Part shown: one piece after another, positions 1 through 64,000 of the stretch | Numbering within the stretch: the stretch's first letter is position 1 | Layout: the number at the start of each line of letters is the position of its first letter | NCBI GenBank assembly: GCA_964607485.1 | Contig: CAZSKP010000015.1 | Span: forward strand, 32,001-96,000 | Direction: 5' to 3' | Length of the DNA: 64,000 nucleotides | Origin: an uncultured bacterium | Lineage (GTDB): Bacteria > Abyssobacteria > SURF-5 | Position numbers and translations under genes: made by a program | The notes under the pieces: generated by a model | Databases searched by the model: none | What the model was told of the DNA's origin: nothing | The model's input: only the letters and a program-made list of their open reading frames with translations

Positions 1-124
1 CTCAAGCGAGCGAGTCCGGACAGGCCACGTCGGCGCTGCATTGAGAACAAGAAACCGACCCCATCTACTGTGTAGAGGAGTAGGGAATCGGTGGAAGCGG
101 GATAGTCTGCGATTCTGCTCCGGA

Positions 125-1192
125 TCAACCTCTCCTCGCGTACTTCTCGAGCATCTCCGTTGCGGCGCTTATGACCATCTCCGGCGTGATCCTCGTCATG
201 CACTCATGGTTCGTGGGACATTCCTTGATGTGACAGGGGACACAGTCAAGGTCGTCCACTCTGAGCACCGTCGTCTTTTCGAGGTTGCAGTTCGTGTAGC
301 GCGGGTCGGTCGGCCCCATCAGGACCACAACGGGCCTGTCGAATGCGACCGCGAAATGCCGCGGCCCGGAATCGACGGTTATCAACAGATCGCATCGCTT
401 GATGACGGACTTGAGAAGGTCGAGCGCCACGTCTTCTTCGGCGAAGTTCGCCGGCCGTGAGCGAGCCGCTCCGGCGATATCGGCAACTATCTGCTTTTCG
501 CCCGGTCCTCCCAGGAGCGCCACGTCGCAGTTCTTGCGCTCGACAAGGTTGTCGGCCACCTCGGCGAAGCGCGCCAGCTCCCATAGCTTCGACGAGCCAT
601 AGGCCGCTCCTGGATTGATAGCGACGACCGCCTTTTCCTTTCCGATTCCGTGCTTGTCGAACAATTCCTCCGCGCGCTGCTCCGAGGCCGCATCGACGAA
701 AAGTTCTGTCTTCTTCGAGTCCGCCGTGGCGCCGACCGCCTCGCAAAGCCGAAGGTAGTAGTCCACCATCGGTTGAGGCACGAACGTGCCGTTATCGGTG
801 GGAGGGGGAATGGGGTCGGTCAGCAGGAAGCCGCGTCCCTGCCGGTCGTATCCGACGCGGCGTTTCGCGCCGGAGAGGAACGCGAGAAGGGCGGAGCTGA
901 ACGAGTTGGGGAGCACCACCGCGAGGTCGTACCGGTTCCGTCGAAGCGCGCGAACGTAGCCGAGGAGCCCCGTCACTCCCCTGTGCTCGCCGTGGCGAGA
1001 GTATTCGATAATCCCGTCGAACCAGGGCGCGCTCTCGACGATCTTGCGGACATACGGGACCAGCATCAGGTCGATGCGCGCGCTGGGGAAATGCAGCCGG
1101 AGGCAGCGGAGCGCGGGCGTCGCCATGACGACGTCGCCCACCCAGTTGGGGAGCCGAACGAGAATGCGTTTGTAGTCCGAAGAGGTATTAAT
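125..1192 (-). CDS. waaF: Lipopolysaccharide heptosyltransferase II (GT9)
   Basis: KRILVRLPNWVGDVVMATP N-terminus, NPGAAYGSSKLW and DSGPRHFAVA GT9 motifs. The ORF track starts at GTG 1141, inside the conserved motif; the frame is open to an ATT at 1190-1192, so the start is inferred. Confidence 0.88.
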   Translation of the reverse strand: MNTSSDYKRILVRLPNWVGDVVMATPALRCLRLHFPSARIDLMLVPYVRKIVESAPWFDGIIEYSRHGEHRGVTGLLGYVRALRRNRYDLAVVLPNSFSSALLAFLSGAKRRVGYDRQGRGFLLTDPIPPPTDNGTFVPQPMVDYYLRLCEAVGATADSKKTELFVDAASEQRAEELFDKHGIGKEKAVVAINPGAAYGSSKLWELARFAEVADNLVERKNCDVALLGGPGEKQIVADIAGAARSRPANFAEEDVALDLLKSVIKRCDLLITVDSGPRHFAVAFDRPVVVLMGPTDPRYTNCNLEKTTVLRVDDLDCVPCHIKECPTNHECMTRITPEMVISAATEMLEKYARRG

Positions 1193-2687
1193 AGCTCCTC
1201 ACCGCTGTGAACAGATTGTATTTGTAGCCGTAGTGCGGTTCCCGCGAGAGCGTCAGCGCCCGCGAAACCTCTTTGTCAATCCGCACGATTGAGTCCTGTG
1301 CCTCGGCCCAGTCTGCGGCCGGGATTTTCTCGGCGTGCTCGATGAGCCTGGCGTACAGTGAAGAACTCGAAAACTCCGCGCGGGCGTTGACGTGCCATGG
1401 AAACGTCGTCTTCAGCTTCTGCAGGAACAGGTTGTGCTCAGGCCCGAAGTCGAGCGCGGATTCGTCGGTGAAATTCGTCAGCCTGTCGAGCTTATCGAAA
1501 TCTATGAATCCTCCCTCGCGCGCGATGTCGTACGCCCGCGTGTTCACATAGGGGAAGAAGACCGACCAGCGGAACCGGCCGGGTTTTATGCGCGCAAGGA
1601 GGTCGATTGTCTCGTGCACTTCGGCCATCGTCTCGTGCGGGAACCCTATGATGACGAAGGCCGACGTGTGAAGTCCGAAGCGTTCGGCGGTGGAAAAGGC
1701 GCGCGCTATGTCGTCGTTCGACATGCGTCGGTTCAGTATCTCGCGTCTTACGCGCTCGCTTCCGCTTTCCAGTCCGAACTTCACGATGCGGCAGCCGGCG
1801 TCCTTCAGGCAGCCGGCCACCTCCTCGTCGAACGCCTTCACGTGCGCATTGCACACAAACGGCATGCCGATGCGCGAGCGGTATTCCTCGCAAAATTCTT
1901 TCAGGTGTTTCTTGTTGAGCGTGAACAGGTCGTCGTCGAAGATTATCATGTTGATGTTCGCGTACGACGAAAGCAGCGTTTCTATTTCCTCGACGACATC
2001 GTTCACGGCATGGTGGCGGATGTAGCCGAGCTCAGAGGCGGCACAGCCGAGGTCGCGCTGATAGAGCTCGCGCAGCCGATGATTGAAACAGTAAGAGCAA
2101 CTGAACGGGCAGCCTCGCGAGCTCATGATGCCGACCCATCCGTCCTTCGCGTCGATCATTTTCTGGAAGTCGAAGATTTCGTAGTCTTTTCGGGGAAGTG
2201 ATCCGAGCGGGACGAACGGACGCACCTTGTTGCGGATGACGCTGCCGTTGCATTTGCACCAGATATTTTCTATTTCGGTCGCCGGTTTCCCTTTGTCCAT
2301 TGAATCGGCAAGCTCCACCATCGCCTGCTCGCCTTCGCCGATGCACACATAATCGAAGCAGTCCTCCTGCAGCACGCCTTCGGGGTCCATCGTGGGATGA
2401 ATGCCGCCGCAGACGATGGGAACGTCGGAATAGCTCTTGATGTCGCACGCGATCTCGCGCGCGATGGAGTACTGGTTTGTCACCACCGAAAATCCGATCA
2501 AGTCGGGCTCGAAGGCGGCGACCTCTTCCCGCACCCTTGGAAGGTCGAACCCGAAACCCAATTGCTCGTTCATATTGAGCAGCGCCGTCGAGTGGCCGTG
2601 CTCCTTCAGACACGCCGACAGGAACGCCACGCCGTAGTTGAATCCCACCTGCGCGTTGAGGTTCGGATATATGAAGAGCACCTTCAT
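1188..2687 (-). CDS. Cobalamin-binding radical SAM protein
   Basis: N-terminal B12-binding-like domain (GGIHPT, GEGE), SRGCPFSCSYC CxxxCxxC motif, DDLF and GLESGS motifs. Confidence 0.9.
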   Translation of the reverse strand: MKVLFIYPNLNAQVGFNYGVAFLSACLKEHGHSTALLNMNEQLGFGFDLPRVREEVAAFEPDLIGFSVVTNQYSIAREIACDIKSYSDVPIVCGGIHPTMDPEGVLQEDCFDYVCIGEGEQAMVELADSMDKGKPATEIENIWCKCNGSVIRNKVRPFVPLGSLPRKDYEIFDFQKMIDAKDGWVGIMSSRGCPFSCSYCFNHRLRELYQRDLGCAASELGYIRHHAVNDVVEEIETLLSSYANINMIIFDDDLFTLNKKHLKEFCEEYRSRIGMPFVCNAHVKAFDEEVAGCLKDAGCRIVKFGLESGSERVRREILNRRMSNDDIARAFSTAERFGLHTSAFVIIGFPHETMAEVHETIDLLARIKPGRFRWSVFFPYVNTRAYDIAREGGFIDFDKLDRLTNFTDESALDFGPEHNLFLQKLKTTFPWHVNARAEFSSSSLYARLIEHAEKIPAADWAEAQDSIVRIDKEVSRALTLSREPHYGYKYNLFTAVRSY

Positions 2688-2717
2688 GCCAAACTGCGCT
2701 CCGGAATCTTCATGCTG

Positions 2718-4190
2718 TTAAATTCGTTTTCTGTTTTTCACAATCCGCGACATGATGCCCGAGCTTGATGTTCCCTCGATAAGCGGGGCAAGCTCCACCC
2801 GGCCGCCGTACGATTCCACGAAGTCGCGGCCGACCACGGTATCCTTCGTGTAGTCGGCCCCCTTCACGAGCACGTCGGGCTTTATGGCCTTGATGAGTCT
2901 GAGCGGTGTGGTCTCGCCGAATATCACGATGTAATCCACCTGCTCGATGGCCGAAAGGATGTAAGCGCGCTCGTTCTGGTCCAACACCGGCCTTCCCGCT
3001 CCCTTGAGCTTTCTGACCGACGCGTCCGAATTCAGGCCCACGATGAGAATTTCGCCGTTGTTCTTCGCGAATTGAAACAGCTTGATATGGCCGACGTGAA
3101 GCAGGTCGAAGCAGCCGTTGGTGAACACGACTCGCTGGTTTCGCCGCCGGTGTTCTTTGCAGATGGAAATGAGCTCGTCGAGCGGTTTCACCTTGTGCGA
3201 CGCGATGTGATGAAAACCGAGCAGCTCCTGAATGATTTCCGCCCTCGTGACCTGCGCGGCGCCGACCTTGCCGACGACTATTCCTCCGGCCACGTTGGCG
3301 ATCTCGGCGGCCTCCTCGATGGTTCCTCCTCCGGCAAGCACGTATCCGAGCAGGCTGAGGACAGTGTCGCCCGCGCCCGTTATGTCGAACACAGGCCGGC
3401 TCAGACCGGCGATGTGGACGGGCTTGGACGCCTTCCTGAAAATCGTCATTCCCTCGCTTCCCTGCGTGATGACGAGATGCTTTGCCTTTGTCATGCTCAG
3501 GAGCTTGCGGGCCGCCGCCTCGAGCGAAGGCTTGTCAACTATCTCGATGCCCGACGCCTGCGCGGCCTCCGCGCTGTTCGGCTTCAGCACGGCGCATCCG
3601 TTGTAAGAGCGGAAGTCTCTCTGCCGCGCCGGGTCGATGAGCGCAGGCTTGTCGTATTTCCTGCACGCCGACAGAATATCCGCGACCAGTTCGTCGGGAA
3701 TCGTTCCCTTCCCGTAATCAGAGAGCAGCACGGCGTCGCACGAAGGAAGCAGCCGCTCGATGTTTTTCAGCATTTTGGCTTGAAGCGATTGGCTGAGCTC
3801 GCGCGCCTCCTCCTTGTCCACCCGGAGCAGTTGCTGGCTGTGAGCAATCATCCGGGTCTTCACAATGGTCGGGCGCGTCTTATCCCGGAGTACTCCCGAT
3901 GTATCGGCCTTGAGCCTGCCGAGCATCCGGCAGAGGGAGCGGCCGTGGGTGTCGTCGCCCACGACTCCGCAGCAGAGCACGCGCGCGCCGAGCGCGGCAA
4001 GGTTGGCCGCGACGTTGCCCGCGCCGCCTGGCCGGGACTCTTCCGATTTCACCTTCAACACCTGCACGGGCGCCTCGGGCGAGATTCGCTCGACGTCGCC
4101 CCACACGTAGAGGTCGAGCATCAGATCGCCGACCACCAGGACGGTGGGTGGCTGAATCGATTCCAACCGGGCAAGGAGCGTACTTTTCAT
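2718..4190 (-). CDS. hldE: Bifunctional heptose 7-phosphate kinase / heptose 1-phosphate adenylyltransferase
   Basis: GDLMLD..RISPEAPV and DITGAGDT PfkB kinase domain plus FTNGCFDLLHVGH nucleotidyltransferase domain. Confidence 0.95.
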   Translation of the reverse strand: MKSTLLARLESIQPPTVLVVGDLMLDLYVWGDVERISPEAPVQVLKVKSEESRPGGAGNVAANLAALGARVLCCGVVGDDTHGRSLCRMLGRLKADTSGVLRDKTRPTIVKTRMIAHSQQLLRVDKEEARELSQSLQAKMLKNIERLLPSCDAVLLSDYGKGTIPDELVADILSACRKYDKPALIDPARQRDFRSYNGCAVLKPNSAEAAQASGIEIVDKPSLEAAARKLLSMTKAKHLVITQGSEGMTIFRKASKPVHIAGLSRPVFDITGAGDTVLSLLGYVLAGGGTIEEAAEIANVAGGIVVGKVGAAQVTRAEIIQELLGFHHIASHKVKPLDELISICKEHRRRNQRVVFTNGCFDLLHVGHIKLFQFAKNNGEILIVGLNSDASVRKLKGAGRPVLDQNERAYILSAIEQVDYIVIFGETTPLRLIKAIKPDVLVKGADYTKDTVVGRDFVESYGGRVELAPLIEGTSSSGIMSRIVKNRKRI

Positions 4191-5143
4191 CGACCTTTCC
4201 CCTCGGCCATGCAGATGATTCCCATACGCAGCAGCGGCAGCATGATTTCATGATGGCCGGTTATGGAATAGCCGCGCTTCGTCGGCCTGCCGACGACATT
4301 CGTGTTGGGCCGGTAATGCTGGTGCATGTCCAGATTGGCCGTCGTAAATTTCTCTATCCGGTTGCCGAGATTGCGGGCGACGCTGAGAGCCTTGAGGAAC
4401 ACCTCGGGCATGATCACCGCCGAGCCTATGTTCATCCACACGCCTCCTTCGAGGTCCGCCACGACCGAGACAAGCGTGCGGAAATCCACGTGGCTGGCTG
4501 CGGCCAGCTTCTCGGGCGCAAAGTTCGGGTGCATGCTCACCGTATCGGTTCCGAGCGCCAGCATCACGGCGGCGGGCCGGTCGAGTTCGGCTGCGGCGGC
4601 CAGGATGCTGTATCGCGAGTACGGGTTCTTCTGCGAGAGTATCAGCCTGCCGAGCGCTTGTCCGAGTCCGGTTCTCTTCTTCCCGGCCAGGCGGGCGGCA
4701 CGGGCGAATGCCGATGGAGTCTCGCGCACCATCCCGAACGAGCCGTCCCTGAGCGCGGCATCGACATCCTCGGAGGTGCGGCCGACGAGCGAGATTTCGT
4801 AATCATGTATGGCGGTCGCTCCGTGCATTGCGACGGCTGTGATGAATCCTCTTTCCATCAGGTCTATCACGACAGGGCCGAGCCCGCACTTGACGACGTG
4901 CCCGCCGAAGGCGGCGACGACTGGCCTGGAGTGTTCCCTCGCGGCGACGATGTCCTTCATTAGCGCCTTCAGGTTCGAGGCTGCGAGCACTTCGGGGAGC
5001 GATGAGATGAACTCGGCGAAGGTGGCGTCGGGCTCGGGCAGGGAAGCGAACTGTCGCAGCGACACCTTCGTCTTCCGGTCGGTAACGCCGTGTGTCTTCA
5101 CCCGCTTGAGGCTGGCTGGTTTATATTTCTTTTTCTTTGCCAT
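4187..5143 (-). CDS. Deoxyhypusine-synthase-like protein of unknown function (GSU2086-type family)
   Basis: GGHVVKCGL, HDYEI, GSAVIMPEVFLKAL and GHHEIMLP motifs; start moved to ATG 5143 (MAKKKKY) to avoid overlap with the upstream gene. Confidence 0.7.
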   Translation of the reverse strand: MAKKKKYKPASLKRVKTHGVTDRKTKVSLRQFASLPEPDATFAEFISSLPEVLAASNLKALMKDIVAAREHSRPVVAAFGGHVVKCGLGPVVIDLMERGFITAVAMHGATAIHDYEISLVGRTSEDVDAALRDGSFGMVRETPSAFARAARLAGKKRTGLGQALGRLILSQKNPYSRYSILAAAAELDRPAAVMLALGTDTVSMHPNFAPEKLAAASHVDFRTLVSVVADLEGGVWMNIGSAVIMPEVFLKALSVARNLGNRIEKFTTANLDMHQHYRPNTNVVGRPTKRGYSITGHHEIMLPLLRMGIICMAEGKGR

Positions 5144-5166
5144 CGAATCCTGCCGGTTGAATGTTG

Positions 5167-6063
5167 TCAGTATAGTGGAGCCTCTCCGGGAGGCCGGGTT
5201 CGCCATCTGCGGTGAACCCAAAACCACTGGCCCGGATACTTTCTGACGTACTCTTCAAGGACGTCCACGCATTTTTGCGTTGTGGCGACCACGTCGGCTT
5301 CCAGGTCGCCCGTCTGGACGACCTCTATCGGTTTTTCGACTATCAGCCTGTGTTTGCCCGGGGCTTCCCGGAGCATGAACGCCGGCACGAGAGCGGCGCC
5401 CGTTCTCAGGGCGAGCACTGCCGGTCCGGGCGTCGTCGCGGCCTTAATTCCGAAGAAATCGACAAAGACATTCTCTTTACGGGTATTCTGGTCGGCGAGA
5501 ATTCCCACTATTTCGTTTCGCTTCAGCTTCCGCACTATCCCGAGCGCCGACGTGCGCCGCGCCATCATCTTCAGCCCCGATGATTCCCTGATTTTGCGTA
5601 CTACTTCCTCCAGTTCGGGGTCGTCGAGCGGCCTTGCCACCGCCGATATCTTGTATCCGGCTATCGCTCCTGCTGCGGCCATCAGCTCCCAGTTGCCGAA
5701 ATGAGAGGCGAGCAGCACCACTCCCTTTCCCGCCTCCAGACACGCATCCAGCCGCTCCCCGTGTTCGGGAGTAATAAACTTGACGCCCTGATCGTAGGTG
5801 AGCGACGGAATCCGCATGAATTCGACTGCGGTCTGACCGACATTGCGAAAGACATCCTTTATTATTTGGTCGATCTCTTCGTCCGACTTGGAGTCGCCGA
5901 AGACCATGCGCAGGTTGTGGCGCGCCACTCTTCGATGACGTGCGTCAAGAATGCGCCCGACATCTCCCAGGACTATCCCGACGCGAGCGGCGGCGACGGG
6001 CGACAACCGACCGAAGAAGCGTGTCAGAACCGCTGCGATGCATCTTAGAATAGCTCCCTTCAT
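5167..6063 (-). CDS. Lipid A biosynthesis late acyltransferase (LpxL/HtrB family)
   Basis: HFGNWE, LADQ, VDFFG and PGQWFWVHRRW motifs. Confidence 0.9.
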   Translation of the reverse strand: MKGAILRCIAAVLTRFFGRLSPVAAARVGIVLGDVGRILDARHRRVARHNLRMVFGDSKSDEEIDQIIKDVFRNVGQTAVEFMRIPSLTYDQGVKFITPEHGERLDACLEAGKGVVLLASHFGNWELMAAAGAIAGYKISAVARPLDDPELEEVVRKIRESSGLKMMARRTSALGIVRKLKRNEIVGILADQNTRKENVFVDFFGIKAATTPGPAVLALRTGAALVPAFMLREAPGKHRLIVEKPIEVVQTGDLEADVVATTQKCVDVLEEYVRKYPGQWFWVHRRWRTRPPGEAPLY

Positions 6064-6199
6064 CTACCCCCAGCCGGCGTGTATTGTCGTAACCTGTTAG
6101 CATGCAAGGGACTATAGTCTGAATATCATTATAGGGGAATGGCGCTGAAAACTCAAGCGTTGAAGAAAAGGAGTCCGGAGACAGTTCTTTCCGAACGAG

Positions 6200-7882
6200 C
6201 TACAGTCCCCACGTGTGGCTGAACCCGATGCTGGCGGTCCAGTCGCGCGAGTGGTCGTTCAGGCCGGTGGACGCGGCGACGCCCCATTTCCAATCGTGAA
6301 GGAAACCGATGTCGGGCAGCGGTCCGGTCAGACCCAGGCGGGCCTCCGCATATGCATTGCCGAAGTCGCCCTGAGAAATGTTGGCAGTGGTCTTCCCATT
6401 GGTGGAGCCCTCGACCTCTGACCACAGCACGAGCATGGGCACAATCTCGTATTCCGCCGCAACGCCCCAGACGAAATAATCGTCCTGGCGCGCGAGTCTT
6501 TGCGGGTCTCCCTGTATGGCTATTCCGGCGTTCAGGTGGGTCGTCAGGCGGCCCAAGGGAGAGTCGCCGGCTAGTTGCGACCAATCGGTTGAAAAGAGAG
6601 CTTTGGCTATGAAGTCGGCCTCATCCGTGCCGAGAGCCTTCTCGTTGTCTGAACTGGGCGCCTTCGTCACAAACTGGATGCTGGCCCTTCCGTACCTGCA
6701 TTCAAACGGCGATGCCTTGAACTTTATCCTCACATCGCCCCTTCCGTGCTCATTCACATCGGTTTCCACGACGGCTCCTCCCGAGCCGAAGCGCACGCTA
6801 TCCTCAACCTTCAGATATTGGAATTCGAGCTCGACGTCGGCCCACGGCCCGACTCCCCATCCTACGGTCAGGTCGGGCAGGATGTAGAGGTCGGAGTCGT
6901 CGGGCTGGTTGACATAACCGAGCGCCAGTTCCGCGCGGAAGTTGCGTTCGCCGATCGTGTAAGCCTCCTCGGTCTTAAGAGGATTATAGTACGACTCGGG
7001 GGCGGCGCCTTCTCTGCGAGGGGGTGTCGCAACTTCGGTCGGGCCGCCGGGGCCCCACATTCTGCTCATGCCAAACTGAACGCCCCAGTCCTCCGTGTGG
7101 CTGTTGACGCCCTTGAAGCCGCTGACGCCCCATCTCCAATCGCCTATCGGGCCTGTGAGCGCCAGCCGGGCTCTCGCCCGTGCCACGCCCTCTGAACTCT
7201 CTGCGATGTTCTCCGTAAACCCGACGGTTCCGTGTTCCGCCGCGGTGGAGCCCTCGATTTCTCCCATCAGCGTGAGAGAATCCGTGAGCGCATACTCACC
7301 GCCGACACCCCAGACAAAGAAATCGTTCTGGTTTGAATTCCTCGAGGGGTCGCCGAGCACGGCGAAGCCGGCGTTCAGATGTGTGGTGAGCCGGCCCCAA
7401 TCGCTCGAGAGGAGCGCTTGCGAGGTAAAGTCGGTCTCATTTGTACCGAGCCCTTCGCCCTGGTCGGCGTTGGGAAGCTTGGTTATGAACTGAAAGCCCA
7501 TCCGGTGGCGACCGAACTCGTATGGGACGACCTTCAGCTTGATTCTCAGGTCGCCCGTGCCTTCGTCATCGTGGTCGATGTTGGTTTTTCCGGTGGCATA
7601 TTCGGTGAAGTCGGTGCCCCTCACGATGAGGTATTCATATTCAAACTCCAGGTCGGCCCAATCGCTCAGGCCGTAGGTCAGTCGCACGCGGGGAAGGTTG
7701 TACAATTCGGAGGCATCGGGCTGTTTGGTGACGCCGAACTCAATTTCGGTCTGAAAAATTCCCTGCCCGACCGTATACGCCTCTTCCGTGTCGAGCATGT
7801 GATATTCTTCCGCGAAGCATCTGAAGGGGGACAGAAGTGAGCACAGGAGGGACAAGGAGACACACACCAGTGATGCTCGCAT
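6200..7882 (-). CDS. Exported protein with two tandem homologous beta-barrel-like domains (putative outer-membrane transporter)
   Basis: Signal peptide (MRASLVCVSLSLL...CFA); two halves share TEEAYT, GD(L/V)RIK, GLGT/ALGT, GRLTTHLNAG and FVWGV motifs; alternating aromatic/polar strands; C-terminal W. Confidence 0.7.
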   Translation of the reverse strand: MRASLVCVSLSLLCSLLSPFRCFAEEYHMLDTEEAYTVGQGIFQTEIEFGVTKQPDASELYNLPRVRLTYGLSDWADLEFEYEYLIVRGTDFTEYATGKTNIDHDDEGTGDLRIKLKVVPYEFGRHRMGFQFITKLPNADQGEGLGTNETDFTSQALLSSDWGRLTTHLNAGFAVLGDPSRNSNQNDFFVWGVGGEYALTDSLTLMGEIEGSTAAEHGTVGFTENIAESSEGVARARARLALTGPIGDWRWGVSGFKGVNSHTEDWGVQFGMSRMWGPGGPTEVATPPRREGAAPESYYNPLKTEEAYTIGERNFRAELALGYVNQPDDSDLYILPDLTVGWGVGPWADVELEFQYLKVEDSVRFGSGGAVVETDVNEHGRGDVRIKFKASPFECRYGRASIQFVTKAPSSDNEKALGTDEADFIAKALFSTDWSQLAGDSPLGRLTTHLNAGIAIQGDPQRLARQDDYFVWGVAAEYEIVPMLVLWSEVEGSTNGKTTANISQGDFGNAYAEARLGLTGPLPDIGFLHDWKWGVAASTGLNDHSRDWTASIGFSHTWGL

Positions 7883-8015
7883 TCCGATATCCTTTCCACA
7901 TGTCACCGTTGGCTCCGGAATCTCTATAGAACATAGAACTCACCTCCGTGCGAATCCTTGCCAGGGGATTGCCGGAACGATTCTTGGGGTCTGTCGTCTG
8001 AACGCGCAATAAAGA

Positions 8016-8044
8016 AATATAGCACGGGATTGCGCCGTTGTCAA
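8016..8044 (-). promoter_or_regulatory. Putative sigma70 promoter for the beta-barrel gene
   Basis: TTGACA-N17-TATATT on the minus strand. Confidence 0.55.
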
Positions 8045-8093
8045 AAGGCGGCCGCAACGCCTCGCCGCAGGCCGTTACCTTTCATTCCGGGCT

Positions 8094-11000
8094 CTATCGG
8101 GAGTTGGCATTGGCGTGAGCGCTGAACCAGACGGAACCCTCTCCCATCAGCGCTTCGATCTGCTGCTTGGCCCGGGCGTCGGGCTTGAGGCCTTTGCCGG
8201 AAGAGGACTCTACTATTACGACGTGGTGGTCGGGGGTGACGCAGTGGATGAATAGCTTGCAGACGCCCTCGTTTGCGGCAACTATGCCGGACAGTTCCTC
8301 GAGCGTTTTCTCCTCCATCCCTGCCGTCATGAATTTAACGTGGGCGGTGCGGGCAAACTGCTCCTCCGCTTTTTCGATCGGCACGACATCCTCGGCTATG
8401 ACCTTCGCTTCCCTGTCCTTGTAGCTTATGCGTCCCGAGATCATGATCAGTGAATCTTCGTAGAGCAGCATGGAGGTTCGGCTGAACAAGTCGGAGAACA
8501 CGAGCACCTCAAAAAAACCGTCCATGTCCTCCACCGTGACAAAAGCCATGCGCTCCTGCTTTCGCTTGGGCACATACGTCTTGATTTTCGAGACTATTCC
8601 GCCCACGACGACGGCATCGCCGTCCTTCGAACTCTGAAGGTTCGCCGAGCCCATCGTGGTGAGGGCGCGCAGCCTGTCGGCATGTTTGGCGAGGGGATGG
8701 CCCGTAATGAAAAGGCCGAGCACTTCTTTCTCATACTTGAGCTGTTTGAAATCGGGCCAGTCCTCGACGTCGGGATAGCGGACCGGCCCGAGCGATTCCT
8801 CGCCGCCGCCGACCATGTCGAACAGATGTGCCTGCCCCATCTCCCTGTCGCGCTGCGTCGCCTGTCCCTGTTCCAACGCCATGTCGATGGCGCCGAAGAG
8901 CTGGCTCCTCTTGGCTCCCACCGTATCGAAAGCTCCACACTTGACCAGACTCTCGACCACGCGTTTGTTGATGAGCCGGCTGTCGACTCGCGCGCAGAAA
9001 TCGAAGAGCGACTTGAAGTGGCCCTCGTTCTCACGGTCCTCGATAATGGCTTTGATCGCGTTTTCGCCCACGTTCTTGACTGCCGCGAGACCGAAGCGGA
9101 TTTCGCCCTCGGCCGCCGTGAACCTCAAGTCGCTCAGGTTGACGTCGGGCGGGAGCACGGAGATGTTCATCCTGCGGCATTCCTCGATGTAGGTGGCGAG
9201 CTTGGGGGTGTTGCCCATCTCGCTGCTCAGCAACGAAGCCATGTATTCGAGGGGATAGTTGGCTTTCAGATAGGCTGTTTGATATGCGATCAGCGCGTAA
9301 GCCGCGCTGTGTGACTTATTGAACCCGTAGCCGGCGAACTGCGCCATCTTCTTGTAGATTTGCTCTGCGGTTTTAGCGGGGATGCCGTTCTTGGCGGCTC
9401 CCTTGATGAAGGCCTCGCGGTTGCGCTCCATGACCGCCGGAATCTTTTTTCCCATCGCCTTGCGCAGAATGTCGGCCTCGCTGAGCGAGAAGCCTCCCAG
9501 CTCGCTTGCAATCTTCATGACCTGCTCTTGATAGAGCATGACGCCGTAGGTTTCCTTGAGTATCGGCTCCTGCTCGGGTGTGTCGTAGTCGATCTCCGTC
9601 TCGCCGTGTTTGCGCTTGATGTAGTCGGGCAGCATGTGCATGGGGCCGGGCCGAAACAGCGCGACCACTGCGACGAGGTCGTCGAAACTGTCGATGCCGA
9701 CTTTGCGCGCGAGATCGCGCATGCCCGCGCTTTCAAGCTGGAACACGCCGAAGGTCTGCGCGTTGTTGAGAAGCGCGAACGTGTTCGGGTCGTCGAGGGG
9801 AATTTTGTCGATATCGACCTCTTCGCCTCGCAGGCGCTTTATCATCTGCAGCGTCTGGTCGATTACGGTGAGCGTCTTGAGGCCCAGGAAATCCATCTTC
9901 AGCAGGCCTATTTCTTCGAGGTTCGTCATCGAGTACTGCGTGGTGACGTCGCCCGTGTTGCTCTGATAGAGAGGAACGAACTCGTATATCGGTTTTGGCG
10001 AGATGACCACTCCCGCCGCGTGAGTAGACGCGTGTCGCGAGATTCCCTCGAGCGACTGCGCTATGTCGAGCAGTTGACTCACGTCGTCATCCTGCTTGAT
10101 GTTTTCCTGAAGTTCAGGCACGCGCGCGATGGCGTCTTTGAGCGTTATGTTCAGCTCGTTGGGCACGAGTTTCGCTATCTCATCGACCCTTCCGTAGGGG
10201 AGGCCGAGGGCGCGGCCTACGTCCCGAATGGCCGCCTTCGCCGCCATGGTGCCGAAGGTTATTATCTGCGCCACGTTGTCCTTGTGGTACTTCTCGACGA
10301 CGTAGTCTATGATTTCTCCACGACGCTCGTAACAGAAGTCGATGTCGATGTCAGGCAATGAGATTCGTTCCGGGTTGAGGAATCGCTCGAACAGAAGCCC
10401 GTGTTTGAGCGGGTCGAGGTTCGTTATCCTCAGCAGATATGCCACCAGGCTGCCCGCTGCGGAGCCTCGTCCCGGCCCCACGGGAATGTCCCGCGACCGC
10501 GCGAACCTGACGAAATCGGAGACAATGAGGAAATAGCCGGAGTAGCCCATCTTAAAGATGACGTCCAGCTCTATTTCGAGCCGCTCACGGATTTCGGCCG
10601 ACGCCTCCGCATACCGTTGCTTCAGGCCGTCTTCGCAGAGTTTGCGGAGGTAACTGTCGGGGGTGTAGCTTTCGGGCACGTCGAAGTGGGGCAACTGCGG
10701 CGCGGCCTCTCTGGGCTGGTAGTTGCAGCGCTCGGCTACCTGGAGGGTATTCTGCACGGCCTCGGGTATCTCTTTGAACAGGGCCGCCATCTGCTCGGGC
10801 GTCTTCAGATAAAATTCCTGCGAACCGAAGCGAAGCCGGTTCGGGTCTTTTATCGTCGTATTCGTCTGGATGCACATGAGGACATCCTGCGCGAGAGAGT
10901 CATCTTTGTCCACGTAATGAACGACGTTCGTGGCGACGAGTCCCGCGCCGGAGAGGCGCGCCAGCTCCATCATCGCCGGGATGACGCGTTTCTGGTCTTT

Positions 11001-11549
11001 CAGGCCGTTGTCCTGCACCTCGAGAAAATAGTTCTCGGGCCCGAACATCTCCTGGCAGGACTTCACTGCTGCCAGCGCCTTTTCCTTCCTCCCGTGCAGC
11101 AGCAGATTGGCCGGCTCTCCCTCGAGGCATCCGCTGAGGGCGACAAGTCCTTCGCAGTGGTCGCGGAGGATTTTCTTGTCTATGCGAGGTTTGTAGTATA
11201 ATCCCTCCCGGTAACTGACGGAGGACAGGTACATGAGATTCTTGTAGCCTGTTTCGTCTTTTACGAGAAGGGTAAGGTGATGATAGTCTCTGGTTTTCTC
11301 CGAAGACTTACGGTCGAACCGGCTGCCTTTCGCCACGTACATTTCCGAGCCGACAATCGGCTTGACGCCGCGCTTTCTCGCGGCGTTGCAGAAATCGATT
11401 ACGCCGAACATGTTGCCGTGATCGGTGATGGCGATTGCGGGCATCTTGTACTCGGAGGCGCGGTCGAGCAGTCTTCCGATCATGCATGCGCCGTCGAGCA
11501 GGCTGTACTCGGTGTGAACGTGCAGATGTACGAAATCAGCGTGTTTCAA
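8094..11549 (-). CDS. dnaE: DNA polymerase III alpha subunit
   Basis: HLHVHTEYSLLDG PHP domain, GRGSAAGS, PDIDID, GFNKSH and C-terminal OB fold. Confidence 0.98.
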   Translation of the reverse strand: MKHADFVHLHVHTEYSLLDGACMIGRLLDRASEYKMPAIAITDHGNMFGVIDFCNAARKRGVKPIVGSEMYVAKGSRFDRKSSEKTRDYHHLTLLVKDETGYKNLMYLSSVSYREGLYYKPRIDKKILRDHCEGLVALSGCLEGEPANLLLHGRKEKALAAVKSCQEMFGPENYFLEVQDNGLKDQKRVIPAMMELARLSGAGLVATNVVHYVDKDDSLAQDVLMCIQTNTTIKDPNRLRFGSQEFYLKTPEQMAALFKEIPEAVQNTLQVAERCNYQPREAAPQLPHFDVPESYTPDSYLRKLCEDGLKQRYAEASAEIRERLEIELDVIFKMGYSGYFLIVSDFVRFARSRDIPVGPGRGSAAGSLVAYLLRITNLDPLKHGLLFERFLNPERISLPDIDIDFCYERRGEIIDYVVEKYHKDNVAQIITFGTMAAKAAIRDVGRALGLPYGRVDEIAKLVPNELNITLKDAIARVPELQENIKQDDDVSQLLDIAQSLEGISRHASTHAAGVVISPKPIYEFVPLYQSNTGDVTTQYSMTNLEEIGLLKMDFLGLKTLTVIDQTLQMIKRLRGEEVDIDKIPLDDPNTFALLNNAQTFGVFQLESAGMRDLARKVGIDSFDDLVAVVALFRPGPMHMLPDYIKRKHGETEIDYDTPEQEPILKETYGVMLYQEQVMKIASELGGFSLSEADILRKAMGKKIPAVMERNREAFIKGAAKNGIPAKTAEQIYKKMAQFAGYGFNKSHSAAYALIAYQTAYLKANYPLEYMASLLSSEMGNTPKLATYIEECRRMNISVLPPDVNLSDLRFTAAEGEIRFGLAAVKNVGENAIKAIIEDRENEGHFKSLFDFCARVDSRLINKRVVESLVKCGAFDTVGAKRSQLFGAIDMALEQGQATQRDREMGQAHLFDMVGGGEESLGPVRYPDVEDWPDFKQLKYEKEVLGLFITGHPLAKHADRLRALTTMGSANLQSSKDGDAVVVGGIVSKIKTYVPKRKQERMAFVTVEDMDGFFEVLVFSDLFSRTSMLLYEDSLIMISGRISYKDREAKVIAEDVVPIEKAEEQFARTAHVKFMTAGMEEKTLEELSGIVAANEGVCKLFIHCVTPDHHVVIVESSSGKGLKPDARAKQQIEALMGEGSVWFSAHANANSR

Positions 11550-11610
11550 CGTGCTTCCGCCTCCCCTTGGAAAAGATGATTTATGATGAGCTGAAGACTG
11601 GGCCGCGCTT

Positions 11611-12084
11611 TCAGCGCTTTAGCGTCTGTATCAGAAGCTCCAGGGCAGCCTCCGCAGACTGTCTCTTCACCTGGAGCCTTGTGCCTTTGAAATTGTATTT
11701 TTTCGCGCGAACCGACCCGTCCGGAGCGCAGACGGCGATGTACACGAGGCCGACGGGCTTTTTCGGACCGCCGCCGGTGGGTCCTGCTATGCCCGTCACG
11801 CCGAGGCCGACGCTTGCCCCGGCCGCCTTCTTTGCTCCCGCGGCCATCGAGCAGGCGACCGGTCGGCTCACGGCTCCATGTTTCCTTATCAGCCCCGCTC
11901 TCACTCCAAGCAGCTCAGTCTTCGAGCGGTTGCTGTAAGCGACGAACCCGCGCTCGAAGTAGTTCGAGCTTCCCGACACGTTCGTTATTCGGTGCGCAAC
12001 GAGGCCGCCCGTGCACGATTCGGCCACTGCGAGTGTGAGACCGAGTCGGGTGAGCAGGGCGCCCAGTTCGTGTTCCGGCTTCAT
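11611..12084 (-). CDS. pncC: CinA C-terminal domain protein / NMN amidohydrolase
   Basis: AESCTGG, HGAVS and TGIAGPTGG motifs; no N-terminal CinA domain. Confidence 0.88.
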   Translation of the reverse strand: MKPEHELGALLTRLGLTLAVAESCTGGLVAHRITNVSGSSNYFERGFVAYSNRSKTELLGVRAGLIRKHGAVSRPVACSMAAGAKKAAGASVGLGVTGIAGPTGGGPKKPVGLVYIAVCAPDGSVRAKKYNFKGTRLQVKRQSAEAALELLIQTLKR

Positions 12085-12108
12085 AAGCGGCGGCCCCGGA
12101 GAAAATGG

Positions 12109-12591
12109 TCAAAAGATCAGCATAATCAGACGAAACGCAAGGTTAGCGTAAATGCCCGCGACAACGTCGTCCGCCATGATTCCGATCCCGCCCGGCAGCC
12201 GTTCGGATTGACGGGCCGGAAACGGCTTGAAAATGTCGAAGACCCTGTAGAGGACAAACACCGCGGCGACGGAACTCCACGTCATCGGAAGCCACAGAAA
12301 CGCGACGAGCATCCCTACGAATTCATCTATCGTTACTTCGGACGGGTCTTTTCGGCCGAGTATCGTTGCGGCCCGAGAGGAACCCGCCGTGCCGAGCGCG
12401 AGCAAGATGAGAGCAAGCAGCAAGAGGAGCGTCGGCCTGTGATTGAGCCACAGCGCGACAACTATGGCCGGCAGGCTCCCGACTGTTCCGGAAGCCACCG
12501 GCGAATAGCCCAGGAACAGAACGGAGGCAAAACCTAATGCCACACTGTCCCCCCGTCCTCGATTCACCACTGCGGAAGTTCGTTCGTCCAT
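12109..12591 (-). CDS. pgpA: Phosphatidylglycerophosphatase A
   Basis: SGTVGS, DPSEVTIDEFVG, FDIFKPFP and GIMADD motifs. Confidence 0.93.
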   Translation of the reverse strand: MDERTSAVVNRGRGDSVALGFASVLFLGYSPVASGTVGSLPAIVVALWLNHRPTLLLLLALILLALGTAGSSRAATILGRKDPSEVTIDEFVGMLVAFLWLPMTWSSVAAVFVLYRVFDIFKPFPARQSERLPGGIGIMADDVVAGIYANLAFRLIMLIF

Positions 12592-12611
12592 GTATTATCG
12601 TCCTATCCGGC

Positions 12612-13232
12612 TTACGCTGCCGTGGCTGGCGCTCTAAGCGATTCCCAGAAGAGGTGCCTGTTTGCGCGCAGGTAATTGTAGCCCGAGATGACCGTCATGA
12701 TGAGAGTGATGAGAACGAGCACATGTATTCCTATTTGCGCCCAATCCTTGATCGATTCCCAGTATGAAACCGCCGGCAGTTTCTCCGACAATTTGTGGTA
12801 AACCAGAACGTTCAAAATAGCGATGATCACCGTCAACTGGCTTATCGTCTTCAGCTTGCCCGCCTTGTCGGCCGCGACTATCTTTCCCTTCGATGCGGCC
12901 AGCATCCTGATGCCCGAAACGGCGAATTCGCGCGCGATGATAATCGTGACTATCCACGCGGGTATGTACGGGTACGAGCCGACGAAGTAGATGAACGCGG
13001 CGGAGATGAGGATCTTGTCCGCCAACGGGTCCATCAGGCGGCCGAAATCGGTCTCCAGCGAGCGCTCTCGCGCAATCTTGCCGTCATAGTAGTCGGTGAT
13101 CGCGGCGACGACGAATGTGACGAGCGCAAGCGTGTGCGAATAGATGCTTTCCACTGACAAGAACGCGAGGAACAGCGGAACGAGCCCTATTCGTATCAAC
13201 GTGAGTTTGTTCGGAAGATTGATGGAGCTCAT
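12612..13232 (-). CDS. pgsA: CDP-diacylglycerol--glycerol-3-phosphate 3-phosphatidyltransferase
   Basis: NLPNKLTLIR and DYYDGKIAR..FGRLMDPLADK CDP-alcohol phosphotransferase motif. Confidence 0.95.
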   Translation of the reverse strand: MSSINLPNKLTLIRIGLVPLFLAFLSVESIYSHTLALVTFVVAAITDYYDGKIARERSLETDFGRLMDPLADKILISAAFIYFVGSYPYIPAWIVTIIIAREFAVSGIRMLAASKGKIVAADKAGKLKTISQLTVIIAILNVLVYHKLSEKLPAVSYWESIKDWAQIGIHVLVLITLIMTVISGYNYLRANRHLFWESLRAPATAA

Positions 13233-14560
13233 AGCGGTCTCCCTTCAAGCTCATAGTCGTGCGCTTCGGTTATCCTGACTTGAATGAATTCGCCGATGGG
13301 AGGGGACCCACTGTATGATATCCGGATAAGCCCATCGACTTCGGGGGCGTCGCGATACGTTCGCCCAACAAGTGTATTCGACGCGGAATCATCCATGCCC
13401 TCGACCAGGACCTCCATTTTCTTCCCGACGAGCGACTGGTTCAACTTCCGCGACAACATCGACTGTTCCCGCATCAAGGCCTCGTATCTCTCTTCCTTGA
13501 CCTCTTCGGGCACCTGCTTCCGCAGGCGTGCGGCAGGGGTGCCGGCCTCGCGCGAATATTTGAACACGCCCAGCCTGTCGAACTTCGTTTCCTGCACGAA
13601 CCTGAGCAGCTTCTCAAAATGCTTGTCGGTCTCGCCCGGAAACCCGACCATGAGCGTCGTCCGAAGGGAGAGGTCGGGAATCTCGTCTCGCAGTGTGTCG
13701 ACCGCCCTGCGGATGTCGTCGGACGTGCCTTTGCGTCCCATCGCTTTCAAGACGCTGTCGCATATGTGCTGGACGGGCATGTCGAGATAATGGCACACCG
13801 AACGCGAGTCGTAGATGGCTCGCGCCACCGCGTTTGTGATTCGGGCCGGATGCGCATACAGCAGCCGCAGCCATTTCTTCGCCCTGATTCTGTCCAGCTC
13901 TCGCAGAAGGTGTGTGAGTTGTTCTTCCCCGGCCTCGGGCACACCGAAGTAGGTCGTATCCTGCGCGATCAGGTTTATCTCTTTGGTGCCTTGATTGACC
14001 AGATTCCGAACCTCCTTGACGACCGAATCGGTCGAGCGGCTCCGGTAACGTCCCCGGATGTTGGGGATGGCGCAGTAGCCGCACCTGTTGTCGCAGCCCT
14101 CGGCGATTTTTACGTACACCGACGTGACTCCGTCCAGGAGCGCACGGGGCGTCGTGTGGTCGTAAAGATATTCGGGCGCTCCGACCGCGGAGAATTTTGC
14201 TCCTTCGAGAGTATTGCGGCACGCATCGGCGATTTTCGTCAGCTCACCGCATCCCACGAAGGCGTCAACTTCGGGCATCTCCTTTGAGAGGTCTTCTCCA
14301 TAGCGCTGGTAGAGGCAGCCGGCGACTATCAACCCTCTGCACGAGCCCGCCTCCTTCATGCTGACCATCTCCAGTATGGACTCGATGGATTCCTCCGCGG
14401 CGGGCTCGATGAACCCGCAGGTGTTAACGATTATCAGGTCGGCCTGCTGAGAGTTCGCGGCGACGCTGAATCCCTCGGCCACCAGAAAACCGAGCATAAC
14501 CTCGGAGTCCACCTGGTTCTTCGCACATCCGAGGGTCTCTATCCATATTTTTTGTGACAA
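13229..14560 (-). CDS. rimO: Ribosomal protein S12 methylthiotransferase
   Basis: LGCAKNQVDSE, NTCGFI, EGCDNRCGYCAIP and DAPEVDG TRAM domain; TTG start at 14560 preferred. Confidence 0.93.
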   Translation of the reverse strand: MSQKIWIETLGCAKNQVDSEVMLGFLVAEGFSVAANSQQADLIIVNTCGFIEPAAEESIESILEMVSMKEAGSCRGLIVAGCLYQRYGEDLSKEMPEVDAFVGCGELTKIADACRNTLEGAKFSAVGAPEYLYDHTTPRALLDGVTSVYVKIAEGCDNRCGYCAIPNIRGRYRSRSTDSVVKEVRNLVNQGTKEINLIAQDTTYFGVPEAGEEQLTHLLRELDRIRAKKWLRLLYAHPARITNAVARAIYDSRSVCHYLDMPVQHICDSVLKAMGRKGTSDDIRRAVDTLRDEIPDLSLRTTLMVGFPGETDKHFEKLLRFVQETKFDRLGVFKYSREAGTPAARLRKQVPEEVKEERYEALMREQSMLSRKLNQSLVGKKMEVLVEGMDDSASNTLVGRTYRDAPEVDGLIRISYSGSPPIGEFIQVRITEAHDYELEGRPL

Positions 14561-14715
14561 GGCTGCATCAACTCGCAGTAAGGGGTGGTCTGTTTCTTTA
14601 TACAACTATAACCACGGCATGAAAATAATTCAATAGGAATCTGATGCGGACTGAAGCGGTTCGGCTGCGCTATTGGGTTGTGTTCGACCGGTTCCGGTGA
14701 GAAAACCGTATCGGC

Positions 14716-17028
14716 CTAATCTCGATAGGCGCCGCGGGTGCGCAGGTAATCTTGCGCGACGAGTATCTCTCTCGCCTGACTGCCCTGAGACGGGCCCACG
14801 ATGCCGTCGAGCTCCATCATGTCTATCAACCGTGCGGCCCGGGCGTAGCCGACGCGGAGTCGCCGCTGTATCATCGAGATGGACGCCTGCTGTGTGTTGA
14901 GAACGAGCCGCACGGCGTCCTCGTAGAGCGGGTCGTCGTGGTCGTCGGTCGCTCTTGAATGACTGCTGACCACCTCGTCGAGCGCTTCCCGTTCCGGGTC
15001 GAGGTATTCGGCCTCTCGTTGGGCCGTCAGGAACTCCACGATGCGGTTTATCTCGTGGTCCGTGATGTACACGCCCTGCGCCCTGATGGGCTTGGACAGG
15101 CCGGCAGGCAAGTACAGGAGGTCGCCGTTGCCTATCAGCTTCTCCGCGCCGTTCATGTCCAGAACCGTCCGCGAATCGACCCGCGAGGACACCTGGAACG
15201 AGATGCGCGCCGGGAAGTTGGCCTTGATGACTCCCGTGATGACATCCACCGAGGGCCGCTGCGTAGCGAGCACGAGATGGATGCCGACCGCCCTCGCCAA
15301 CTGTGCCAGCCGCATGATCGCGTCTTCCACCTCTATCGATGCCACCATCATCAGGTCGGCCAGTTCGTCTATGACGGTCACGATGTAAGGCAGCGGCTGA
15401 AGGAGCTGTTCTCCGAGAAACTCGCTCGAACCCAGCGGGGGAGAGACACCGCCGCTCACCTTCTGGTTGTACGATTCTATATTGCGGGCGCCCGCGCGAG
15501 CGAGCGTCTTGTAGCGGTCCTCCATCTCGTTGACGAGCCAGTGAAGATACTTTCCCGCCTCCTTCGGGTCGGTGATGACGGGCCAGAGCAGGTGCGGGAT
15601 TCCGTTATACGGGCTGAGCTCGACCACTTTCGGGTCTATCATCATGAAGCGTACTTCCTCGGGTGTGCAATTGTAGAGGATGCTGGCGATGAGGGAGTTG
15701 ACGCAGACCGTCTTGCCCGACCCGGTCGCGCCTGCGATGAGCAGGTGCGGCATGCCGGCCAGGTCGGCCACGAGCGGGTCGCCGGTGATCGTCTTCCCGA
15801 GCGAAATCGTGAGCTTCGAGCGCGAGTTGTGGAACTGCTCCGAGTCTATCACCTCGCGCAGGCACACGTCATCGCGCACCTTGTTGGGAACCTCGATGCC
15901 GACCGCGGCCTTGCCGGGAATGGGCGCCTCGATTCGCACGCGGTAGGCCTCGAGTGCGAGCGCGAGGTCGTCGGACAGCGCGAGTATCTTGTTCACCTTG
16001 ATCCCGGGCGCCAGCTTGAGCTCGAAGCGGGTGACGGCCGGGCCGCAGCTTATCTCCACCACCTGCGCCTCGATTCCAAACGTGGCAAGCGTGGATTCGA
16101 GCAGTTCGGACATTTCCGCGAGCGCTTGGCGGCGGTTCCTGTCGTTGCTGGCTTTCGGAGGATCGAGCAGCGACACCGGCGGCAGCTCGAATTCGCCCGC
16201 AGAGCGTCGGGGCGATTTGCTGACTTTCGCGCGGGCCGACGTTCGGCTTTTCAAGAGCTTCTTCGCAATGCTCGTTACCGGCTTCGCTCGTTTCGGCTCA
16301 TTGATCTTGACTTCCTCGCGCTGGAGACCCTCCTGTGCAGCCGCGTCGCCTCTCTTTATGACGTATTCCCCCTTCTTGGTCATCTTCGGCGGCTTCTTCT
16401 TCAGCGCGATTGACAGGCCGCCGGGCAGTTTGGCATTGCCCGTGATGCCTTCATAGGCGAATCGGCCGACCTTCATAAGCATGGTAACCGACACCGCCCC
16501 CGCGATGGCCGCGAACGAAAAGAAGAGGAATTCGGTTGTAAGCAGAATGGATATCATGAAGAAGGTGAAGGCTACGACGCGGGCGCCTATCAGGCCGAAC
16601 AGCCCCGCGAGGGCGTCGGAAACGTAGGGACCCATGACGCCCCCCGCGCTGAAGTAGCTCCCGGCGACCGTGAAATCGAACATGTGGGCGAGGCCGCTGA
16701 CCGAAAGCAGCATCGTCACTAAGCCTATCAGCTTGAGGTAGATATCCTTGCCGGTCTTGCCCCAGAACGTGTTCCATGCCCATACCAGGAGGACGAGCGG
16801 AAGCAGATAGGCCGCTATTCCCACCGAGAACAACAGGCCCTCGGCCACGTTCGCGCCGACGACGCCGATCATGTTTTGCGCGGGCATATTGGGCGCGGAG
16901 GTGCGTGCGGACGTGTCCAGCGGGTTATACGACGCCAGACTCAGAAAGATCATTAACGCGAGACAGAGCAGCAGGAACCCCAATATCTCGCTTTTCAGGT
17001 TCGTCCTCAGCTTGGCCAGCGTTTGCAT
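14716..17028 (-). CDS. ftsK: DNA translocase FtsK
   Basis: N-terminal TM segments, GATGSGKT Walker A, IDELADLM, ATQRPS and C-terminal gamma domain (RVGYARAARL). Confidence 0.96.
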   Translation of the reverse strand: MQTLAKLRTNLKSEILGFLLLCLALMIFLSLASYNPLDTSARTSAPNMPAQNMIGVVGANVAEGLLFSVGIAAYLLPLVLLVWAWNTFWGKTGKDIYLKLIGLVTMLLSVSGLAHMFDFTVAGSYFSAGGVMGPYVSDALAGLFGLIGARVVAFTFFMISILLTTEFLFFSFAAIAGAVSVTMLMKVGRFAYEGITGNAKLPGGLSIALKKKPPKMTKKGEYVIKRGDAAAQEGLQREEVKINEPKRAKPVTSIAKKLLKSRTSARAKVSKSPRRSAGEFELPPVSLLDPPKASNDRNRRQALAEMSELLESTLATFGIEAQVVEISCGPAVTRFELKLAPGIKVNKILALSDDLALALEAYRVRIEAPIPGKAAVGIEVPNKVRDDVCLREVIDSEQFHNSRSKLTISLGKTITGDPLVADLAGMPHLLIAGATGSGKTVCVNSLIASILYNCTPEEVRFMMIDPKVVELSPYNGIPHLLWPVITDPKEAGKYLHWLVNEMEDRYKTLARAGARNIESYNQKVSGGVSPPLGSSEFLGEQLLQPLPYIVTVIDELADLMMVASIEVEDAIMRLAQLARAVGIHLVLATQRPSVDVITGVIKANFPARISFQVSSRVDSRTVLDMNGAEKLIGNGDLLYLPAGLSKPIRAQGVYITDHEINRIVEFLTAQREAEYLDPEREALDEVVSSHSRATDDHDDPLYEDAVRLVLNTQQASISMIQRRLRVGYARAARLIDMMELDGIVGPSQGSQAREILVAQDYLRTRGAYRD

Positions 17029-17080
17029 GCGCCGATCACCCCTTTTTCACGCGTCCGTACCGGATTTCGTACTAGGAAAC

Positions 17081-17110
17081 ATAATAGCACAATATAATGA
17101 GGTATGTCAA
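17081..17110 (-). promoter_or_regulatory. Putative sigma70 promoter for ftsK
   Basis: TTGACA-N18-TATTAT with an extended TG on the minus strand. Confidence 0.5.
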
Positions 17111-17160
17111 GGGAAATGGGCGCTAAAATGCGACATCTTGCGGTGTCAAGAGGCAGACCG

Positions 17161-17604
17161 TCAGACGCCCGTGTGGCCGAAGCCGCCGGGACCGCGGGGG
17201 GTGGGGTCGAGGTCGGATGTCTCCTCGAGGGCGACCGGGGCGACGGGGGCTATTATCAACTGCGCGATGCGGTCGCCGCGCTTGAGCGTGACCGGCTCGC
17301 GGCCGAGGTTGACGAGAATGACCTTGAGCTCGCCCCGGTAATCGGCGTCGATTGTGCCGGGCGCGTTGATAATGGTGAGTCCGTGGTTGGCCGCCAGCCC
17401 GCTCCGGGGACGCACCTGGCCTTCATAGCCGGGCGGGATGGCGAAGGCGAAGCCGGTCGGGACGAGCCCGGTCGAGCCGGGGGATATGCTGAGCGGCCCG
17501 TCGAGCGCCGCCATGAGGTCCAGCCCGGAGCTGTGTTCGCTCATCTTCTTCGGGAGCGGCAGGTCGGGATTATGCGGAAGTCGTTTTATTTTGACGGTAA
17601 CCAT
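17161..17604 (-). CDS. dut: dUTP pyrophosphatase
   Basis: [26 protein letters not shown] and [10 protein letters not shown] motifs. Confidence 0.96.
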
Positions 17605-17733
17605 GTCCGCAAAATTGGGTTAAAAGGGGAAAAGGGGAAAAACAACGACTCCGCAACTGAACATCATGAATCCCGAACTCTAAACCCTAAATCAATATCC
17701 CCTTTCGCCCTTCGCCTTGCTCCTTTCGCCTTT

Positions 17734-18972
17734 CTAAAGCTCCCGGAGGTCGAGCTTCTTGAGTGGGCCGAGGGCGACCACGTTGAGGACCTCATCCCGG
17801 AACAGTTCATGCGCGAGGTCTCTGATCTCGTCCGCGGTCACACTATCGATCTTGCGCATGATGGTCTGCAGGCCCTCGACGCGGTCGAGCGCGAGTATCG
17901 AACGCGCCAGGCGCATCATGCGTCCCGACGTGCTTTCCAGCGACAGCACGATGTTGCCCTTGAGCTGTTCCTTTGCGCTCCTGAGCTCGTCGTCGGGGAC
18001 CTTTCTCCTTTTCATTCTCGCCATCTCATCGAGGATGATATCAGAGGCCTTCTGCGTCTGCTTGGGGTTGAGCGCGGCGTACACGCCCAGCAGGCCCGTG
18101 TTTTCGTAGGAACTCAGAAACGTGTTGATCTGGTATGCCAGCCCCTCGTCCTCTCTCACGCGCTGATAGAGTCTCGAGGTCGAAGAGCCGCCGAGGATGT
18201 TGGAGAGCAGGTTGAACGAATAGCGCTTGTCGTCGCTCGCGCTCACCCCGGGCACGCCGAGACAGAGGTGCACCTGCCCGATCCGACGGTGGAATATCCT
18301 GTTGGCCGCCCGCACCTTGGGCGGCGGGTAAGCGTGCCGATTGTCCGATCCCCTCAGCCCGCCGAAGTGCTTTTCGCAGAGTTTTGTGAGCGATTCATCT
18401 TTGAAGTGGCCGGCGGCTGCGATGAGCACGTTTGAGGGGACATACCAGCGATGGTAGTAATCCCTCACGACTCGCCGGTTCAGCCTGGACAGCGCGCGCT
18501 TTGAGCCCGTTATCGGAAAGCCGAGGGAATGTCTCCGCCACATGACCGAAGAGAGCAGGTCCACCACGTGTTCTTCAGGCGCGTCTATGTAAGATTGAAT
18601 CTCTTCGGCGACGACGGCCTTTTCTTTTTCGAGGTCGCGGAACGTGGAATTGAGCAACACATCGGCCAGAATCTCCACGGCCACGTCGATGTGCGTATCG
18701 AGGATTTTGGCGTACAGACACGTGTACTCGCGGCTGGTAAAGGCGTTGGCCGAGCCCCCCATGCCCTCGAGCAGCTCCATTATCTGGCGTGCGGTGCGGG
18801 TCTTTGTTCCCTTGAAGAACAGGTGCTCGAGCAGATGCGAGACCCCGTTGACCTCCGGGGTCTCGTTCACCGACCCCGCCCGGATCCATACACCGAGCGT
18901 CGCCGATTTGAAATGGGGTAGCCGCTCCGTTACGAGTTCGATTTTATTTGAGAGGCGGTGTCGTCTCAGCAA
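17734..18972 (-). CDS. M16 family zinc peptidase
   Basis: Inverted zinc motif HLLEHLFFKGT, NAFTSRE; usual position downstream of pnp. Confidence 0.92.
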   Translation of the reverse strand: MLRRHRLSNKIELVTERLPHFKSATLGVWIRAGSVNETPEVNGVSHLLEHLFFKGTKTRTARQIMELLEGMGGSANAFTSREYTCLYAKILDTHIDVAVEILADVLLNSTFRDLEKEKAVVAEEIQSYIDAPEEHVVDLLSSVMWRRHSLGFPITGSKRALSRLNRRVVRDYYHRWYVPSNVLIAAAGHFKDESLTKLCEKHFGGLRGSDNRHAYPPPKVRAANRIFHRRIGQVHLCLGVPGVSASDDKRYSFNLLSNILGGSSTSRLYQRVREDEGLAYQINTFLSSYENTGLLGVYAALNPKQTQKASDIILDEMARMKRRKVPDDELRSAKEQLKGNIVLSLESTSGRMMRLARSILALDRVEGLQTIMRKIDSVTADEIRDLAHELFRDEVLNVVALGPLKKLDLREL

Positions 18973-18975
18973 TTC

Positions 18976-21084
18976 TCAATTTCCTGCGCCCACTTCTTTG
19001 TCGGCGGCCCGCTTGCTCAGGTTGATGCGGTTCTGTCGGTCTATCTCGATACACTTGACCGTCACGGTGTCGCCCTCTCTCAGGACGTCTTCGACCCGGC
19101 GGACGCGATGGTCGCTGAGCTCCGAGATGTGGACGAGGCCCTCCTTGCCGGGCAGAATCTCGACGAAAGCGCCGAATTTGAGAACGCGCTTGACCTTGCC
19201 GGTGTATATCTTGCCCACCTCGGCGTCCTCGACCAGTGCGCGTATCGTGTTGTACGCTTTCTCGCCCGCCTCCGAGTTCACGGCGGCGATGAGCACGCGC
19301 CCGTCGTCCTCCACGTTTATCTCAGCTCCGGTTTCGGCCACGATGCCGCGAATCACGCGTCCTCCCGGCCCGATGACGTCGCGAATCTTCTCGGGGTCAA
19401 TGCGCATGTGGATTATCTTCGGGGCGTGCTTGGATATCTCGGCTCTCGGCGCCGCTATGGCCTCGAGCATTTTTTCGAGGATGAAGTTGCGGCCCTCGCG
19501 AGCCTGCTCGAGCGCCCGGGAGAGAATTTCCAGGTCGAGGCCCTCCGTCTTTATGTCGAGTTGAAAGCCGGTGATCCCGTTCTTGCTGCCGGCGACCTTG
19601 AAGTCCATGTCGCCGAGGTAGTCTTCGATTCCCAGGATGTCGCTCAAGATGACGGCCTCGCCGCCTTCCTGCACCAGCCCCATCGCGATCCCGGCGACGG
19701 GCGCCTTGATGGCGACGCCGGCGTCCATAAGCGACAACGTAGCGCCGCAGACGGTCGCCATGGACGAGGAACCGTTGGATTCGAGGATGTCCGACACCAC
19801 GCGAATGGTATATGGAAATTCCTCGAACGAGGGCATCATGCTGACGAGCGAGCGTTCGGCGAGCGCGCCGTGGCCTATCTCGCGTCGTCCGGGGCCCCGG
19901 ATGGGTCGTACCTCGCCGACGCTGTACGGCGGGAAATTGTAGTGGAGCATGAACGTCTTCTTGTATTCGCCGAAAAGCGAATCCATTATTTGCTCGTCGG
20001 TCGAGGTACCGAGCGTCGTCGCGACGAGGGCCTGAGTTTCTCCCCGCGTAAACAGCGACGAGCCGTGCACCCTCGGGAGCAGTCCGATCTCGCAACTTAT
20101 CGGCCGGATCTCTTTCGGCCCTCGGCCGTCGGCCCTCAGTTTGTCTTTCAGTATCATGTTGCGGAGCAACTTCTTTTCGAGGCTGCCGAAAGCGGCTTTG
20201 ATTTGGGCGACTTCCTCTTCTTTGGCGTCGGGAAAGCGCTTCATGGTCTCTTCGAGCAGATGGTCGGTTTGTTCGCGGCGCTTGAGCTTATCGGCAACCC
20301 TGAATATTTCCATAAGCTTGGCGCTCGCGGATGACTCGACTTGCGCGATGATGTTCGCGTCGAGAACCACCTGCGGCGCAGGCAGCTTGAACTTGCCGCA
20401 GCGCGCCACCAGTTCCTCCTGCATCTTGATCGTGTCCTTGAGCATCTGATGGCCGAATTCGAGAGCGGCGATCATCGTCTCTTCATTGACTTCCTTGGCG
20501 CCTCCCTCGACCATCATTATTGCGTTCTTCGTGCCCGCAATCACGAGGTCGATGTCGCTCAGTTCGAGGTCTTTATAACTTGGGTTGACGACAAATTCGC
20601 CGTTGATTCTTCCCACTCTGACCGCGCCGATTATCTTCGTGAAGGGAATCTGCGAGATGGCCAGGGCCGCCGAAGCGCCTATTATCGACAACACGTCGGG
20701 GTCGTTTTCCTGGTCGTGCGAAATGACGGTCGCCATTATCTGCGTTTCGTTGAAGTAGCCGTCGGGGAACAGCGGTCTCAACGGCCTGTCGATGAGCCTG
20801 GAGGTCAGCGTCTCCTTCTCGCTGGGTCTTCCTTCTCGTTTGAAGAATCCGCCCGGAATCTTTCCCGCGGCGTACGTCTTCTCTCGATAATCGACGGTAA
20901 GCGGCAGGAAATCGATTCCCTCGCGGATGTCGGATGAAGCCACGGCGGTCACCAGGACGGCGGTATCGGCGTAAAATACACATGCGGCGCCATCGGCCTG
21001 CTTAGCCATGTGGCCGGTTTCAATTACCAGGTTGTGCCTTCCAAGCTTGGTTTCTACTTTCTCAATCATTACCGGTTTCTCCAT
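18976..21084 (-). CDS. pnp: Polyribonucleotide nucleotidyltransferase
   Basis: FLPLTVDY, RREIGHG, SNGSSSMA and GDMDFKVAG motifs; KH and S1 domains. Confidence 0.98.
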   Translation of the reverse strand: MEKPVMIEKVETKLGRHNLVIETGHMAKQADGAACVFYADTAVLVTAVASSDIREGIDFLPLTVDYREKTYAAGKIPGGFFKREGRPSEKETLTSRLIDRPLRPLFPDGYFNETQIMATVISHDQENDPDVLSIIGASAALAISQIPFTKIIGAVRVGRINGEFVVNPSYKDLELSDIDLVIAGTKNAIMMVEGGAKEVNEETMIAALEFGHQMLKDTIKMQEELVARCGKFKLPAPQVVLDANIIAQVESSASAKLMEIFRVADKLKRREQTDHLLEETMKRFPDAKEEEVAQIKAAFGSLEKKLLRNMILKDKLRADGRGPKEIRPISCEIGLLPRVHGSSLFTRGETQALVATTLGTSTDEQIMDSLFGEYKKTFMLHYNFPPYSVGEVRPIRGPGRREIGHGALAERSLVSMMPSFEEFPYTIRVVSDILESNGSSSMATVCGATLSLMDAGVAIKAPVAGIAMGLVQEGGEAVILSDILGIEDYLGDMDFKVAGSKNGITGFQLDIKTEGLDLEILSRALEQAREGRNFILEKMLEAIAAPRAEISKHAPKIIHMRIDPEKIRDVIGPGGRVIRGIVAETGAEINVEDDGRVLIAAVNSEAGEKAYNTIRALVEDAEVGKIYTGKVKRVLKFGAFVEILPGKEGLVHISELSDHRVRRVEDVLREGDTVTVKCIEIDRQNRINLSKRAADKEVGAGN

Positions 21085-21191
21085 TCTCAGTTCGGGTCAT
21101 ATTTATCTAAAGTCCGCATTGGACATGTTTCCCTTCCGGGCGGAATCGTTGCGTTTTCCTCGGCATGGATATGGCGGCGGAACGGGTCATG

Positions 21192-21461
21192 CTATTTCCG
21201 GAGGCCGAGGTCGCCGATGATTTTGCGGTAGCGTTCAATATCTTTTTGCTTCAGGTAGTTCAGAAGGCTGCGCCTTCGTCCGACCATCTTCAACAGGCCG
21301 CGGCGCGAATGGTGGTCCTTCTTGTGCGTCTCGAAGTGGTTGGTCAGCCCGTTAATGCGTTCGGTGAGCAGGGCGATCTGGACTTCCGGCGAGCCGGTGT
21401 CGCCGTCGTGAACTCGGTACTTGTTGATAATCCTGTGTTTTTCCTCTTTGGTGATCGTCAT
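21192..21461 (-). CDS. rpsO: 30S ribosomal protein S15
   Basis: [27 protein letters not shown] at 21461 preceded by AAGGAGG. Confidence 0.97.
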
Positions 21462-21560
21462 CGATGTTTCTCCTCCTTTTTGGTGGTTTATCCCCATTCC
21501 CAAGTGTGGCGTCGGAGTGTCGCCGACCTAGTGAATGGTTCCGAAGCTGCTCCGAGCGGG
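21462..21560 (-). promoter_or_regulatory. Possible S15 autoregulatory leader RNA
   Basis: ~100-nt structured spacer (GTCGG..CCGAC stem) 5' of rpsO, where S15 leaders normally lie; not model-verified. Confidence 0.3.
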
Positions 21561-22745
21561 CTATCGATCGGTGAGAGCCTCGATTCCGGGGAGTTTCTTG
21601 CCCTCCAGAATCTCGAGCGATGCGCCGCCGCCCGTGGAAATGTGAGACATTTTGCCGGACAGGCCGAATTGAGTTATGGCAGCGGCGGTGTCTCCCCCTC
21701 CTATGACAGAGGTGGCATCGGAATCGGCCACGTACTGCGCAATCCTTCGTGTCCCCTCTGCAAACGGCTTCATCTCGAACGCGCCGAGCGGCCCGTTCCA
21801 CACAACGGTTGCGGCGGCGTCGAGTTCGCGGCAAAACAGGTCGATGGTCTTCGGCCCAATGTCGAGCCCCATCCATCCAGCGTCGATGTCTTCTCCTTCC
21901 GTCACTTTGACGTTGGCGTTCTCGCTAAACTTTTCTGCGATTACATTATCGACAGGCAAGATGAACGCCTTCTTGAGACGCTTCGCCTTGTCTAAGGCCT
22001 CGCGGGCGACATCCATCTTGTCTTCTTCGAAAAGCGAATTTCCTATCGAGTGGCCCCGCGTTCGAAGGAACGTGTACGCCATGCCTCCGCCGATAAGAAA
22101 CTTGTCGGCTTTGTCCATCAGGCTGTTTATCGCTCCGATCTTGTCCGATACCTTCGCGCCTCCGAGTATCGTCACGAACGGCCTGACGGGACTGTTGAGC
22201 ACCCTCGAGAAATATTCGATCTCCTTCCCCATGAGGAGGCCCGCCACCGATTTGTCAACGAACCTGGTGATGCCCTCGGTCGAGGCGTGGGCGCGGTGGG
22301 CGGTCCCGAAGGCGTCGTTGACGTATATGTCGGCCAGCTTGGCCAACGCTTTGGCAAAATATTCGTCGTTCGCCTCTTCCTGCTCGTGGAAACGCAGGTT
22401 CTCGAGCAGAACGACGTCGCCCGGCTTCATGCCGGATACGGCTTTCTCGACGTCCTCTCCCACGCAGTCATCGACCTTCAGCACGGGCCTGCCCAGCAGT
22501 TCGCTCAGCCGCTTCGCCACGGGGTTCATCCGGAGTTTTTCCACCACCTTGCCCTTGGGACGGCCGAGATGGGACGCGAGTATGGCTTTTCCGTTGCGGT
22601 CGATGACGTAGCGTATCGTCGGGATGGTCTTGGATATCCGCGTGTCGTCCGAGACGCTCCCGTTCTCCAGGGGAACATTGAAATCGACGCGGATGAAGAC
22701 CCTCTTGCCGTCGAGCGGAACATCTTTTATGGTAAGCTTGTTCAT
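21561..22745 (-). CDS. pgk: Phosphoglycerate kinase
   Basis: RVDFNVP, SHLGRP, LLENLRF, DAFGTAHRAHAS and STGGGASL motifs. Confidence 0.98.
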   Translation of the reverse strand: MNKLTIKDVPLDGKRVFIRVDFNVPLENGSVSDDTRISKTIPTIRYVIDRNGKAILASHLGRPKGKVVEKLRMNPVAKRLSELLGRPVLKVDDCVGEDVEKAVSGMKPGDVVLLENLRFHEQEEANDEYFAKALAKLADIYVNDAFGTAHRAHASTEGITRFVDKSVAGLLMGKEIEYFSRVLNSPVRPFVTILGGAKVSDKIGAINSLMDKADKFLIGGGMAYTFLRTRGHSIGNSLFEEDKMDVAREALDKAKRLKKAFILPVDNVIAEKFSENANVKVTEGEDIDAGWMGLDIGPKTIDLFCRELDAAATVVWNGPLGAFEMKPFAEGTRRIAQYVADSDATSVIGGGDTAAAITQFGLSGKMSHISTGGGASLEILEGKKLPGIEALTDR

Positions 22746-22766
22746 TGACAGCTTTCACGTCATGCG

Positions 22767-23765
22767 CTAGCCGGCCATTCTTATAATCAGATCCACGCAG
22801 CGCTTCGAGTAGCCCCATTCGTTGTCGTACCAGGACACGACCTTGAACATCTTCGAGCCCATGGTCATGGTGAGTTGGGCGTCGAAAATGGACGAGTGCG
22901 GGTTTCCTATTATGTCGACCGACACCACCGGGTCCTCGCAGTATTCTATGATGCCCTTGTGCGTCGTCTCGGCCGCCTTCTTCATCACCCGGTTTATCGC
23001 ATCCACCGACACATCCTTTTTCGCTATCGCGACAAGGTCCGTCACCGAGGCGTCCTGAACGGGCACACGGAGCGCCATTCCGTCCAGCTTGCCGTTGAGC
23101 TCGGGAATCACCTTGCCCACCGCCTTGGCCGCGCCCGTAGTCGTGGGCACGATGGAAACGGCTGCCGAGCGTGCCCGCCTGAGGTCCTTGTGCGGCGCGT
23201 CAACAAGCCGCTGGTCGGCGGTGTATGCGTGCACCGTCGTTATCAGTCCCCACTCTATCGTGAACGCCTTGTTCAGCACATTCGCCATCGGGGCCAGACA
23301 GTTGGTCGTGCACGACGCGTTGGAAACGATTGTATGCTCCGGCTTCAGCGCGACATCGTTCGCTCCGAGCACTATCATCGCGTCCACGTCGCCCTTCGGA
23401 GGAACGGTCAGCAGAACCTTCTTGGCGCCCGCCTTGACATGCTTTGCGCAGTCGTCGCGCTTGCGAAAGATGCCCGTGGATTCCACAACGACTTTTACAT
23501 CAAGGTCCTTCCACGGCAGTTTCGCCGGGTCGCGCTCGGCCAGCACCTTCACCTGCTTCTTGCCCACGACCAGTGCGCCGTCCTTGACTGAGACCTGTTC
23601 CGGGAACCGACGGTGGGTGGAATCGTATTTAAGAAGATGGGCCAGTGTAGAGGCATCGGTGATATCGTTGACGGCAACCACTTCGATTTCGGGGTGTTCG
23701 CGCGTGGCCCGATAAACCATGCGCCCTATTCGTCCAAATCCGTTGATTCCGACTCTGATGGCCAT
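22767..23765 (-). CDS. gap: Glyceraldehyde-3-phosphate dehydrogenase, type I
   Basis: GINGFGRIGR, ASCTTNCL and WYDNEWGY; ATG at 23765. Confidence 0.98.
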   Translation of the reverse strand: MAIRVGINGFGRIGRMVYRATREHPEIEVVAVNDITDASTLAHLLKYDSTHRRFPEQVSVKDGALVVGKKQVKVLAERDPAKLPWKDLDVKVVVESTGIFRKRDDCAKHVKAGAKKVLLTVPPKGDVDAMIVLGANDVALKPEHTIVSNASCTTNCLAPMANVLNKAFTIEWGLITTVHAYTADQRLVDAPHKDLRRARSAAVSIVPTTTGAAKAVGKVIPELNGKLDGMALRVPVQDASVTDLVAIAKKDVSVDAINRVMKKAAETTHKGIIEYCEDPVVSVDIIGNPHSSIFDAQLTMTMGSKMFKVVSWYDNEWGYSKRCVDLIIRMAG

Positions 23766-23953
23766 CTTTTCCCCTTTCACTAGGTTTTTTCTGCCCATAA
23801 ACCTTCTAATATATCCAGCAATTATGTCACAAATGAAAAGAGAAGTCAATCGCCCCGGCGTGGGGGTTCAGCGGCGCTTCGGCGGAGTTGCTTCCTCAAA
23901 CGAAGAGTGTTGCGGTTTCCTGCGATGGCCTGCGAAGGTGTAGGGAGATGATT

Positions 23954-24385
23954 TCAGCGGCGTCGTTGCGAGCCGGCCTGCAGCCGTCTGTTCATCATGG
24001 CGACCCGGCCCGCCATGGCCCATGAGCCGGCGGTTATGCCCGTGTGGGCGTGAGGCGCCTCGGATTTCTGTTCCGATTCCATGGCAATTGCGATGGCGGC
24101 TCCTATGACGGCGACCATTTCTTCCTCGCCCGCCTCCCGCTCGTGTATTTCGGCCAGGCCGGCGGCCGGCGTTTCCACTTTATGTTTTTGCGCGCCTCTC
24201 GCCTCCTGCCGTGCGACGATTCGTGAGACGATCGCGCCGAGCAGTTGCATCGCGATCAGCAAAATCGCGAGCACGATGAACACTCCCACAAACCGAATGA
24301 GCAGGGTGCTCATTATGAAGCCCCACGGCAGCTCGACGGCTCTTTGGATCAGCTCTTGCACGGGCACCTCGCGCGTACGCGTCAA
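23954..24385 (-). CDS. OadG-family (Na+-decarboxylase gamma/delta-like) membrane protein
   Basis: TM FVGVFIVLAILL, EEMVAVIGAAI and SWAMAGR motifs; start uncertain. Confidence 0.65.
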   Translation of the reverse strand: MTRTREVPVQELIQRAVELPWGFIMSTLLIRFVGVFIVLAILLIAMQLLGAIVSRIVARQEARGAQKHKVETPAAGLAEIHEREAGEEEMVAVIGAAIAIAMESEQKSEAPHAHTGITAGSWAMAGRVAMMNRRLQAGSQRRR

Positions 24386-24536
24386 GAAGCGCGGTTTTCA
24401 CACATTTGCGCCAACGACGCCTATTATACAAATTCTGGGGAAAAAATCAACTCGACGGCGGCAGGTCGGGGAAATTAAGCAATACAAAAGATACATTCGC
24501 GGGAGGCATTGGAGCGACGAGAGGACATCTTCTTCC

Positions 24537-25160
24537 TTATTTCTGTTCGTCCAGCTTGACGCGGGTGCTGATGAACACGTGGTCGTCCTCTATCGAGTAG
24601 GCGAGACCGGTCTGCTGACAGATGCGCGTTATGATGGTCCTGAGCGGCAGCGGGTTGTCTGTCCTGATGCTGACTTCCGAATCCAGCAGGCCCTTGGATT
24701 CGGCGAGCACCGTCTCATCCACTATGATGTTCACATCGGTCAAGAATGTAAGCGACTTGGCGACGTTGCGGACGTCCTCCTCCGAGAAATCCACCTGAAC
24801 CAGTTGATTCAGCTTCTGGTAAAACTTGTCCTGGGCCTCGCCCTTGTCCTTTATCTCTTCGATGACTTTCTTGCAGCACTCTATCGATTCATCCACCATG
24901 CGATCGATGCCGTGTGGACGCTCGTCGGGCAGGTTGGGATAATCTTTCCAGATGTTCTCGTACCCGCGGAGCGCCTCTCTGTACTTCCGCAGCGCGAGCG
25001 CGTAGTCCTTTCCCTCGAGCGCTTCCGCAGCCTGTTCCTCTATGGGTTTCACCTCGTGCAGAAACACGAACAGCGCGGATTTTTGAATCTCGAACGCCCC
25101 GACCTCGACCGAGGTCATGCACGACAACAGGACGATGAGAAGCAACGTCGCTCGCTTCAT
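24537..25160 (-). CDS. Exported hypothetical protein with a C-terminal STN-like (secretin/TonB N-terminal) domain
   Basis: Signal peptide, helical region, then VDFSEEDVRNV..VNIIVD..PLRTIITRICQQTGLAYSIED. Confidence 0.6.
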   Translation of the reverse strand: MKRATLLLIVLLSCMTSVEVGAFEIQKSALFVFLHEVKPIEEQAAEALEGKDYALALRKYREALRGYENIWKDYPNLPDERPHGIDRMVDESIECCKKVIEEIKDKGEAQDKFYQKLNQLVQVDFSEEDVRNVAKSLTFLTDVNIIVDETVLAESKGLLDSEVSIRTDNPLPLRTIITRICQQTGLAYSIEDDHVFISTRVKLDEQK

Positions 25161-25885
25161 CGGCTTTCACCCGACAGCAAATTGCGGAAAGTTCCCGAAA
25201 TGTTGTCGTAGATGTGCTCCAACCCATGTTTGCCGAACTCTATCAGCTTCAGCGGATTGGCGGCGATCTCGAGGCGGCCGGCCTTGACGGCGTCGATTAT
25301 GGCCTCCGTGTTTTTTTCGGCCTCGACGAGCGAGTAGGCCGAGCCGAATTTCTCCAGGTGATGACAATCGGACGTGCACACCAGCGGGAGCCCATGCTTC
25401 GCGGCCGTCCGGAGGGCGAACATGTTGAAATTTATCCGGCTGTGATAGAACCATGAAAATTCTAACGCATCAAACACATCGATGTTTCTTCCCACAAGCC
25501 ACATGAGAGAAGAAAAGTCGGGGAAATATGGATGAGGAGCCACGACCATATTCTCAGGAGTTCGGAGCCTCCTCAGGTCGTCAAGGCTGCGTGCCTCGAG
25601 GATTTCATCGCGCGCGTTCACAACAAGCACGTGCTTTCCCCGGATATTCGCCTCGACGCCCGGAATGAGAACAATTCCCCGCTCACGCGCATAGTCCCGC
25701 AGATAGCTGCTGAAAGAAACGGCGTTGTGATTCGTGATGCTTATCGCGTCGAATCCCAGGTAGTACGCCTTATCTATCAACTCACAGCTTGTGTGCAGGA
25801 CTGGCTCTTCCGGGTCGTCTGCAGTGTGTGTATGAAGGTCGACTTTCAGAAATTTCTTGGGCATCTCAACTTCGATTTCTCTCAT
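25157..25885 (-). CDS. PHP-domain phosphoesterase
   Basis: DLHTHT, ITNHN, GVE, PHP and SDCH metal ligands; start at 25885 or 25864, downstream of the predicted promoter. Confidence 0.85.
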   Translation of the reverse strand: MREIEVEMPKKFLKVDLHTHTADDPEEPVLHTSCELIDKAYYLGFDAISITNHNAVSFSSYLRDYARERGIVLIPGVEANIRGKHVLVVNARDEILEARSLDDLRRLRTPENMVVAPHPYFPDFSSLMWLVGRNIDVFDALEFSWFYHSRINFNMFALRTAAKHGLPLVCTSDCHHLEKFGSAYSLVEAEKNTEAIIDAVKAGRLEIAANPLKLIEFGKHGLEHIYDNISGTFRNLLSGESR

Positions 25886-25905
25886 CAGGCGAAGCTTCTC
25901 CCACA

Positions 25906-25934
25906 ATTTTAGTTGTGCAAAACAGATTTGTCAA
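25906..25934 (-). promoter_or_regulatory. Putative sigma70 promoter for the PHP gene
   Basis: TTGACA-N17-TAAAAT on the minus strand. Confidence 0.6.
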
Positions 25935-25963
25935 CGATGCCAGTGTTACATCAGTTATTCTGG

Positions 25964-25980
25964 TGCATAATTTGTGCCAG
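25964..25980 (-). promoter_or_regulatory. Putative sigma54 (-24/-12) site
   Basis: CTGGCACAAATTATGCA on the minus strand: TGGCAC with GG-N10-GC spacing. Confidence 0.45.
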
Positions 25981-26007
25981 AAAAAGATTCGCTCAGCCTC
26001 CCGACGA

Positions 26008-26036
26008 TTGACTTTTCATATTTCGGGAAATATAAT
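26008..26036 (+). promoter_or_regulatory. Putative sigma70 promoter for the pseudokinase-FHA-B-box-rhomboid operon
   Basis: TTGACT-N17-TATAAT. Confidence 0.7.
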
Positions 26037-26081
26037 GCGGAAGGAGCGGAGTGTGTCCCAACTCTGAGGGAGGGGGCTCTG

Positions 26082-28286
26082 GTGTTCGATATTGGCCAGT
26101 GGATTGAAGACCAATATCTCGTCCTCGAACGACACCGCGGCAGGCGGTGGACCGTCTATGTGGTGCAGGACCGCATTTCGGAGAATGTGTTCGTCATCAA
26201 GAGACCCTCGGAAGTTCTGCTTCCCGACCCCCTCGCGGCGGACCATTTCGTCAACGAAGCGAGAATCTGGATAAACATCGGCGAATGCGATGAGGTCGTC
26301 AACGCGTACCTTATCAAGGAGTTTGAGGGAATACCCCACCTGTTCCTTGAGTACACTGACGGCCCCAGTCTCGAAGACATCCTAAGCTCGCGCCCCGGGA
26401 AACCGCTCCCCACCGACCAGGCCGTCGCCCTCATGAGGCAGCTCATTAACGGCATGAAGTTTCTTCATTCGGCGAGTCTGACGCCTGGAAATCGGGGTGT
26501 CGTACACGGCAGCCTGACCCCCCACGCCATCTTGACCAAATCGGGGAACATCAAGATAACCGACGTCGGCCTGGCCCACGCGTTGCGCCAGTCTTCCAGG
26601 ATGCTTAATGCCGGCCACTTTCTCTGGGACATTTCATACATGGCGCCCGAGCAGTTACAGGACCTCCGCGAGGCCGACAAACTGACCGATATTTACTCGT
26701 TCGGTGCAATAATGTACGAAGTCGCGACGGGTACGTCGCCGATGATGGGGAAAAAACCCGAGGACCCCTTGAGCGACATCGTCCGGTTCGAGCCGGCTCA
26801 CCCCCGGACGCGCAATCGCTCGTGCCCTCGGTGGCTGGAGGAAACGATTCTGAAATGCATGGCGCGGGAGCGGGCAAACCGCTTCCAGAGCTTCGAGCTG
26901 ATTGACGCGTTCGTGAGCGAAGTGCTCAGGGGAGAGGAGGAAGCCTCGCCGGCTCGTGACGCGAAGGAGGAAACGGATTCCGCCCATACCTCGCGGGTGG
27001 CGCGTGTGCGCGGAGTGGCGAAGAAGGAATCGCGCCGGCTCGACCACTATTACGTCGGCGTCGAACACCTGATGCTCGGCCTCATTGCCGAAGAGGAAAG
27101 CGTCGTTGTGAGTTGTTTCGGCGACGCGGTAGACGCGGAACGGCTCCGTTCGGAAATTCTCTCCCATTTGCCGAAGGGGGAGGGGCCGTGGTATTGGGAC
27201 GATATAAGAAAGACCCCGCGGTACAAACGCGTAATGAAGCTGGCGCGCAAGATAAAACGGGAACACAGCGACGACCGCATGCTCCCACAACACATCCTCC
27301 TCGCGATACTGAAGGAGGGACGGAACGTGCCGGTCCGCGTGCTCAAGGGATTGAACGTCGATGTCAAAGCCGCGGCCCGAAACCTGCGGCGGGAGATGAA
27401 GCGCAGAAGGCCGGCAATCTTCGTTGCCGATTCCGAACCTGGCGCGATTAGTTTCACGATCAAGGTGGCCTGCACGACCGACATCCCCTGTTCCATTCCC
27501 TTCGTCGGCCGGCGCTCGGAACTGGAAAGAGCTCGCGGGCTGCTCCTCGACGACAGAAGAAGCGTCATGATAGTGGGCGAACCGGGGGTCGGAAAGACGG
27601 CCTTCGTGCACGAACTTGAGTGTCTTGTTTCGGAAGCGTCGGGCGACGCAGGGCGCGAGAGCGGCGGCCTGGTCAAACTTCACGTCGCGTCCCTCATCGC
27701 GAGCACCGAGGGAGGGGAACAGATTATCTCTAATCTCACGGACGCCATCAACTCGGTCGTCGGTTCCAAATCCATCCTGGTGATAGAGGACCTTCCGGTG
27801 GTTGTCGGCCTCGGCGGAAAACTGCCGCCGGGGGCTGTCGGCAGGATGCTCGAAGAGTACATCGTGTCCAAAGGGCTGGTCGTCGTGGCAACGACCACGC
27901 GCGCAGGGTACGTGTCGTGCGAAGCGGAGCACGAGAACCTGGTCCCGTTTCTCGAAGTGATAAACCTGCGCGAGCCTTCGAGTGAAGAGACGTTCGAGAT
28001 GCTGGTGGCGGCGAAGGAGACTCTTGAGAACGAGCACTCCGTCAGGATCGTCGATGAGGCGCTGACCGCCTCGGTCGACCTTTCGCGAGAGATCCAGGGG
28101 AGAGCGCTTCCTGCAAGGGCGTTCGAGCTGCTCGACCGCGCATGCGTCGGCGCGAGGTTGAGCGCAAGCACGCCTGAGCAGGCTCGCGAGCAGATCGTCA
28201 TCGATGCGGAACGAGTGGAATATGCCCTGGCCGAAGCTCGGCAGCTCGAGCGGGCTCGGTCCGACCAAGAGCGTGGAGTCGTATAG
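26082..28286 (+). CDS. Fusion of Ser/Thr pseudokinase, double Clp-N repeat and a single degenerate ClpA/B/C-type AAA+ domain
   Basis: Hanks kinase fold (FVIK, LEY, YMAPE, DIYSFG) with HGSLTPHA/DVG; Clp-N repeats (HYYVGVEHLMLGL, PQHILLAIL); FVGR, GEPGVGKT and RALPARAFELLD; GTG 26082 follows GGAGG and the promoter. Confidence 0.85.
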   Translation: MFDIGQWIEDQYLVLERHRGRRWTVYVVQDRISENVFVIKRPSEVLLPDPLAADHFVNEARIWINIGECDEVVNAYLIKEFEGIPHLFLEYTDGPSLEDILSSRPGKPLPTDQAVALMRQLINGMKFLHSASLTPGNRGVVHGSLTPHAILTKSGNIKITDVGLAHALRQSSRMLNAGHFLWDISYMAPEQLQDLREADKLTDIYSFGAIMYEVATGTSPMMGKKPEDPLSDIVRFEPAHPRTRNRSCPRWLEETILKCMARERANRFQSFELIDAFVSEVLRGEEEASPARDAKEETDSAHTSRVARVRGVAKKESRRLDHYYVGVEHLMLGLIAEEESVVVSCFGDAVDAERLRSEILSHLPKGEGPWYWDDIRKTPRYKRVMKLARKIKREHSDDRMLPQHILLAILKEGRNVPVRVLKGLNVDVKAAARNLRREMKRRRPAIFVADSEPGAISFTIKVACTTDIPCSIPFVGRRSELERARGLLLDDRRSVMIVGEPGVGKTAFVHELECLVSEASGDAGRESGGLVKLHVASLIASTEGGEQIISNLTDAINSVVGSKSILVIEDLPVVVGLGGKLPPGAVGRMLEEYIVSKGLVVVATTTRAGYVSCEAEHENLVPFLEVINLREPSSEETFEMLVAAKETLENEHSVRIVDEALTASVDLSREIQGRALPARAFELLDRACVGARLSASTPEQAREQIVIDAERVEYALAEARQLERARSDQERGVV

Positions 28287-28637
28287 TTGAAGTCCGACAA
28301 GTCCCCCGCCGGGAAAACCGATAAAATCATCGTCGAGGTCATGAACGGGCCTGAGGACGGGCGCGTTGTCGTGTGCGACAAGATTCCTGTATCGATAGGC
28401 AGAGGAACCGACAACCGAGTATGCATTCCCTACGACCATCTCGTTTCGCGGCATCACGCCAAGATCGCAGGATCAGAGGGTAAGTTTCTCCTGTGCGATT
28501 TGAACAGCACCAACGGCACTTTCGTGGGGAGCGAACGGGTTCGGGAAGACACGCCCATTGAGCCCAACAAGCTGTTTCGCGTGGGCGCGACCCTGCTGAT
28601 GCTCAAACTCCGCTCAGCCGACGCATCGCCGAAATAG
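28287..28637 (+). CDS. Stand-alone FHA domain protein
   Basis: IGRG, VSRHHA and DLNSTNGTFV: the canonical pThr-binding residues are intact. Confidence 0.92.
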   Translation: MKSDKSPAGKTDKIIVEVMNGPEDGRVVVCDKIPVSIGRGTDNRVCIPYDHLVSRHHAKIAGSEGKFLLCDLNSTNGTFVGSERVREDTPIEPNKLFRVGATLLMLKLRSADASPK

Positions 28638-28655
28638 ACGAGGAGCGTGACGTCC

Positions 28656-30557
28656 ATGGCACATGAGAAGGAGCCTGCGGCCGCCCGAAATCGTACGAAA
28701 CACCGCCGCAAGCTTCCCTGCGCCAACCACCCGAGAAATCCCGCCGCAGCCCGCTGCGAGGTCTGTGGAAATCCGATATGCAGGGAGTGCGTGCAGTTCT
28801 ACGACGGCGCGCACATCTGCGGTGAGCTGTGCTGGAACAAGAAGCGGTTGGACGAATCGGCAAAAGCCTCCAAAGAGGACAGGCTCCGGCGGCGACAAAA
28901 GGAAAAGAAAGCAAACCGTGCCGTGACGGTGGGGCTGTTGGCGGCGCTGGTCGTGGTTCTGGGGGCGGTCGGCGCTTTCGTGTACACTGTCGTGTCCGAC
29001 CACTCGGGAGACAAAGCCTGGGAATTCGAGAATCCGGGAGGGTCCTTCGATTACGCGGTCCGACCGAACCTGAACTCCGTCTTCCTTCTGTCGGCGGACG
29101 GAAACGTAGAGACAATCGACGCCTTGACCGGCGTGCTAAAATGGCGCGTCAAATTGCCCGAGAGGTCCGGCCACTCGGAACTGATGATAATCGATGAAGA
29201 CCACTGTCTCGTCTATTTCGGGAACACGGTCTTGCTCTGTAAATCGGGCCGAGCGGCGCCGGCGTGGGAATTCAGTGCACCACAGCCTTTTCTGTGCGCC
29301 GAGCCGGTGCATTTGGATGACCGTCTCTACGCGGTAAGCTCCCCGGTCGGCTCCTTCTTCCAGGTGTTTCCCGAGCTGGAAGAGATGAGGTCTGCGCTCT
29401 TGATGTCTCCCGAGCTCGAATCGCTGAGGTCCGTGGTCCGGGCGCCGAGGCCGCAGTCAGATTCGGCCGGCGCAATCCCGCCCCCACGGGAACAACCGGA
29501 GACGGCCGGCGAGCAAGCCGAAGTGGAGCGGCTCTCCACGGTCAGCGCCGTGGACATGGCCTCCGGCAAAGGACTGTGGGACACCGAACTGGTAGGTCTT
29601 AGGGTCGAGGGCCTGCTGGCGGATGAAAGTCGGGTCTACGCGGTCGGCTATCAGTGGAGAGAATACGGGAGGTACGGCGCGGCCCCGGAACCGGAAGAGC
29701 CCAAACAGGAGGACTCCGCCGGCGACCAAGAAGCCTCACACGTCAGCTCCACCCAGCTTTGGGCGCTGAACGCGACAACCGGCGAGCCGGAGTGGAAGCT
29801 GGAAGGGATGGGCAATTTTCTGGTTTCTCCCATGAAGAGCGACGAGGGCATCGTCTTCTCGACAATGGAGAATATCTACTTGATCTCGCCCGAGGGAAAG
29901 ATAAAATGGAAATATTCCCTCGGCGAGAGAGGTGTTTACGCGTTTCAGCCGAGCTATGACAAGCTCTTTGTCTCAACGGGCGACGGATTCCTTGTCTGCA
30001 TCGACCTCGCCTCCGGACGCGAAAAGTGGACGACCGAGGTCGGCATGGGAGCCGACAGGATAGTCGTCAGTTCTCCGCTCGCATACGTCTCGTCACTGGT
30101 CAAGGTGGAGAAGGAAGCCCGGAGAGTAATAATGACGAAACGCTGGAAGGGGTCGGAGGACCTGTTGAAAAAAGCGCTGAAGCGAGACGAAGTGAGCTAT
30201 GAAAGAGTCATCCACGGCATCGACGTCGAGAGCGGTGAGACGCGCTGGTCGATTCCGAAGATCGAGGGCGAGTTCGAATATGGGCGGGGATTTCTGTACG
30301 CGTTGCGCTATTTCGAGAGGCTGCAACTCCTCGATGCCTCGGTCGACTCCAGCCAGATAGCCAAGACGGTGTCGAATCTGGGCGCGTACGACTGCCTGAC
30401 CGGCGAGAAAGTCTGGGAGACCGGTATTGACGGCTACGCATCGGACCTGCGTCTGACCCCATTCGTCGGCATCGTGAAGTCACGCTCGCAAGTGCTTACC
30501 GTCGGCGCGGCGGCCGAACAGCGTCCCGGACGCCTGATCGGAATTTCTCTCGAGTGA
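28656..30557 (+). CDS. B-box-type zinc finger, single TM and PQQ/BamB-like beta-propeller protein
   Basis: CANH..CEVCGNPICREC..CGELC, hydrophobic segment VGLLAALVVVLGAVGAFVY, repeated (A/I)D..(T/S)G...W propeller motifs; ATG 28656 after GAGGAG. Confidence 0.8.
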   Translation: MAHEKEPAAARNRTKHRRKLPCANHPRNPAAARCEVCGNPICRECVQFYDGAHICGELCWNKKRLDESAKASKEDRLRRRQKEKKANRAVTVGLLAALVVVLGAVGAFVYTVVSDHSGDKAWEFENPGGSFDYAVRPNLNSVFLLSADGNVETIDALTGVLKWRVKLPERSGHSELMIIDEDHCLVYFGNTVLLCKSGRAAPAWEFSAPQPFLCAEPVHLDDRLYAVSSPVGSFFQVFPELEEMRSALLMSPELESLRSVVRAPRPQSDSAGAIPPPREQPETAGEQAEVERLSTVSAVDMASGKGLWDTELVGLRVEGLLADESRVYAVGYQWREYGRYGAAPEPEEPKQEDSAGDQEASHVSSTQLWALNATTGEPEWKLEGMGNFLVSPMKSDEGIVFSTMENIYLISPEGKIKWKYSLGERGVYAFQPSYDKLFVSTGDGFLVCIDLASGREKWTTEVGMGADRIVVSSPLAYVSSLVKVEKEARRVIMTKRWKGSEDLLKKALKRDEVSYERVIHGIDVESGETRWSIPKIEGEFEYGRGFLYALRYFERLQLLDASVDSSQIAKTVSNLGAYDCLTGEKVWETGIDGYASDLRLTPFVGIVKSRSQVLTVGAAAEQRPGRLIGISLE

Positions 30558-30583
30558 ACGGCAGATGAACAATCTGGGAGACT

Positions 30584-31708
30584 ATGACCGGGAACAGGAG
30601 AAAAGAGGCAGGTCCCTCCCGCGGCGAGGCCGTCGCCAACTACATCACCGACCTTCTTAAGAACTCTATCGAGATAGTCACCGACTATTCCTGCAAGTAT
30701 CATCCCGACCGCGCCGCCACCGCCGTCTGCGAATGGTGCAGCGCCGACCTTTGCTCCGATTGCGCGCACGTTCGAGGCCATCGGCTCGTGTGCCGCAATT
30801 GCATGGGCTCACTCGACAGGACGTTTGCGGGAACGGGCGCCGCGTCGGTTCTGACGCGGCTGCTCACGCACCCAATTGTGGTCGCATTGGTGCTGACGAC
30901 ATTGCTCGGAGGCCTGCTCGTCGGCCTCGGCAGGATTCATCGCAAGGGACTGCTGGGGGAAGTTCCGGCGACCGCCAGCGGGGTCGAAAAACAGTTTCGT
31001 CTGAAGCTCGTCCTGTATGCGCAGAAAGCCGACCGCATCGAAACCCACGCCGATGAACTCCAGAAAGTCGGCCGCACCGATGAGGCGGCGGCGGACTATG
31101 ACCGCGCCAGGTCCATCCACGAGATGCTGGCCCGCGAGGCCGCCGGCAGATGGGAGGAGCAGGCTTTCACTCTGGCGAGAGCGAGAATCCTGGAAAAAAC
31201 GGGCGAACGCGCCTATGCCCAAGGGCTGTACGAAAACGTCGCCAACCTGCCCGGCGCAGACAAAACCTATCCCGTCATCGCGCAGTTTCATCTGGCCAAA
31301 CTCCAGGAAAAGACGAACCCGGAAGAGGCGGTGGCGACGTACACGCGACTCCTGCGCGACGTCAACTTCGTTCCCGACAATTTCTCCCGCGCGGTCAACA
31401 TGATGGCGCATTCGCAGGGCGCTTACAACTACGACAGCCGGATACAATTTCACACGCGCACCGACTTCGATTTCGACACGGTCAAAGTGGAGACGCTGCT
31501 GGAGATGGGTCGGCTGTTGGCTGCTATGGGACGTACCGACGAGGCTGCGTTCAGACTGGGGCAGGCGGCCAACGAGGGATTTGGCACGAAGCTGGGCGAG
31601 CAGGCCACGGCTGAACTCAGGAAGCTCCACACCGTCGATGTGCCCGAGGAACCTCCCGAAGAAGAGGCCGAGAAAGAAGAAGAACTGACCATAACTCACT
31701 TCGACTGA
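30584..31708 (+). CDS. B-box-type zinc finger, single TM and TPR-like helical-repeat protein
   Basis: CKYH..CEWCSADLCSDC..CRNC, TM IVVALVLTTLLGGLLVGL, TPR-like repeats (GRTDEAA twice). Confidence 0.78.
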   Translation: MTGNRRKEAGPSRGEAVANYITDLLKNSIEIVTDYSCKYHPDRAATAVCEWCSADLCSDCAHVRGHRLVCRNCMGSLDRTFAGTGAASVLTRLLTHPIVVALVLTTLLGGLLVGLGRIHRKGLLGEVPATASGVEKQFRLKLVLYAQKADRIETHADELQKVGRTDEAAADYDRARSIHEMLAREAAGRWEEQAFTLARARILEKTGERAYAQGLYENVANLPGADKTYPVIAQFHLAKLQEKTNPEEAVATYTRLLRDVNFVPDNFSRAVNMMAHSQGAYNYDSRIQFHTRTDFDFDTVKVETLLEMGRLLAAMGRTDEAAFRLGQAANEGFGTKLGEQATAELRKLHTVDVPEEPPEEEAEKEEELTITHFD

Positions 31709-31744
31709 CGCCCGCGGCCGCTGCTGACGTCATGAGGACGGAAT

Positions 31745-32965
31745 ATGCTTTTTCCGGTCAAAATTGAGACAGAGATAGAAAAGTTTCCGATCTTCACCTA
31801 TCTCATAATAGTCGCAAACGCGGTCGTATTCCTGTCCATGCGGTTCCTTCCCGCGTCGGCGCTGGAAATGGCGTATTACGATTACGGATTCATCCCCGAC
31901 CACATCGACGCCGTCTCGATGTTCACGTCGCTGTTTGTCCACGCGGGCTGGCTGCACATCGTTGGCAACATGTATTTTCTGTGGCTGTTTGGGCGGGCGG
32001 TGGAACAGCGATTGAACAGAGTGCTGTACGTGATCCTGTACTTCAGCAGCGGAGCGGCAGGCGGCCTCCTGCATGCGGGACTGACGCCCGCGTACATGGC
32101 CGACATTCCCTGTATCGGCGCCTCGGGCGCAATCTCGGGTGTGCTCGGCACCTACATGATTCTGTATCCGTGGGAGGAAGTGTACTGCATCTACTTTTCT
32201 TTCACGATGAGATATGCCACTTCCATAACTCTGTCCAGCGTCTGGGTGCTGGGCTCGTGGTTCGTGCTGCAGTTTGCGGACGCGCTCTGGTTCACGCCGC
32301 AGACGGCGGAAGCTACGGTCGCATTCTGGGCTCACATCGGCGGGTTCGTGTTTGGCGGGCTGGTTGCGGCGGTCCTGAAGTACTCCGCCGCCTTTGCCGG
32401 TATGCTTCGCAGGCGTTCGGTCGTAATCGCACTCGAGGAATATTCCGACCTCCTCCACAAAGGCAGGACCGACGAGGCGGAGGAGAGATTGAAGACGGCC
32501 CTGAAGGCCGCACCATCGAACGCGCTCGTTCTCGGCGAGCTGGGAAGAATCGAGTTGCGCCGCGACAACCGGAGGGGTGCGCGAAAGCTGCTCCGCCGCT
32601 CCCTGAAGAAGGCTCTCAAGCAGAAGGACGACGCAAAAGCCGTGGCCGCATACTTTTCGTTGGTCGCGGCCCGGGAAGATCCTCCCAGCAACTCGCAGCG
32701 TCTCGTCATCGGCCGAAGGTTTGCGCGTTTGAAGAAGTACGGCCATGCCCTCGGAATCATGGGCGGCGCGTTCAAGCCCGACGCCGAGATGCACGGCCTG
32801 GATATGCTGCTGTACGAGATTGCGGAAATCTTCGCCGGCCCGCTGAAGGATTGGGGCCGTGCCGAGGCATCCTACAGGCTGCTGCGAGAGCTGTTTCCCC
32901 ATTCTCCCCGCAGTCTGGACGCGGAATACCAGCTTCGCAAGTTGCAGGCGAAAGGAAGGGCCTGA
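31745..32965 (+). CDS. Rhomboid intramembrane serine protease with C-terminal TPR region
   Basis: HAGWLHIVGNM, GASG catalytic Ser, AHIGG catalytic His; TPR-like tail. Confidence 0.92.
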   Translation: MLFPVKIETEIEKFPIFTYLIIVANAVVFLSMRFLPASALEMAYYDYGFIPDHIDAVSMFTSLFVHAGWLHIVGNMYFLWLFGRAVEQRLNRVLYVILYFSSGAAGGLLHAGLTPAYMADIPCIGASGAISGVLGTYMILYPWEEVYCIYFSFTMRYATSITLSSVWVLGSWFVLQFADALWFTPQTAEATVAFWAHIGGFVFGGLVAAVLKYSAAFAGMLRRRSVVIALEEYSDLLHKGRTDEAEERLKTALKAAPSNALVLGELGRIELRRDNRRGARKLLRRSLKKALKQKDDAKAVAAYFSLVAAREDPPSNSQRLVIGRRFARLKKYGHALGIMGGAFKPDAEMHGLDMLLYEIAEIFAGPLKDWGRAEASYRLLRELFPHSPRSLDAEYQLRKLQAKGRA

Positions 32966-32980
32966 GCCGGCCAGAGAGGC

Positions 32981-34693
32981 CTACCTCTTGGTCTCGGCCA
33001 GTTCCGGCAAGCGTTCGGGCGCGGGCTGTTCCTCGGCCGACGGCAGGGGCTTCCTCAGCATGTTGATGACCTCGACGATCATCCACACGACGAACACTAT
33101 GATGATGCCGTCTATTCCGAACAGCAGCCAGTGACCGCTCTTGTAGAACGCGACTATGTTCAGCGCCATAGCCCAGCCGGTCATTGCGACCATGAAGATC
33201 ATCGGCAGGCCCGTATATACGACGGACTTGCCCTTCTTGTGAAGGTACACGGTGATGACCATCAGGGCCAGGCCGGCAAGCAATTGGTTGCTGGCGCCGA
33301 ACAATGGCCACAGGACCAGAGCACCCTGGCCGTTGGGCCTGACCAGCGCGAGCAGCAGGGCGGTGATGACCGCAAACGCCGTGGCGGGATGCCGTCGGGT
33401 CAGCGGTTTGATCTTGAAGCTCGCCGCCAGGTCGCTCACGACATAACGCTGAATTCTCGTCGCGGTATCGAGGGTCGTGGCCGCGAAGCTGACCACGAAC
33501 ACCCCCAGGATGGTCACGGCGAGAGTCTCGCCGACCCCGAGCGCTTCCAATAAATTCGCGCCGCCGTCCACGAACGCGGACACTTTTGCGCCGAGACCGG
33601 AAACGGCCGCCCAACTTGCGTAGCGCGCGCTCCACGCCTCCGTGCCGCCGAGGCCGGCCGTGCACGCCAATATGACCATGGTCGCGAGGGCCGCTTCCAT
33701 GATCATGCCGCCATAGCCGATGAACTGCGCGTGGGTCTCATTGGAAAGCTGCTTGGATGATGTTCCGGAGGCAACGAGGCTGTGAAAGCCCGAGATCGCG
33801 CCGCATGCTATGGTGATGAAGAGGAACGGCCACATCGACGGAGCGCCCTTGGGAGCGGCCACATAGGCCGGGGCGCTTATGTGCGGGTGCGCGGCTACGA
33901 GACCGATGAACAGCAGGCCCATGGCGATGAGCAACTGGTGTGAGTTTATGTAGTCGCGCGGCTGGAGCAGCGTCTGAATCGGGAGCACCGACGCGACGTA
34001 GGCGTATATCATCAGGATAACCACCCACGTTACCAGGGGAGAACCCAAGATGATTCCCGGCATCTCGAACGGAATGTATGTCCCGATCCAGACGAAAACA
34101 TAGAGCATGATGACCGCCACGATTGAAAGCGTCCGGGGGTTGGCGTTCTTCTTGTACACCAGGTAACCCAGGGTTACCGCGACAGGGACTTCCATCCAGA
34201 TTGGAAATATCAGAGTCGGATACATGGTGAACAGGATGCCGATTATCATCGCGAATATCGAGACGACGATGAACAGGGCGAAAAAGATGACAAGGAGGAA
34301 TAACAGGCGCGAGGTCGGACTGACGAGGTCGCTGGTGACCTCTCCGATGGATTTTCCCTTGTTGCGGGAAGAGATCACGAGGGAGCCGAAGTCGTGAACG
34401 GCGCCCATCACGATTGACCCGACAATTACCCAGATGAGGGCGGGCACCCATCCCCAAATGACCCCTATGGCCGGGCCGACGATCGGGCCGGTCCCGGCGA
34501 TGGACGTGAAGTGATGACCGAAAAGCACCTCTTTTTTCGTCGGAACATAATCCATGCCGTCGGCCATTTCATGGGCCGGGGTGACCGCCTCCCTGCTGAG
34601 AGCGAAGAGCTTTCGCCCCAGGAATCGTCCGTATGTCCTGTAGGCGATTATGAATCCGACGTAAACCAGAATACACAACACCAGCGAATTCAT
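32981..34693 (-). CDS. cstA: Carbon starvation protein A family transporter
   Basis: GHHFTSIAGTGPIVGP, QPRDYIN, ACGAISGFH and LWPLFGASNQLLA motifs. Confidence 0.93.
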   Translation of the reverse strand: MNSLVLCILVYVGFIIAYRTYGRFLGRKLFALSREAVTPAHEMADGMDYVPTKKEVLFGHHFTSIAGTGPIVGPAIGVIWGWVPALIWVIVGSIVMGAVHDFGSLVISSRNKGKSIGEVTSDLVSPTSRLLFLLVIFFALFIVVSIFAMIIGILFTMYPTLIFPIWMEVPVAVTLGYLVYKKNANPRTLSIVAVIMLYVFVWIGTYIPFEMPGIILGSPLVTWVVILMIYAYVASVLPIQTLLQPRDYINSHQLLIAMGLLFIGLVAAHPHISAPAYVAAPKGAPSMWPFLFITIACGAISGFHSLVASGTSSKQLSNETHAQFIGYGGMIMEAALATMVILACTAGLGGTEAWSARYASWAAVSGLGAKVSAFVDGGANLLEALGVGETLAVTILGVFVVSFAATTLDTATRIQRYVVSDLAASFKIKPLTRRHPATAFAVITALLLALVRPNGQGALVLWPLFGASNQLLAGLALMVITVYLHKKGKSVVYTGLPMIFMVAMTGWAMALNIVAFYKSGHWLLFGIDGIIIVFVVWMIVEVINMLRKPLPSAEEQPAPERLPELAETKR

Positions 34694-34936
34694 GTTCTTG
34701 TCCCTCCTCAGAAAACGCGAGACACAAAACCGATTTCATCATACCAGATTGCACGCAGTGGGTCAAGAATTTGGAACGCGCTTCAAGCCTCGTTAACTGA
34801 TTGGCGCCCGTGATGTTTTCTTGACAAATTGTCGGGAAATGTGAGAGAATTGCGCCATTCTGTGGTAACGCCATCGATCCGGCAGGCGGGCGGGGAAGCG
34901 GCTGTTCGGACGGCCGATTTTTCGCTGACGTGCCGC

Positions 34937-34965
34937 TTGACAATGTGGGGACGATGGGGTATAAT
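34937..34965 (+). promoter_or_regulatory. Consensus sigma70 promoter of the TetR gene
   Basis: Perfect TTGACA-N17-TATAAT. Confidence 0.85.
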
Positions 34966-34970
34966 TATTA

Positions 34971-34990
34971 GTGAATGAACAGTCATTCAT
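34971..34990. promoter_or_regulatory. TetR operator 1 (FadR-box-like palindrome)
   Basis: TGAATGA-N4-TCATTCA overlapping the expected transcription start. Confidence 0.8.
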
Positions 34991-34998
34991 AAAAGCCC

Positions 34999-35628
34999 GT
35001 GGCTAAACAAAAATCAATCGCTATCAGAGAATCAATCCTCGAATCCGCCACTAAGGTGTTCGCCAAGACGGGCTTCTATAAGGCGAAGGCCGTTGAAATC
35101 GCCCGCAGGGCCAACATCGCGGTCGGGACTATCTATAACTATTTCAAAAACAAGGACGACATACTGATCTCGATTTTCAACGAGCGCATAGGCGAGCTCA
35201 ATCGTTCGTTGAGAACCGCGATACAGCAGACCGACGACCCGGACGAAAAACTGGGAATCATCCTCGACTCCACAATCTCGATGATGGAAAGCGACAGAGA
35301 GCTTGCCGAGGTAGTCACGATCGAGCTGCGCCAGAGCAGCAAATTTTTCTCGAGCACGGCTATCGCTTCCGTAGTGGAGTTTCTCGACATCTTGACCGAC
35401 GTCATTCATCAGGGGCAGCAGCGGGGTATCTACCGGGCCGACATGGATGCGAGGGTGGTGGCGCTCATCGCGCTTGGCGGACTCGAAAACCTGCTCCACG
35501 TGTGGGTGCTGAGCGACAGGGTTCCGGAACTGAAGTCGAAATACAGCATCTCGCTGGCAGAGGGCAGGGAGGCGTTCAAGGGGCTGGTCAAGTACGGGCT
35601 TCGCCGTGACGCTCGAGAGCTCGAGTAG
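34999..35628 (+). CDS. TetR/AcrR family regulator (YsiA/FadR-like)
   Basis: HTH IARRANIAVGTIYNYFKNKDDIL; ELRQS in the C-terminal domain. Confidence 0.92.
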   Translation: MAKQKSIAIRESILESATKVFAKTGFYKAKAVEIARRANIAVGTIYNYFKNKDDILISIFNERIGELNRSLRTAIQQTDDPDEKLGIILDSTISMMESDRELAEVVTIELRQSSKFFSSTAIASVVEFLDILTDVIHQGQQRGIYRADMDARVVALIALGGLENLLHVWVLSDRVPELKSKYSISLAEGREAFKGLVKYGLRRDARELE

Positions 35629-35740
35629 GGAACGGAAGCGCGTCGGCAGAAGGGAAGCATTGCCCAGGAGGAGCCAGGTTGTGAAGCGTGACTCGACTGC
35701 GAATGTGTTAAGAGAGGGCGGTTTTTTTAAACTCTGGTGT

Positions 35741-35760
35741 ATGAATGAAGCTTCATTCAT
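35741..35760. promoter_or_regulatory. TetR operator 2
   Basis: Perfect 20-bp palindrome ATGAATGAAGCTTCATTCAT upstream of the MMPL gene. Confidence 0.82.
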
Positions 35761-35799
35761 GTGATAAGGATCGGCTGACTCTGTTATGAAGAGGCTTCC

Positions 35800-38238
35800 A
35801 TGAAAGCCGAGCTTCAACAAAACTACCGACAGGCGAACTGGATTATTCGACGAGTGCTGAGGCGTCCGCGGCTCACCATCTTTCTCTTCGTGCTGACGGT
35901 CCTCGTTCTATCGCTCGGAATCGGAAAAGTGAAATTCGTCAACCGGTTTGAGAGGGACCTGCCGGAAGACGACCCCATTCTCCAGACCAATCGCCGATTC
36001 GAGGAGGTCTTCGGCGAGCGTGACCTTCTCATGGTGGCCCTCGTGAATGAGGGGGGAATCTATAATGAGGAAACCCTCACGAAGCTTTTTGAAATCACAC
36101 GTGAGCTCGAAGAGGTCGAGGGAGTGATTCCGGGGAGCGTCAAGTCGCTCTGCACCGTGAAGAACATATCCGGCTCCGACTCTGTGCTCGACATCGGGCC
36201 TTTCTTCGAAGAGCCGCCTCGCACGGAGGAAGAGGTCGCGAAGATACGTGAATCGGTCGAGAACAATTTCATGGCGCGCGGACGGCTTGTCTCTCACGAC
36301 GGGACGGCCACCGTATTGCGTGCCAACCTTGCGTCCGACCACGACGTTGCGAAAGTGTACGAGCAGACGCGCGCCATCGCGCAGAAGTACTCCGGGCCGG
36401 AGCGCATGTACATCACCGGCGACACGGTGGTGGATTACGAGGTCACCAGCTCCATGCGAAAAGATGTCGCGATGCTGTTCCCCGTTGCGCTCATTCTTGC
36501 CGTGGCGATACTTCTCGTCGCGTTTCGAAGATTCGGCAGCGTTGTGGCTCCGTGCGCTGCGGTCATCGCAACGACAGCAGCATCGCTCGGTCTGATGGGA
36601 TTTCTCGGATTGCCGGTGACCGTGGTCGGCAGCATTCTGCCGGTGGTCATCGTGGCGGTCGTGAGCGCGTATGGCATCCACATTGTCAATATCTTCGACC
36701 ATGAATGCGCAAAGGGAGGCGCGCGCAAGGATGTTCTCCGCCGGACGATGAACGCCGTGAGCGGGCCTGTCGCGATATCGGCGCTAACGTCGGCGATCGG
36801 GTTCGGTTCTCTCATCATTTTCAAGATTCGCTCCATACATGATTTCGGCCTCGTCCTGGCCATTGCGATTCTGTTCGGACTCTGTTCTTCCGTGATATTC
36901 ATCCCGGCTGTCCTCGCAATTCTTCCGTCTAAAAGCGTTCGACGGAAGGAGTCGAACACATCGGCGTTTGTCGATTGGGTCATCCTTGGTTTCTATGAAT
37001 TCGTTCAGAGGCGCAGGAAGATATTTGCGGTCGCCGTGGCGGCAGGGTTTCTCCTCTCGGTGGCGGCCACGTCCAGATTGAAGGTGGGGCTCGAACCCGC
37101 GAAGGTTTTTCCCGAGGGTCATCCCACGCGTCAGTCGCTCGACGTCTTCAACGAGGAACTCGGCGGCTCGACACATTTCAACGTGATGATCGACACCGGT
37201 CATGCCGACGGAATCATAGAGCCGGCGACGCTCGAGAAGATGGACGAGTTTCAGAAATTCGCCGAGTCGGAGCAACACGTCGGCTATGCCACCTCCTTTG
37301 TCGACGTGGTCAGGAGGCTGCATTCCGAACTGACAGCCGAAGAGCCCGAGGCCGGTTCGCTGCCCGAAGACAAGTCTCAGGTGGCGCAGTATCTGCTCCT
37401 CTACAGCCTTTCGGGCGACCCGACCGATTTCGAGGATTTAGTGGATTATGAGTATCGGAGGGCGAGGCTCGTCGTCATGCTCGACACGTACGACGACGCC
37501 GAACACCTCGAGCTGTACGAGAAGTTGAAGGGGAAGGCGGAGGAACTCTTCGGGGGCGGCGCCCACACGGAATTCGGCGGGCGCGCAATGATCCTGATCG
37601 GCCAGGACCGCTACATAGTTGTCGGCAAGATCCTGAACATTATCTGCTCGCTCGCGATAGTGTGGATGGTTTGCACGCTGTATTTCCGTTCTGTGAGCGC
37701 AGGCCTGTTAAGCATAGTGCCGCTTGGCGTCGCGACCGTTTACACGTTCGGCCTGATGGGTGTGACAGGGATGAGGCTGAACATGGCGACTGCGATGACC
37801 ACGGGCATAGCCGTCGGGGTCGGGGTCGATTTCGCCGTCCACTACATACACCGTTTCCGCGAGGAGTTTCTGCGGAGCGGCGACGACACGCTGGCCGTCC
37901 GGAACACCCTGCTCACGACCGGAAAAGGCATCATCTTCAACACGCTCTCGGTCTCGTTCGGATTCCTCGTGTTCATGGGGTCGCGGTTCCAGGTGTTGCA
38001 CGACTTCGGCTGGCTCATAGCGCTGACCATGCTCACGTGCGCCGCGGGCACCCTGATGTTTCTGCCGCCTCTTATCCGCGTGTTGCGCCCGTATTTCATC
38101 TACGGCAAAGAGCCACAATACATCACGATGGTTCTTTCTTTGCCGCAAGTGCGAATTCCGGGAACAAGACTGGAGCTCGGCCTCGACGCCCCATCTTGGC
38201 TGAGCTCCGGACTGAAGAGGATTTCTCACTATTTTTGA
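35800..38238 (+). CDS. MMPL/RND family lipid transporter
   Basis: Two repeats of TM, large loop and 5 TM; AYGIHI and GVGVDFAVHY motifs. Confidence 0.88.
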   Translation: MKAELQQNYRQANWIIRRVLRRPRLTIFLFVLTVLVLSLGIGKVKFVNRFERDLPEDDPILQTNRRFEEVFGERDLLMVALVNEGGIYNEETLTKLFEITRELEEVEGVIPGSVKSLCTVKNISGSDSVLDIGPFFEEPPRTEEEVAKIRESVENNFMARGRLVSHDGTATVLRANLASDHDVAKVYEQTRAIAQKYSGPERMYITGDTVVDYEVTSSMRKDVAMLFPVALILAVAILLVAFRRFGSVVAPCAAVIATTAASLGLMGFLGLPVTVVGSILPVVIVAVVSAYGIHIVNIFDHECAKGGARKDVLRRTMNAVSGPVAISALTSAIGFGSLIIFKIRSIHDFGLVLAIAILFGLCSSVIFIPAVLAILPSKSVRRKESNTSAFVDWVILGFYEFVQRRRKIFAVAVAAGFLLSVAATSRLKVGLEPAKVFPEGHPTRQSLDVFNEELGGSTHFNVMIDTGHADGIIEPATLEKMDEFQKFAESEQHVGYATSFVDVVRRLHSELTAEEPEAGSLPEDKSQVAQYLLLYSLSGDPTDFEDLVDYEYRRARLVVMLDTYDDAEHLELYEKLKGKAEELFGGGAHTEFGGRAMILIGQDRYIVVGKILNIICSLAIVWMVCTLYFRSVSAGLLSIVPLGVATVYTFGLMGVTGMRLNMATAMTTGIAVGVGVDFAVHYIHRFREEFLRSGDDTLAVRNTLLTTGKGIIFNTLSVSFGFLVFMGSRFQVLHDFGWLIALTMLTCAAGTLMFLPPLIRVLRPYFIYGKEPQYITMVLSLPQVRIPGTRLELGLDAPSWLSSGLKRISHYF

Positions 38239-38257
38239 AAAGCGCCGGAAGGAGAGA

Positions 38258-38287
38258 AGGCTGGGTGCCACCCCTAACACCCAGCCT
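38258..38287. terminator. Hairpin between convergent genes (possible terminator)
   Basis: AGGCTGGGTG-N10-CACCCAGCCT 10-bp stem; no clear U-tract. Confidence 0.4.
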
Positions 38288-38369
38288 GATGAGGAAGAGA
38301 CATAATCATAAGAGATTATGAAAATACTATAACATAGTCCTTTTCAAAAATCCAGCGTTCCCTCGACTG

Positions 38370-40229
38370 CTAGTCATCTTTTGCGTTAAGTTTCCGGCTG
38401 GTCGACGAGGAGCCCTCCGTGTGCAACTGTTTCCCGGAGCGCTCGTCCCGATTCTCAAGTTTTCTTCTCGCGTTCTGGATGTTCCGCCTCACCTGTTCCG
38501 CGTGGGGGAACAGCTCCAGTTCCTTCTCGTATTCCTTGATGGCCGCTTCATACTCACCCATCATTTCGTACGCCACTCCCATATTGCTGTGAACCCATTG
38601 GAGGAAGGGGGCCAGCTCCAGCGCCGTTTTGTACTCGGCGACGGCTCGCTTGTAGTTTCCTCTGTAAAAATAAGCAAGCCCCAAGTTGAAATGGGCTTTC
38701 GCAAATCTATCCGCCACCCTCGCGGGGATGTCGGAGGCGTCTGGGAACTTGGCCAACGTTGTACTGAGCAGAGCGATGGCTTCTTGATGTTTGCCGGTCT
38801 GCAGGTAAAGAGAGCCGAGGCTGAGGCGGGCGTCGGGAGAGTCCGGGTCGAGGGACACCGCCGTGTTGAGTTCCCACAGGGCTCTGTCTGTGTCGCCCAT
38901 TCCCGCCAGCACCATGCCCAGGTTGGTATGAGGCCTTGCTTTTCCGGGAGACTTTTCCGTCGCATCCTTCCACAGAGTGTATTCGTTTTTCCACACACCG
39001 TTACGGCTGATCGTGAGAGCGGATAGAAGAAGGACAGTGGCGACGACCGCCGTGTTTATCAATTTCGCATGCTCCGTCTCAGAAAGGCCGCGAAGGGGCG
39101 CGTCGTAGAGTTTAGCCAGAAATGACGCCGCCACAAAAAGGACTCCTATCGAAGGCAGGTACACCCAACGCTCGCTTATGACGTCCCACAGGGGGATTAT
39201 CGAGGAAGTGGGCGTGAGCGTTATCAGGAACCAGAGGATTCCGAACGAGGCCAGTTTATTTTTCTTGAAGAGGAACACGGCTGAAAGCGTGAGGAGCAAG
39301 AGGAAGAGGAATGCCAGAAAAGTCGAGGGCTCGAAAAGCGAATGGGACAGGGGAAAATCGTAATCGATATTCTGTCCCATCGGAAGAAAGATGAGGCGCA
39401 GATAAGTGACGATGACGCGCATCTGAGTGAACAGGTTTGTGCTGATGCTGCGGATGGGGCGCGTTTCACCGATGGCTCCCAGATAAACAATTCTCCAAAC
39501 CAATATTCCCGCCAGCACAAGCAGGAAGGGAATCACTTTCAATACCGACCGCTTCAGCTTCCTCCAATCTCCCTGCTCGACAAAATAGAAGTCGAGAATC
39601 AAGAGGACCGCCGGGAGAGTCGCATTCGATTCTTTCACCCATAAGGAGAGGAAGAACGCCAGCACGGCTCCCGCAAAGAAGGCCGCGTGGGCCGGTCGCC
39701 GGCCACCGGCGTCGCCGTCTGTTCCGGGAAAAAACGCCCTCATGTACAGAGACAGCGAGAGCAGGAAAAAGACGGTCGCCAGCGAAGAGGTGCGGCCGCT
39801 CACGTAGGTGACTGCCTCCGTCATGACGGGATGGGCCGCGAACATCAACGCAACAAAGAGTGGAATATGTCGGGCCCCGGCTGATGCGACGCCTTTGCGT
39901 CTTATCCGGAGGACGCGAAGAATGCCGGAGGCGATGAAATAGAGAAGTATCGCATTGGCCAGGTGAAACAGAAAATTGGAGATGTGATAACCGAACGGGT
40001 CGAGCTTGTAGAAGTGGTAGTCAATCGCAAACGAGTACATCAGCAGGAACCTGCCGGGATACAGCCTGAAGAGTTCGCCGACATTGCCCAGGCTGCGCAC
40101 CGCTGCGTTGCCGCCGGCCGCAAAATAGTCGTCGAAGTGAAAGGAGGTGCCGAACGAATTCAAATAGACAATCAGGCAGAGCAGCGAAACCAGCAGCACG
40201 TTCACGAGGTGTCTATTTCTGTTCGTCAT
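38370..40229 (-). CDS. TMTC-like GT-C membrane glycosyltransferase with C-terminal TPRs
   Basis: FHFDD, HPVMTEAVTYVSGR, KE, ERWVYLPS and RNGVWKNEYTLW motifs, then TPR repeats. Confidence 0.85.
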   Translation of the reverse strand: MTNRNRHLVNVLLVSLLCLIVYLNSFGTSFHFDDYFAAGGNAAVRSLGNVGELFRLYPGRFLLMYSFAIDYHFYKLDPFGYHISNFLFHLANAILLYFIASGILRVLRIRRKGVASAGARHIPLFVALMFAAHPVMTEAVTYVSGRTSSLATVFFLLSLSLYMRAFFPGTDGDAGGRRPAHAAFFAGAVLAFFLSLWVKESNATLPAVLLILDFYFVEQGDWRKLKRSVLKVIPFLLVLAGILVWRIVYLGAIGETRPIRSISTNLFTQMRVIVTYLRLIFLPMGQNIDYDFPLSHSLFEPSTFLAFLFLLLLTLSAVFLFKKNKLASFGILWFLITLTPTSSIIPLWDVISERWVYLPSIGVLFVAASFLAKLYDAPLRGLSETEHAKLINTAVVATVLLLSALTISRNGVWKNEYTLWKDATEKSPGKARPHTNLGMVLAGMGDTDRALWELNTAVSLDPDSPDARLSLGSLYLQTGKHQEAIALLSTTLAKFPDASDIPARVADRFAKAHFNLGLAYFYRGNYKRAVAEYKTALELAPFLQWVHSNMGVAYEMMGEYEAAIKEYEKELELFPHAEQVRRNIQNARRKLENRDERSGKQLHTEGSSSTSRKLNAKDD

Positions 40230-40571
40230 ATTTTCGGTTCGCGCGAGAACGCCGGCCGCTCCCGGAAGGTCGGCAGGCGCATTCTCTCATCCGTCATGGG
40301 CCGCCGCTTTGGTGAGGATGTGTTTCTTATTGATGTCGGGTGGAACACCGTGCGGGAACAACCATAACCTGCGTCAGAATTCGTTGTCACATTTAGACCT
40401 GAGGCGGTTAGGATTCTAGCATAGTGACATGAGGGTGTCAAACGCGCTCGCAGCTCCAGGCGATGAGGCATCATACTCGCATTCGCTTGTCAAAGATTCC
40501 CGATAATGACAACATTGATTATGTGCAGATTGCGGATATGTTGTATGCCTCAAGGGTAATAGGAGCAGATA

Positions 40572-41660
40572 ATGGAAACAAAGAACAATTCCAGTTTGAA
40601 CCACTCAAAGAATGACAAGACGGGCTTTGACCGGAGGAAATTCATCGCCTATTCGGCCGGCGCCGGCGTCGGCCTGATAGCGATTGCCTCAGGAGGAAGA
40701 AGCGTCGCCCGCATGCTCAAGTCGCCGCCCGCCCAGGGTGCCCAACCGCCTCTCGCGGCGGCAGGAAGCAGCCGCGTCGTTGTGATACGGAGCGAAAACC
40801 TCTTCCGGAAGAATCCGGCCGGCCCGGAGAAAACTGAAGTCGAGCGAATGCTGCAAGCGAGCATCAAAAACCTTTTCGATGCCAATGATTCCACTTCCGC
40901 CTTGCGGAAACTCTTCACGCCCGACGACGTCGTCGGGATAAAGGTCAACTGCATCGCCGGTCCGAATCTCTCAACTCATCCCCGCGTGGTGGCGGCCATA
41001 GTCTCGGAATTGGAAAAGATTCCCATTCCCAGAGAGAGAATAACTATCTGGGACCGAACGGGCAGAGAGCTGGAGAGCGCCGGATACGGCGTCAATATCG
41101 ACGGACCCGGCGTGAGGTGTTACGGAACCGACGCCGTCGGGTACGAAGACAAGCCATCGTCGCGGGGAAGTTTCAACGGGCGTCTTAGCAAGATTCTCAC
41201 TCGGCGGATCACGGCGCTTGTGAATGTGCCCATCCTGAAAAACCACGGCGGCGCGGGAGTCACGGTCGCGATGAAGAATCACTACGGTTCCTTCCACAAT
41301 CCCGGCCGTCATCACGGGAATGGGTGCGACCCATACATCGCCGACCTCAATTCGCTGGATGAAATCAAGGCCAAGACGAAGCTCATCGTGTGCGATGCGA
41401 CAAGGGCTACGTGCAACGGCGGGCCGGGCTACAAGCCTGCCTTCGTCTGGCCGTATTCCGGGCTGATCCTTTCGTGCGACCCCGTGGCGATGGACACAGT
41501 CGGCGCCAGGATTATCGACGAAAGACGAGCGGAAATCGGCCTCCCCACGCTTGTCGAAGCGGGAAGGCATCCGCGATGGCTTGCCTCCGCCGCCGAGAGA
41601 GGGCTCGGAAACACCGAGACGAACAAGATCGACCGGAGAACTCTGACCCTCCCGGCGTGA
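40572..41660 (+). CDS. DUF362 family protein with Tat signal
   Basis: DRRKFI twin-arginine signal; IKVN, NVPILKNH, MKNHYG and DPVAMD motifs. Confidence 0.85.
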   Translation: METKNNSSLNHSKNDKTGFDRRKFIAYSAGAGVGLIAIASGGRSVARMLKSPPAQGAQPPLAAAGSSRVVVIRSENLFRKNPAGPEKTEVERMLQASIKNLFDANDSTSALRKLFTPDDVVGIKVNCIAGPNLSTHPRVVAAIVSELEKIPIPRERITIWDRTGRELESAGYGVNIDGPGVRCYGTDAVGYEDKPSSRGSFNGRLSKILTRRITALVNVPILKNHGGAGVTVAMKNHYGSFHNPGRHHGNGCDPYIADLNSLDEIKAKTKLIVCDATRATCNGGPGYKPAFVWPYSGLILSCDPVAMDTVGARIIDERRAEIGLPTLVEAGRHPRWLASAAERGLGNTETNKIDRRTLTLPA

Positions 41661-41820
41661 TGAACTCGGCATAGCGGAGAGTCGCAGACCGGCTCTCGGT
41701 GGGAGAAGAACATACCAGTTCGATCCGAGGAGTCAGATAGTCAGAAGAAATATGGAGAGCTGTTACATTGTTTTTGTGAATGGTCGCAATCGTATTTGAG
41801 GGCATAGGTGTCATGACTCC

Positions 41821-41848
41821 GTAGGGGCGAACGGCCGTGCGCCCCTAC
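41821..41848. repeat. GTAG-type REP-like palindrome
   Basis: GTAGGGGCGAACGGCCGTGCGCCCCTAC; related copies at 54775 and 58386. Confidence 0.75.
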
Positions 41849-41877
41849 AAGAGTCAACAAGAAAAGTCGAAAGGCTG

Positions 41878-42387
41878 TTACCCTCCCCAAGGCATATTGG
41901 AATACGTCTCACTGAGCTTATCGCGGAATTCCCTGAAAAACTTCTCGTGGCCCTTTTCCCAGCGGGCAAGCATCTTCAAGGCGTCACTCGGTGCTCCCTC
42001 GGTCTTCTCGGCCATTCTTTCGTAAAACTCGCTCAGGTCTTTCTCGATCAGCCACGCCGTGTTGAACACCGTCACGTCGGGGACCATTGACTCATGAATG
42101 CATTGCTCGAGGAATTCCGCCTTGGCGCGCTCGTCGAAATAGTTGGTCGGTTCCAGCGCGGCGCCTTTCGCACCTGACAGGTCGATATCGGCACCCCGCT
42201 CCAGACCTTCCAGAATCGTCGTGATGAACTCGATGTGGTGCTTCTCTTCTTCGATCAATCGCGTGAACGCGTCGACCGCGTCTCCGACCCCCATCCGGCG
42301 AAGCGAGGTCTCGAAGAAGCTCATCCCGGTCTTTTCCTGGTTGAGCGCATATTCGAAAATCTTGATCAGGTTCTGATTCTTGGCCAT
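41878..42387 (-). CDS. Ferritin-like / rubrerythrin-family protein
   Basis: ALNQEK, EEEKHH, IEKD and WEKGH diiron-type motifs; ATG 42387 after GGAGG. Confidence 0.85.
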   Translation of the reverse strand: MAKNQNLIKIFEYALNQEKTGMSFFETSLRRMGVGDAVDAFTRLIEEEKHHIEFITTILEGLERGADIDLSGAKGAALEPTNYFDERAKAEFLEQCIHESMVPDVTVFNTAWLIEKDLSEFYERMAEKTEGAPSDALKMLARWEKGHEKFFREFRDKLSETYSNMPWGG

Positions 42388-42514
42388 CTTCAATCCTCCA
42401 CGTACCAGCCTATCGGATACCAAGCCCGCCTTGTCCTCCAACTATGTATCATCGGATGCGACATTGGCTAAGGCCTCCAGGCCCGTTCATCCCATTTCTA
42501 CATATTGGAAGCGA

Positions 42515-42543
42515 TTGACTATGGGAATAGCGTTCACTATAAT
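42515..42543 (+). promoter_or_regulatory. Putative sigma70 promoter of the nitrilase gene
   Basis: TTGACT-N17-TATAAT. Confidence 0.65.
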
Positions 42544-42609
42544 GGCGGCAGTGTGAGCGATTTGTCAATGTTGCCCGGCCTGACTGTCATAAGCGGGAGG
42601 AGGCGTTAA

Positions 42610-43731
42610 GTGCCATTACCGTCCGAAAGATTCAAGGTGGCCGCAGTTCAAGCGGCGCCGTACCAGATGAACACCCAGGCCACCGTCGAAAAAGCGTGCA
42701 GACTCATTAAAGAGGCCTCGGCCAGCAATGTCAAATTGATTGTGTTCCCCGAATTGTTCGTCCCGGGCTATCCGAACGTGGTGCCGATGCGCTCGGGAGA
42801 CGAGCCGAGCATTCCTCTCACGACCGAGGGGAAAAGCTGGCTGGACTACTGGGCCGATTTCACCAGAGCCGCCATACGGGTGCCGGGCGACGAAACCGAC
42901 GCGCTGGGAATGGCGGCCGCAAAGGCGGGAGCCCATGTGGTCATCGGCGTGAATGAGCGCGACGAAGAGTTCGGACCCGGCACGGCCGTATTCAACACGC
43001 TCGTCCTTATCGGGCCCGATGGCAAATACATCGGACGGCACAGGAAGCTGGTTCCCACGTTTCACGAACAGCTCTACCACAGCCGCGGCGATGGGGGCGA
43101 CCTGAGGGTGTTCGACACCGATATCGGAAAGCTCGGTATGACAATATGTTATGAACATCTCCAGCCATTGATGAAATTCTCGTATTTCGCGATGGGAGAG
43201 CAGATACATTGCGCCGCCTGGCCGGGATGTCCCGATGCGCCGCTGTCCATTCGCCATATCGTCGATACTGCCTCGCGTCAGTATGCCATAGAGGGCGGAC
43301 TGTTTGTCGTCCTGGCCTCACAGGTCGCCTCGCCCGACCCGGATTCGGCCCGCCATCGCTGCGCCTCGGAGTGGCGCTACTTTGGCGGGAGCGGCATCAT
43401 CAACCCACTGGGCCTGTATCTCGCGGGCCCTCTTTATGACGAGGAGGGCATACTGGTCGCCGAGATAGACCCCCAGGAAATCGGGCGGGCCAAGGCCATC
43501 GTCGATATCACCGGCATCAACTCCAGACCGGACGTCTTTTCCCTGAGTGTCCGGACAGCGGGAGCCCCCATCATCCAAAAGGTCGGCGCGGCACGAGAGC
43601 CCCGAGAGCCCCAGGAAGAGACCCCTCAATCCCCCCAGCCGGCGCGAGAGGGGAATCCTGCGGCACGAGATCGCGGGCGGCGGGGCAGGGGAGTCGCCGG
43701 CCGAAAAGGGCCAGCTCGACGTCGCCCCTGA
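42610..43731 (+). CDS. Nitrilase (carbon-nitrogen hydrolase family)
   Basis: E-K-C triad: FPELFVPGYP, HRKLVPT and ICYEH; low-complexity C-terminal tail. Confidence 0.9.
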   Translation: MPLPSERFKVAAVQAAPYQMNTQATVEKACRLIKEASASNVKLIVFPELFVPGYPNVVPMRSGDEPSIPLTTEGKSWLDYWADFTRAAIRVPGDETDALGMAAAKAGAHVVIGVNERDEEFGPGTAVFNTLVLIGPDGKYIGRHRKLVPTFHEQLYHSRGDGGDLRVFDTDIGKLGMTICYEHLQPLMKFSYFAMGEQIHCAAWPGCPDAPLSIRHIVDTASRQYAIEGGLFVVLASQVASPDPDSARHRCASEWRYFGGSGIINPLGLYLAGPLYDEEGILVAEIDPQEIGRAKAIVDITGINSRPDVFSLSVRTAGAPIIQKVGAAREPREPQEETPQSPQPAREGNPAARDRGRRGRGVAGRKGPARRRP

Positions 43732-44180
43732 CCTCCAGGGCTTGACATCCCCCATAAACGGCCCAATGCTCTCCGACCTCCCGGGCGGCGCCGAGGCCGC
43801 GGGAGGCGTCGCGGCCAGTTGTTCTGAAGAGGATTCGACCTGTCACTTCGCCTCCACACCAGACACACTCCTACCTCCAATCCTGTGACAATCGCGCGAC
43901 GGCCGAGGTGGGATTTCTCCAGGCGGCTGTTCCTACACAGCGCACTTTGGACGTCCGACGAACGAAAATTTACAAATTTCATTCTGCGCCTTAACATTCT
44001 ATTTATCAATATATTATCCATATAACGTTAAGGTAATATCTTAACTTATTTTCCCAAATGTGCCAGTATCGATTGCGCGTCATGAACAGTGGGAGCATGG
44101 AGGAAAAAGCCTGTTGAACGAACGTTTGGTTGAGGGCTCTTCAGTGGTCTCGCTGCTGGAAAAGCAGACCCGGTGAACGA

Positions 44181-45536
44181 TTAGATCTTCGGCGCGTCCT
44201 CGGTTGCCCGGGCGAACGCGATCCGGTTTCCGCCTGCCTTCTTGGCGTCATACATAGCCTTGTCGGCAATGTTGATGAAGTCTTCCAACCCGAGCGGGGG
44301 GCGGAACTCGGCGAGGCCGATGCTGAGGGTAAGCCGCTCCTTGAGGGATTGCGAGAGGGACTTCTGGAGGCGCTCGGCCACTTCGACGGCCTGGTCGGGC
44401 GTGGTCTCGGTGAGGATGATCGTGAACTCATCGCCGCCGTATCGGAAGGCATAGTCGACATGTTCGCGGGTGCAATCGGTTATGAGCGTGCCGACCTGCT
44501 CGAGGATGCGGTCTCCGGCCAGATGCCCCTTGGAGTCGTTCAGTTGCTTGAAATTATCCAGGTCCAGCAATAGCAGGCAAAGAGGGTGCTTCTGGCGGGT
44601 GGCGCGGGTCATCTCCTTTTCGAGCACGCGATAGAAGTGTCGCTGGTTGTAAAGAGATGTGAGGTTATCCTTTATCGAAAGCTCCTGCAGCTCGAGCTCG
44701 AGCTGTTTTTGTTCGGTGATATCCTTGAAAATGGCGATTATGCCGATTCTGTTGCCCTCCGCGTCCTGCAGGACCGAAGCCGACATGCTTGCGACTATCG
44801 TCCGATTGTCCTTAGGGGCAAGTTCGATCTCGTAGTTTTGGACCTTGCCCTGGACCAGGATGGTGCCTATGAGCTTGTCCGCGGCTTCCTTTCCCCCGGC
44901 GCAGAAGCCGGACAGCGAATGGCCCACTATCTCGTTCACCGGCTTTCCGAAGAGGTTCTCAGTCCATCGGTTACAGAACTGTATGCGTCGCTCGGTATCG
45001 AACGATATTATCGCGTCGACGGAGCTTTCAATCAGATTTTCGAGGTATTCCTTCGTCTCGCTGAGCTCGGTCAGCGTTTTCTCCTGTTCCTTGGTCGCCT
45101 CCCGGATTCTCTGTTCAAGAAACTGCTGGTAGTTCTTGTTCTCGATGATCAGCCTTTGTTTTTCCAGGGTGCGTTCGACGCTCAGCACGATGTGCTCGAG
45201 GTTGAACGGCTTGGCAATGTAGTCGTCGGCGCCGAGTTTCATGGCCCTGACGGCGCTGTCCACGTCGGTCCTGCCCGTGATCGCTATGATGCCGATAGTC
45301 GGATACTTCGTCTTCAGCACTTCGGTGAGGGTGAATCCGTCTATTCGGGGCATAAGGAGGTCGGTTATGACGATGTCGAAGGTCTGCTCACGGGCCATGG
45401 CGAGCGCGTTTTCAGCGTTTTCGGTCGTTTTGCAGGAGTACCCTTCGGCCTCGAGCTTGGCGGCCAAGACATCGAGCACCGTGGGATCATCATCGACAAT
45501 CAGCAGTCTGTAATTGGGATCACTCGTCTCCTTCAT
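44181..45536 (-). CDS. Response regulator receiver-PAS-GGDEF diguanylate cyclase
   Basis: IVDDD, TDLLMP and KPF receiver; PAS (DAIISFD); DLDNFK and RYGGDEF. Confidence 0.93.
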   Translation of the reverse strand: MKETSDPNYRLLIVDDDPTVLDVLAAKLEAEGYSCKTTENAENALAMAREQTFDIVITDLLMPRIDGFTLTEVLKTKYPTIGIIAITGRTDVDSAVRAMKLGADDYIAKPFNLEHIVLSVERTLEKQRLIIENKNYQQFLEQRIREATKEQEKTLTELSETKEYLENLIESSVDAIISFDTERRIQFCNRWTENLFGKPVNEIVGHSLSGFCAGGKEAADKLIGTILVQGKVQNYEIELAPKDNRTIVASMSASVLQDAEGNRIGIIAIFKDITEQKQLELELQELSIKDNLTSLYNQRHFYRVLEKEMTRATRQKHPLCLLLLDLDNFKQLNDSKGHLAGDRILEQVGTLITDCTREHVDYAFRYGGDEFTIILTETTPDQAVEVAERLQKSLSQSLKERLTLSIGLAEFRPPLGLEDFINIADKAMYDAKKAGGNRIAFARATEDAPKI

Positions 45537-45788
45537 ATCCTCCCACCCTGTTAAAACCCTAAACCTTAATATTATACCTCATAAACCCCACCGAAGTCCA
45601 GTCCCTATAGAGCCTTGTCTTCATATTGGCGAAAAAAAACGCCGACGCCGGGAGGGTGGAGGCGGCAATGGTGGGCCCAATCAGGCCTCTTTCGCTCTTT
45701 TTCGTCGGATTGTATGCCGGATTCGAGGCCGATTCATGTTTACAACGGGGCGGTTCTCTGGTAGTATTATGGGCCGGAGGAAACAGAA

Positions 45789-46427
45789 ATGACGACAATA
45801 TACCTCATCCGTCACGGTCAGACCGATTGGAACAGGGACAAAATCTTCCGCGGCAGGGCCGACGTGCCTCTTAACGAGCGTGGGCGCGAGGAAGCCAGCG
45901 CGCTCTCGAGACACCTGGAGCACGTCCGCCCGCGCGCATGCTATTCGAGCCCGCTCAGCCGCGCGTTTGAGACCGCCGAGATAGCCTGCCGCCCGCACTC
46001 CCTCAAGGTGCAGTCCGACGAGGGCGTTATCGACATCGATTACGGCACGTGGCAGGGACTGCCCGACGCCGAGGTGAGCAAGCGGTTCGCCCCGTTGCGC
46101 CGACGCTGGCTCGAGACGCCCCATCGCGTCAAATTCCCCGGCGGCGAGAGCCTGGCGATGGTCAGGAAGCGTGCGCTCGACTCGCTGGAGCGCATCAGGT
46201 TCGAACACCCCGAGGGCATCGTGTTCGTGGTTGCGCATCGGGTGGTCACCAAGGTGATAATGTGCGCCGCCTTGGGGCTGGCCAACTCCGCCTTCTGGAA
46301 GATTCGGCAGGACAACTGCGCCTACAACATCATCGAGCTTTCCGAACAGGGCGCCGTCGTCGTCCTGATGAACGACACGTGCCACATGAGAGCCGCCGGC
46401 ATCGCCCCGACGCTCGCCGACTTCTAG
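45789..46427 (+). CDS. Histidine phosphatase (phosphoglycerate mutase family)
   Basis: LIRHGQT, SSPLSRA, GGES and VAH motifs. Confidence 0.92.
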   Translation: MTTIYLIRHGQTDWNRDKIFRGRADVPLNERGREEASALSRHLEHVRPRACYSSPLSRAFETAEIACRPHSLKVQSDEGVIDIDYGTWQGLPDAEVSKRFAPLRRRWLETPHRVKFPGGESLAMVRKRALDSLERIRFEHPEGIVFVVAHRVVTKVIMCAALGLANSAFWKIRQDNCAYNIIELSEQGAVVVLMNDTCHMRAAGIAPTLADF

Positions 46428-46468
46428 CCGCCCGCATCGTCGATTCATACGCGCGAACCAAGCGGAAC

Positions 46469-46541
46469 GCCACAGAGTTCACCGAGAGCACAGAGACCTG
46501 GAAAGGAATAATCTCTCCGAGAACTCTGTGCCCTCTGTGGC
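46469..46541. repeat. Palindromic triple-unit repeat A (CACAGAG-type)
   Basis: GCCACAGAGTTCACCGAGAGCACAGAG ... CTCTGTGCCCTCTGTGGC. Confidence 0.8.
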
Positions 46542-46590
46542 TTTATCAATCCTCCCTGTGGTAAAATGCCGACATCGGGAAGAAACGTCC

Positions 46591-49500
46591 ATGCCGGAAG
46601 CCCCAGCCGAAATAACGCGCCTCATCGAGCGGTTCGACCGCAACATCGAATCCTACCGCGCCCCCGGCTACAAGGAAGCCCAACTGCGCGCCGAGTTCAT
46701 CAATCTATTCTTTGAGGCGCTCGGCTGGGACGTGCGCAACATCGAGGGCCGCGCCGAGGCATACAAGGACGTGATCCACGAGGACGCCATCAAGGTTGGC
46801 GCGCCCGACTACTGCTTCCGCATCGGGGGCACGCGCAAGTTCTTCGTCGAGACCAAGAAACCCGCGATTGACATCAAGGCCGACGGCAGGGGCAAGGACA
46901 CGCCGGCCTATCAGCTTCGCCGCTACGCGTGGAGCGCAAAACTGCCGCTCTCCATCCTGACCGATTTCGAGGAGTTCGCCGTTTACGACTGTCGCATCCG
47001 CCCGAAGCAGTCCGACAAGGTCAGCACCGCCCGCATCTTCTACTGCACACATCGAGAGTACCCGGAAAAGTGGGAATACATCGCAGGCATCTTCTCGAAG
47101 GAGGCGGTGCTGCTAGGCTCGTTCGACAAATACGCCGAATCCACGCGAGGCAAGCGCGGCACCTCGCAGGTTGACGCCGAGTTTCTAAAAGAAATCGAGG
47201 GCTGGCGCGAGATGCTCGCGCGCAACATCGCGCTGCGCAATCCCAACCTTTCGGTGCGCGAGCTGAACTTCTCCGTCCAGCGCACAATCGACCGCATCAT
47301 CTTCCTTCGCATGGCCGAAGACAGAGGCATCGAATCGTACGGGCAACTCCAGCAGCTCTTGAACGGAACCGAGGTGTACGCCCGGCTGCGCAACATATAC
47401 GACGGCGCCGACAAGCGTTACAACTCGGGCCTGTTCCATTTCCAGAAGGAGAAAGGCCGCGACGAGCCGCCCGACGAACTGACGCCGACCTTGAAGATCG
47501 ACGACAAGGCGCTCAAAGACATCTTCAAGCATCTCTACTATCCCGACAGCCCCTACGAGTTCTCCGTGCTCGGCGGCAACATCCTCGGCAATGTGTACGA
47601 GCAGTTCCTCGGCAAGGTGATCCGCCTCACACCCGGCCACCGCGCCCGCGTCGAAGAGAAGCCGGAGGTGAAAAAGGCCGGCGGCGTGTACTACACGCCC
47701 TCCTACATCGTTGACTATATCGTCAAGCACACCGTCGGCAAATTATGCGAGGGAAAGACCCCGAAAGAGGTCTCGAAGCTCAAAATCCTCGACCCCGCGT
47801 GCGGCTCGGGCTCGTTCCTCATCGGCGCGTACACCTACCTGCTCGACTGGCACCGCGACCTGTACGCGAAGGAACCCAAGAAACACGCCGACAAGGTGTA
47901 CCAGGGCCCCGGCGGACTGTGGTACCTCAGCACGCGCGAGAAGAAGAGGATACTGCTCAACAACATCTATGGCGTCGATATCGACGGTCAGTCCGTCGAG
48001 GTCACCAAGCTAAATTTGTTGCTGAAACTGCTCGAGGGCGAGAACCAGGACACGCTCGAACGCCAGTTGAAGCTGTGGCGCGAGCGCGCACTGCCCGACC
48101 TCGCCTCGAACATCAAGTGCGGCAACTCGCTCATCGGCCCCGATTTTTATGATTTTCATCAGATGGACCTCTTCGACGAAGAGGAACGCTACCGCATCAA
48201 CGTGTTCGACTGGAACGCCGCCTTTCCCGAAATCTTCAAGGGCAAAAACCCCGGCTTCGATGCCGTCGTAGGAAATCCGCCATACGTGCGGATTCAGACG
48301 ATGAAGGAATGGGCTTCACAAGAGGCAGCATTCTACAAGGGCGCGTATGCAACCGCGGGTAAGGGAAATTATGACATCTATGTAGTGTTTGTCGAGAAAG
48401 GGCTTGCCTTGTTGCGGGAGAAAGGTTACTTAGGAGTCATAGTCTCAAGCAAATTCATGAAAGCGCAATATGGAGAACCGCTACGTGCACTAATAGCGAG
48501 TGGCAAGCATCTGGCCGAAGTTGTGCATTTTGAAAGCGAACAAGTCTTCGAGGGGCCGACAACTTACACTTGCCTACTATTCCTCAGCAAGAGTGAGCGA
48601 CGATTTTATGATTATTCATGCATTCCCGACATACCTCTCTGGCGCAGCGGACACAGTTTTCCTCTTGCAAGACTGTCGGCTGAAAGCGTGGGTCATGGTC
48701 CATGGAACTTTTCGGTAGGTGAAGGAGCCTCAATCCTGAGGCGGCTGGAGAGTACACCAGTCAAGCTTAAGGATGTTTCGCGTCTTTTTGTAGGTTTGCA
48801 GACAGATGCCGATGATGTTTTCATTCTGGAACAAGTAGAATTAAGAGAAGATCGAGTAATTTGTTCTTCTAAAGCCACGGAAGAACAACACGAATTCGAG
48901 GATGTCCATTTAAAGAAACTCTTGAAGGGCTCCTTAAACATTCGCCGATATTATTTTTCCGACATTACGAAGCGACTCATTTTCCCTTATGAAACTGAGA
49001 ATAATCGCTCAATACTTATCGACCAGACTGCGTACGCAAGAAGATTCCCTCTGACTTGGAGTTACCTCGTCCGTAACAGGGAAAGACTCGCTAGGCGAAG
49101 CAAAGGCAATTTGAAAAAATCGGAGTGGCATGGCTATGTTTACAAGAAGAATCATACGCTTTTCGGATATTCGAAGATCGTAGTGCCTTCAATTGGGACG
49201 GGTAGTTGCTTTGCGCTAGATTCAGAGGGGGAATTCTATTTTGTCGGTAGCGGCGGCGGTGGGGGTGGTGGTTACGGCATTATTCCGCATCCCGAACAAG
49301 AGTTTTCCCTCTACTATTTGCTCGGAGTTTTGAATTCGCGACTTCTCGATTATTTTCTGAAGAATACTAGCACGCCATACAGGGGCGGATACATTGCCCT
49401 GAATAAGCAGTACATCGAACAACTTCCTGTGCGTATAATCGACTTCTCCAACAGGCAGGAATTAGCCCGCCATGACAAGATGGTAAGCCTCGTCCAGACA

Positions 49501-49671
49501 ATGCTCGAACTGCATAAGAAGCTTCATGGGGCGAGGACGCCGGATGAGAAGACGATGCTCCAGCGGCAGATCGACGCGACCGACCGGCAGATCGACAATA
49601 TCGTGTACGAACTCTACGGGTTGACAGATGAGGAAATAGCTATAGTCGAAGAAGCAACGAAGAAGAGCTGA
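46591..49671 (+). CDS. Type IIG restriction endonuclease-methyltransferase (Eco57I/TaqI-C-like)
   Basis: PDY..VETKK PD-(D/E)xK nuclease, LDPACGSGSF motif I, GNPPY motif IV, C-terminal TRD and YELYGLT tail; ATG 46591. Confidence 0.92.
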   Translation: MPEAPAEITRLIERFDRNIESYRAPGYKEAQLRAEFINLFFEALGWDVRNIEGRAEAYKDVIHEDAIKVGAPDYCFRIGGTRKFFVETKKPAIDIKADGRGKDTPAYQLRRYAWSAKLPLSILTDFEEFAVYDCRIRPKQSDKVSTARIFYCTHREYPEKWEYIAGIFSKEAVLLGSFDKYAESTRGKRGTSQVDAEFLKEIEGWREMLARNIALRNPNLSVRELNFSVQRTIDRIIFLRMAEDRGIESYGQLQQLLNGTEVYARLRNIYDGADKRYNSGLFHFQKEKGRDEPPDELTPTLKIDDKALKDIFKHLYYPDSPYEFSVLGGNILGNVYEQFLGKVIRLTPGHRARVEEKPEVKKAGGVYYTPSYIVDYIVKHTVGKLCEGKTPKEVSKLKILDPACGSGSFLIGAYTYLLDWHRDLYAKEPKKHADKVYQGPGGLWYLSTREKKRILLNNIYGVDIDGQSVEVTKLNLLLKLLEGENQDTLERQLKLWRERALPDLASNIKCGNSLIGPDFYDFHQMDLFDEEERYRINVFDWNAAFPEIFKGKNPGFDAVVGNPPYVRIQTMKEWASQEAAFYKGAYATAGKGNYDIYVVFVEKGLALLREKGYLGVIVSSKFMKAQYGEPLRALIASGKHLAEVVHFESEQVFEGPTTYTCLLFLSKSERRFYDYSCIPDIPLWRSGHSFPLARLSAESVGHGPWNFSVGEGASILRRLESTPVKLKDVSRLFVGLQTDADDVFILEQVELREDRVICSSKATEEQHEFEDVHLKKLLKGSLNIRRYYFSDITKRLIFPYETENNRSILIDQTAYARRFPLTWSYLVRNRERLARRSKGNLKKSEWHGYVYKKNHTLFGYSKIVVPSIGTGSCFALDSEGEFYFVGSGGGGGGGYGIIPHPEQEFSLYYLLGVLNSRLLDYFLKNTSTPYRGGYIALNKQYIEQLPVRIIDFSNRQELARHDKMVSLVQTMLELHKKLHGARTPDEKTMLQRQIDATDRQIDNIVYELYGLTDEEIAIVEEATKKS

Positions 49672-49682
49672 AAAGATTTCAG

Positions 49683-49770
49683 ACCACGGGGAGCACGGGG
49701 AACCACGGGGGAACGACAGAAAGGATTTAAAGATAGTTTTTCCCCGTGACACCCCGTGTCCCCCGTGGTT
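49683..49770. repeat. Palindromic triple-unit repeat B (CACGGGG-type)
   Basis: ACCACGGGGAGCACGGGGAACCACGGGGG ... TCCCCGTGACACCCCGTGTCCCCCGTGGT. Confidence 0.85.
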
Positions 49771-49796
49771 GAAGAAGGTCTCTAAGATTGCAGCCT

Positions 49797-49880
49797 CAAA
49801 TCGACAGCCTTATATATTAACTCCACGGCCTCACCGACGACGAAATCGCCATCGTCGAAGAAGCAACTCAAAAGAAATGA
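49797..49880 (+). pseudogene. Relic duplicate of the RM gene 3' end
   Basis: Translates QIDSLIY*LHGLTDDEIAIVEEATQKK*, versus QIDNIVYELYGLTDEEIAIVEEATKKS* at the end of the intact gene. Confidence 0.85.
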
Positions 49881-49891
49881 AGGACATTCCA

Positions 49892-49997
49892 AACCACGGA
49901 GAGCACGGAGATACACGGAGATAGAAAACCAGAAGAACTTCCGAACTTAATAAGAGTCTTTGACTTTCCTCCGTGCCCCTCCGTGTGCTCCGTGGTT
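49892..49997. repeat. Palindromic triple-unit repeat C (CACGGAG-type)
   Basis: AACCACGGAGAGCACGGAGATACACGGAG ... CTCCGTGCCCCTCCGTGTGCTCCGTGGTT. Confidence 0.85.
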
Positions 49998-50024
49998 GAA
50001 AAAATCTTTTGAGGTAATTACGTA

Positions 50025-50408
50025 ATGGACCTGAAGGATTGCGATGAAGACCTGATAGAAAGAATCATCACTGCCGCCATCGCGGTTCATCGTTCGCTGG
50101 GCCCCGGCCTACTCGAATCGGTATATGAGCATGCACTCATGATCGAATTAGATAAAGCGGGGATTCCGGCACGTAATCAGGTGGAAATCGCGGCGCAGTA
50201 TAGCGGTCAAGACCTCGGCCTCGGTTTTCGGGCCGATATTATCGTGGCTGATTCGCTGCTGTTGGAAATCAAATCCGTCAAGGAACTCACCGACCTGCAT
50301 GTGGCACAACTGATTACGTACCTCAAACTGCTCGGCTTCAAGCGCGGCTACCTCCTGAATTTCAACAAAAAGCTCCTCAAAGACGGCATAAGACGCATTT
50401 CCATCTAG
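50025..50408 (+). CDS. GxxExxY protein (PD-(D/E)xK nuclease fold)
   Basis: LGPGLLESVYE, RADIIV, LLEIKS and AQLITYLK motifs; 127 aa. Confidence 0.93.
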   Translation: MDLKDCDEDLIERIITAAIAVHRSLGPGLLESVYEHALMIELDKAGIPARNQVEIAAQYSGQDLGLGFRADIIVADSLLLEIKSVKELTDLHVAQLITYLKLLGFKRGYLLNFNKKLLKDGIRRISI

Positions 50409-50409
50409 T

Positions 50410-50513
50410 TCCCCGTGACGTCCCGTGGTTGAAATAATCTTTGAGGTAACCCAGAAAGCTCTCAGAAAGATTTTTCCCTACCAGATCTCTGTGTTCTCGG
50501 TGTCCTCTGTGGC
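50410..50513. repeat. Two right-arm copies of the triple-unit repeat (D and E)
   Basis: TCCCCGTGACGTCCCGTGGTT at 50410 and TCTCTGTGTTCTCGGTGTCCTCTGTGGC at 50486. Confidence 0.75.
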
Positions 50514-50555
50514 TTCATCAATCTTCGCCTTTGCGGTGAAGAATGTGTCAGCGGG

Positions 50556-52886
50556 CTACTTCTTGGCCGCCAGGATTTCGGTTTTCTTCAGGTGGTGGCG
50601 TTCGACGACAAGCGATATCGTGTTGCCCGATTGGTCGGCGGGGAAGAAGTAGAACCGGGGGCTGGTCTCGGTGTAGTTCTCCGACGTGTATCCCTCCAGC
50701 ACCTCTCCGTCGTGAAACGTGAGCCTCATGTGGGTGCCGTGAATCTGTGTCTCGGGCGACACGATCTTCCTGCCTATCTGCCCGTCGAAGTCTCTGACGA
50801 AATAGACGGCCTTCAGGTCGGCGAATGCGACATATGTCTCGTCGGTCGAACCGGGCAGCGCATCTCTCGGGAGCAGGCTGAAACCGTCGCTCTCGATGTC
50901 CCAACTGGCCGGGGTCCCTTTCAGGATGCGCCCGTCGAGGTATCTGACCACGATTTGTTTGTACGGATGCGGGTTCTCGAACCGAAACGCGTATGACCCT
51001 ATCTCGACCATATCCCTGTGGCTCAGCGGCGTCGGCTGGTTTATCTTTTGAAGATTCACTATGACGGAGTTCCTGCCGACGGGTTCGATGAATATTCGCA
51101 CCTTTCCTCTATCGTTCCGGGCATACACCTCGCAGTGGGCGGCCGCGACTGATTTGTGAGGCAGAGTGACGCCCGCGTCCTTGGAGCTTCCGAACGTCAG
51201 AGAATCACGTCCCAGAGTCTTTCCCACATTGTGCAGGTTAATGGTCACCAGCCTCGACTTCTCGCGCGGCTTGCCCTTGAGATGCAGGAGGACAAGCTTT
51301 CCTTCCAGCGCGCTATCCGGTCGGAGTCTCAGCCACCAGTAACCCGCCGCGGCCGCAATCAGCGCCACCATAAAGATTATGAGACCGGGAACCACAAGTT
51401 TCCCAAGCCATGAGAACAGGCCCGAGATCGCCCGGCTGCCCGCCGACGGAGGCGCCACCTTGATGCGGACCTCGATCAGGCTCTTGGAAAAGCCCACTGC
51501 GCCTCTTGCGCCCGAGAGGTGAATGGCGCCTTCGAGTGTCATGGAATGGGCGGCCTGAAAGCTTTCGTCCGTCGCGACGGTGACCACGAGTTCCCGTATA
51601 TTGTCCTGCTTCTCGACCTTTGCGGCAAGCGTCATGCCTTCGGGCAGCACGATGTCGGAGTCGGCCCTGAAGTCTTCACCGGCGGCAGCCTCGTTGGGCA
51701 CAAGCAGAACGCTCTGCGTTTCCTGGAATACCCTGCGAGGGTCGATCGGCCCGAACTCGAGCCGCCCTTCCTGCATAACCTCAACATGCGGCTGGCGGAT
51801 TGTCATCGTAATGGGAATCTCGGGAGGGTCGATAAAAAGCACCTGCCCGGGCAGCGGCTTGAGCTCGAGTGCGCCGACGATGGTTCCCTCGTGCAGGCTG
51901 TCCACCTTTATAATGAAGTCTCTGTTCCAGGCTTTGTTCGAGCAGTTGAGCGCGGGCGGCGAGACTTCGATAATCGTCTTCCATGACGGGTTTTCCCTGA
52001 ATCGCGAGTTTGCGCCGGTTACGATGATGTTCTGCGAAAGGTTCCCACGGCCAGGGAAGAAAGCCAGCGATACGGTGGCGACCGCCTTGGGGCCGAGGAG
52101 CGTTCCGAGGTCTATGGAAACGGGCTCGACGAATACCTGTGAGAAGGCGAGCGGCGGCTTTCTTTTCGGAGCCCCGGGGAGGCCTCCGCCGACGTCGAAC
52201 GATGAGCCTTTCACGGTCTTCATGAAGGATAAGACCTCGGGGTCGGGGTCATCGCCGAGCGAGAGATAGAAGAATGACGACGTGGGGCGTTCGAGCAGGC
52301 CGGGATACTTTTTCAGTATTTCATCGAACGTCATGGGATTGGCGACGCCCTCAGGGGGATTGTTCTTCCCGTCGGACATAAGCACCAAGGATCTCAGGTG
52401 GTCGGGGTATTTCTCCGCCAGCAGGCGCAACTCCTCCATCCCTTTGTCGAGCGCGCCTGTTATGTAAGTGTAGTACTGGTTGGGTTCAAGGCCTGCAAGC
52501 TCGCGCTCGATGAGCTTCATGTCCTCATCCGACGAAATCTTCTGCCGAATTCGCAGCTCCACTTTCTCGCCGAAACTGATCAGCACCACGTTGTCGCCCG
52601 GCTGCCCCTCGTGTACATATTCGAGTATGGCGTGCTTTACGTCGTGGAAGATGCTTTGCATGCTGGAAGAGGTATCGACGAGAAAGACGATGTCGTGGTT
52701 CTTTTCGGTGCGGTCGGACGCCATTGCGGGCCGGCCGGCGAAAACGGCGGGGAGGAAGAAGAAGACAATTGCAAGAGCGAAGAGCAAACGATACTGCCCG
52801 CCGAGCGTACCGACTACGGCATGATCGCCCCTCGCGGAGTGGCCACGGAAGTTTGTTAGGATGCGCCTTCGCGCCAAGATGGTCAT
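50556..52886 (-). CDS. Membrane protein: VWA ectodomain, TM, degenerate FHA-like domain and DUF6982-like C-terminal domain
   Basis: Signal-like segment, MIDAS DTSSS..T..SDG, TM VVPGLIIFMVALIAAAAGYWW, FGS..SVAAAH FHA-like, VVRYLDGRILKG..LKAVYFVRDF; the ORF-track extension to 53822 is antisense to the ligase. Confidence 0.75.
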   Translation of the reverse strand: MTILARRRILTNFRGHSARGDHAVVGTLGGQYRLLFALAIVFFFLPAVFAGRPAMASDRTEKNHDIVFLVDTSSSMQSIFHDVKHAILEYVHEGQPGDNVVLISFGEKVELRIRQKISSDEDMKLIERELAGLEPNQYYTYITGALDKGMEELRLLAEKYPDHLRSLVLMSDGKNNPPEGVANPMTFDEILKKYPGLLERPTSSFFYLSLGDDPDPEVLSFMKTVKGSSFDVGGGLPGAPKRKPPLAFSQVFVEPVSIDLGTLLGPKAVATVSLAFFPGRGNLSQNIIVTGANSRFRENPSWKTIIEVSPPALNCSNKAWNRDFIIKVDSLHEGTIVGALELKPLPGQVLFIDPPEIPITMTIRQPHVEVMQEGRLEFGPIDPRRVFQETQSVLLVPNEAAAGEDFRADSDIVLPEGMTLAAKVEKQDNIRELVVTVATDESFQAAHSMTLEGAIHLSGARGAVGFSKSLIEVRIKVAPPSAGSRAISGLFSWLGKLVVPGLIIFMVALIAAAAGYWWLRLRPDSALEGKLVLLHLKGKPREKSRLVTINLHNVGKTLGRDSLTFGSSKDAGVTLPHKSVAAAHCEVYARNDRGKVRIFIEPVGRNSVIVNLQKINQPTPLSHRDMVEIGSYAFRFENPHPYKQIVVRYLDGRILKGTPASWDIESDGFSLLPRDALPGSTDETYVAFADLKAVYFVRDFDGQIGRKIVSPETQIHGTHMRLTFHDGEVLEGYTSENYTETSPRFYFFPADQSGNTISLVVERHHLKKTEILAAKK

Positions 52887-53075
52887 TCCCAAACCTTGTG
52901 AGGCCCAGTATAGCACCTTCGCGAGTTCTTTTTCAAGGAAGCCGACCGGCGGGGATCTGATTACTCTGTTCCTCGACAGTGCTTCACATCGCGGGGGGAT
53001 ATATGATAGAATCTGCTCCGAAGCGCCTTGGCGCTGAGTCGTCCTCAAGCTGGATGCGCTATTCGGAGGTGTGTA

Positions 53076-54728
53076 ATGGAGAAACCATGGCTCAAGCATT
53101 ACGACTACTTTGTGCCCACAACGCTTCGGTACCCGAAGGTGCCGGTTCACTTCATGCTCGACATGGCGGCATCGAGGTTTAAAGATGCCCCTGCAACCGA
53201 TTTCTACGGAGCCGAGCTGAGCTATCGAGAGCTCAGGGCACAGGTCAACAAGCTTGCCTCTGCGCTTGTCGGGATTGGAATCAAGAAGGGCGACCGTGTC
53301 GGCCTGATGCTGCCCAACTGTCCTCAAATCATCATCGCATACTACGCCGTACTGCGCATCGGGGCCATCGTGGTCAACGTGAATCCGCTTTACACCGAGC
53401 GTGAACTGGAGCACCAGGCAAATGACAGCGGAATGGAGACGATGTTCTGTCTCGATATGCACGTAGATAAGGTGAGGAAGATCAAGAAGGAGACCTCGAT
53501 CAAGCGGACAGTGGTCACCCGCATAACCGATTTCATGATCCCGGAAGTGAGAGACGCCGCGGGCGCCTATGAGCTCATGGAGGCGGAACACGGATTTCTG
53601 AACTTGTTGAACAGCGCCGGCGACAGTCTTCCGCCCGTGGTGGAGATAGACGTTAGGGAGCCCGCCGTTCTTCAATACACCGGCGGCACGACGGGCCTGA
53701 GCAAGGGCGCCACGCTTTCGCACATGAATATCCTTGCCAATACGCTTCAGACGGCGATGTGGGCCAGGGACCTCATGCCGCGCGACCAGCAGATTTATCT
53801 CATTGTCATTCCAATCTTTCATTCATACGGGATGACGTGCGGCATGAACAGCGGCATCTTCAACGGAGTGAAGATGGTGCTCATCCCTCGTTTCGATATC
53901 GACCAAATGCTGAACGCGTTTGCCACTCATGATGTGACATACTTTCCCGGCGTGCCCACGCTGTTCACCGCCATACTGAACCATCCGAACGCGGCGGAGG
54001 CGGGGCTCGACCGCGTGGCGGTCTTTAACTCGGGCTCGGCTCCTCTTCCCATCGAGACGATAAACGGCATCACGGCTCTGGGCATCTCGATGACCGAAGG
54101 CTATGGCCTCAGCGAGGCCTCGCCCGTTACGCATTCCACGCCCTTTCTCGGCATCAGAAAACCCGGGAGCATAGGCATTCCTTTCCCCGACACCGACGCC
54201 AAGATCGTCGATCCCGAAGACTGGCAGAAAGAGCGTCCCGTCGGAAGTGACGGCGAGCTTATCATCAAAGGCCCGCAGGTTATGCTCGGCTACTGGAACA
54301 AGCCGGAGGAAACCGAGCAGACGCTGAAGGACGGGTGGCTGCTGACGGGCGACATCGCCCGCATGGACGAGGACGGCTATTTCTACATAGTGGACAGGAA
54401 GAAGGACTTGATAATCGCCGGTGGTTATAATATCTATCCCCGCGAAGTGGACGAGGTGCTGTTCTCTCATCCGAAAGTGCTCGAGGCCGTCACGGTGGGC
54501 GTCCCTCACGAATATCGGGGTGAGACCGTCAAGGCATTCATCGTTCTCCAGCCGGGCGAAAAAGCGACCGCGGATGAGATTACCGCTTTCTGCAAGGAGA
54601 ATCTCGCCGCCTACAAGGTGCCCAAGATAATAGAATTCAGGGACGAGCTGCCGAAAACGGCGGTGGGCAAAATCCTCCGCAAGGAACTCAGGGCCGAAGA
54701 ACTGGCGAAGGCGAAAAAGGGGAAATAG
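53076..54728 (+). CDS. fadD: Long-chain fatty acid--CoA ligase
   Basis: YTGGTTGLSKG, EGYGLSEASP, TGDIA and PKTAVGKI; ATG 53076 after GGAGG. Confidence 0.9.
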   Translation: MEKPWLKHYDYFVPTTLRYPKVPVHFMLDMAASRFKDAPATDFYGAELSYRELRAQVNKLASALVGIGIKKGDRVGLMLPNCPQIIIAYYAVLRIGAIVVNVNPLYTERELEHQANDSGMETMFCLDMHVDKVRKIKKETSIKRTVVTRITDFMIPEVRDAAGAYELMEAEHGFLNLLNSAGDSLPPVVEIDVREPAVLQYTGGTTGLSKGATLSHMNILANTLQTAMWARDLMPRDQQIYLIVIPIFHSYGMTCGMNSGIFNGVKMVLIPRFDIDQMLNAFATHDVTYFPGVPTLFTAILNHPNAAEAGLDRVAVFNSGSAPLPIETINGITALGISMTEGYGLSEASPVTHSTPFLGIRKPGSIGIPFPDTDAKIVDPEDWQKERPVGSDGELIIKGPQVMLGYWNKPEETEQTLKDGWLLTGDIARMDEDGYFYIVDRKKDLIIAGGYNIYPREVDEVLFSHPKVLEAVTVGVPHEYRGETVKAFIVLQPGEKATADEITAFCKENLAAYKVPKIIEFRDELPKTAVGKILRKELRAEELAKAKKGK

Positions 54729-54774
54729 AACCTGACGCTTCTTCAAGTAAATCGGCGTTCTTTCTCGGCATTTT

Positions 54775-54802
54775 GCAGGGGCGGTTCTCGAACCGCCCCT
54801 AC
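54775..54802. repeat. GTAG-type REP-like palindrome
   Basis: GCAGGGGCGGTTCTCGAACCGCCCCTAC. Confidence 0.7.
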
Positions 54803-54878
54803 ATCGTCGAAGAAACCCGCTGTAACATCTTTGCCGCTGCAGGCATTCGAGTAACAGGTGGTAAGCAAGGAAAGTAAG

Positions 54879-56249
54879 ATGACGAAGGACAGACCCAATC
54901 GAGTGTCGGCCCTCTTGGCCGACCTCTATGAGCTGACGATGTCGGCGAGCTACTATAATGAGAAAATGTTTGCGCCGGCCACGTTCAGCCTGTTCATCCG
55001 AAACTTTCCGGAGAACTGGGGCTACTTCGTCGCCGCCGGGCTCGACGAGGTCCTCGATTATATCGAGCATTTTCATTTCATCGACACGGATATCGACTAC
55101 CTGAAAACGACCGGCCTGTTCTCAAACGAATTCCTGGATTTCCTTGCCGACGTGAGGTTCACGGGCGATGTCTGGGCGATGAAGGAGGGCGAAGTCTTTT
55201 TTGCCGACGAGCCGATCCTGGAGGTGACCGCCCCGATAATCGAAGCGCAGCTCGTGGAGACCTACATAATTAACGCCATCCATCTCCAATCATTGATCTG
55301 CACGAAGGCGTCTCGATGTGTGACGGCCTCGAAGGGGAGGACGTTGGTGGACTTTTCGCTTCGACGCACCCATGGCATCGACGCGGGCATCAAGGTTGCG
55401 CGGTCGAGCCACATCGCCGGATTCGGCGCCACCAGCAACGTGCTGGCCGGGCGGCTGTACGGTGTCCCGATAAGCGGAACGATGGCGCACTCATACATCA
55501 CGGCTTTCGAGGAGGAGATAGAATCGTTCCGGGCCTTTGCGCGCGCTCATCCCGACAATACGATTCTTCTCATCGACACGTACGACACGCTCTCCGGCGC
55601 GCGGAAGGCATGCGAGGTGGGACGCGAGATGAAGGAACGCGGCCAGAAACTCCGGGGCGTGAGGCTCGACAGCGGCGACATGGCCGACCTGAGCAAGAAG
55701 GTGCGCAAAATGCTCGACGAAGCCGGGCTGAATGACACGATGATATTCGCCAGCAGCGGATTCGACGAGTACAAAATCACCGATGTCCTTGCACGGAGGG
55801 CTCGGATAGACGGCTTCGGCGTCGGAACCAACATGGGTGTCTCCGAGGATGTGCCCAGCACCGACATGGCATATAAGATGGTGGAGTATGATGCGCGGCC
55901 GGTCCTGAAACTGAGCTTCGGCAAGGTTACTCTGCCGGCGGGAAAACAAGTCTATCGCGCCCTGGATCGCAACGGCCGATTCGCGCGGGACACGATCGCC
56001 CTGCGGGGTGAAACGGCGGTCCCGCAATCCTCTCCACTCTTGGCAAAGGTCCTGGAGAAGGGACGTCGCGTTTTCGGCGAGACTCTCGACGACGCCAGAA
56101 AACGGTGCGCCGCTTCGCTGAAGGGGCTGCCCGAGAAAGTCGCCCGCGTCACAGACCCCGAAAGATACACCGTCCGGGAAAGCAAAGAGCTGAAGAAGCT
56201 GACCAACGTCGTCCGGGGCCAGGTGCGGAAACAAATAAGAAACCGATAG
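54879..56249 (+). CDS. pncB: Nicotinate phosphoribosyltransferase
   Basis: DLYELTM, GTMAHS, LIDTYD, VRLDSGD and FGVGT motifs. Confidence 0.94.
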   Translation: MTKDRPNRVSALLADLYELTMSASYYNEKMFAPATFSLFIRNFPENWGYFVAAGLDEVLDYIEHFHFIDTDIDYLKTTGLFSNEFLDFLADVRFTGDVWAMKEGEVFFADEPILEVTAPIIEAQLVETYIINAIHLQSLICTKASRCVTASKGRTLVDFSLRRTHGIDAGIKVARSSHIAGFGATSNVLAGRLYGVPISGTMAHSYITAFEEEIESFRAFARAHPDNTILLIDTYDTLSGARKACEVGREMKERGQKLRGVRLDSGDMADLSKKVRKMLDEAGLNDTMIFASSGFDEYKITDVLARRARIDGFGVGTNMGVSEDVPSTDMAYKMVEYDARPVLKLSFGKVTLPAGKQVYRALDRNGRFARDTIALRGETAVPQSSPLLAKVLEKGRRVFGETLDDARKRCAASLKGLPEKVARVTDPERYTVRESKELKKLTNVVRGQVRKQIRNR

Positions 56250-56351
56250 CATTTTGGAAAATGAGGATTGAGAATCTATCCACTAATTAGCCCGCGATGA
56301 TGCATTTGTTCCGCTCGCCGAAATCGTGCGCCGTGACCGAGTGGGGGAAGA

Positions 56352-57155
56352 ATGAACGCAGCCACGAAAGGCAGGATAATGGTCGGCTGTTCGGGCTGGA
56401 GCTACCAGCACTGGAGGGGACTTTTCTACCCGCACGACTTGCCGCAGAAGAAGTGGTTCTCGTTCTATGCGGAAACCTTTGATACCGTCGAGATAAATAA
56501 TACGTTTTACAACCTGCCTGCCGAGAAAACATTCCAAGGATGGGCCGAAAAAGCCGGTCCGGAATTCATTTACAGCGTCAAGGCCAACCGTTACATCACA
56601 CACGTCAAGAGACTCAAAGGCGTCGAGGAAGCCCTGCCGCGATTCCTCGAGCGGGCCCGCCTGCTGGAGCGACATCTCGGCCCCATCTTGTATCAGCTTC
56701 CTCCCAACTGGCGATGCGACATTCCGCGGCTCGATGCTTTCCTGAGACAGCTCCCCGATGACCTGACACACGTGTTTGAGTTTCGGGACGAACGCTGGCT
56801 GAACGAGGACGTGTTCACATTGCTGAAAGATGGCGGCGTGAGCCTCTGTGTGCACGACATGGGCGGCTTGCAGGTGCCTCGGCTGGCGATGGGACGGGTT
56901 GCATACGTCCGCTTCCACGGGCACGCCGGCAAGTACGCGGGCAAATACCCCGAGCAATCGCTCCGGCCATGGGCTGAATGGCTGAAGAGCGAGGCTGGCA
57001 GGAAACGCGATATCTATGCATACTTTAACAACGATGAGTCCGCCCATGCGGTTCATGATGCGCTGACACTCCGCAGGAAGCTGCTGGATTCTGCAAGATT
57101 CAATCGACCGGGCAAACCCAATGCCTCGGCATTGTGCGCAAACAGCAGCCCATAA
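56352..57155 (+). CDS. DUF72 family protein
   Basis: GCSGWSY, VEINNTFY, QLPP, EFR, YVRFHG and YFNND motifs. Confidence 0.92.
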   Translation: MNAATKGRIMVGCSGWSYQHWRGLFYPHDLPQKKWFSFYAETFDTVEINNTFYNLPAEKTFQGWAEKAGPEFIYSVKANRYITHVKRLKGVEEALPRFLERARLLERHLGPILYQLPPNWRCDIPRLDAFLRQLPDDLTHVFEFRDERWLNEDVFTLLKDGGVSLCVHDMGGLQVPRLAMGRVAYVRFHGHAGKYAGKYPEQSLRPWAEWLKSEAGRKRDIYAYFNNDESAHAVHDALTLRRKLLDSARFNRPGKPNASALCANSSP

Positions 57156-57169
57156 GAAGGAGAACGGCC

Positions 57170-58300
57170 ATGTTCGGAAAACGAATCACCCTGTTCAGAC
57201 TTTTCGGGTTCGCGGTCAGGATAGACATGAGCTGGATTATCATAGCTGCGCTTGTCACCTGGTCCCTCGCAGCCGGGTTCCCGCACTACTACAAAGGCCT
57301 TTCCACGCAGACCTATTGGCTGATGGGAGCAGTCGGCGCTCTGGGCCTCTTCGTCTCGATTGTTTTCCACGAGATGTGCCACTCGCTCGTGGCGCGAAGA
57401 TACGGGCTGCCGATGAAGGGAATTACGCTCTTCATATTCGGAGGCGTGGCTGAAATGGATGACGAGCCTCCCAGCGCCAAGGCGGAGTTGATGATGGCGA
57501 TTGCGGGGCCGGCGTCGAGCGTATTGCTCGCAGTAGGATTCGGCATAATCTACGTCTTTGGTAGACTGGCGGCGTGGCCATCTCCGGTTAGCGGCGTTCT
57601 CGGTTATCTGGGGCTGATCAATATAGTGCTGGCCGCCTTTAACCTCGTTCCCGCGTTTCCGCTCGATGGGGGCCGAGTGCTGAGGGCGCTGCTGTGGAGC
57701 TGGAAAGACAACGTCAAGTGGGCTACTCGCGTGGCGTCGCAGATAGGGTCGGGATTCGGGCTGGTGCTCATAATACTGGGAGTGTGGAACATATTGTTGG
57801 GAAATCTGGTCGGCGGCATATGGTGGTTCCTGATAGGGATGTTCGTGCGGGGCGCGGCCAACATGTCGTACCAGCAGCTTCTCACCCGTCAGGCTCTCGA
57901 GGGAGAACCCGTACACCGCTTCATGGAACAAAATCCCGTGACCGTTTCGTCTTCGATTTCCCTCGAAGATTTGATCGAGAACTATATCTACAAATTTCAT
58001 TTCAAGATGTTCCCTGTCGTTGATAACGACAGGCTTGTCGGCTGCATCAGCACGCGCGAGGTGAAGGAAGTCCCCCGGGGCGAATGGCCGCAGCGCACGG
58101 TGGGCGACCTGCTCACACGATGTTCCGTCGATAACACAATTCGGCCCGATGCCGATTCCATGGAGGCGCTCTCGAAGATGCGTAAGACAGGGACGAGCCG
58201 GCTCGTCGTGGTCGATGGAGACCGGCTGGTCGGAATCATCTCGTTGAAGGACATGCTGAAATTCCTATCGCTGAAGGTTGAGCTCGAAGAGGGCGCGTGA
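57170..58300 (+). CDS. Site-2 protease (M50) with CBS pair
   Basis: HEMCH, AGP and FNLVPAFPLDGGR motifs; two C-terminal CBS domains; ATG 57170 after AAGGAG. Confidence 0.93.
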   Translation: MFGKRITLFRLFGFAVRIDMSWIIIAALVTWSLAAGFPHYYKGLSTQTYWLMGAVGALGLFVSIVFHEMCHSLVARRYGLPMKGITLFIFGGVAEMDDEPPSAKAELMMAIAGPASSVLLAVGFGIIYVFGRLAAWPSPVSGVLGYLGLINIVLAAFNLVPAFPLDGGRVLRALLWSWKDNVKWATRVASQIGSGFGLVLIILGVWNILLGNLVGGIWWFLIGMFVRGAANMSYQQLLTRQALEGEPVHRFMEQNPVTVSSSISLEDLIENYIYKFHFKMFPVVDNDRLVGCISTREVKEVPRGEWPQRTVGDLLTRCSVDNTIRPDADSMEALSKMRKTGTSRLVVVDGDRLVGIISLKDMLKFLSLKVELEEGA

Positions 58301-58385
58301 CATACCCTCGAGCCGCATCCGAACGCGGGCTCAGGTTGTCACAGAGATTCGCGCAATGCAGGTTCAGATTCTCACAAGGATTCCT

Positions 58386-58413
58386 GTAGGGGCGCACGGC
58401 CCTGCGCCCCTGC
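58386..58413. repeat. GTAG-type REP-like palindrome
   Basis: GTAGGGGCGCACGGCCCTGCGCCCCTGC. Confidence 0.72.
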
Positions 58414-58496
58414 ATTTACATCTACGAGTATCCAAAATGAAGAAATGTGATTTAATCATCGAAAATCCGTAGCTGCTACTCGGAGCAGCGATAGTC

Positions 58497-58594
58497 GTCA
58501 TTCTGAGCGCAGCGAAGAATCTCGAAGAATGCGGTAGGTTTGGGCCAAAAATCAGATCCTTCACTTGGGCCTGCGGCCCTTCGTTCAGGATGAC
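58497..58594. repeat. GTCATTCTGAGC..AGGATGAC inverted-repeat element, copy 1
   Basis: GTCATTCTGAGCGCAGCGAAGAATCTC ... AGATCCTTC..GTTCAGGATGAC; second copy at 62839. Confidence 0.75.
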
Positions 58595-58637
58595 AAGAAC
58601 GTGATGCATTTCATCCCCGCCATAGTAACTTGGAAGT

Positions 58638-59882
58638 TTGGAGAAACTCCATTTGAATAAACCGCTCAGGATTACGCCGGCGAAAATGGTTGCGCTCGGC
58701 GTGGGATTCTTTGGAACGAATTTTGTCTGGGCGTTCCACTCCTCTTCGATGCCGCTTTTTCTCAAAAGGTTCACGGACTCGAAGTTCGAAATATCGCTCG
58801 TTCTCAGCCTGGCCGGCGTGATGGGTTGCATCGTTCCCCCCGTTATCGGTTACTTCAGTGACCGCACCTTTACGCGGTTCGGCCGGCGAAAGCCTTACAT
58901 TTTCTTAGGGATGCTGGGCGTGTTGTTCTGTGTGCTGAGCCTGCCGCGCATCGTAGCGTTCGGGATTGTGGCGGCCGTATCGGCGCTGATGTACCTCTCG
59001 CTTGCTTCCGCCGATTCGATGTACATGGCACTGCTTCCGGATATAACGCCGACCGAGCAGCGCAGCACCGCGAGCGGTGTCATGAACCTTTTCGGAAGCC
59101 TCGGTCTGATCTGCTACTTCGTTCTGGGCTCGTGGATATGGGATACCCACCAGATGGCGACGTTCAGCATGGTGGCTCTTCTTCCCTTCGGCCTGGTGCT
59201 TGCTGCAATACTCTTTCTCAGGGAGCCGAAACTTCCCGAGGAGAGGCCCGCGGCGGAGAGAAATCCGTTTGCGTATCTGAAAGGACTCGTGCAGGAGAGC
59301 AACGCGCTGAAGTTTTTCGTCGGACAGTCCTTCTGGTGGCTCGGTCTCTGGGTGATCTCCTCCTTTATCACCCTGTTCATGGTCGAAGACATCGGAGTAT
59401 CCGAGGGAAATTCGATGCTTGTCCCGATGGCCTTCGCCGTTGTCGCGACGATCTTCGTTCTGCCGCTCGGCATGCTGGGAGACCGGGTCGGGCGCAAGGG
59501 GATATTAATGTTCATGGTCGCGCTCTGGGCGGTTATCGACATTCTCATGTATTTCTCCCGGGGTTTCACTTCCGCGCTGGTCGCGGTGGGAGCGGCGGGC
59601 ATCCCCTATGCAGCAGTGATGGGCGTCGGATATGCCTACATGCTCGACCTCGTGCCCGAGGGACGCACGGCGGAATTCGTCGGATACAACTTCCTGAGTC
59701 AGATCGCGCCCCAGATTCTCGGCCCGCTCGTCGGGGGGAAACTGATCGATGCGATGGGGTATCGGTCCATCTTTCCCGCGGGGGCGGTATTCGCAATCAT
59801 CGGCCTCGTCATCCTGAACTTTGTCCACCCCCGTCAAGAGACAAAAGCCGTTGCGGAAGTCGAGAAGCAACTTCCTCTATGA
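58638..59882 (+). CDS. MFS transporter (sugar/glycoside-type)
   Basis: About 12 TMs; SDRTFTRFGRRKPYI, LLPD and GDRVGRK motifs; start uncertain. Confidence 0.88.
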   Translation: MEKLHLNKPLRITPAKMVALGVGFFGTNFVWAFHSSSMPLFLKRFTDSKFEISLVLSLAGVMGCIVPPVIGYFSDRTFTRFGRRKPYIFLGMLGVLFCVLSLPRIVAFGIVAAVSALMYLSLASADSMYMALLPDITPTEQRSTASGVMNLFGSLGLICYFVLGSWIWDTHQMATFSMVALLPFGLVLAAILFLREPKLPEERPAAERNPFAYLKGLVQESNALKFFVGQSFWWLGLWVISSFITLFMVEDIGVSEGNSMLVPMAFAVVATIFVLPLGMLGDRVGRKGILMFMVALWAVIDILMYFSRGFTSALVAVGAAGIPYAAVMGVGYAYMLDLVPEGRTAEFVGYNFLSQIAPQILGPLVGGKLIDAMGYRSIFPAGAVFAIIGLVILNFVHPRQETKAVAEVEKQLPL

Positions 59883-59926
59883 AGGCGTCGGGGGCTCTTG
59901 GGCGCGGGCGGGTTCGAGCCGGTCGC

Positions 59927-61006
59927 TCAAGGGGCGGACATCCACGCCTCGCCGCCGGGCCGGCGGAAGAGGTGGATGTTTTCTTCGGGGACAGAGAACG
60001 AGATGGCGCCGGACTCCTGTTTCAGGTCCGGACTCGACACGACCCTGGCTTCTCCTTCGGGTGTTCTCACGAGAATGACCGACCGATTTCCGAGCGGCTC
60101 GACCGCCAGTATCTCGCCCGAGAATTCGATGCCCCTCCCGTCGAATCCGACATCCTCCGGACGGAACCCGAACGCCGCCGCTTCCGGTGGCGCGGTGGCG
60201 GCCTTCCTGAACCGCTCCGGAATCGGAACGGACCGCCCGCTTTGAAAAACAAGGGTTCCCTCCTGCGGGCGGACGGTGAAGAAGTTCATTCGCGGACTTC
60301 CCACAAAACCCGCCACGAACTCGTTGGCAGGACTGCGATAAATCTCCGCGGGAGGGCCCGCCTGCTGTATTCGGCCTTCGTGCAGCACGGCGACGACGTC
60401 CGACATTGCCATCGCTTCGACCTGGTCGTGTGTGACATAGATGACCGTTGCGCCGATGCGCGAGAATAGCATCTTCAACTCCGTGCGCGTCCGCTCGCGC
60501 AGCAGCGCGTCGAGATTCGAGAGCGGTTCATCCATCAGGAACGCCTCGGGGTGTCGCACCAGCGCGCGCGCCAGCGCCACGCGTTGACGCTCGCCGCCGG
60601 ACAGCGGGCCGGGCCGCTTCTCCAGGTGCTCGGTGATTTCGAGCAGGTCCGCCGTCTCTTTCACGAGGCGCTCGATCTCATCCTCGTTCATGTTTCTCAG
60701 CCTGAGAGGAGTGGCGATGTTCTTATAGACGGTCATGTGCGGATACAACGCGTAGCTTTGGAAGACCATCGAGACGTTGCGCCTGGCCGGAGGCAGTCGG
60801 GTGATGTCGCGTCCCCCGATGGCGACCGCTCCTTCGTCGGGAACTTCCAATCCCGCGATGATTCTGAGCAGCGTGGTCTTGCCGCATCCGCTGGGACCGA
60901 GAAGGGTGAAGAACGTCCCGTCGGGAACCTCGAATGAGACGTTCCTGAGCACCTGCTTTCGACGGCCGAAGGATTTTGAGATATTTCTTATTTCAATCAA
61001 CGCCAT
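59927..61006 (-). CDS. Carbohydrate ABC transporter ATP-binding protein (MalK family)
   Basis: GPSGCGKT, VFQSYALYPHM, LSGGERQR, DEPLSNLD and THDQ motifs. Confidence 0.94.
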   Translation of the reverse strand: MALIEIRNISKSFGRRKQVLRNVSFEVPDGTFFTLLGPSGCGKTTLLRIIAGLEVPDEGAVAIGGRDITRLPPARRNVSMVFQSYALYPHMTVYKNIATPLRLRNMNEDEIERLVKETADLLEITEHLEKRPGPLSGGERQRVALARALVRHPEAFLMDEPLSNLDALLRERTRTELKMLFSRIGATVIYVTHDQVEAMAMSDVVAVLHEGRIQQAGPPAEIYRSPANEFVAGFVGSPRMNFFTVRPQEGTLVFQSGRSVPIPERFRKAATAPPEAAAFGFRPEDVGFDGRGIEFSGEILAVEPLGNRSVILVRTPEGEARVVSSPDLKQESGAISFSVPEENIHLFRRPGGEAWMSAP

Positions 61007-61030
61007 CGGAATCTATTCCCGCCGCCCGCA

Positions 61031-61861
61031 TCATTCCTTCACCGCTCCAGCGGTGAGGCCTGCCACGATCTTTCTCTGGAATATCAGGACCAACAGAATG
61101 ACGGGGAGGCTGGTCACGACCACCGCCGCGGCCACCTGGCCCCACGGAATCTCGTATTTGCTCGCGCCGGATAGCATGGAGATGCCCACTGTGGCCACGC
61201 GGAGCGAATCCTTTGTGACGAGCGTCAGCGCGAACAGGAACTCGTTCCATGAAAATATGAAGGCGAGCAAACCGGCCGTCACCGCGACGGGCATCGAAAG
61301 GGGGATCACCACCCGAAAAAACGCTCCAAGGTAACTGAAGCCGTCCACGCGCGCCGCATCGACGAGGTCGCGCGGAAAACGCTCGAAGAAATTCTCCAGC
61401 ACCCAGAACACGATGCTTATGTGAAACGCTGCGTGCACCAGGATGAGCCCGATATACGTGTTCGTGAGCCGCAGCGAGCCGAAGAAATCATAGATGGGCA
61501 CGAGAAAGAGGATGGGCGGCAATATGCCGGGCAGCAGAAACGCGAGCATCAGCCACACGCGCCACCGCCTCCGCACCCAGGCGACCGAGTAAGCGGCGAG
61601 CGCCCCGGCCACGAGCGCGAGTGACGCCGATGCCGTCGCCACCAATAAGCTGTTGAAGATGTACCGTCCGAACGGGCGCCGCTCGAACATGCCGGTGTAG
61701 TTCTCGATGGTTGCGGCCTGCGGCAGGAGCGTCTGCGGCAGGCGCATGACTTCGCGTTGCGGTTTCAAAGACGTTGACAGTTCCCACGCGAACGGCGCCA
61801 GTGAAAACACGACGAGAGTCGCCAGGAGAACGTAGCCGAGAACCTTCGCGCCCCTGCCCAT
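61031..61861 (-). CDS. Carbohydrate ABC transporter permease (MalG-like)
   Basis: DAARVDG EAA loop and WNEFLFA; start ATG 61861 (the ORF-track extension overlaps the upstream permease). Confidence 0.9.
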   Translation of the reverse strand: MGRGAKVLGYVLLATLVVFSLAPFAWELSTSLKPQREVMRLPQTLLPQAATIENYTGMFERRPFGRYIFNSLLVATASASLALVAGALAAYSVAWVRRRWRVWLMLAFLLPGILPPILFLVPIYDFFGSLRLTNTYIGLILVHAAFHISIVFWVLENFFERFPRDLVDAARVDGFSYLGAFFRVVIPLSMPVAVTAGLLAFIFSWNEFLFALTLVTKDSLRVATVGISMLSGASKYEIPWGQVAAAVVVTSLPVILLVLIFQRKIVAGLTAGAVKE

Positions 61862-62736
61862 CAAAACCTCCTGCGCGACAGAAAGGAGACCGTCGTCGCG
61901 ATGAAGACCACGATGATGAACATCGTCACCGACAACGCGGCCCCATAACCGACGTTCAAGAAGCGGAACGTCTCCTTCGTGATATACAACGAAATCATCT
62001 CGGTCTTGCTGCTCGGACCTCCGCCCGTCAGCACCCACACCAGGTCGAATATGCCGATTGTCTGAACGATTCGAAACAACAGCGCCGTGAGGATGTACGG
62101 AGTGAGCATTGGCAGGGTGATGAGGAAAAACCGGCGCACGCGGCCGGCGCCGTCGATAGCGGCCGCCTCGTACAGGTCCTGCGGTATGACCGCCAGTCCC
62201 GCCAAAAGAATGATACCTATAAACGGCGCCGTTTTCCAAGTGTCGGCGAAAACAATCGTCGCGAATGCCCAGCGGGGATTGCCGAGAAACGATATGGGAG
62301 CGTTGGCGATGCCCAGTCTCAGTATCAGGTCGTTCATCACGCCGTAGTCTTCATAGAAAATCCATCGCCACGCGAACCCCATGACCGCTGGAGGAAGCAC
62401 CCACGGCACCAACAGCGACGCCCGAAAGAATCCGCGCCCGCGCACGGGGCTCGCGAGCAAGAGCGCCATGGCGAAGCCAAGCACGAATTCCAGCGAGACG
62501 GAGATGGCCGCAAACACGAATGTCCTTATCAGGCTGTCGGCAAACAGCTCGTCACCGAACAGTCGGGAATAGTGCTGGAGACCGAATGCGCCGTCGCGTC
62601 CGATGAACGAAGTGCGAACGGCGAGGAAGGCCGGGTACAGGAACACAAACGCGCACAGAATGATCGCCGGAAGCAGGATCGCCGATAAGAAATAGGCGTC
62701 GGGATGGATTTTTCTCAGACGGGAGCCGAGCGCCAT
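61861..62736 (-). CDS. Carbohydrate ABC transporter permease (MalF-like)
   Basis: LYEAAAIDGA, ITLP and LTGGGP motifs. Confidence 0.92.
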   Translation of the reverse strand: MALGSRLRKIHPDAYFLSAILLPAIILCAFVFLYPAFLAVRTSFIGRDGAFGLQHYSRLFGDELFADSLIRTFVFAAISVSLEFVLGFAMALLLASPVRGRGFFRASLLVPWVLPPAVMGFAWRWIFYEDYGVMNDLILRLGIANAPISFLGNPRWAFATIVFADTWKTAPFIGIILLAGLAVIPQDLYEAAAIDGAGRVRRFFLITLPMLTPYILTALLFRIVQTIGIFDLVWVLTGGGPSSKTEMISLYITKETFRFLNVGYGAALSVTMFIIVVFIATTVSFLSRRRF

Positions 62737-62838
62737 GCTCCTCTGATTCCTTTACGCTATTGAGCCCTGCATTACGAATATCCCTATGAGCCAGATCGGC
62801 GCAGGCTTGTTCCCGCTTGGCTCTGCGCCGCGACGGCC

Positions 62839-62916
62839 GTCATTCTGAGCGTAGCGAAGAATCTCAAGAGACATCTCGTTTCCGTAGAAGAGATTCTTCG
62901 CTTCGCTCAGGATGAC
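62839..62916. repeat. GTCATTCTGAGC..AGGATGAC inverted-repeat element, copy 2
   Basis: GTCATTCTGAGCGTAGCGAAGAATCTC ... GAGATTCTTCGCTTCGCTCAGGATGAC. Confidence 0.8.
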
Positions 62917-62943
62917 ATGGTTTGGGACATTGTTTTGCCGATC

Positions 62944-63999
62944 TCAATAAGAGGTTCTCGACAAAATTTCCTCGATCTCTTCTGCGGCCTTGCCGGCGGC
63001 CTGCTCGGGCGTTTCCGTGCCGGTCAGCACGGCGCTCACGTGACGCTGGAGCGAATCGCTTATCTCCGGATACCGGGGATGAATGGGCCGGGGCTCGGCA
63101 TGGAGAAGGACCTTGTAGAGTTCGGGGTAATGCGGGTTCAGCGACAACATCTCGGGGTCGTCGTACAGAGCCTTCAGCGAAGGCGCGCCCCCTTGCCTGC
63201 GCACGAATATCTTGAGCGATTCAGGACTGGCCGCATGCAACGCGAACTTCCACGCTTCCCCCTTGTGTTTGGAAAACTGTGATATTCCGAAACCCCAGCC
63301 GCCGAGCGTCGAGGATGACGACTTGCCCGGCGCGTGAACCATCGGAATAATGCCGACTTTGCCCCGAATCGCCGACCCCTCTTCCTGACACGCCTTCCAG
63401 GCATACGGCCAGTTGCGCATGAAGACGCTCTTGCCCGAGAGGAACGTCGCCAGCGTCTCGTTCTCCTCGTAGGTCCTCACCGCCTCGGGTACGATCTTCT
63501 CCTTGAAGACGGCGTCGCGCATCCATTGCAGGGCCTCGACCGACTCGGGACTATCCAGCACGCACTTTCCGTCGGCGTCGAGCACGTCGCCCCCGAACCC
63601 GCGCAGAATCTCCAAGAACGCGCACGTCAGCCCCTCGTACTGTTTCCCCTGGAAGACAAAGCCCCACAGCTCGGGCGGAGACTGGAGCCTCTTCGCCGCG
63701 GCCACGAGGTCGGCGAACGTTTTCGGCGGCTCGATGCCGGCGTCTTCGAGCAAATCCTTCCGATAGTAGAGCATCCCGCCGTCGGAGCGAATGGGGATAC
63801 GCCAGATGTGACCGGCATACTTGCACCCCTCAATATCGCCGGGCAGGAATTTCTCCTGCATCATGGGCGGGAAGTGGTCGTCGAGAGGAACCAGCCAGCC
63901 GGCCGCCGCGAACTTCGGCACCCAGATGACGTCGAGGTAGATGAGGTCGTACGTGGTGTCTTTGGCCAGCAGGCTCGCCGAGTATTGGCTCTCGCGCGT
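62944..63999 (-). CDS. Carbohydrate ABC transporter substrate-binding protein (5' end outside the window)
   Basis: DVIWV, LYYRKDLL, YEGL, FMRNWPY and LGGW motifs; frame open to the window edge. Confidence 0.9.
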   Translation of the reverse strand, partial: TRESQYSASLLAKDTTYDLIYLDVIWVPKFAAAGWLVPLDDHFPPMMQEKFLPGDIEGCKYAGHIWRIPIRSDGGMLYYRKDLLEDAGIEPPKTFADLVAAAKRLQSPPELWGFVFQGKQYEGLTCAFLEILRGFGGDVLDADGKCVLDSPESVEALQWMRDAVFKEKIVPEAVRTYEENETLATFLSGKSVFMRNWPYAWKACQEEGSAIRGKVGIIPMVHAPGKSSSSTLGGWGFGISQFSKHKGEAWKFALHAASPESLKIFVRRQGGAPSLKALYDDPEMLSLNPHYPELYKVLLHAEPRPIHPRYPEISDSLQRHVSAVLTGTETPEQAAGKAAEEIEEILSRTSY

Positions 64000-64000
64000 A

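Follow-up and report, generated by a model that had tools for sequence, protein, structure and literature searches.

Several described systems share ingredients with the locus examined here. In the zinc-finger anti-sigma factor RIP systems, and in SpoIVFB with SpoIVFA/BofA, an intramembrane protease or its regulators are encoded together with bitopic proteins whose N-terminus binds zinc in the cytoplasm and whose sensor domain is extracytoplasmic. LapB (YciM) is an adaptor in which a TM segment is followed by cytoplasmic TPR repeats and a rubredoxin-type zinc finger. As described in the part of the source drawn on here, YqgP (GluP) of Bacillus subtilis is a rhomboid with extramembrane sensor domains, which works with the AAA+ protease FtsH; its N-terminal domain is large, cytosolic and metal-sensing, and a seventh helix places its TPR domain outside the cell (PMC7231995). 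The same source describes eukaryotic ERAD as comprising a Derlin rhomboid-like protein, a RING-finger membrane ligase and the AAA+ protein Cdc48/p97 (PMC7231995). In Mycobacterium tuberculosis, the MviN pseudokinase, part of a fusion with a lipid II flippase, is phosphorylated in trans and recruits the FHA protein FhaA; the portion of that review at hand names no Clp-fused pseudokinase family, with Clp appearing in its reference list only and AAA not at all (PMC12599244).

The locus lies in a 64,000-nucleotide stretch of DNA (the window) from an uncultured sediment bacterium. It comprises five genes, g1 to g5, all co-oriented on the + strand (26082-32965) and separated by gaps of 0, 9, 26 and 36 nt (g1-g2, g2-g3, g3-g4 and g4-g5, respectively). 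A previous sequence-only reading had placed five such genes here behind a single promoter, as was borne out. The features are as follows.

26008..26036, + strand: sigma-70-type promoter-like element, TTGACT-N17-TATAAT (consensus match 11/12)
26082..28286, + strand: g1, pseudokinase, two Clp_N repeats and degenerate ClpC-type AAA+ D1 with lid (Pfam, NCBIfam)
26151..26897, + strand: kinase-fold domain of g1, predicted to be catalytically dead (Pkinase, residues 60-308 of the 770-aa reading)
26979..28283, + strand: ClpC-like N-domain and D1 large and small subdomains of g1 (closest solved relatives ClpC/MecB)
28287..28637, + strand: g2, stand-alone FHA protein, 116 aa (FHA, 3.4e-15)
28647..30557, + strand: g3, B-box-like zinc finger, single TM and PQQ/BamB-like beta-propeller (zf-B_box, PQQ_2)
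30584..31708, + strand: g4, B-box-like finger, single TM, TPR-like solenoid, acidic linker and C-terminal I-T-H-F-D tail (Pfam, alignments and model)
31745..32965, + strand: g5, rhomboid core with Ser/His intact and a 185-aa cytoplasmic helical (TPR-like) C-terminal domain (Rhomboid, TPR_19)

A promoter-like element matching the consensus at 11 to 12 of 12 positions, and ending 31-51 nt 5′ of the aligned g1 start, was present in all 10 orthologous loci, and this recurrence makes it far more than a chance match. Between 25000 and 35500, 10 promoter-like sites were observed, as compared with 3.0 ± 1.8 in shuffled sequences. The g1 frame is open from 25974 (the 770-aa reading), but the position of the element indicates that g1 starts at GTG 26082, which follows GGGAGG and yields 734 aa; 26008 is the promoter-like element and not a start codon. 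In all nine g1 orthologues a start codon aligned with GTG 26082. As determined from coordinates, the g1-g2 and g2-g3 gaps were 41 nt or less in all 10 loci. The flanking genes are housekeeping in nature, and no sigma-factor family member was found among the five genes and the 15 flanking ORFs scanned.

The fusion previously proposed for g1 was recovered in Pfam searches, with matches to Pkinase (9.9e-26, 91.1 bits), Clp_N (9.5e-19, 67.7 bits, in two stretches), AAA_lid_9 (7.9e-14) and AAA_16. The VAIK Lys (K40) does not vary, and nine of the 10 orthologues retain the DFG Asp. The HRD Asp is absent in 10/10; HRD has become H-G-[SNGV], with S, N, N, G, V, G, N, N, N and G at the Asp position. 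It appears probable, therefore, that g1 is catalytically inactive as a Hanks-type Ser/Thr kinase, though the kinase fold is kept. Like ClpC/Hsp100 proteins, g1 contains two Clp_N repeats, a D1 Walker A motif (G-x-x-G-x-G-K, kept in 10/10 orthologues) and a D1 lid, and it is collinear with B. subtilis ClpC (3j3s) over ClpC residues 7-441 (E 1.6e-34). Unlike ClpC, it has no DE pair at the Walker B position (E-D in 8/10 orthologues, otherwise E-N or E-G). The ClpC segments KYRGEFE, IDEL and ERRFQ, which we take to be the pore loop (with its Tyr), Walker B and the arginine finger, align with TEGGEQI, IEDL and VPFLE in g1, and the pore-loop Tyr and arginine finger residues so named are thus replaced. 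A kinase fold stands in front, and neither an M-domain, nor D2 or a second AAA+ ring, nor the ClpP-binding part is present in g1, which ends at ClpC residue ~441. Since the kinase Asp, the Walker B DE, the pore-loop Tyr and the arginine finger are all missing, g1 is predicted to be a scaffold rather than a motor. The genome that carries the locus, G000, contains ten kinase-domain matches besides g1, one of them with internal stops; a kinase-ClpN paralogue among the ten (L026:5703-7043), situated within an FHA-rich cluster, keeps HRD and is predicted to be an active kinase.

The g2 protein scored 56.6 bits as an FHA domain, against a cut-off of 20.7. Residues G38, R39, S54, R55, H57, N76, G77 and T78 are invariant in 10/10 orthologues; these (G-R, S-x-x-H, N-G) are presumably the pThr-binding residues of the FHA fold, which had been read as intact. 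It is likely from these residues that g2 is a phosphothreonine reader. Apart from the structural kinase/Clp motifs, the cytoplasmic portions of g1 to g5 showed no conspicuous invariant Thr in our reading of the alignments. The g1-g2 pair resembles MviN-FhaA in combining a pseudokinase fold, as putative scaffold, with an FHA protein, phosphorylation of g1 being hypothetical. The fusions differ: MviN carries a lipid II flippase, and g1 a ClpC N-domain and AAA+ D1, encoded beside a rhomboid trio.

The description of g3 and g4 as bitopic B-box-like proteins was borne out, with a caveat on the topology of g4. The eight Cys/His ligands are invariant in both (g3 10/10, g4 9/9), as is their cross-brace spacing, C-x2-H-x8-C-x2-C-x4-C-x2-C-x9-C-x2/3-C. 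The zf-B_box score of g4 (17.0 bits) falls below the cut-off of 24.1. Against the same cut-off g3 scored 25.6 bits and its orthologues 19.1-23.6; g3 also matched PQQ_2 (4e-18), and its likely start is ATG 28656, the invariant M4. The finger-plus-helix model of g3 had a pLDDT of 89.6. In Foldseek the best E value for the finger model was 0.64, with RING, piggyBac, MID1 B-box2, MuRF1 and CONSTANS fingers among the weak rows; in the fold comparison the VIA rows were filled by the long helix.

The charges flanking the g3 TM (residues 93-111) are +6 on the N side and -2 on the C side, which indicates an N-in (type II) protein; one residue of this TM is invariant and almost none is otherwise conserved. 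Members of the g4 family from different phyla align along their entire length; the eight ligands, a TM-opening Pro and a TM-closing Gly are invariant, and the C-terminal I-T-H-F-D tail is conserved. In the g4 of Abyssubacteria the positive charge is greater behind the TM than ahead of it, which weakly favours the opposite orientation, and the orientation of g4 in the membrane of Abyssubacteria is uncertain. The Lentisphaeria counterparts of g4 are N-in (type II), with G-x-G-N-P at the outer end of the TM. Pfam TPR matches of g4 were weak. Residues 129-351 were modelled with pLDDT mostly >90, and this solenoid found generic TPR matches only in Foldseek (best E 4.3e-04), with YfgM (TMt 0.69), BamD and LapB among its neighbours. 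LapB and g4 are alike as single-pass membrane proteins with TPR repeats and a Cys4-type zinc site; domain order and predicted membrane side differ, and the match is a generic TPR one (E 1.3e-03, TM-scores 0.23-0.25). As in the anti-sigma RIP systems, bitopic zinc-finger/sensor proteins are encoded here beside an intramembrane protease. Unlike in those systems, the operon neither contains nor adjoins a sigma factor gene, the score of the finger is that of a B-box-like and not of an anti-sigma zinc finger, and the protease is a rhomboid and not a site-2 protease. A zinc-finger anti-sigma/sigma pair is not indicated, as no ECF sigma gene occurs among the five genes and 15 flanking ORFs scanned.

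The g5 protein matched Rhomboid (PF01694; 2.1e-27, 96.5 bits against a cut-off of 22.6; orthologues 96-113 bits) and TPR_19 (27.3 bits against 25). H71, N75, G125-A126-S127 and H197 are invariant in 9/9 and are kept in the Lentisphaeria member too, in agreement with the Ser-His dyad noted earlier, and g5 is predicted to be a catalytically competent rhomboid protease. About 14 residues precede its first helix, and the sequence beyond the final rhomboid helix (residues 192-210) contains no further hydrophobic segment, so the helical tail is placed in the cytoplasm. The likeness to YqgP-FtsH consists in a bacterial rhomboid with TPR repeats (the activity of g5 being predicted), an AAA+ family protein and, as proposed for g1-g5, sensing by a non-protease domain. 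In YqgP, however, the N-terminal domain is large and the TPR domain extracellular; in g1-g5 separate proteins carry the fingers and sensors, and the AAA+ member, compared with FtsH, is a putatively motor-dead ClpC fragment. Assignment of g5 to the YqgP/GluP type was ruled out, there being neither a large N-terminal domain nor a seventh helix.

In one family, named Candidatus Abyssubacteria in the sources, 8 of 10 genomes have all five genes in this order, and all g1 carriers belong to that family. Of the other two, G002 (97% complete) keeps g1-g2-g3 and yielded neither a g4 nor a g5; in G010, g1-g2-g3′ have stayed in place and another contig carries a propeller ORF, g4 and g5 together. It is apparent from these two patterns that g4 and g5 are kept, moved or lost together and that g1-g2 stay with a g3-type gene. 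Inheritance could partly account for the conserved gene order within Abyssubacteria, where an upstream PHP gene is also syntenic (8 loci).

Outside this family, the g5-type rhomboid subfamily was found in 22 of 301 sampled Lentisphaeria genomes; one such rhomboid (L037:12780-13973) aligned end to end with g5 (residues 1-393, E 1e-41). A g4-like finger gene lay directly upstream in 21/21 loci with readable upstream sequence, 14 being assigned by HMM or the eight-ligand pattern and 7 by reading the N-terminal sequence, unscored; these seven have a reduced four-Cys CxxC..CxxC finger and a TM. A g3-like gene preceded the g4-like gene at 19 of the 21 loci, and in L037 and L052 the three genes occur in the same order, with stops and starts that overlap or abut. 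The upstream neighbours of the trio vary from locus to locus; in L245 a true ClpB/C-type ATPase is directly upstream, and a Clp gene adjoins the rhomboid at three generic rhomboid loci. Neither FHA nor kinase genes were found among these upstream neighbours (39 of 66 called ORFs scanned), and a g1-type kinase-ClpN-AAA+ fusion with an FHA gene was found nowhere outside Abyssubacteria. No B-box neighbour occurred at generic rhomboid loci from genomes (0/78), nor any finger neighbour beside the L132 rhomboid, a full-length match with a TPR tail. The module was absent from samples of three other phyla (0/401, 0/301 and 0/301 genomes).

The tie between rhomboid and B-box proteins thus holds in a second phylum and in varied contexts. 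The claim of one five-gene module holds for Abyssubacteria and not beyond, since the trio recurs in Lentisphaeria without g1-g2 and the locus is divisible into g3-g4-g5 and g1-g2. The further statement, that some rhomboids of bacteria are fusions with B-box fingers, found no support, though it is not refuted: none of 36 B-box-TM relatives scanned, a small picked sample, had a Rhomboid domain. No description of the five-gene combination was found in the literature searched, in keeping with the novelty claimed for it. The earlier observations are confirmed, and their interpretation is partly supported.

We propose that the locus is a composite operon in which a g3-g4-g5 membrane module is joined to a lineage-specific g1-g2 scaffold/reader pair; with its contacts, cleavage and signal, this reading is given a probability of about 0.45. 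Of the alternatives, an unlikely one gives the trio a part in building the envelope or in its quality control, as an assembly and not a signalling device: the propeller and solenoid would hold periplasmic clients in the manner of BamB and of YfgM/BamD/LapB, the rhomboid would clear or trim them, and the fingers would only hold the complex together. The top family matches of the g3 propeller are indeed of the BamB-type PQQ_2 kind, the g4 solenoid has the neighbours listed above, and the trio has housekeeping surroundings in both phyla. These matches are, of course, to generic repeat folds, the module is too rare (22/301 in one class) to resemble core biogenesis factors, and phospho-signalling parts have been added in Abyssubacteria.

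Taken literally, the mechanism in the sequence-only reading would have the rhomboid cut both B-box proteins and the Clp/AAA+ fusion, with FHA, extract, unfold or pass on the fragments, and would thus resemble ERAD or a YqgP-FtsH quality-control line. ERAD does share ingredients with g1-g5 (a rhomboid-superfamily protein, membrane cross-brace zinc fingers, an AAA+ protein with an N-domain), but the locus has no ubiquitin-like system, its rhomboid is intact and its AAA+ protein degenerate, and the likeness is compositional only. In support of such a line, the rhomboid catalytic residues are intact, YqgP-FtsH is a precedent for rhomboid-AAA+ coupling (PMC7231995), and Clp genes adjoin the trio in L245 and the three generic rhomboids. 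In addition, the g4 TM is bounded by an invariant Pro and an invariant Gly, with G-x-G-N-P at its outer end in Lentisphaeria, and helix-destabilising residues matter for rhomboid substrates; the same source, in the part drawn on, treats a type II substrate as an exception that has either to loop back or to be bound the other way round (PMC2941825). Cutting of g3 or of the Lentisphaeria g4-like proteins, all N-in, would be exceptional on that account, and the g3 TM is nearly unconserved. Moreover, the Lentisphaeria trio manages without g1 and g2, and g1 lacks the motor residues, M-domain and D2, making its handling of released fragments as an unfoldase hardly possible. The mechanism as a whole is improbable.

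It is comparably improbable that g1-g2 and g3-g5 are neighbours with no relation in function, fused by accident into one operon in one lineage and then inherited. The autonomy of the trio elsewhere, the synteny reaching the unrelated PHP gene and the confinement of g1 to one family are consistent with that history. It accords poorly with the persistence of g1-g2 beside a g3-type gene in G002, which has lost g4-g5, and in G010, where those two have moved, with the single conserved promoter-like element before g1 and with the short gaps in all 10 loci. A kinase-based anti-phage defence system can be dismissed as highly implausible, because the matches of the g1 kinase domain to PADLOC PD-T4-6 and mad6 (E down to 8.7e-41) and to NCBIfam MADS6 are generic kinase-fold matches to a dead kinase, PADLOC 2.0 returned no system match and no component match for g2-g5 (0/4), and the locus keeps its place between housekeeping genes in 10/10 family genomes with no mobile-element genes nearby.

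Under the composite-operon reading, the g3-g4-g5 module is self-contained, located in the inner membrane and older than the Abyssubacteria lineage. The cytoplasmic helical tail would be the distinguishing feature of the g5-type rhomboid, with g4, encoded directly upstream, as its dedicated partner and g3, with its periplasmic propeller, as the usual second finger protein. The propeller and TPR domains may report the state of the envelope, and the cytoplasmic zinc fingers may dock onto the g5 tail; the topology used here for g4 is one that we infer. A regulated cut by g5 would follow, with g4 the most likely target and the site either near the periplasmic end of its TM or within the flexible linker next to the membrane. 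That g4 is the substrate of g5 is a tentative suggestion, and that g4 and g3 serve as gatekeepers or adaptors for another substrate is a more doubtful one. In Abyssubacteria, g1-g2 would provide a non-catalytic cytoplasmic scaffold (dead kinase, ClpC-type N-domain and nucleotide-binding, motor-dead AAA+) and a phosphothreonine reader. Since they always accompany a g3-type protein, they may bind the cytoplasmic g3 finger, and they would thereby couple the membrane module to Ser/Thr phospho-signalling by kinases encoded elsewhere.

Five plus-strand open reading frames, designated g1 to g5, are present where the sequence-only reading had placed them, and the domain content that it had claimed for them matches the results obtained with Pfam and NCBIfam. 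The genes are as follows.

Genes of the locus (window coordinates, strand, encoded product)
26082-28286, +, g1: protein-kinase fold followed by two Clp_N repeats and by an AAA+ D1 module whose lid is of the ClpB/ClpC type (Pfam, NCBIfam)
28287-28637, +, g2: FHA protein of 116 residues (Pfam, NCBIfam)
28647-30557, +, g3: B-box-like finger, one transmembrane (TM) helix and a PQQ/BamB-like propeller (Pfam, NCBIfam)
30584-31708, +, g4: finger similar to that of g3, one TM helix and a helical repeat domain
31745-32965, +, g5: rhomboid with a 185-residue helical tail

The successive intergenic gaps, from g1 to g5, are 0, 9, 26 and 36 nt. Upstream lies a divergent PHP-domain gene and downstream a convergent cstA; because ftsK, pnp, pgk and gap are found farther out, the setting is chromosomal and housekeeping. 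The PHP gene was considered as a phosphatase belonging to the system and was dropped, as NCBIfam returned generic metallohydrolase matches only, below the cut-off. Its position (25157-25906, minus strand), divergent from g1, recurs in eight Abyssubacteria loci, and a PHP_C protein is encoded three genes upstream of g3-g4-g5-type trios in two Lentisphaeria loci (L252:1334-2422 and L253:1379-2467). Downstream of cstA, a perfect 12/12 TTGACA-N17-TATAAT sequence at 34937-34965 (plus strand) precedes a TetR-family gene and an MMPL/RND-type transporter (34999-38238), which appear to be an ordinary regulator-pump pair.

A promoter, TTGACT-N17-TATAAT, had been proposed at 26008-26036, and the element recurs before g1 in all ten orthologous loci. 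In each of them it matches 11 or 12 of the 12 consensus positions and ends 31-51 nt 5′ of the aligned g1 start, at loci whose proteins are only about 50-58% identical. The putative promoter is not a chance match. Its conserved position fixes the start of g1 at the GTG at 26082 (after GGGAGG), and a start codon is aligned with that GTG in all nine g1 orthologues. A search of sequencing runs listed no RNA runs with the locus; the matches were five DNA rows from two studies, one possibly the source.

The close relatives of the organism are named Candidatus Abyssubacteria or Abyssobacteria, single records carrying the submitter labels Poribacteria, Hydrogenedentota or Lindowbacteria. Of the 11 species of the phylum in the genome collection, ten belong to one family (including the genome from which the window derives) and one to another. 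A full-length g1 orthologue was found in all ten genomes of the first family, and the same search returned nothing but a ClpB-like match in the single genome of the other. The five genes, which had been described as a module, keep their order in eight of these ten genomes; in two of the eight loci a contig end truncates g5, and in one it truncates the region before g1. Gaps between g1 and g2 and between g2 and g3, taken from the coordinates, are at most 41 nt in all ten loci; those between g3 and g4 and between g4 and g5 are usually below 55 nt, the exceptions being locus L020 (about 390 nt and 330-380 nt, respectively) and locus L022 (170-220 nt between g4 and g5).

Two genomes depart from this order. 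In G002, which is 97% complete, g1-g2-g3 are followed directly by cstA, and neither g4 nor g5 was found in a genome-wide search. In G010, g1-g2 and a diverged g3 (29% identity) occupy the old locus, and a propeller ORF, g4 and g5 are adjacent to one another on another contig, which ends 86 nt past the propeller ORF, so that the N-terminus of the latter is not assessable. It follows from these patterns that g4 and g5 are kept, moved or lost jointly and that g1-g2 remain beside a g3-type gene.

The claim of a five-gene module holds for gene order within the family, but g3-g5 also stand without g1-g2 in Lentisphaeria. Restriction of g4 and of the g5 tail to the lineage was considered, as a word-seeded search returned 18 clusters for g4 (all at least 44% identical) and 26 for the tail (all at least 57% identical). 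This proved wrong in both cases, since that search had missed Lentisphaeria relatives at 16-30% identity, which surfaced only via a profile search and its follow-up. The chromosome of one Victivallales MAG (L037) carries a finger-TM-propeller gene followed by two genes with overlapping stop and start codons. The first of these two encodes a 360-residue protein with a B-box-like finger, and the second a 397-residue rhomboid that aligns with residues 1 to 393 of g5 (27% identity, E 1e-41). No g1 orthologue was found in a search of the L037 genome.

The rhomboid subfamily (E≤1e-58) is present in 22 of 301 sampled genomes of the class to which L037 belongs. Readable loci numbered 21, comprising L037, a second Lentisphaeria MAG locus (L052) and 19 of 20 newly fetched loci, one at a contig start having been excluded. 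In all 21, the gene immediately upstream of the rhomboid gene is g4-like. Fourteen of these g4-like genes were called by HMM or by an eight-ligand pattern; the remaining seven were called by reading alone, from a reduced CxxC...CxxC finger and a TM helix, which is weaker evidence. The seven ORFs span 339-381 codons (open frame, stop to stop), and their TM helices end in G-V-G-N-P or similar. A g3-like gene is found upstream of the g4-like gene in 19 of the 21 loci. The genes upstream of the Lentisphaeria trio vary by locus, and no FHA or kinase was detected among them in the 39 of 66 called ORFs that were scanned. The g4 family is alignable over its whole length across phyla, with the eight ligands, the opening Pro of the TM helix and its closing Gly all invariant. 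The last three genes, g3-g4-g5, are a module older than the five-gene set, and its conserved core is most likely g4 plus g5, usually with g3.

A search for relatives of the L037 rhomboid returned 80 genome loci, in which finger-protein neighbours were found only at the Abyssubacteria locus and at L052, and at none of the other 78. A metagenome scan with the rhomboid alignment A8 gave no B-box, g4 or g3 HMM match beside the rhomboid in 80 loci, one of which (L131) is a 1.7-kb fragment. Another, L132, encodes a full-length match, a rhomboid with a TPR tail, among sugar-metabolism genes; it has no finger-protein neighbour. The subfamily was not found among the genomes sampled from three other phyla (401, 301 and 301), and in a thinner, phylum-level sample around L037 the full-length match was found in one of 201 genomes, that of L037 itself. 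The L132 locus and these two samplings speak against a simple picture. As a separate observation, a full-length ClpB/C-like gene adjoins a generic rhomboid gene in Omnitrophota, Anaerolineaceae and Planctomycetia MAGs (L083:1212-4523, L110:221-4277 and L125:4975-8237, respectively), and a true double-ring Clp ATPase is encoded directly upstream of a Lentisphaeria trio, on the same strand, at L245:3875-5887. The rhomboid-Clp neighbourhood may be recurrent, or may be due to chance.

A profile of the g3 finger and TM helix detected 956 relatives at E≤0.001 among 1.84 billion representative proteins, many of them small finger-TM proteins. When 36 of the 150 relatives listed, chosen by length, were scanned for domains, the finger-TM-propeller architecture was observed in 15 and a Rhomboid domain in none; it was one of these relatives that led to the L037 locus. 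Hundreds of proteins of about 90-150 aa with a B-box-like finger and one TM helix (P0181-P0318) were seen, as well as multi-finger and DnaJ-finger-TM forms. Membrane-anchored B-box-like fingers are a large family that is apparently unstudied.

The fingers of g3 and g4 each have eight invariant Cys/His ligands with identical spacing. A model of the g3 N-terminus (80 sequences, pLDDT 89.6) is a small β-rich finger that continues as a single long helix containing the TM segment. Foldseek gave no match to the finger model below E 0.64, and the fold-search rows returned by VIA were long helices only; as fold searches could not place the finger, the designation 'B-box-like' rests on borderline Pfam scores and the ligand pattern. 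The g4 helical domain (residues 129-351) was modelled with pLDDT mostly above 90, and its solenoid had generic TPR neighbours only; a search of the ESM Atlas gave a best score of 0.86 to generic TPR clusters, a lead only. The C-terminus of the g4 family (window 31690-31708; alignment A10) has, in both phyla, an acidic linker followed by a conserved [IV]-x-[HIK]-[FIV]-[DE] motif, which looks like a candidate docking tail for the g3 propeller or a PDZ-type protein. The Ser-His dyad of g5, reported as intact, is borne out by catalytic residues that are invariant among orthologues, and the g5 tail should be cytoplasmic, since it contains no hydrophobic segment beyond the final helix of the rhomboid core.

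The orientation of g4 bears on whether it is itself the substrate of the rhomboid. Conserved helix-breaking residues are found at both ends of the g4 TM helix, and such residues matter in rhomboid substrates, according to the available text of PMC2941825. The likely N-in orientation of g4 argues the other way, as for substrates so oriented that text discusses one exception only. From its flank charges (+6 before the TM helix, −2 after), g3 is clearly predicted to be N-in. Those of most Abyssubacterial g4 orthologues (+0 to +1 before, +2 to +3 after) would argue weakly against N-in, and those of the Lentisphaeria relatives are +3 before and 0 to −1 after; for the g4 family, N-in is the more likely prediction.

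The added pair, g1-g2, was examined in an alignment of ten orthologues. The description of g1 as a pseudokinase is supported by the loss of the HRD Asp in all ten (S, N, N, G, V, G, N, N, N and G in its place); the Lys two residues beyond is likewise missing in all ten. All ten have the VAIK Lys, and nine retain the DFG Asp. The last 435 residues of g1 are collinear with residues 7-441 of Bacillus subtilis ClpC (E 1.6e-34), and g1 ends at the point where the ClpC M-domain starts. Walker A is kept. The ClpC sequences I-D-E-L, K-Y-R-G-E-F-E and E-R-R-F-Q, which we take to be Walker B, the D1 pore loop and the arginine finger, correspond to I-E-D-L (E-D in eight of the ten orthologues, E-N and E-G in the other two), T-E-G-G-E-Q-I and V-P-F-L-E in g1. 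Given these roles, g1 may bind nucleotide but would be unable to thread substrates, and it is read as a scaffold because it is catalytically dead in both halves. In g2, the phosphothreonine-binding residues said to be intact (G38, R39, S54, R55, H57, N76, G77 and T78) are invariant in all ten orthologues.

A word-seeded search of 5.8 billion proteins returned 28 further clusters in which coverage of g1 is 83% or more and identity 48% or more; after these, matches cover 27% of g1, kinase only, and the architecture was not found outside the Abyssubacteria family in that search, a result to be read with caution because the same method missed distant relatives of g4 and g5. A g1-like architecture is not among the entries in the available text of a 2025 review of bacterial pseudokinases (PMC12599244). 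The genome of the window also carries, on contig C20 (L026:103-8680), a four-gene signalling cluster encoding VWA-FecR-FHA-DUF6982, CHASE2-cyclase-kinase, kinase-Clp_N and FHA-GAF-cyclase proteins. The kinase-Clp_N paralogue (L026:5703-7043, 446 aa) is 31% identical to residues 2-427 of g1 and keeps HRDLKPSN; it is apparently an active kinase by its motifs. It is likely that g1 evolved from it, and it is a candidate partner kinase of g1.

With regard to function, the core would be made up of the rhomboid, its tail in the cytoplasm, and of a single-pass protein or two, each with its zinc finger on the cytoplasmic side of the membrane and its repeat domain on the periplasmic side. Since the g4-g5 pair is invariant and adjacent, a physical and functional partnership is the simplest reading. 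The fingers would most likely dock on the rhomboid tail, and the rhomboid would probably cut g4, or a substrate presented by g4 and g3, in a regulated manner. To this trio Abyssubacteria added g1, in which the Clp N-domain and the kinase fold would provide partner binding, and g2, whose FHA domain would recognise a phosphothreonine put in place by another of the genome's kinases. The full joint reading is improbable as it stands, at roughly 15%: the trio would be an unrecognised transmembrane device in which membrane-anchored B-box/cross-brace zinc fingers serve as cytoplasmic handles of a dedicated rhomboid, and Abyssubacteria would have recruited g1, a fusion of a pseudokinase with a pseudo-ATPase derived from ClpC, to serve as a phospho-regulated output or adaptor.

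Precedents exist for parts of this scheme. In MviN-FhaA, as outlined in the available text of PMC12599244, a phosphorylated bacterial pseudokinase recruits an FHA protein, as proposed for g1-g2; in YqgP-FtsH a rhomboid with sensor domains is coupled to an AAA+ protein (PMC7231995, available text). Under the joint reading, a prokaryote would bring together the three kinds of protein that also occur at the eukaryotic ER membrane, namely a member of the rhomboid superfamily, a zinc-finger protein of the membrane and an AAA+ protein with an N-domain. The scheme is rated as an extension of known kinds, namely rhomboid proteolysis with partner proteins and pseudokinase-FHA scaffolding, and not as a new principle. 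In keeping with the earlier statement that no system of this composition has been described, neither the gene set nor the trio was found in the full-text literature on B-box, rhomboid, FHA, pseudokinase-Clp, YqgP/FtsH and the orientation of rhomboid substrates, a scope that excludes subscription-only papers on prokaryotic RING and B-box domains, possibly relevant to the finger family. The main text of the Candidatus Abyssubacteria genome paper (PMC6121073) has no mention of rhomboid, FHA, kinase, Clp, B-box or zinc, and PADLOC gave kinase-fold matches only, all of them to g1, with none for g2-g5.

The module is of interest to the rhomboid and pseudoenzyme fields, the main limit being that all carriers are uncultured. 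On the pseudoenzyme side, both enzyme units of g1, the pseudokinase and the pseudo-ATPase derived from ClpC, are dead, and they are combined with an intact N-domain that binds substrates or adaptors. The B-box-like finger with a TM helix is common in metagenomes, with the 956 relatives each standing for a representative cluster, yet apparently unstudied. To our knowledge, few bacterial rhomboids have known substrates and regulators. Their functions are called largely elusive in the available text of PMC7231995, and the constant occurrence of one rhomboid subfamily beside one particular single-pass zinc-finger protein in two distant lineages supplies a concrete candidate partner or substrate. 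If the proposal is true, the trio would be a naturally occurring system, genetically compact, that encodes a bacterial rhomboid along with its own partner or substrate.

Follow-up and report, generated by a model that had tools for sequence, protein, structure and literature searches.

A probable non-catalytic hub: a pseudokinase–Clp fusion protein at the head of a conserved operon in an uncultured bacterium

The window analysed here, a 64,000-nucleotide stretch of one contig from an uncultured bacterium, encodes a protein in which a Hanks-type pseudokinase domain is followed by a ClpC-type N domain and a degenerate first AAA+ module (D1). Residue-level alignments support the view that both enzyme modules lack the residues their families need for catalysis. 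The gene is under purifying selection, as judged from its divergence among relatives, and it heads a conserved operon that also encodes an FHA protein, two zinc-finger membrane proteins and a rhomboid protease. We consider it probable that the fusion is a cytosolic three-module hub, with no or almost no catalysis, that assembles its operon partners into an envelope-signalling complex. A preliminary description of this DNA had proposed a retained non-catalytic role, and its interpretation is partly supported: the absent catalytic residues and the purifying selection speak for such a role.

The fusion gene lies in a longer open frame on the forward strand (25974..28286), whose first GTG, at 25974, was rejected as the start. 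The 734-residue form was adopted because GTG 26082 is preceded by a Shine-Dalgarno-like sequence, because a promoter-like site falls inside the longer frame, and because ortholog starts agree: the extension is absent from most orthologs, which begin at an equivalent MF(E/D)xGQW in a 28-sequence alignment. A promoter scan of the region returned 6 promoter-like sites against 1.8 expected from shuffles. AlphaFold2 models the protein with a mean pLDDT of 80.8 and a pTM of 0.80, and the modelled fold matches the N-D1 part of ClpC/Hsp104 and the PknB/Stk1 kinases. The features of the locus are collected in Table 1.

Table 1. Features of the fusion locus, in positions of the window
Feature	Positions	Strand	Remarks
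207-aa protein, hydrophobic N-terminus	24537..25160	-	divergent pair with the PHP gene (24537..25906)
PHP-family metallophosphoesterase	25157..25906	-	divergently transcribed from the fusion
Sigma-70-like promoter, TTGACT-17-TATAAT	26008..26036	+	11/12 matches; consensus match only; upstream of the fusion gene
Shine-Dalgarno-like GAGGGAGGGGG	26066..26076	+	read directly in the sequence; precedes in-frame GTG 26082
Fusion CDS: pseudokinase / Clp_N / degenerate D1 AAA+	26082..28286	+	GTG start; 734 aa plus stop
Hanks-type pseudokinase domain, residues 1-276	26082..26909	+	Lys40 (beta3) and Asp161 (DVG) kept; G-loop degenerate; without catalytic Asp
Catalytic-loop equivalent HGSLTPHA	26505..26528	+	stands for HRDLKPxN (StkP HRDLKPQN); family consensus HGNLxPRN
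Variable acidic linker, residues 277-303	26910..26990	+	low model confidence, pLDDT <50 at residues 289-302; dN/dS 0.5-0.95 (dS saturated)
ClpC-type N domain, two Clp_N repeats, residues 304-445	26991..27416	+	most conserved part; ClpC E32 equivalent kept (GVEH), E106 equivalent Gln (LPQH)
Degenerate D1 AAA+ large subdomain, residues 473-632	27498..27977	+	
Walker A GEPGVGKT, intact	27576..27599	+	identical to B. subtilis ClpC
Walker B equivalent ILVIEDLP	27774..27797	+	ED where ClpC has DE (ClpC ILFIDEL vs ILVIEDL)
Arginine-finger segment equivalent NLVPFLEV	27936..27959	+	ClpC RR aligns to PF (LERRFQ vs LVPFLE)
AAA_lid_9 small subdomain plus terminal helix aligning to first part of ClpC M domain	27978..28283	+	protein terminus
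Small stand-alone FHA-domain protein	28287..28637	+	TTG-start ORF, directly after the fusion stop codon
Membrane protein: N-terminal B-box-like zinc finger, hydrophobic segment, PQQ-like beta-propeller	28647..30557	+	
Membrane protein: N-terminal Cys/His-rich zinc-finger-like module, hydrophobic segment, TPR repeats	30584..31708	+	
Rhomboid intramembrane serine protease, C-terminal TPR repeats	31745..32965	+	last gene of the co-directional cluster

The kinase part matches Pfam Pkinase (PF00069) over residues 24-272 (E 8.9e-26; 91.3 bits vs a cut-off of 31.7) and the PknB/Stk1 fold with target-normalised TM scores of 0.78-0.85. Its motifs were read from a residue-level alignment to the solved kinase StkP, in which the altered G-loop, catalytic loop, DVG and APE motifs named in the preliminary description all fall where it had placed them. 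The StkP G-loop GRGGMADV stands opposite HRGRRWTV, in which HRGRRW holds one glycine in place of GxGxxG; HRD aligns to HGS, without the catalytic aspartate; SPE reads APE; and DFG reads DVG, keeping its aspartate. On strand β3, StkP VAVK becomes FVIK, and the lysine is therefore retained. The reading of the kinase as apparently inactive holds as far as the missing catalytic Asp and Asn are concerned, with the refinement that the β3 lysine and the DFG aspartate are kept. Family counts, taken from an alignment of 28 sequences (26-28 scored per position), show the same pattern. The HRD aspartate is present in 1/28 relatives, its place being taken by Asn (19), Gly (6), Ser (1) or Val (1), and the Asn171 equivalent, Ala in the window's copy, is found in 21/28. 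The β3 lysine occurs in 26/26 and the DFG aspartate in 26/28. The αC glutamate, seen in 1/26, is confined to the window's copy and is therefore not a family feature, so that the family lacks the canonical β3 Lys–αC Glu salt bridge.

On these motifs most of the family resembles the ATP-binding pseudokinases of the HER3/JAK-JH2 kind. As described in the accessible part of PMC4718504, HER3 and the JAK JH2 domains have Asp166 changed to Asn, lack the αC glutamate and have a partly degraded Gly-rich loop, while keeping the β3 lysine, Asn171 and the DFG aspartate; HER3 binds ATP with a Kd of about 1 µM and one cation. The family consensus catalytic loop, IHGNLxPRNIL, and the other motif states present the same set, with Asn at the catalytic position in 19/28 and Asn171 in 21/28. 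The window's own copy differs, having Ser at the catalytic Asp and Ala at Asn171, and, with no homology beyond the kinase fold, the likeness is convergent. With Ala for Asn171 and a Gly-poor, Arg-rich G-loop, the window's kinase domain is a less certain nucleotide binder than one would expect from the family consensus.

The Clp motifs were read from a residue-level alignment to Bacillus subtilis ClpC, with which the fusion is collinear over ClpC residues 9-441 (E 1e-33). The match stops at about ClpC residue 441, and the fusion is therefore without D2 and hence without the ClpP-docking loop, in agreement with the preliminary description; neither Pfam AAA_2 nor ClpB_D2-small finds a match in the protein. 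Pfam Clp_N matches two stretches from residue 313 (E 8.3e-19), giving the double repeat of a ClpC-type N domain, and AAA_lid_9 matches residues 633-726 (E 7e-14). The generic AAA model reaches E 0.11 only, AAA_16 scores 26.1 bits vs a cut-off of 32.6 on the P-loop only, and the NCBIfam ClpB, ClpA and ClpV equivalogs score 86-100 bits vs cut-offs of 885-1232. The Pkinase, Clp_N and AAA_lid_9 profiles bear out the three-part architecture first read from the letters. The likeness to ClpC lies in the two-repeat N domain, the P-loop, sensor-1 (ATTT), a lid with an LPxxA segment and the domain order. Beyond the missing D2 and docking loop, the fusion differs in the kinase domain in front, an M domain reduced to a stub, and changes at Walker B, the arginine finger, the pore loop (no KYR) and the E106 equivalent.

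Among Walker A, the Walker B DE pair, the arginine finger and the pore-loop tyrosine, Walker A alone is intact in D1, as had been claimed for that motif. Walker B had been said to read LVIEDL in place of LFIDE, and it does, but both acidic residues are still there, in reversed order (ED). DE occurs in 0/26 relatives, which have ED (19), EN (3), EG (2) or DD (2). The segment corresponding to ALERRF reads NLVPFL, as reported; at least one Arg is found at the two finger positions in 10/26 relatives and both in 1/26, and the window's copy has none. In the pore-loop segment ClpC TKYRGEF corresponds to TEGGEQI, without the tyrosine, and across the family this loop is acidic and variable. The Walker A lysine, Lys505 in the fusion, is kept in 25/26 relatives and is Ile in one; the Walker A Thr is Lys in one relative. 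Given these two replacements, D1 may be able to do without binding ATP. Nucleotide binding by the fusion is nevertheless plausible, since the Walker A lysine is so widely kept and the β3 lysine is invariant. In the N domain, the glutamate equivalent to ClpC E32, Glu328 in the fusion, is present in 28/28 relatives, and the E106 equivalent is Gln in 25/27 and His in 2, so that one of the two glutamates of the ClpC phosphoarginine pockets is kept.

Both Clp modules are closest to the ClpC of the same genome (Clp_N, 33% identity, E 1.5e-21; D1, 29% identity, E 8e-22) and farther from ClpB and from the Clp_N of a paralog. This paralog is an active-looking kinase/Clp_N protein encoded at a second locus of the same genome, directly before an FHA-domain gene; the two kinase domains are 35% identical and the Clp_N domains match at E 8.5e-5. 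An origin of the fusion from this paralog by addition of D1 is unsupported, the fusion's Clp_N being nearer to ClpC than to the Clp_N of the paralog.

Orthologs occur in 10/11 species genomes of the phylum, a small and uncultured one, with one match per genome and a reading frame that is intact, without internal stops, in all 10. Protein searches added 26 further full or nearly full three-part relatives, and a search of 1.84 billion representative proteins returned only two full-length representatives plus fragments, followed by a steep score drop. All folded domains show a dN much smaller than dS. The dN/dS values, to be read with synonymous sites saturated between genera, are lowest in Clp_N (0.05-0.12), followed by the kinase lobes (about 0.10-0.23) and the AAA module (0.18-0.33); two of the three unstructured segments give 0.5-0.95. 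D1 is thus the least and Clp_N the most conserved folded module, and the low dN/dS that the preliminary description had named as a check is seen at about 0.05-0.33 in the folded domains (dS saturated). In the open-access papers and preprints searched, we found no description of Clp_N and an AAA+ module joined to a kinase or pseudokinase, although the bioRxiv kinase atlas might list one in its supplementary tables; the accessible part of a paper on ClpI (PMC10149685) has nothing on degenerate motifs or kinase fusions.

Adjacent genes of the window's cluster lie 0-36 nt apart. In 8/8 orthologous loci the fusion is followed by the FHA and B-box/propeller genes, in 6/8 by the zinc-finger/TPR and rhomboid/TPR genes, and the divergent pair upstream is likewise a conserved neighbour. 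Gene order was compared within one taxonomic family, so part of the synteny may reflect common descent, though dS is saturated. The phosphothreonine-binding motifs of the FHA protein (GR, SxxH, NG) are invariant in 9/9 orthologs. In the 28-sequence alignment, no conserved Ser or Thr that could serve as an FHA target was found in the low-confidence loops and linkers of the fusion, and the FHA protein may therefore bind something else. The N-terminal tails of the FHA and two zinc-finger proteins hold no convincing conserved phospho-acceptor Thr. In the TPR membrane protein, one Thr ahead of the zinc finger is invariant.

In the type VI secretion threonine-phosphorylation pathway (PpkA, Fha1, ClpV), one regulatory module contains a Hanks kinase together with an FHA protein and an ATPase of the Clp family, a combination that recurs at the fusion locus. 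Here, however, the kinase and ATPase are degenerate, and a type VI context was rejected: no type VI secretion genes occur among the 19 ORFs at 14-42 kb of the window. NCBIfam gives the fusion a partial match to ClpV1 (TIGR03345) and the FHA protein one to TagH (TIGR03354), with all scores far below the equivalog cut-offs.

Other known systems resemble the fusion in part. A precedent is mycobacterial MviN, whose pseudokinase recruits FhaA once phosphorylated by PknB (PMC12599244, accessible part), so that, as here, a bacterial pseudokinase is paired with an FHA-domain protein. The MviN pseudokinase is a member of ActPs3, a family in which all three catalytic motifs have gone, and is attached to a lipid II flippase, whereas the present protein carries Clp modules and its FHA pairing is putative. 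CP1 pseudokinases, described in the same source, are fused to COG3899, a predicted ATPase, and thus likewise combine a P-loop NTPase module in physical linkage with a kinase or pseudokinase of the cytosol; the CP1 ATPase is of the STAND/AAA_16 type and that of the fusion, with AAA_16 below cut-off, of the Clp/Hsp100 type. ClpC2 and other N-domain-only Clp paralogs, on the available text of PMC13345244, also place a ClpC N-domain homolog outside an unfoldase in a non-proteolytic role, but ClpC2, unlike the fusion, has no kinase domain and no AAA module. According to the accessible portion of the kinase atlas (bioRxiv 10.1101/2025.01.12.632604), the VAIK lysine is lost in each of the seven bacterial pseudokinase families published, in contrast to its retention in 26/26 sequences of the fusion family.

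Three other explanations have to be weighed. Catalysis of an atypical kind, either by an alternative kinase mechanism as in the weak activity reported for HER3 or JAK2 JH2, by slow ATP hydrolysis through the ED Walker B, or by both, would fit the near-invariance of the β3 lysine and DFG aspartate and the acidic pair kept at Walker B in 21/26 relatives (ED or DD); HER3 and JAK2 JH2 are low-activity pseudokinases with the same Asp166-to-Asn change (PMC4718504, in the part available). Yet the catalytic-base position varies among Asn, Gly, Ser and Val, the Asn171 equivalent is missing in 7/28 (window included), Asn or Gly takes the second Walker B position in 5/26, the arginine-finger Arg is absent in 16/26, and the pore-loop aromatic is gone. 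Selected catalytic residues would not vary so, and we regard an active enzyme as improbable. That the gene was recently inactivated and is heading for loss in this lineage, as the preliminary description would have concluded had close orthologs kept HRD, DE and RR, draws its sole support from the number of catalytic residues lost and can be practically dismissed. The substitutions are common to relatives, including those of 48-70% identity (HRD Asp in 1/28, DE in 0/26, both Arg in 1/26), and the intact frame in 10 genomes, the excess of dS over dN in all folded domains and the conserved operon all run against decay.

An action on ClpC itself deserves more weight, although we still judge it unlikely. 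As a decoy, adaptor or poison subunit, the fusion would compete through its N domain or D1 for phosphoarginine-tagged substrates or adaptors, or join and slow ClpC rings, with the pseudokinase adding a response to signals. The genome contains mcsA-like, mcsB and clpC genes in a row together with separate clpB and clpP, all intact and apart from the fusion; the row plus clpP indicates that a phosphoarginine/ClpC system is present. Both Clp modules resemble that same ClpC most closely, and the glutamate kept in every relative corresponds to E32, a crucial phosphoarginine determinant of ClpC in the accessible text of PMC12583610. Mycobacterial ClpC2, which is non-proteolytic and whose activity is connected to phosphoarginine binding (PMC13345244, in part), offers a precedent. 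Against this, the second pocket has lost its glutamate (E106), the fusion has no M domain, which mediates MecA binding and ClpC resting-state contacts (PMC12583610, same portion), and, unexpectedly for a part that would have to fit a ClpC ring, no folded module is less conserved than D1. A Pfam scan of the 19 ORFs at 14-42 kb of the window found no clp gene beside the fusion. With no adjoining clp gene and an operon of signalling type, a ClpC/ClpB decoy or adaptor is the less likely alternative; the surroundings of the gene speak for signalling, not for proteolysis.

In the favoured reading, that of an envelope-signalling hub, the pseudokinase would probably hold nucleotide and offer a docking or allosteric surface, without efficient phosphorylation. 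The ClpC-derived N domain may act as a protein- or phospho-ligand-binding head, keeping the glutamate of one of ClpC's two phosphoarginine pockets. D1, with its P-loop but without catalytic Glu, arginine finger and pore tyrosine, could bind ATP without threading substrate, and its most likely task would be nucleotide-dependent assembly or switching. Along with the fusion the cell would make the FHA protein as a reader of phosphothreonine, the rhomboid, and two membrane proteins that span the membrane once and have cytosolic zinc fingers; the fusion may gather these into a complex. The genome has 27 Pkinase and 17 FHA matches, and phosphorylation input could come from one of the cell's many active Hanks kinases. 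The architecture, motif states, conservation and operon are observed; that nucleotide is bound, which proteins are partners and which way the signal runs are what we infer.

A bolder version, which we offer as a long shot, holds that the fusion is a natural, permanently ATP-locked "trap" form of the ClpC N-D1 half set on a HER3-like pseudokinase. Two phospho-signals would reach it at once, phosphothreonine by way of the FHA partner and phosphoarginine by way of the one pocket kept in the N domain, and it would hold or release the cytosolic zinc-finger tails of the two membrane proteins, gating rhomboid cleavage or hand-over to ClpC/ClpP. If true, this would connect Hanks-type signalling, arginine phosphorylation and regulated intramembrane proteolysis in a way not yet described.

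Little is understood of bacterial pseudokinases, and less still of dead AAA+ modules; the fusion joins one of each and has long been under selection, on the evidence of synonymous sites saturated between genera. The practical reach is limited, since the lineage is known only from metagenome-assembled genomes and heterologous expression would be needed. Relative to the seven families in the available part of the published atlas, the fusion family departs in keeping the VAIK lysine and losing the catalytic base, as HER3 and JAK JH2 do. Because its likely partners are defined in one operon, it would make a compact test case for the role of a catalytically silent kinase fold in bacteria, for what a Clp N-D1 half does without unfolding, and for whether Ser/Thr signalling connects to the phosphoarginine/ClpC system.

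The protein was taken as 734 aa because the GTG at 26082, preceded by GAGGGAGGGGG, lies in frame, a promoter-like site precedes it and the majority of orthologs start at an equivalent MF(E/D)xGQW. Beyond the domains listed in the table, the generic Pfam AAA model reaches only E 0.11, and the NCBIfam matches to ClpB, ClpA and ClpV1 across the N domain and D1 are partial and score far below threshold. An AlphaFold2 model built with the family alignment as input is confident (mean pLDDT 80.8, pTM 0.80), and structure comparison matches it to ClpC/Hsp104 N-D1 structures and to PknB/Stk1 kinase domains. Housekeeping genes lie upstream, supporting a chromosomal, non-mobile setting.

Features of the fusion gene, its surroundings and related loci. 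Positions are those of the window unless residues are given; L022 and L021 are loci on other contigs (C8, C20) of the same genome.
Feature	Position	Remarks
Housekeeping genes ftsK, pnp, pgk, gap	14716-23849	upstream of fusion
PHP-family metallophosphoesterase and 207-aa protein	24537-25906	- strand, divergent from fusion
Strong promoter-like site TTGACA-17-TAAAAT	25934-25906	faces PHP/207-aa pair
Open frame of fusion	25974-28286	+ strand
Promoter-like site TTGACT-17-TATAAT	26008-26036	11/12 positions match; GTG 26082 ~45 nt downstream
Pkinase	residues 24-272	Pfam E 8.9e-26
Catalytic loop HGSLTPHA	26505-26528
Clp_N	from residue 313	two stretches; Pfam E 8.3e-19
Walker A GEPGVGKT	27576-27599
AAA_lid_9	residues 633-726	Pfam E 7e-14
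Cys/His-rich modules CxxH...CxxC...CxxC...C...C	28647-28850; 30584-30800	N-terminal, related to each other
mcsA-like zinc protein, McsB-type arginine kinase, ClpC	contig C8, L022:1443-5511	kinase 351 aa, ClpC 825 aa
Second signalling cluster	contig C20, L021:2763-8680	three genes

Alignment to the solved kinase StkP bears out the motif losses named in the preliminary description: HRGRRW stands at the G-loop, HGSLTPHA at the catalytic loop and DVG at DFG, with APE retained. The β3 lysine (FVIK), which that description left out, is also kept. Across the 28-sequence alignment of the fusion and its relatives, some columns of which cover 26 or 27 sequences, the HRD aspartate survives once (Asn 19, Gly 6, Ser 1, Val 1), while the Asn171 equivalent is found in 21/28 (Ala in the window's copy), the DFG aspartate in 26/28 and the β3 lysine in 26/26. 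The αC glutamate is present only in the window's copy (1/26), the Gly loop is partly degraded, and the consensus catalytic loop reads IHGNLxPRNIL. At the level of this family consensus, the catalytic loop, the retained β3 lysine and DFG aspartate, the lost αC glutamate and the partly degraded Gly loop form a combination also described for HER3 and JAK JH2, which, in the available text of PMC4718504, bind ATP with one cation and serve mainly as allosteric partners with weak activity at most. In the accessible atlas texts (bioRxiv 10.1101/2025.01.12.632604; PMC12599244), all seven bacterial pseudokinase families involve loss of the VAIK lysine, and Clp or AAA partners are not mentioned. Because the present family, in contrast, keeps this lysine, it appears to fall outside the published classification as far as those texts describe it. 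Outside the family, the nearest kinase domains (35-38% identity; P0142, P0144, P0167 and P0180 from representative-library searches) are fused to PQQ-like β-propellers, and the same kind of propeller is a separate protein in the fusion's operon.

Read against B. subtilis ClpC, the AAA+ portion likewise agrees with the earlier motif calls. Walker A is identical, ILFIDEL has become ILVIEDL, and the arginine-finger segment LERRFQ reads LVPFLE; the pore-loop TKYRGEF is in turn replaced by TEGGEQI. The match stops near ClpC residue 441, so that the M domain is only a stub and D2 is absent, consistent with the single AAA+ domain described previously. Within the family, the Walker A lysine occurs in 25/26 members and the Walker B DE in none of 26 (ED 19, EN 3, EG 2, DD 2); arginine is found at either finger position in 10/26 and at both in 1/26. 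With an intact P-loop and no catalytic glutamate, conserved arginine finger or pore tyrosine, D1 would resemble experimental Walker-B 'trap' mutants: it could bind ATP and might also assemble, yet could neither hydrolyse nor thread. Both the N domain and D1 are most similar to the genome's own ClpC, which points to the fusion of a kinase with an uninterrupted N-D1 segment of ClpC. According to the available text of PMC12583610, E32 and E106 of ClpC are crucial determinants of two phosphoarginine pockets; the E32 equivalent is retained in 28/28 family members, and the E106 equivalent is Gln in 25/27.

Searching 5.8 billion clustered proteins recovered 27 relatives (48-70% identity, E 4e-149 or better), all full-length or fragments of the same architecture, before the next match at E 8.5e-38; the few with source names carry the labels Candidatus Abyssobacteria/Abyssubacteria or Hydrogenedentota. 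Exhaustive HMMER on 1.84 billion representatives of all lengths returned two full-length members and five fragments, followed by ordinary kinases and Clp proteins. Among the 269 proteins retrieved, the kinase, Clp_N and AAA combination is limited to this family (26 besides the window's own). The gene is present in single copy in 10 of the 11 species genomes available for the phylum, comprising the window's own and all nine others of its taxonomic family. It was not found in the sister family's single genome (96% complete), where the query used also found no ortholog of the operon's propeller protein. The substitutions are kept by orthologs, and HRD, DE or RR residues, whose presence in orthologs would speak against the doubly inactive protein of the preliminary description, are almost wholly missing. 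The low dN/dS expected there is also seen, since all folded modules are clearly constrained: pairwise Nei-Gojobori ratios over five genome pairs, rough because dS already reaches or exceeds 1 within genera, are 0.05-0.12 (Clp_N), about 0.10-0.23 (kinase lobes), 0.18-0.33 (AAA module) and roughly 0.3-0.95 (kinase-Clp_N linker and C-terminal tail). Conservation is highest in the kinase C-lobe (RNRSCPRWLEETILKCMA...NRFQSF) and in the N domain. Plain decay of the gene is contradicted by these shared substitutions and constrained modules.

The fusion heads five co-directional, closely spaced genes (gaps 0, 9, 26 and 36 nt), followed by a 116-aa FHA protein, a B-box zinc-finger/hydrophobic segment/PQQ-like propeller protein, a zinc-finger/hydrophobic segment/TPR protein, and a rhomboid protease with TPR repeats. 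At eight orthologous loci, each in a different further genome, the fusion is followed by the FHA and propeller genes in 8/8 and by the TPR and rhomboid genes in 6/8. The GR, SxxH and NG motifs of the FHA protein are invariant in 9/9; no convincing conserved phospho-acceptor for it to bind was found in the disordered segments of the fusion or in the N-terminal tails of the FHA and zinc-finger proteins. Both operon membrane proteins conserve their N-terminal Cys/His modules, which look like paired cytosolic handles; the modules are common to orthologs, and the remainder differs between the two proteins (propeller versus TPR). The PHP/207-aa pair is found upstream in 7/8 loci, and the 207-aa protein has a hydrophobic N-terminus, resembles a pilus outer-membrane protein only weakly in NCBIfam and matches nothing in Pfam. 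Some PHP enzymes are protein phosphatases, and a link between this pair and the fusion's module is therefore possible.

Elsewhere in the genome, an mcsA-like gene, mcsB and clpC (825 aa) are consecutive; clpB and clpP are present as well, and the fusion is therefore an extra rather than a replacement. This ClpC has both GTEH pocket motifs, and the adjoining genes indicate that a predicted Firmicute-style phosphoarginine/ClpC cassette is present in this uncultured lineage. An unusual all-N-domain architecture appears in the representative library (P0140, P0146, P0151, P0152, P0169 and P0176; 547-1064 aa, 6-8 Clp_N repeats, no other Pfam match). The genome has 17 FHA and 27 Pkinase matches, the majority of the latter with scores typical of active kinases. 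Its second signalling cluster encodes a membrane adenylate/guanylate-cyclase-like protein of 964 aa with an active-looking kinase at its end, a 446-aa active-looking kinase with a divergent Clp_N (HRDLKPSN, DFG) and, directly after it, an FHA-GAF-cyclase protein; of two further genomes examined, one has the same arrangement. The two-domain kinase/Clp_N family is likewise small and confined to a clade, with matches falling off steeply after about 20 clusters.

Among the readings weighed, that of a non-catalytic, probably nucleotide-binding hub is best supported, and we consider it fairly probable that the fusion would act in this way to organise an FHA-dependent signalling module tied to the membrane. 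A precedent for pairing a pseudokinase with an FHA protein is MviN, which, in the available text of PMC12599244, recruits FhaA once phosphorylated by PknB. The alternative of a ClpC decoy or adaptor is rated lower: although the N domain and D1 are of ClpC ancestry, the E32-type pocket is retained and McsB is encoded in the genome, the fusion has no M domain, clp genes are absent nearby and D1 is its least constrained module, making this role unlikely. Residual enzymatic activity is more doubtful still.

The ingredients of this protein and its setting are already known, namely bacterial pseudokinases, FHA pairing, N-domain-only Clp paralogs and CP1-type pseudokinase-ATPase fusions. No description of a HER3-like pseudokinase joined to a catalytically stripped ClpC N-D1 half was found in the portions of the literature searched. 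What appears to be new is the combination, including its candidate-phylum-wide conservation and its place at the head of a rhomboid-containing operon.
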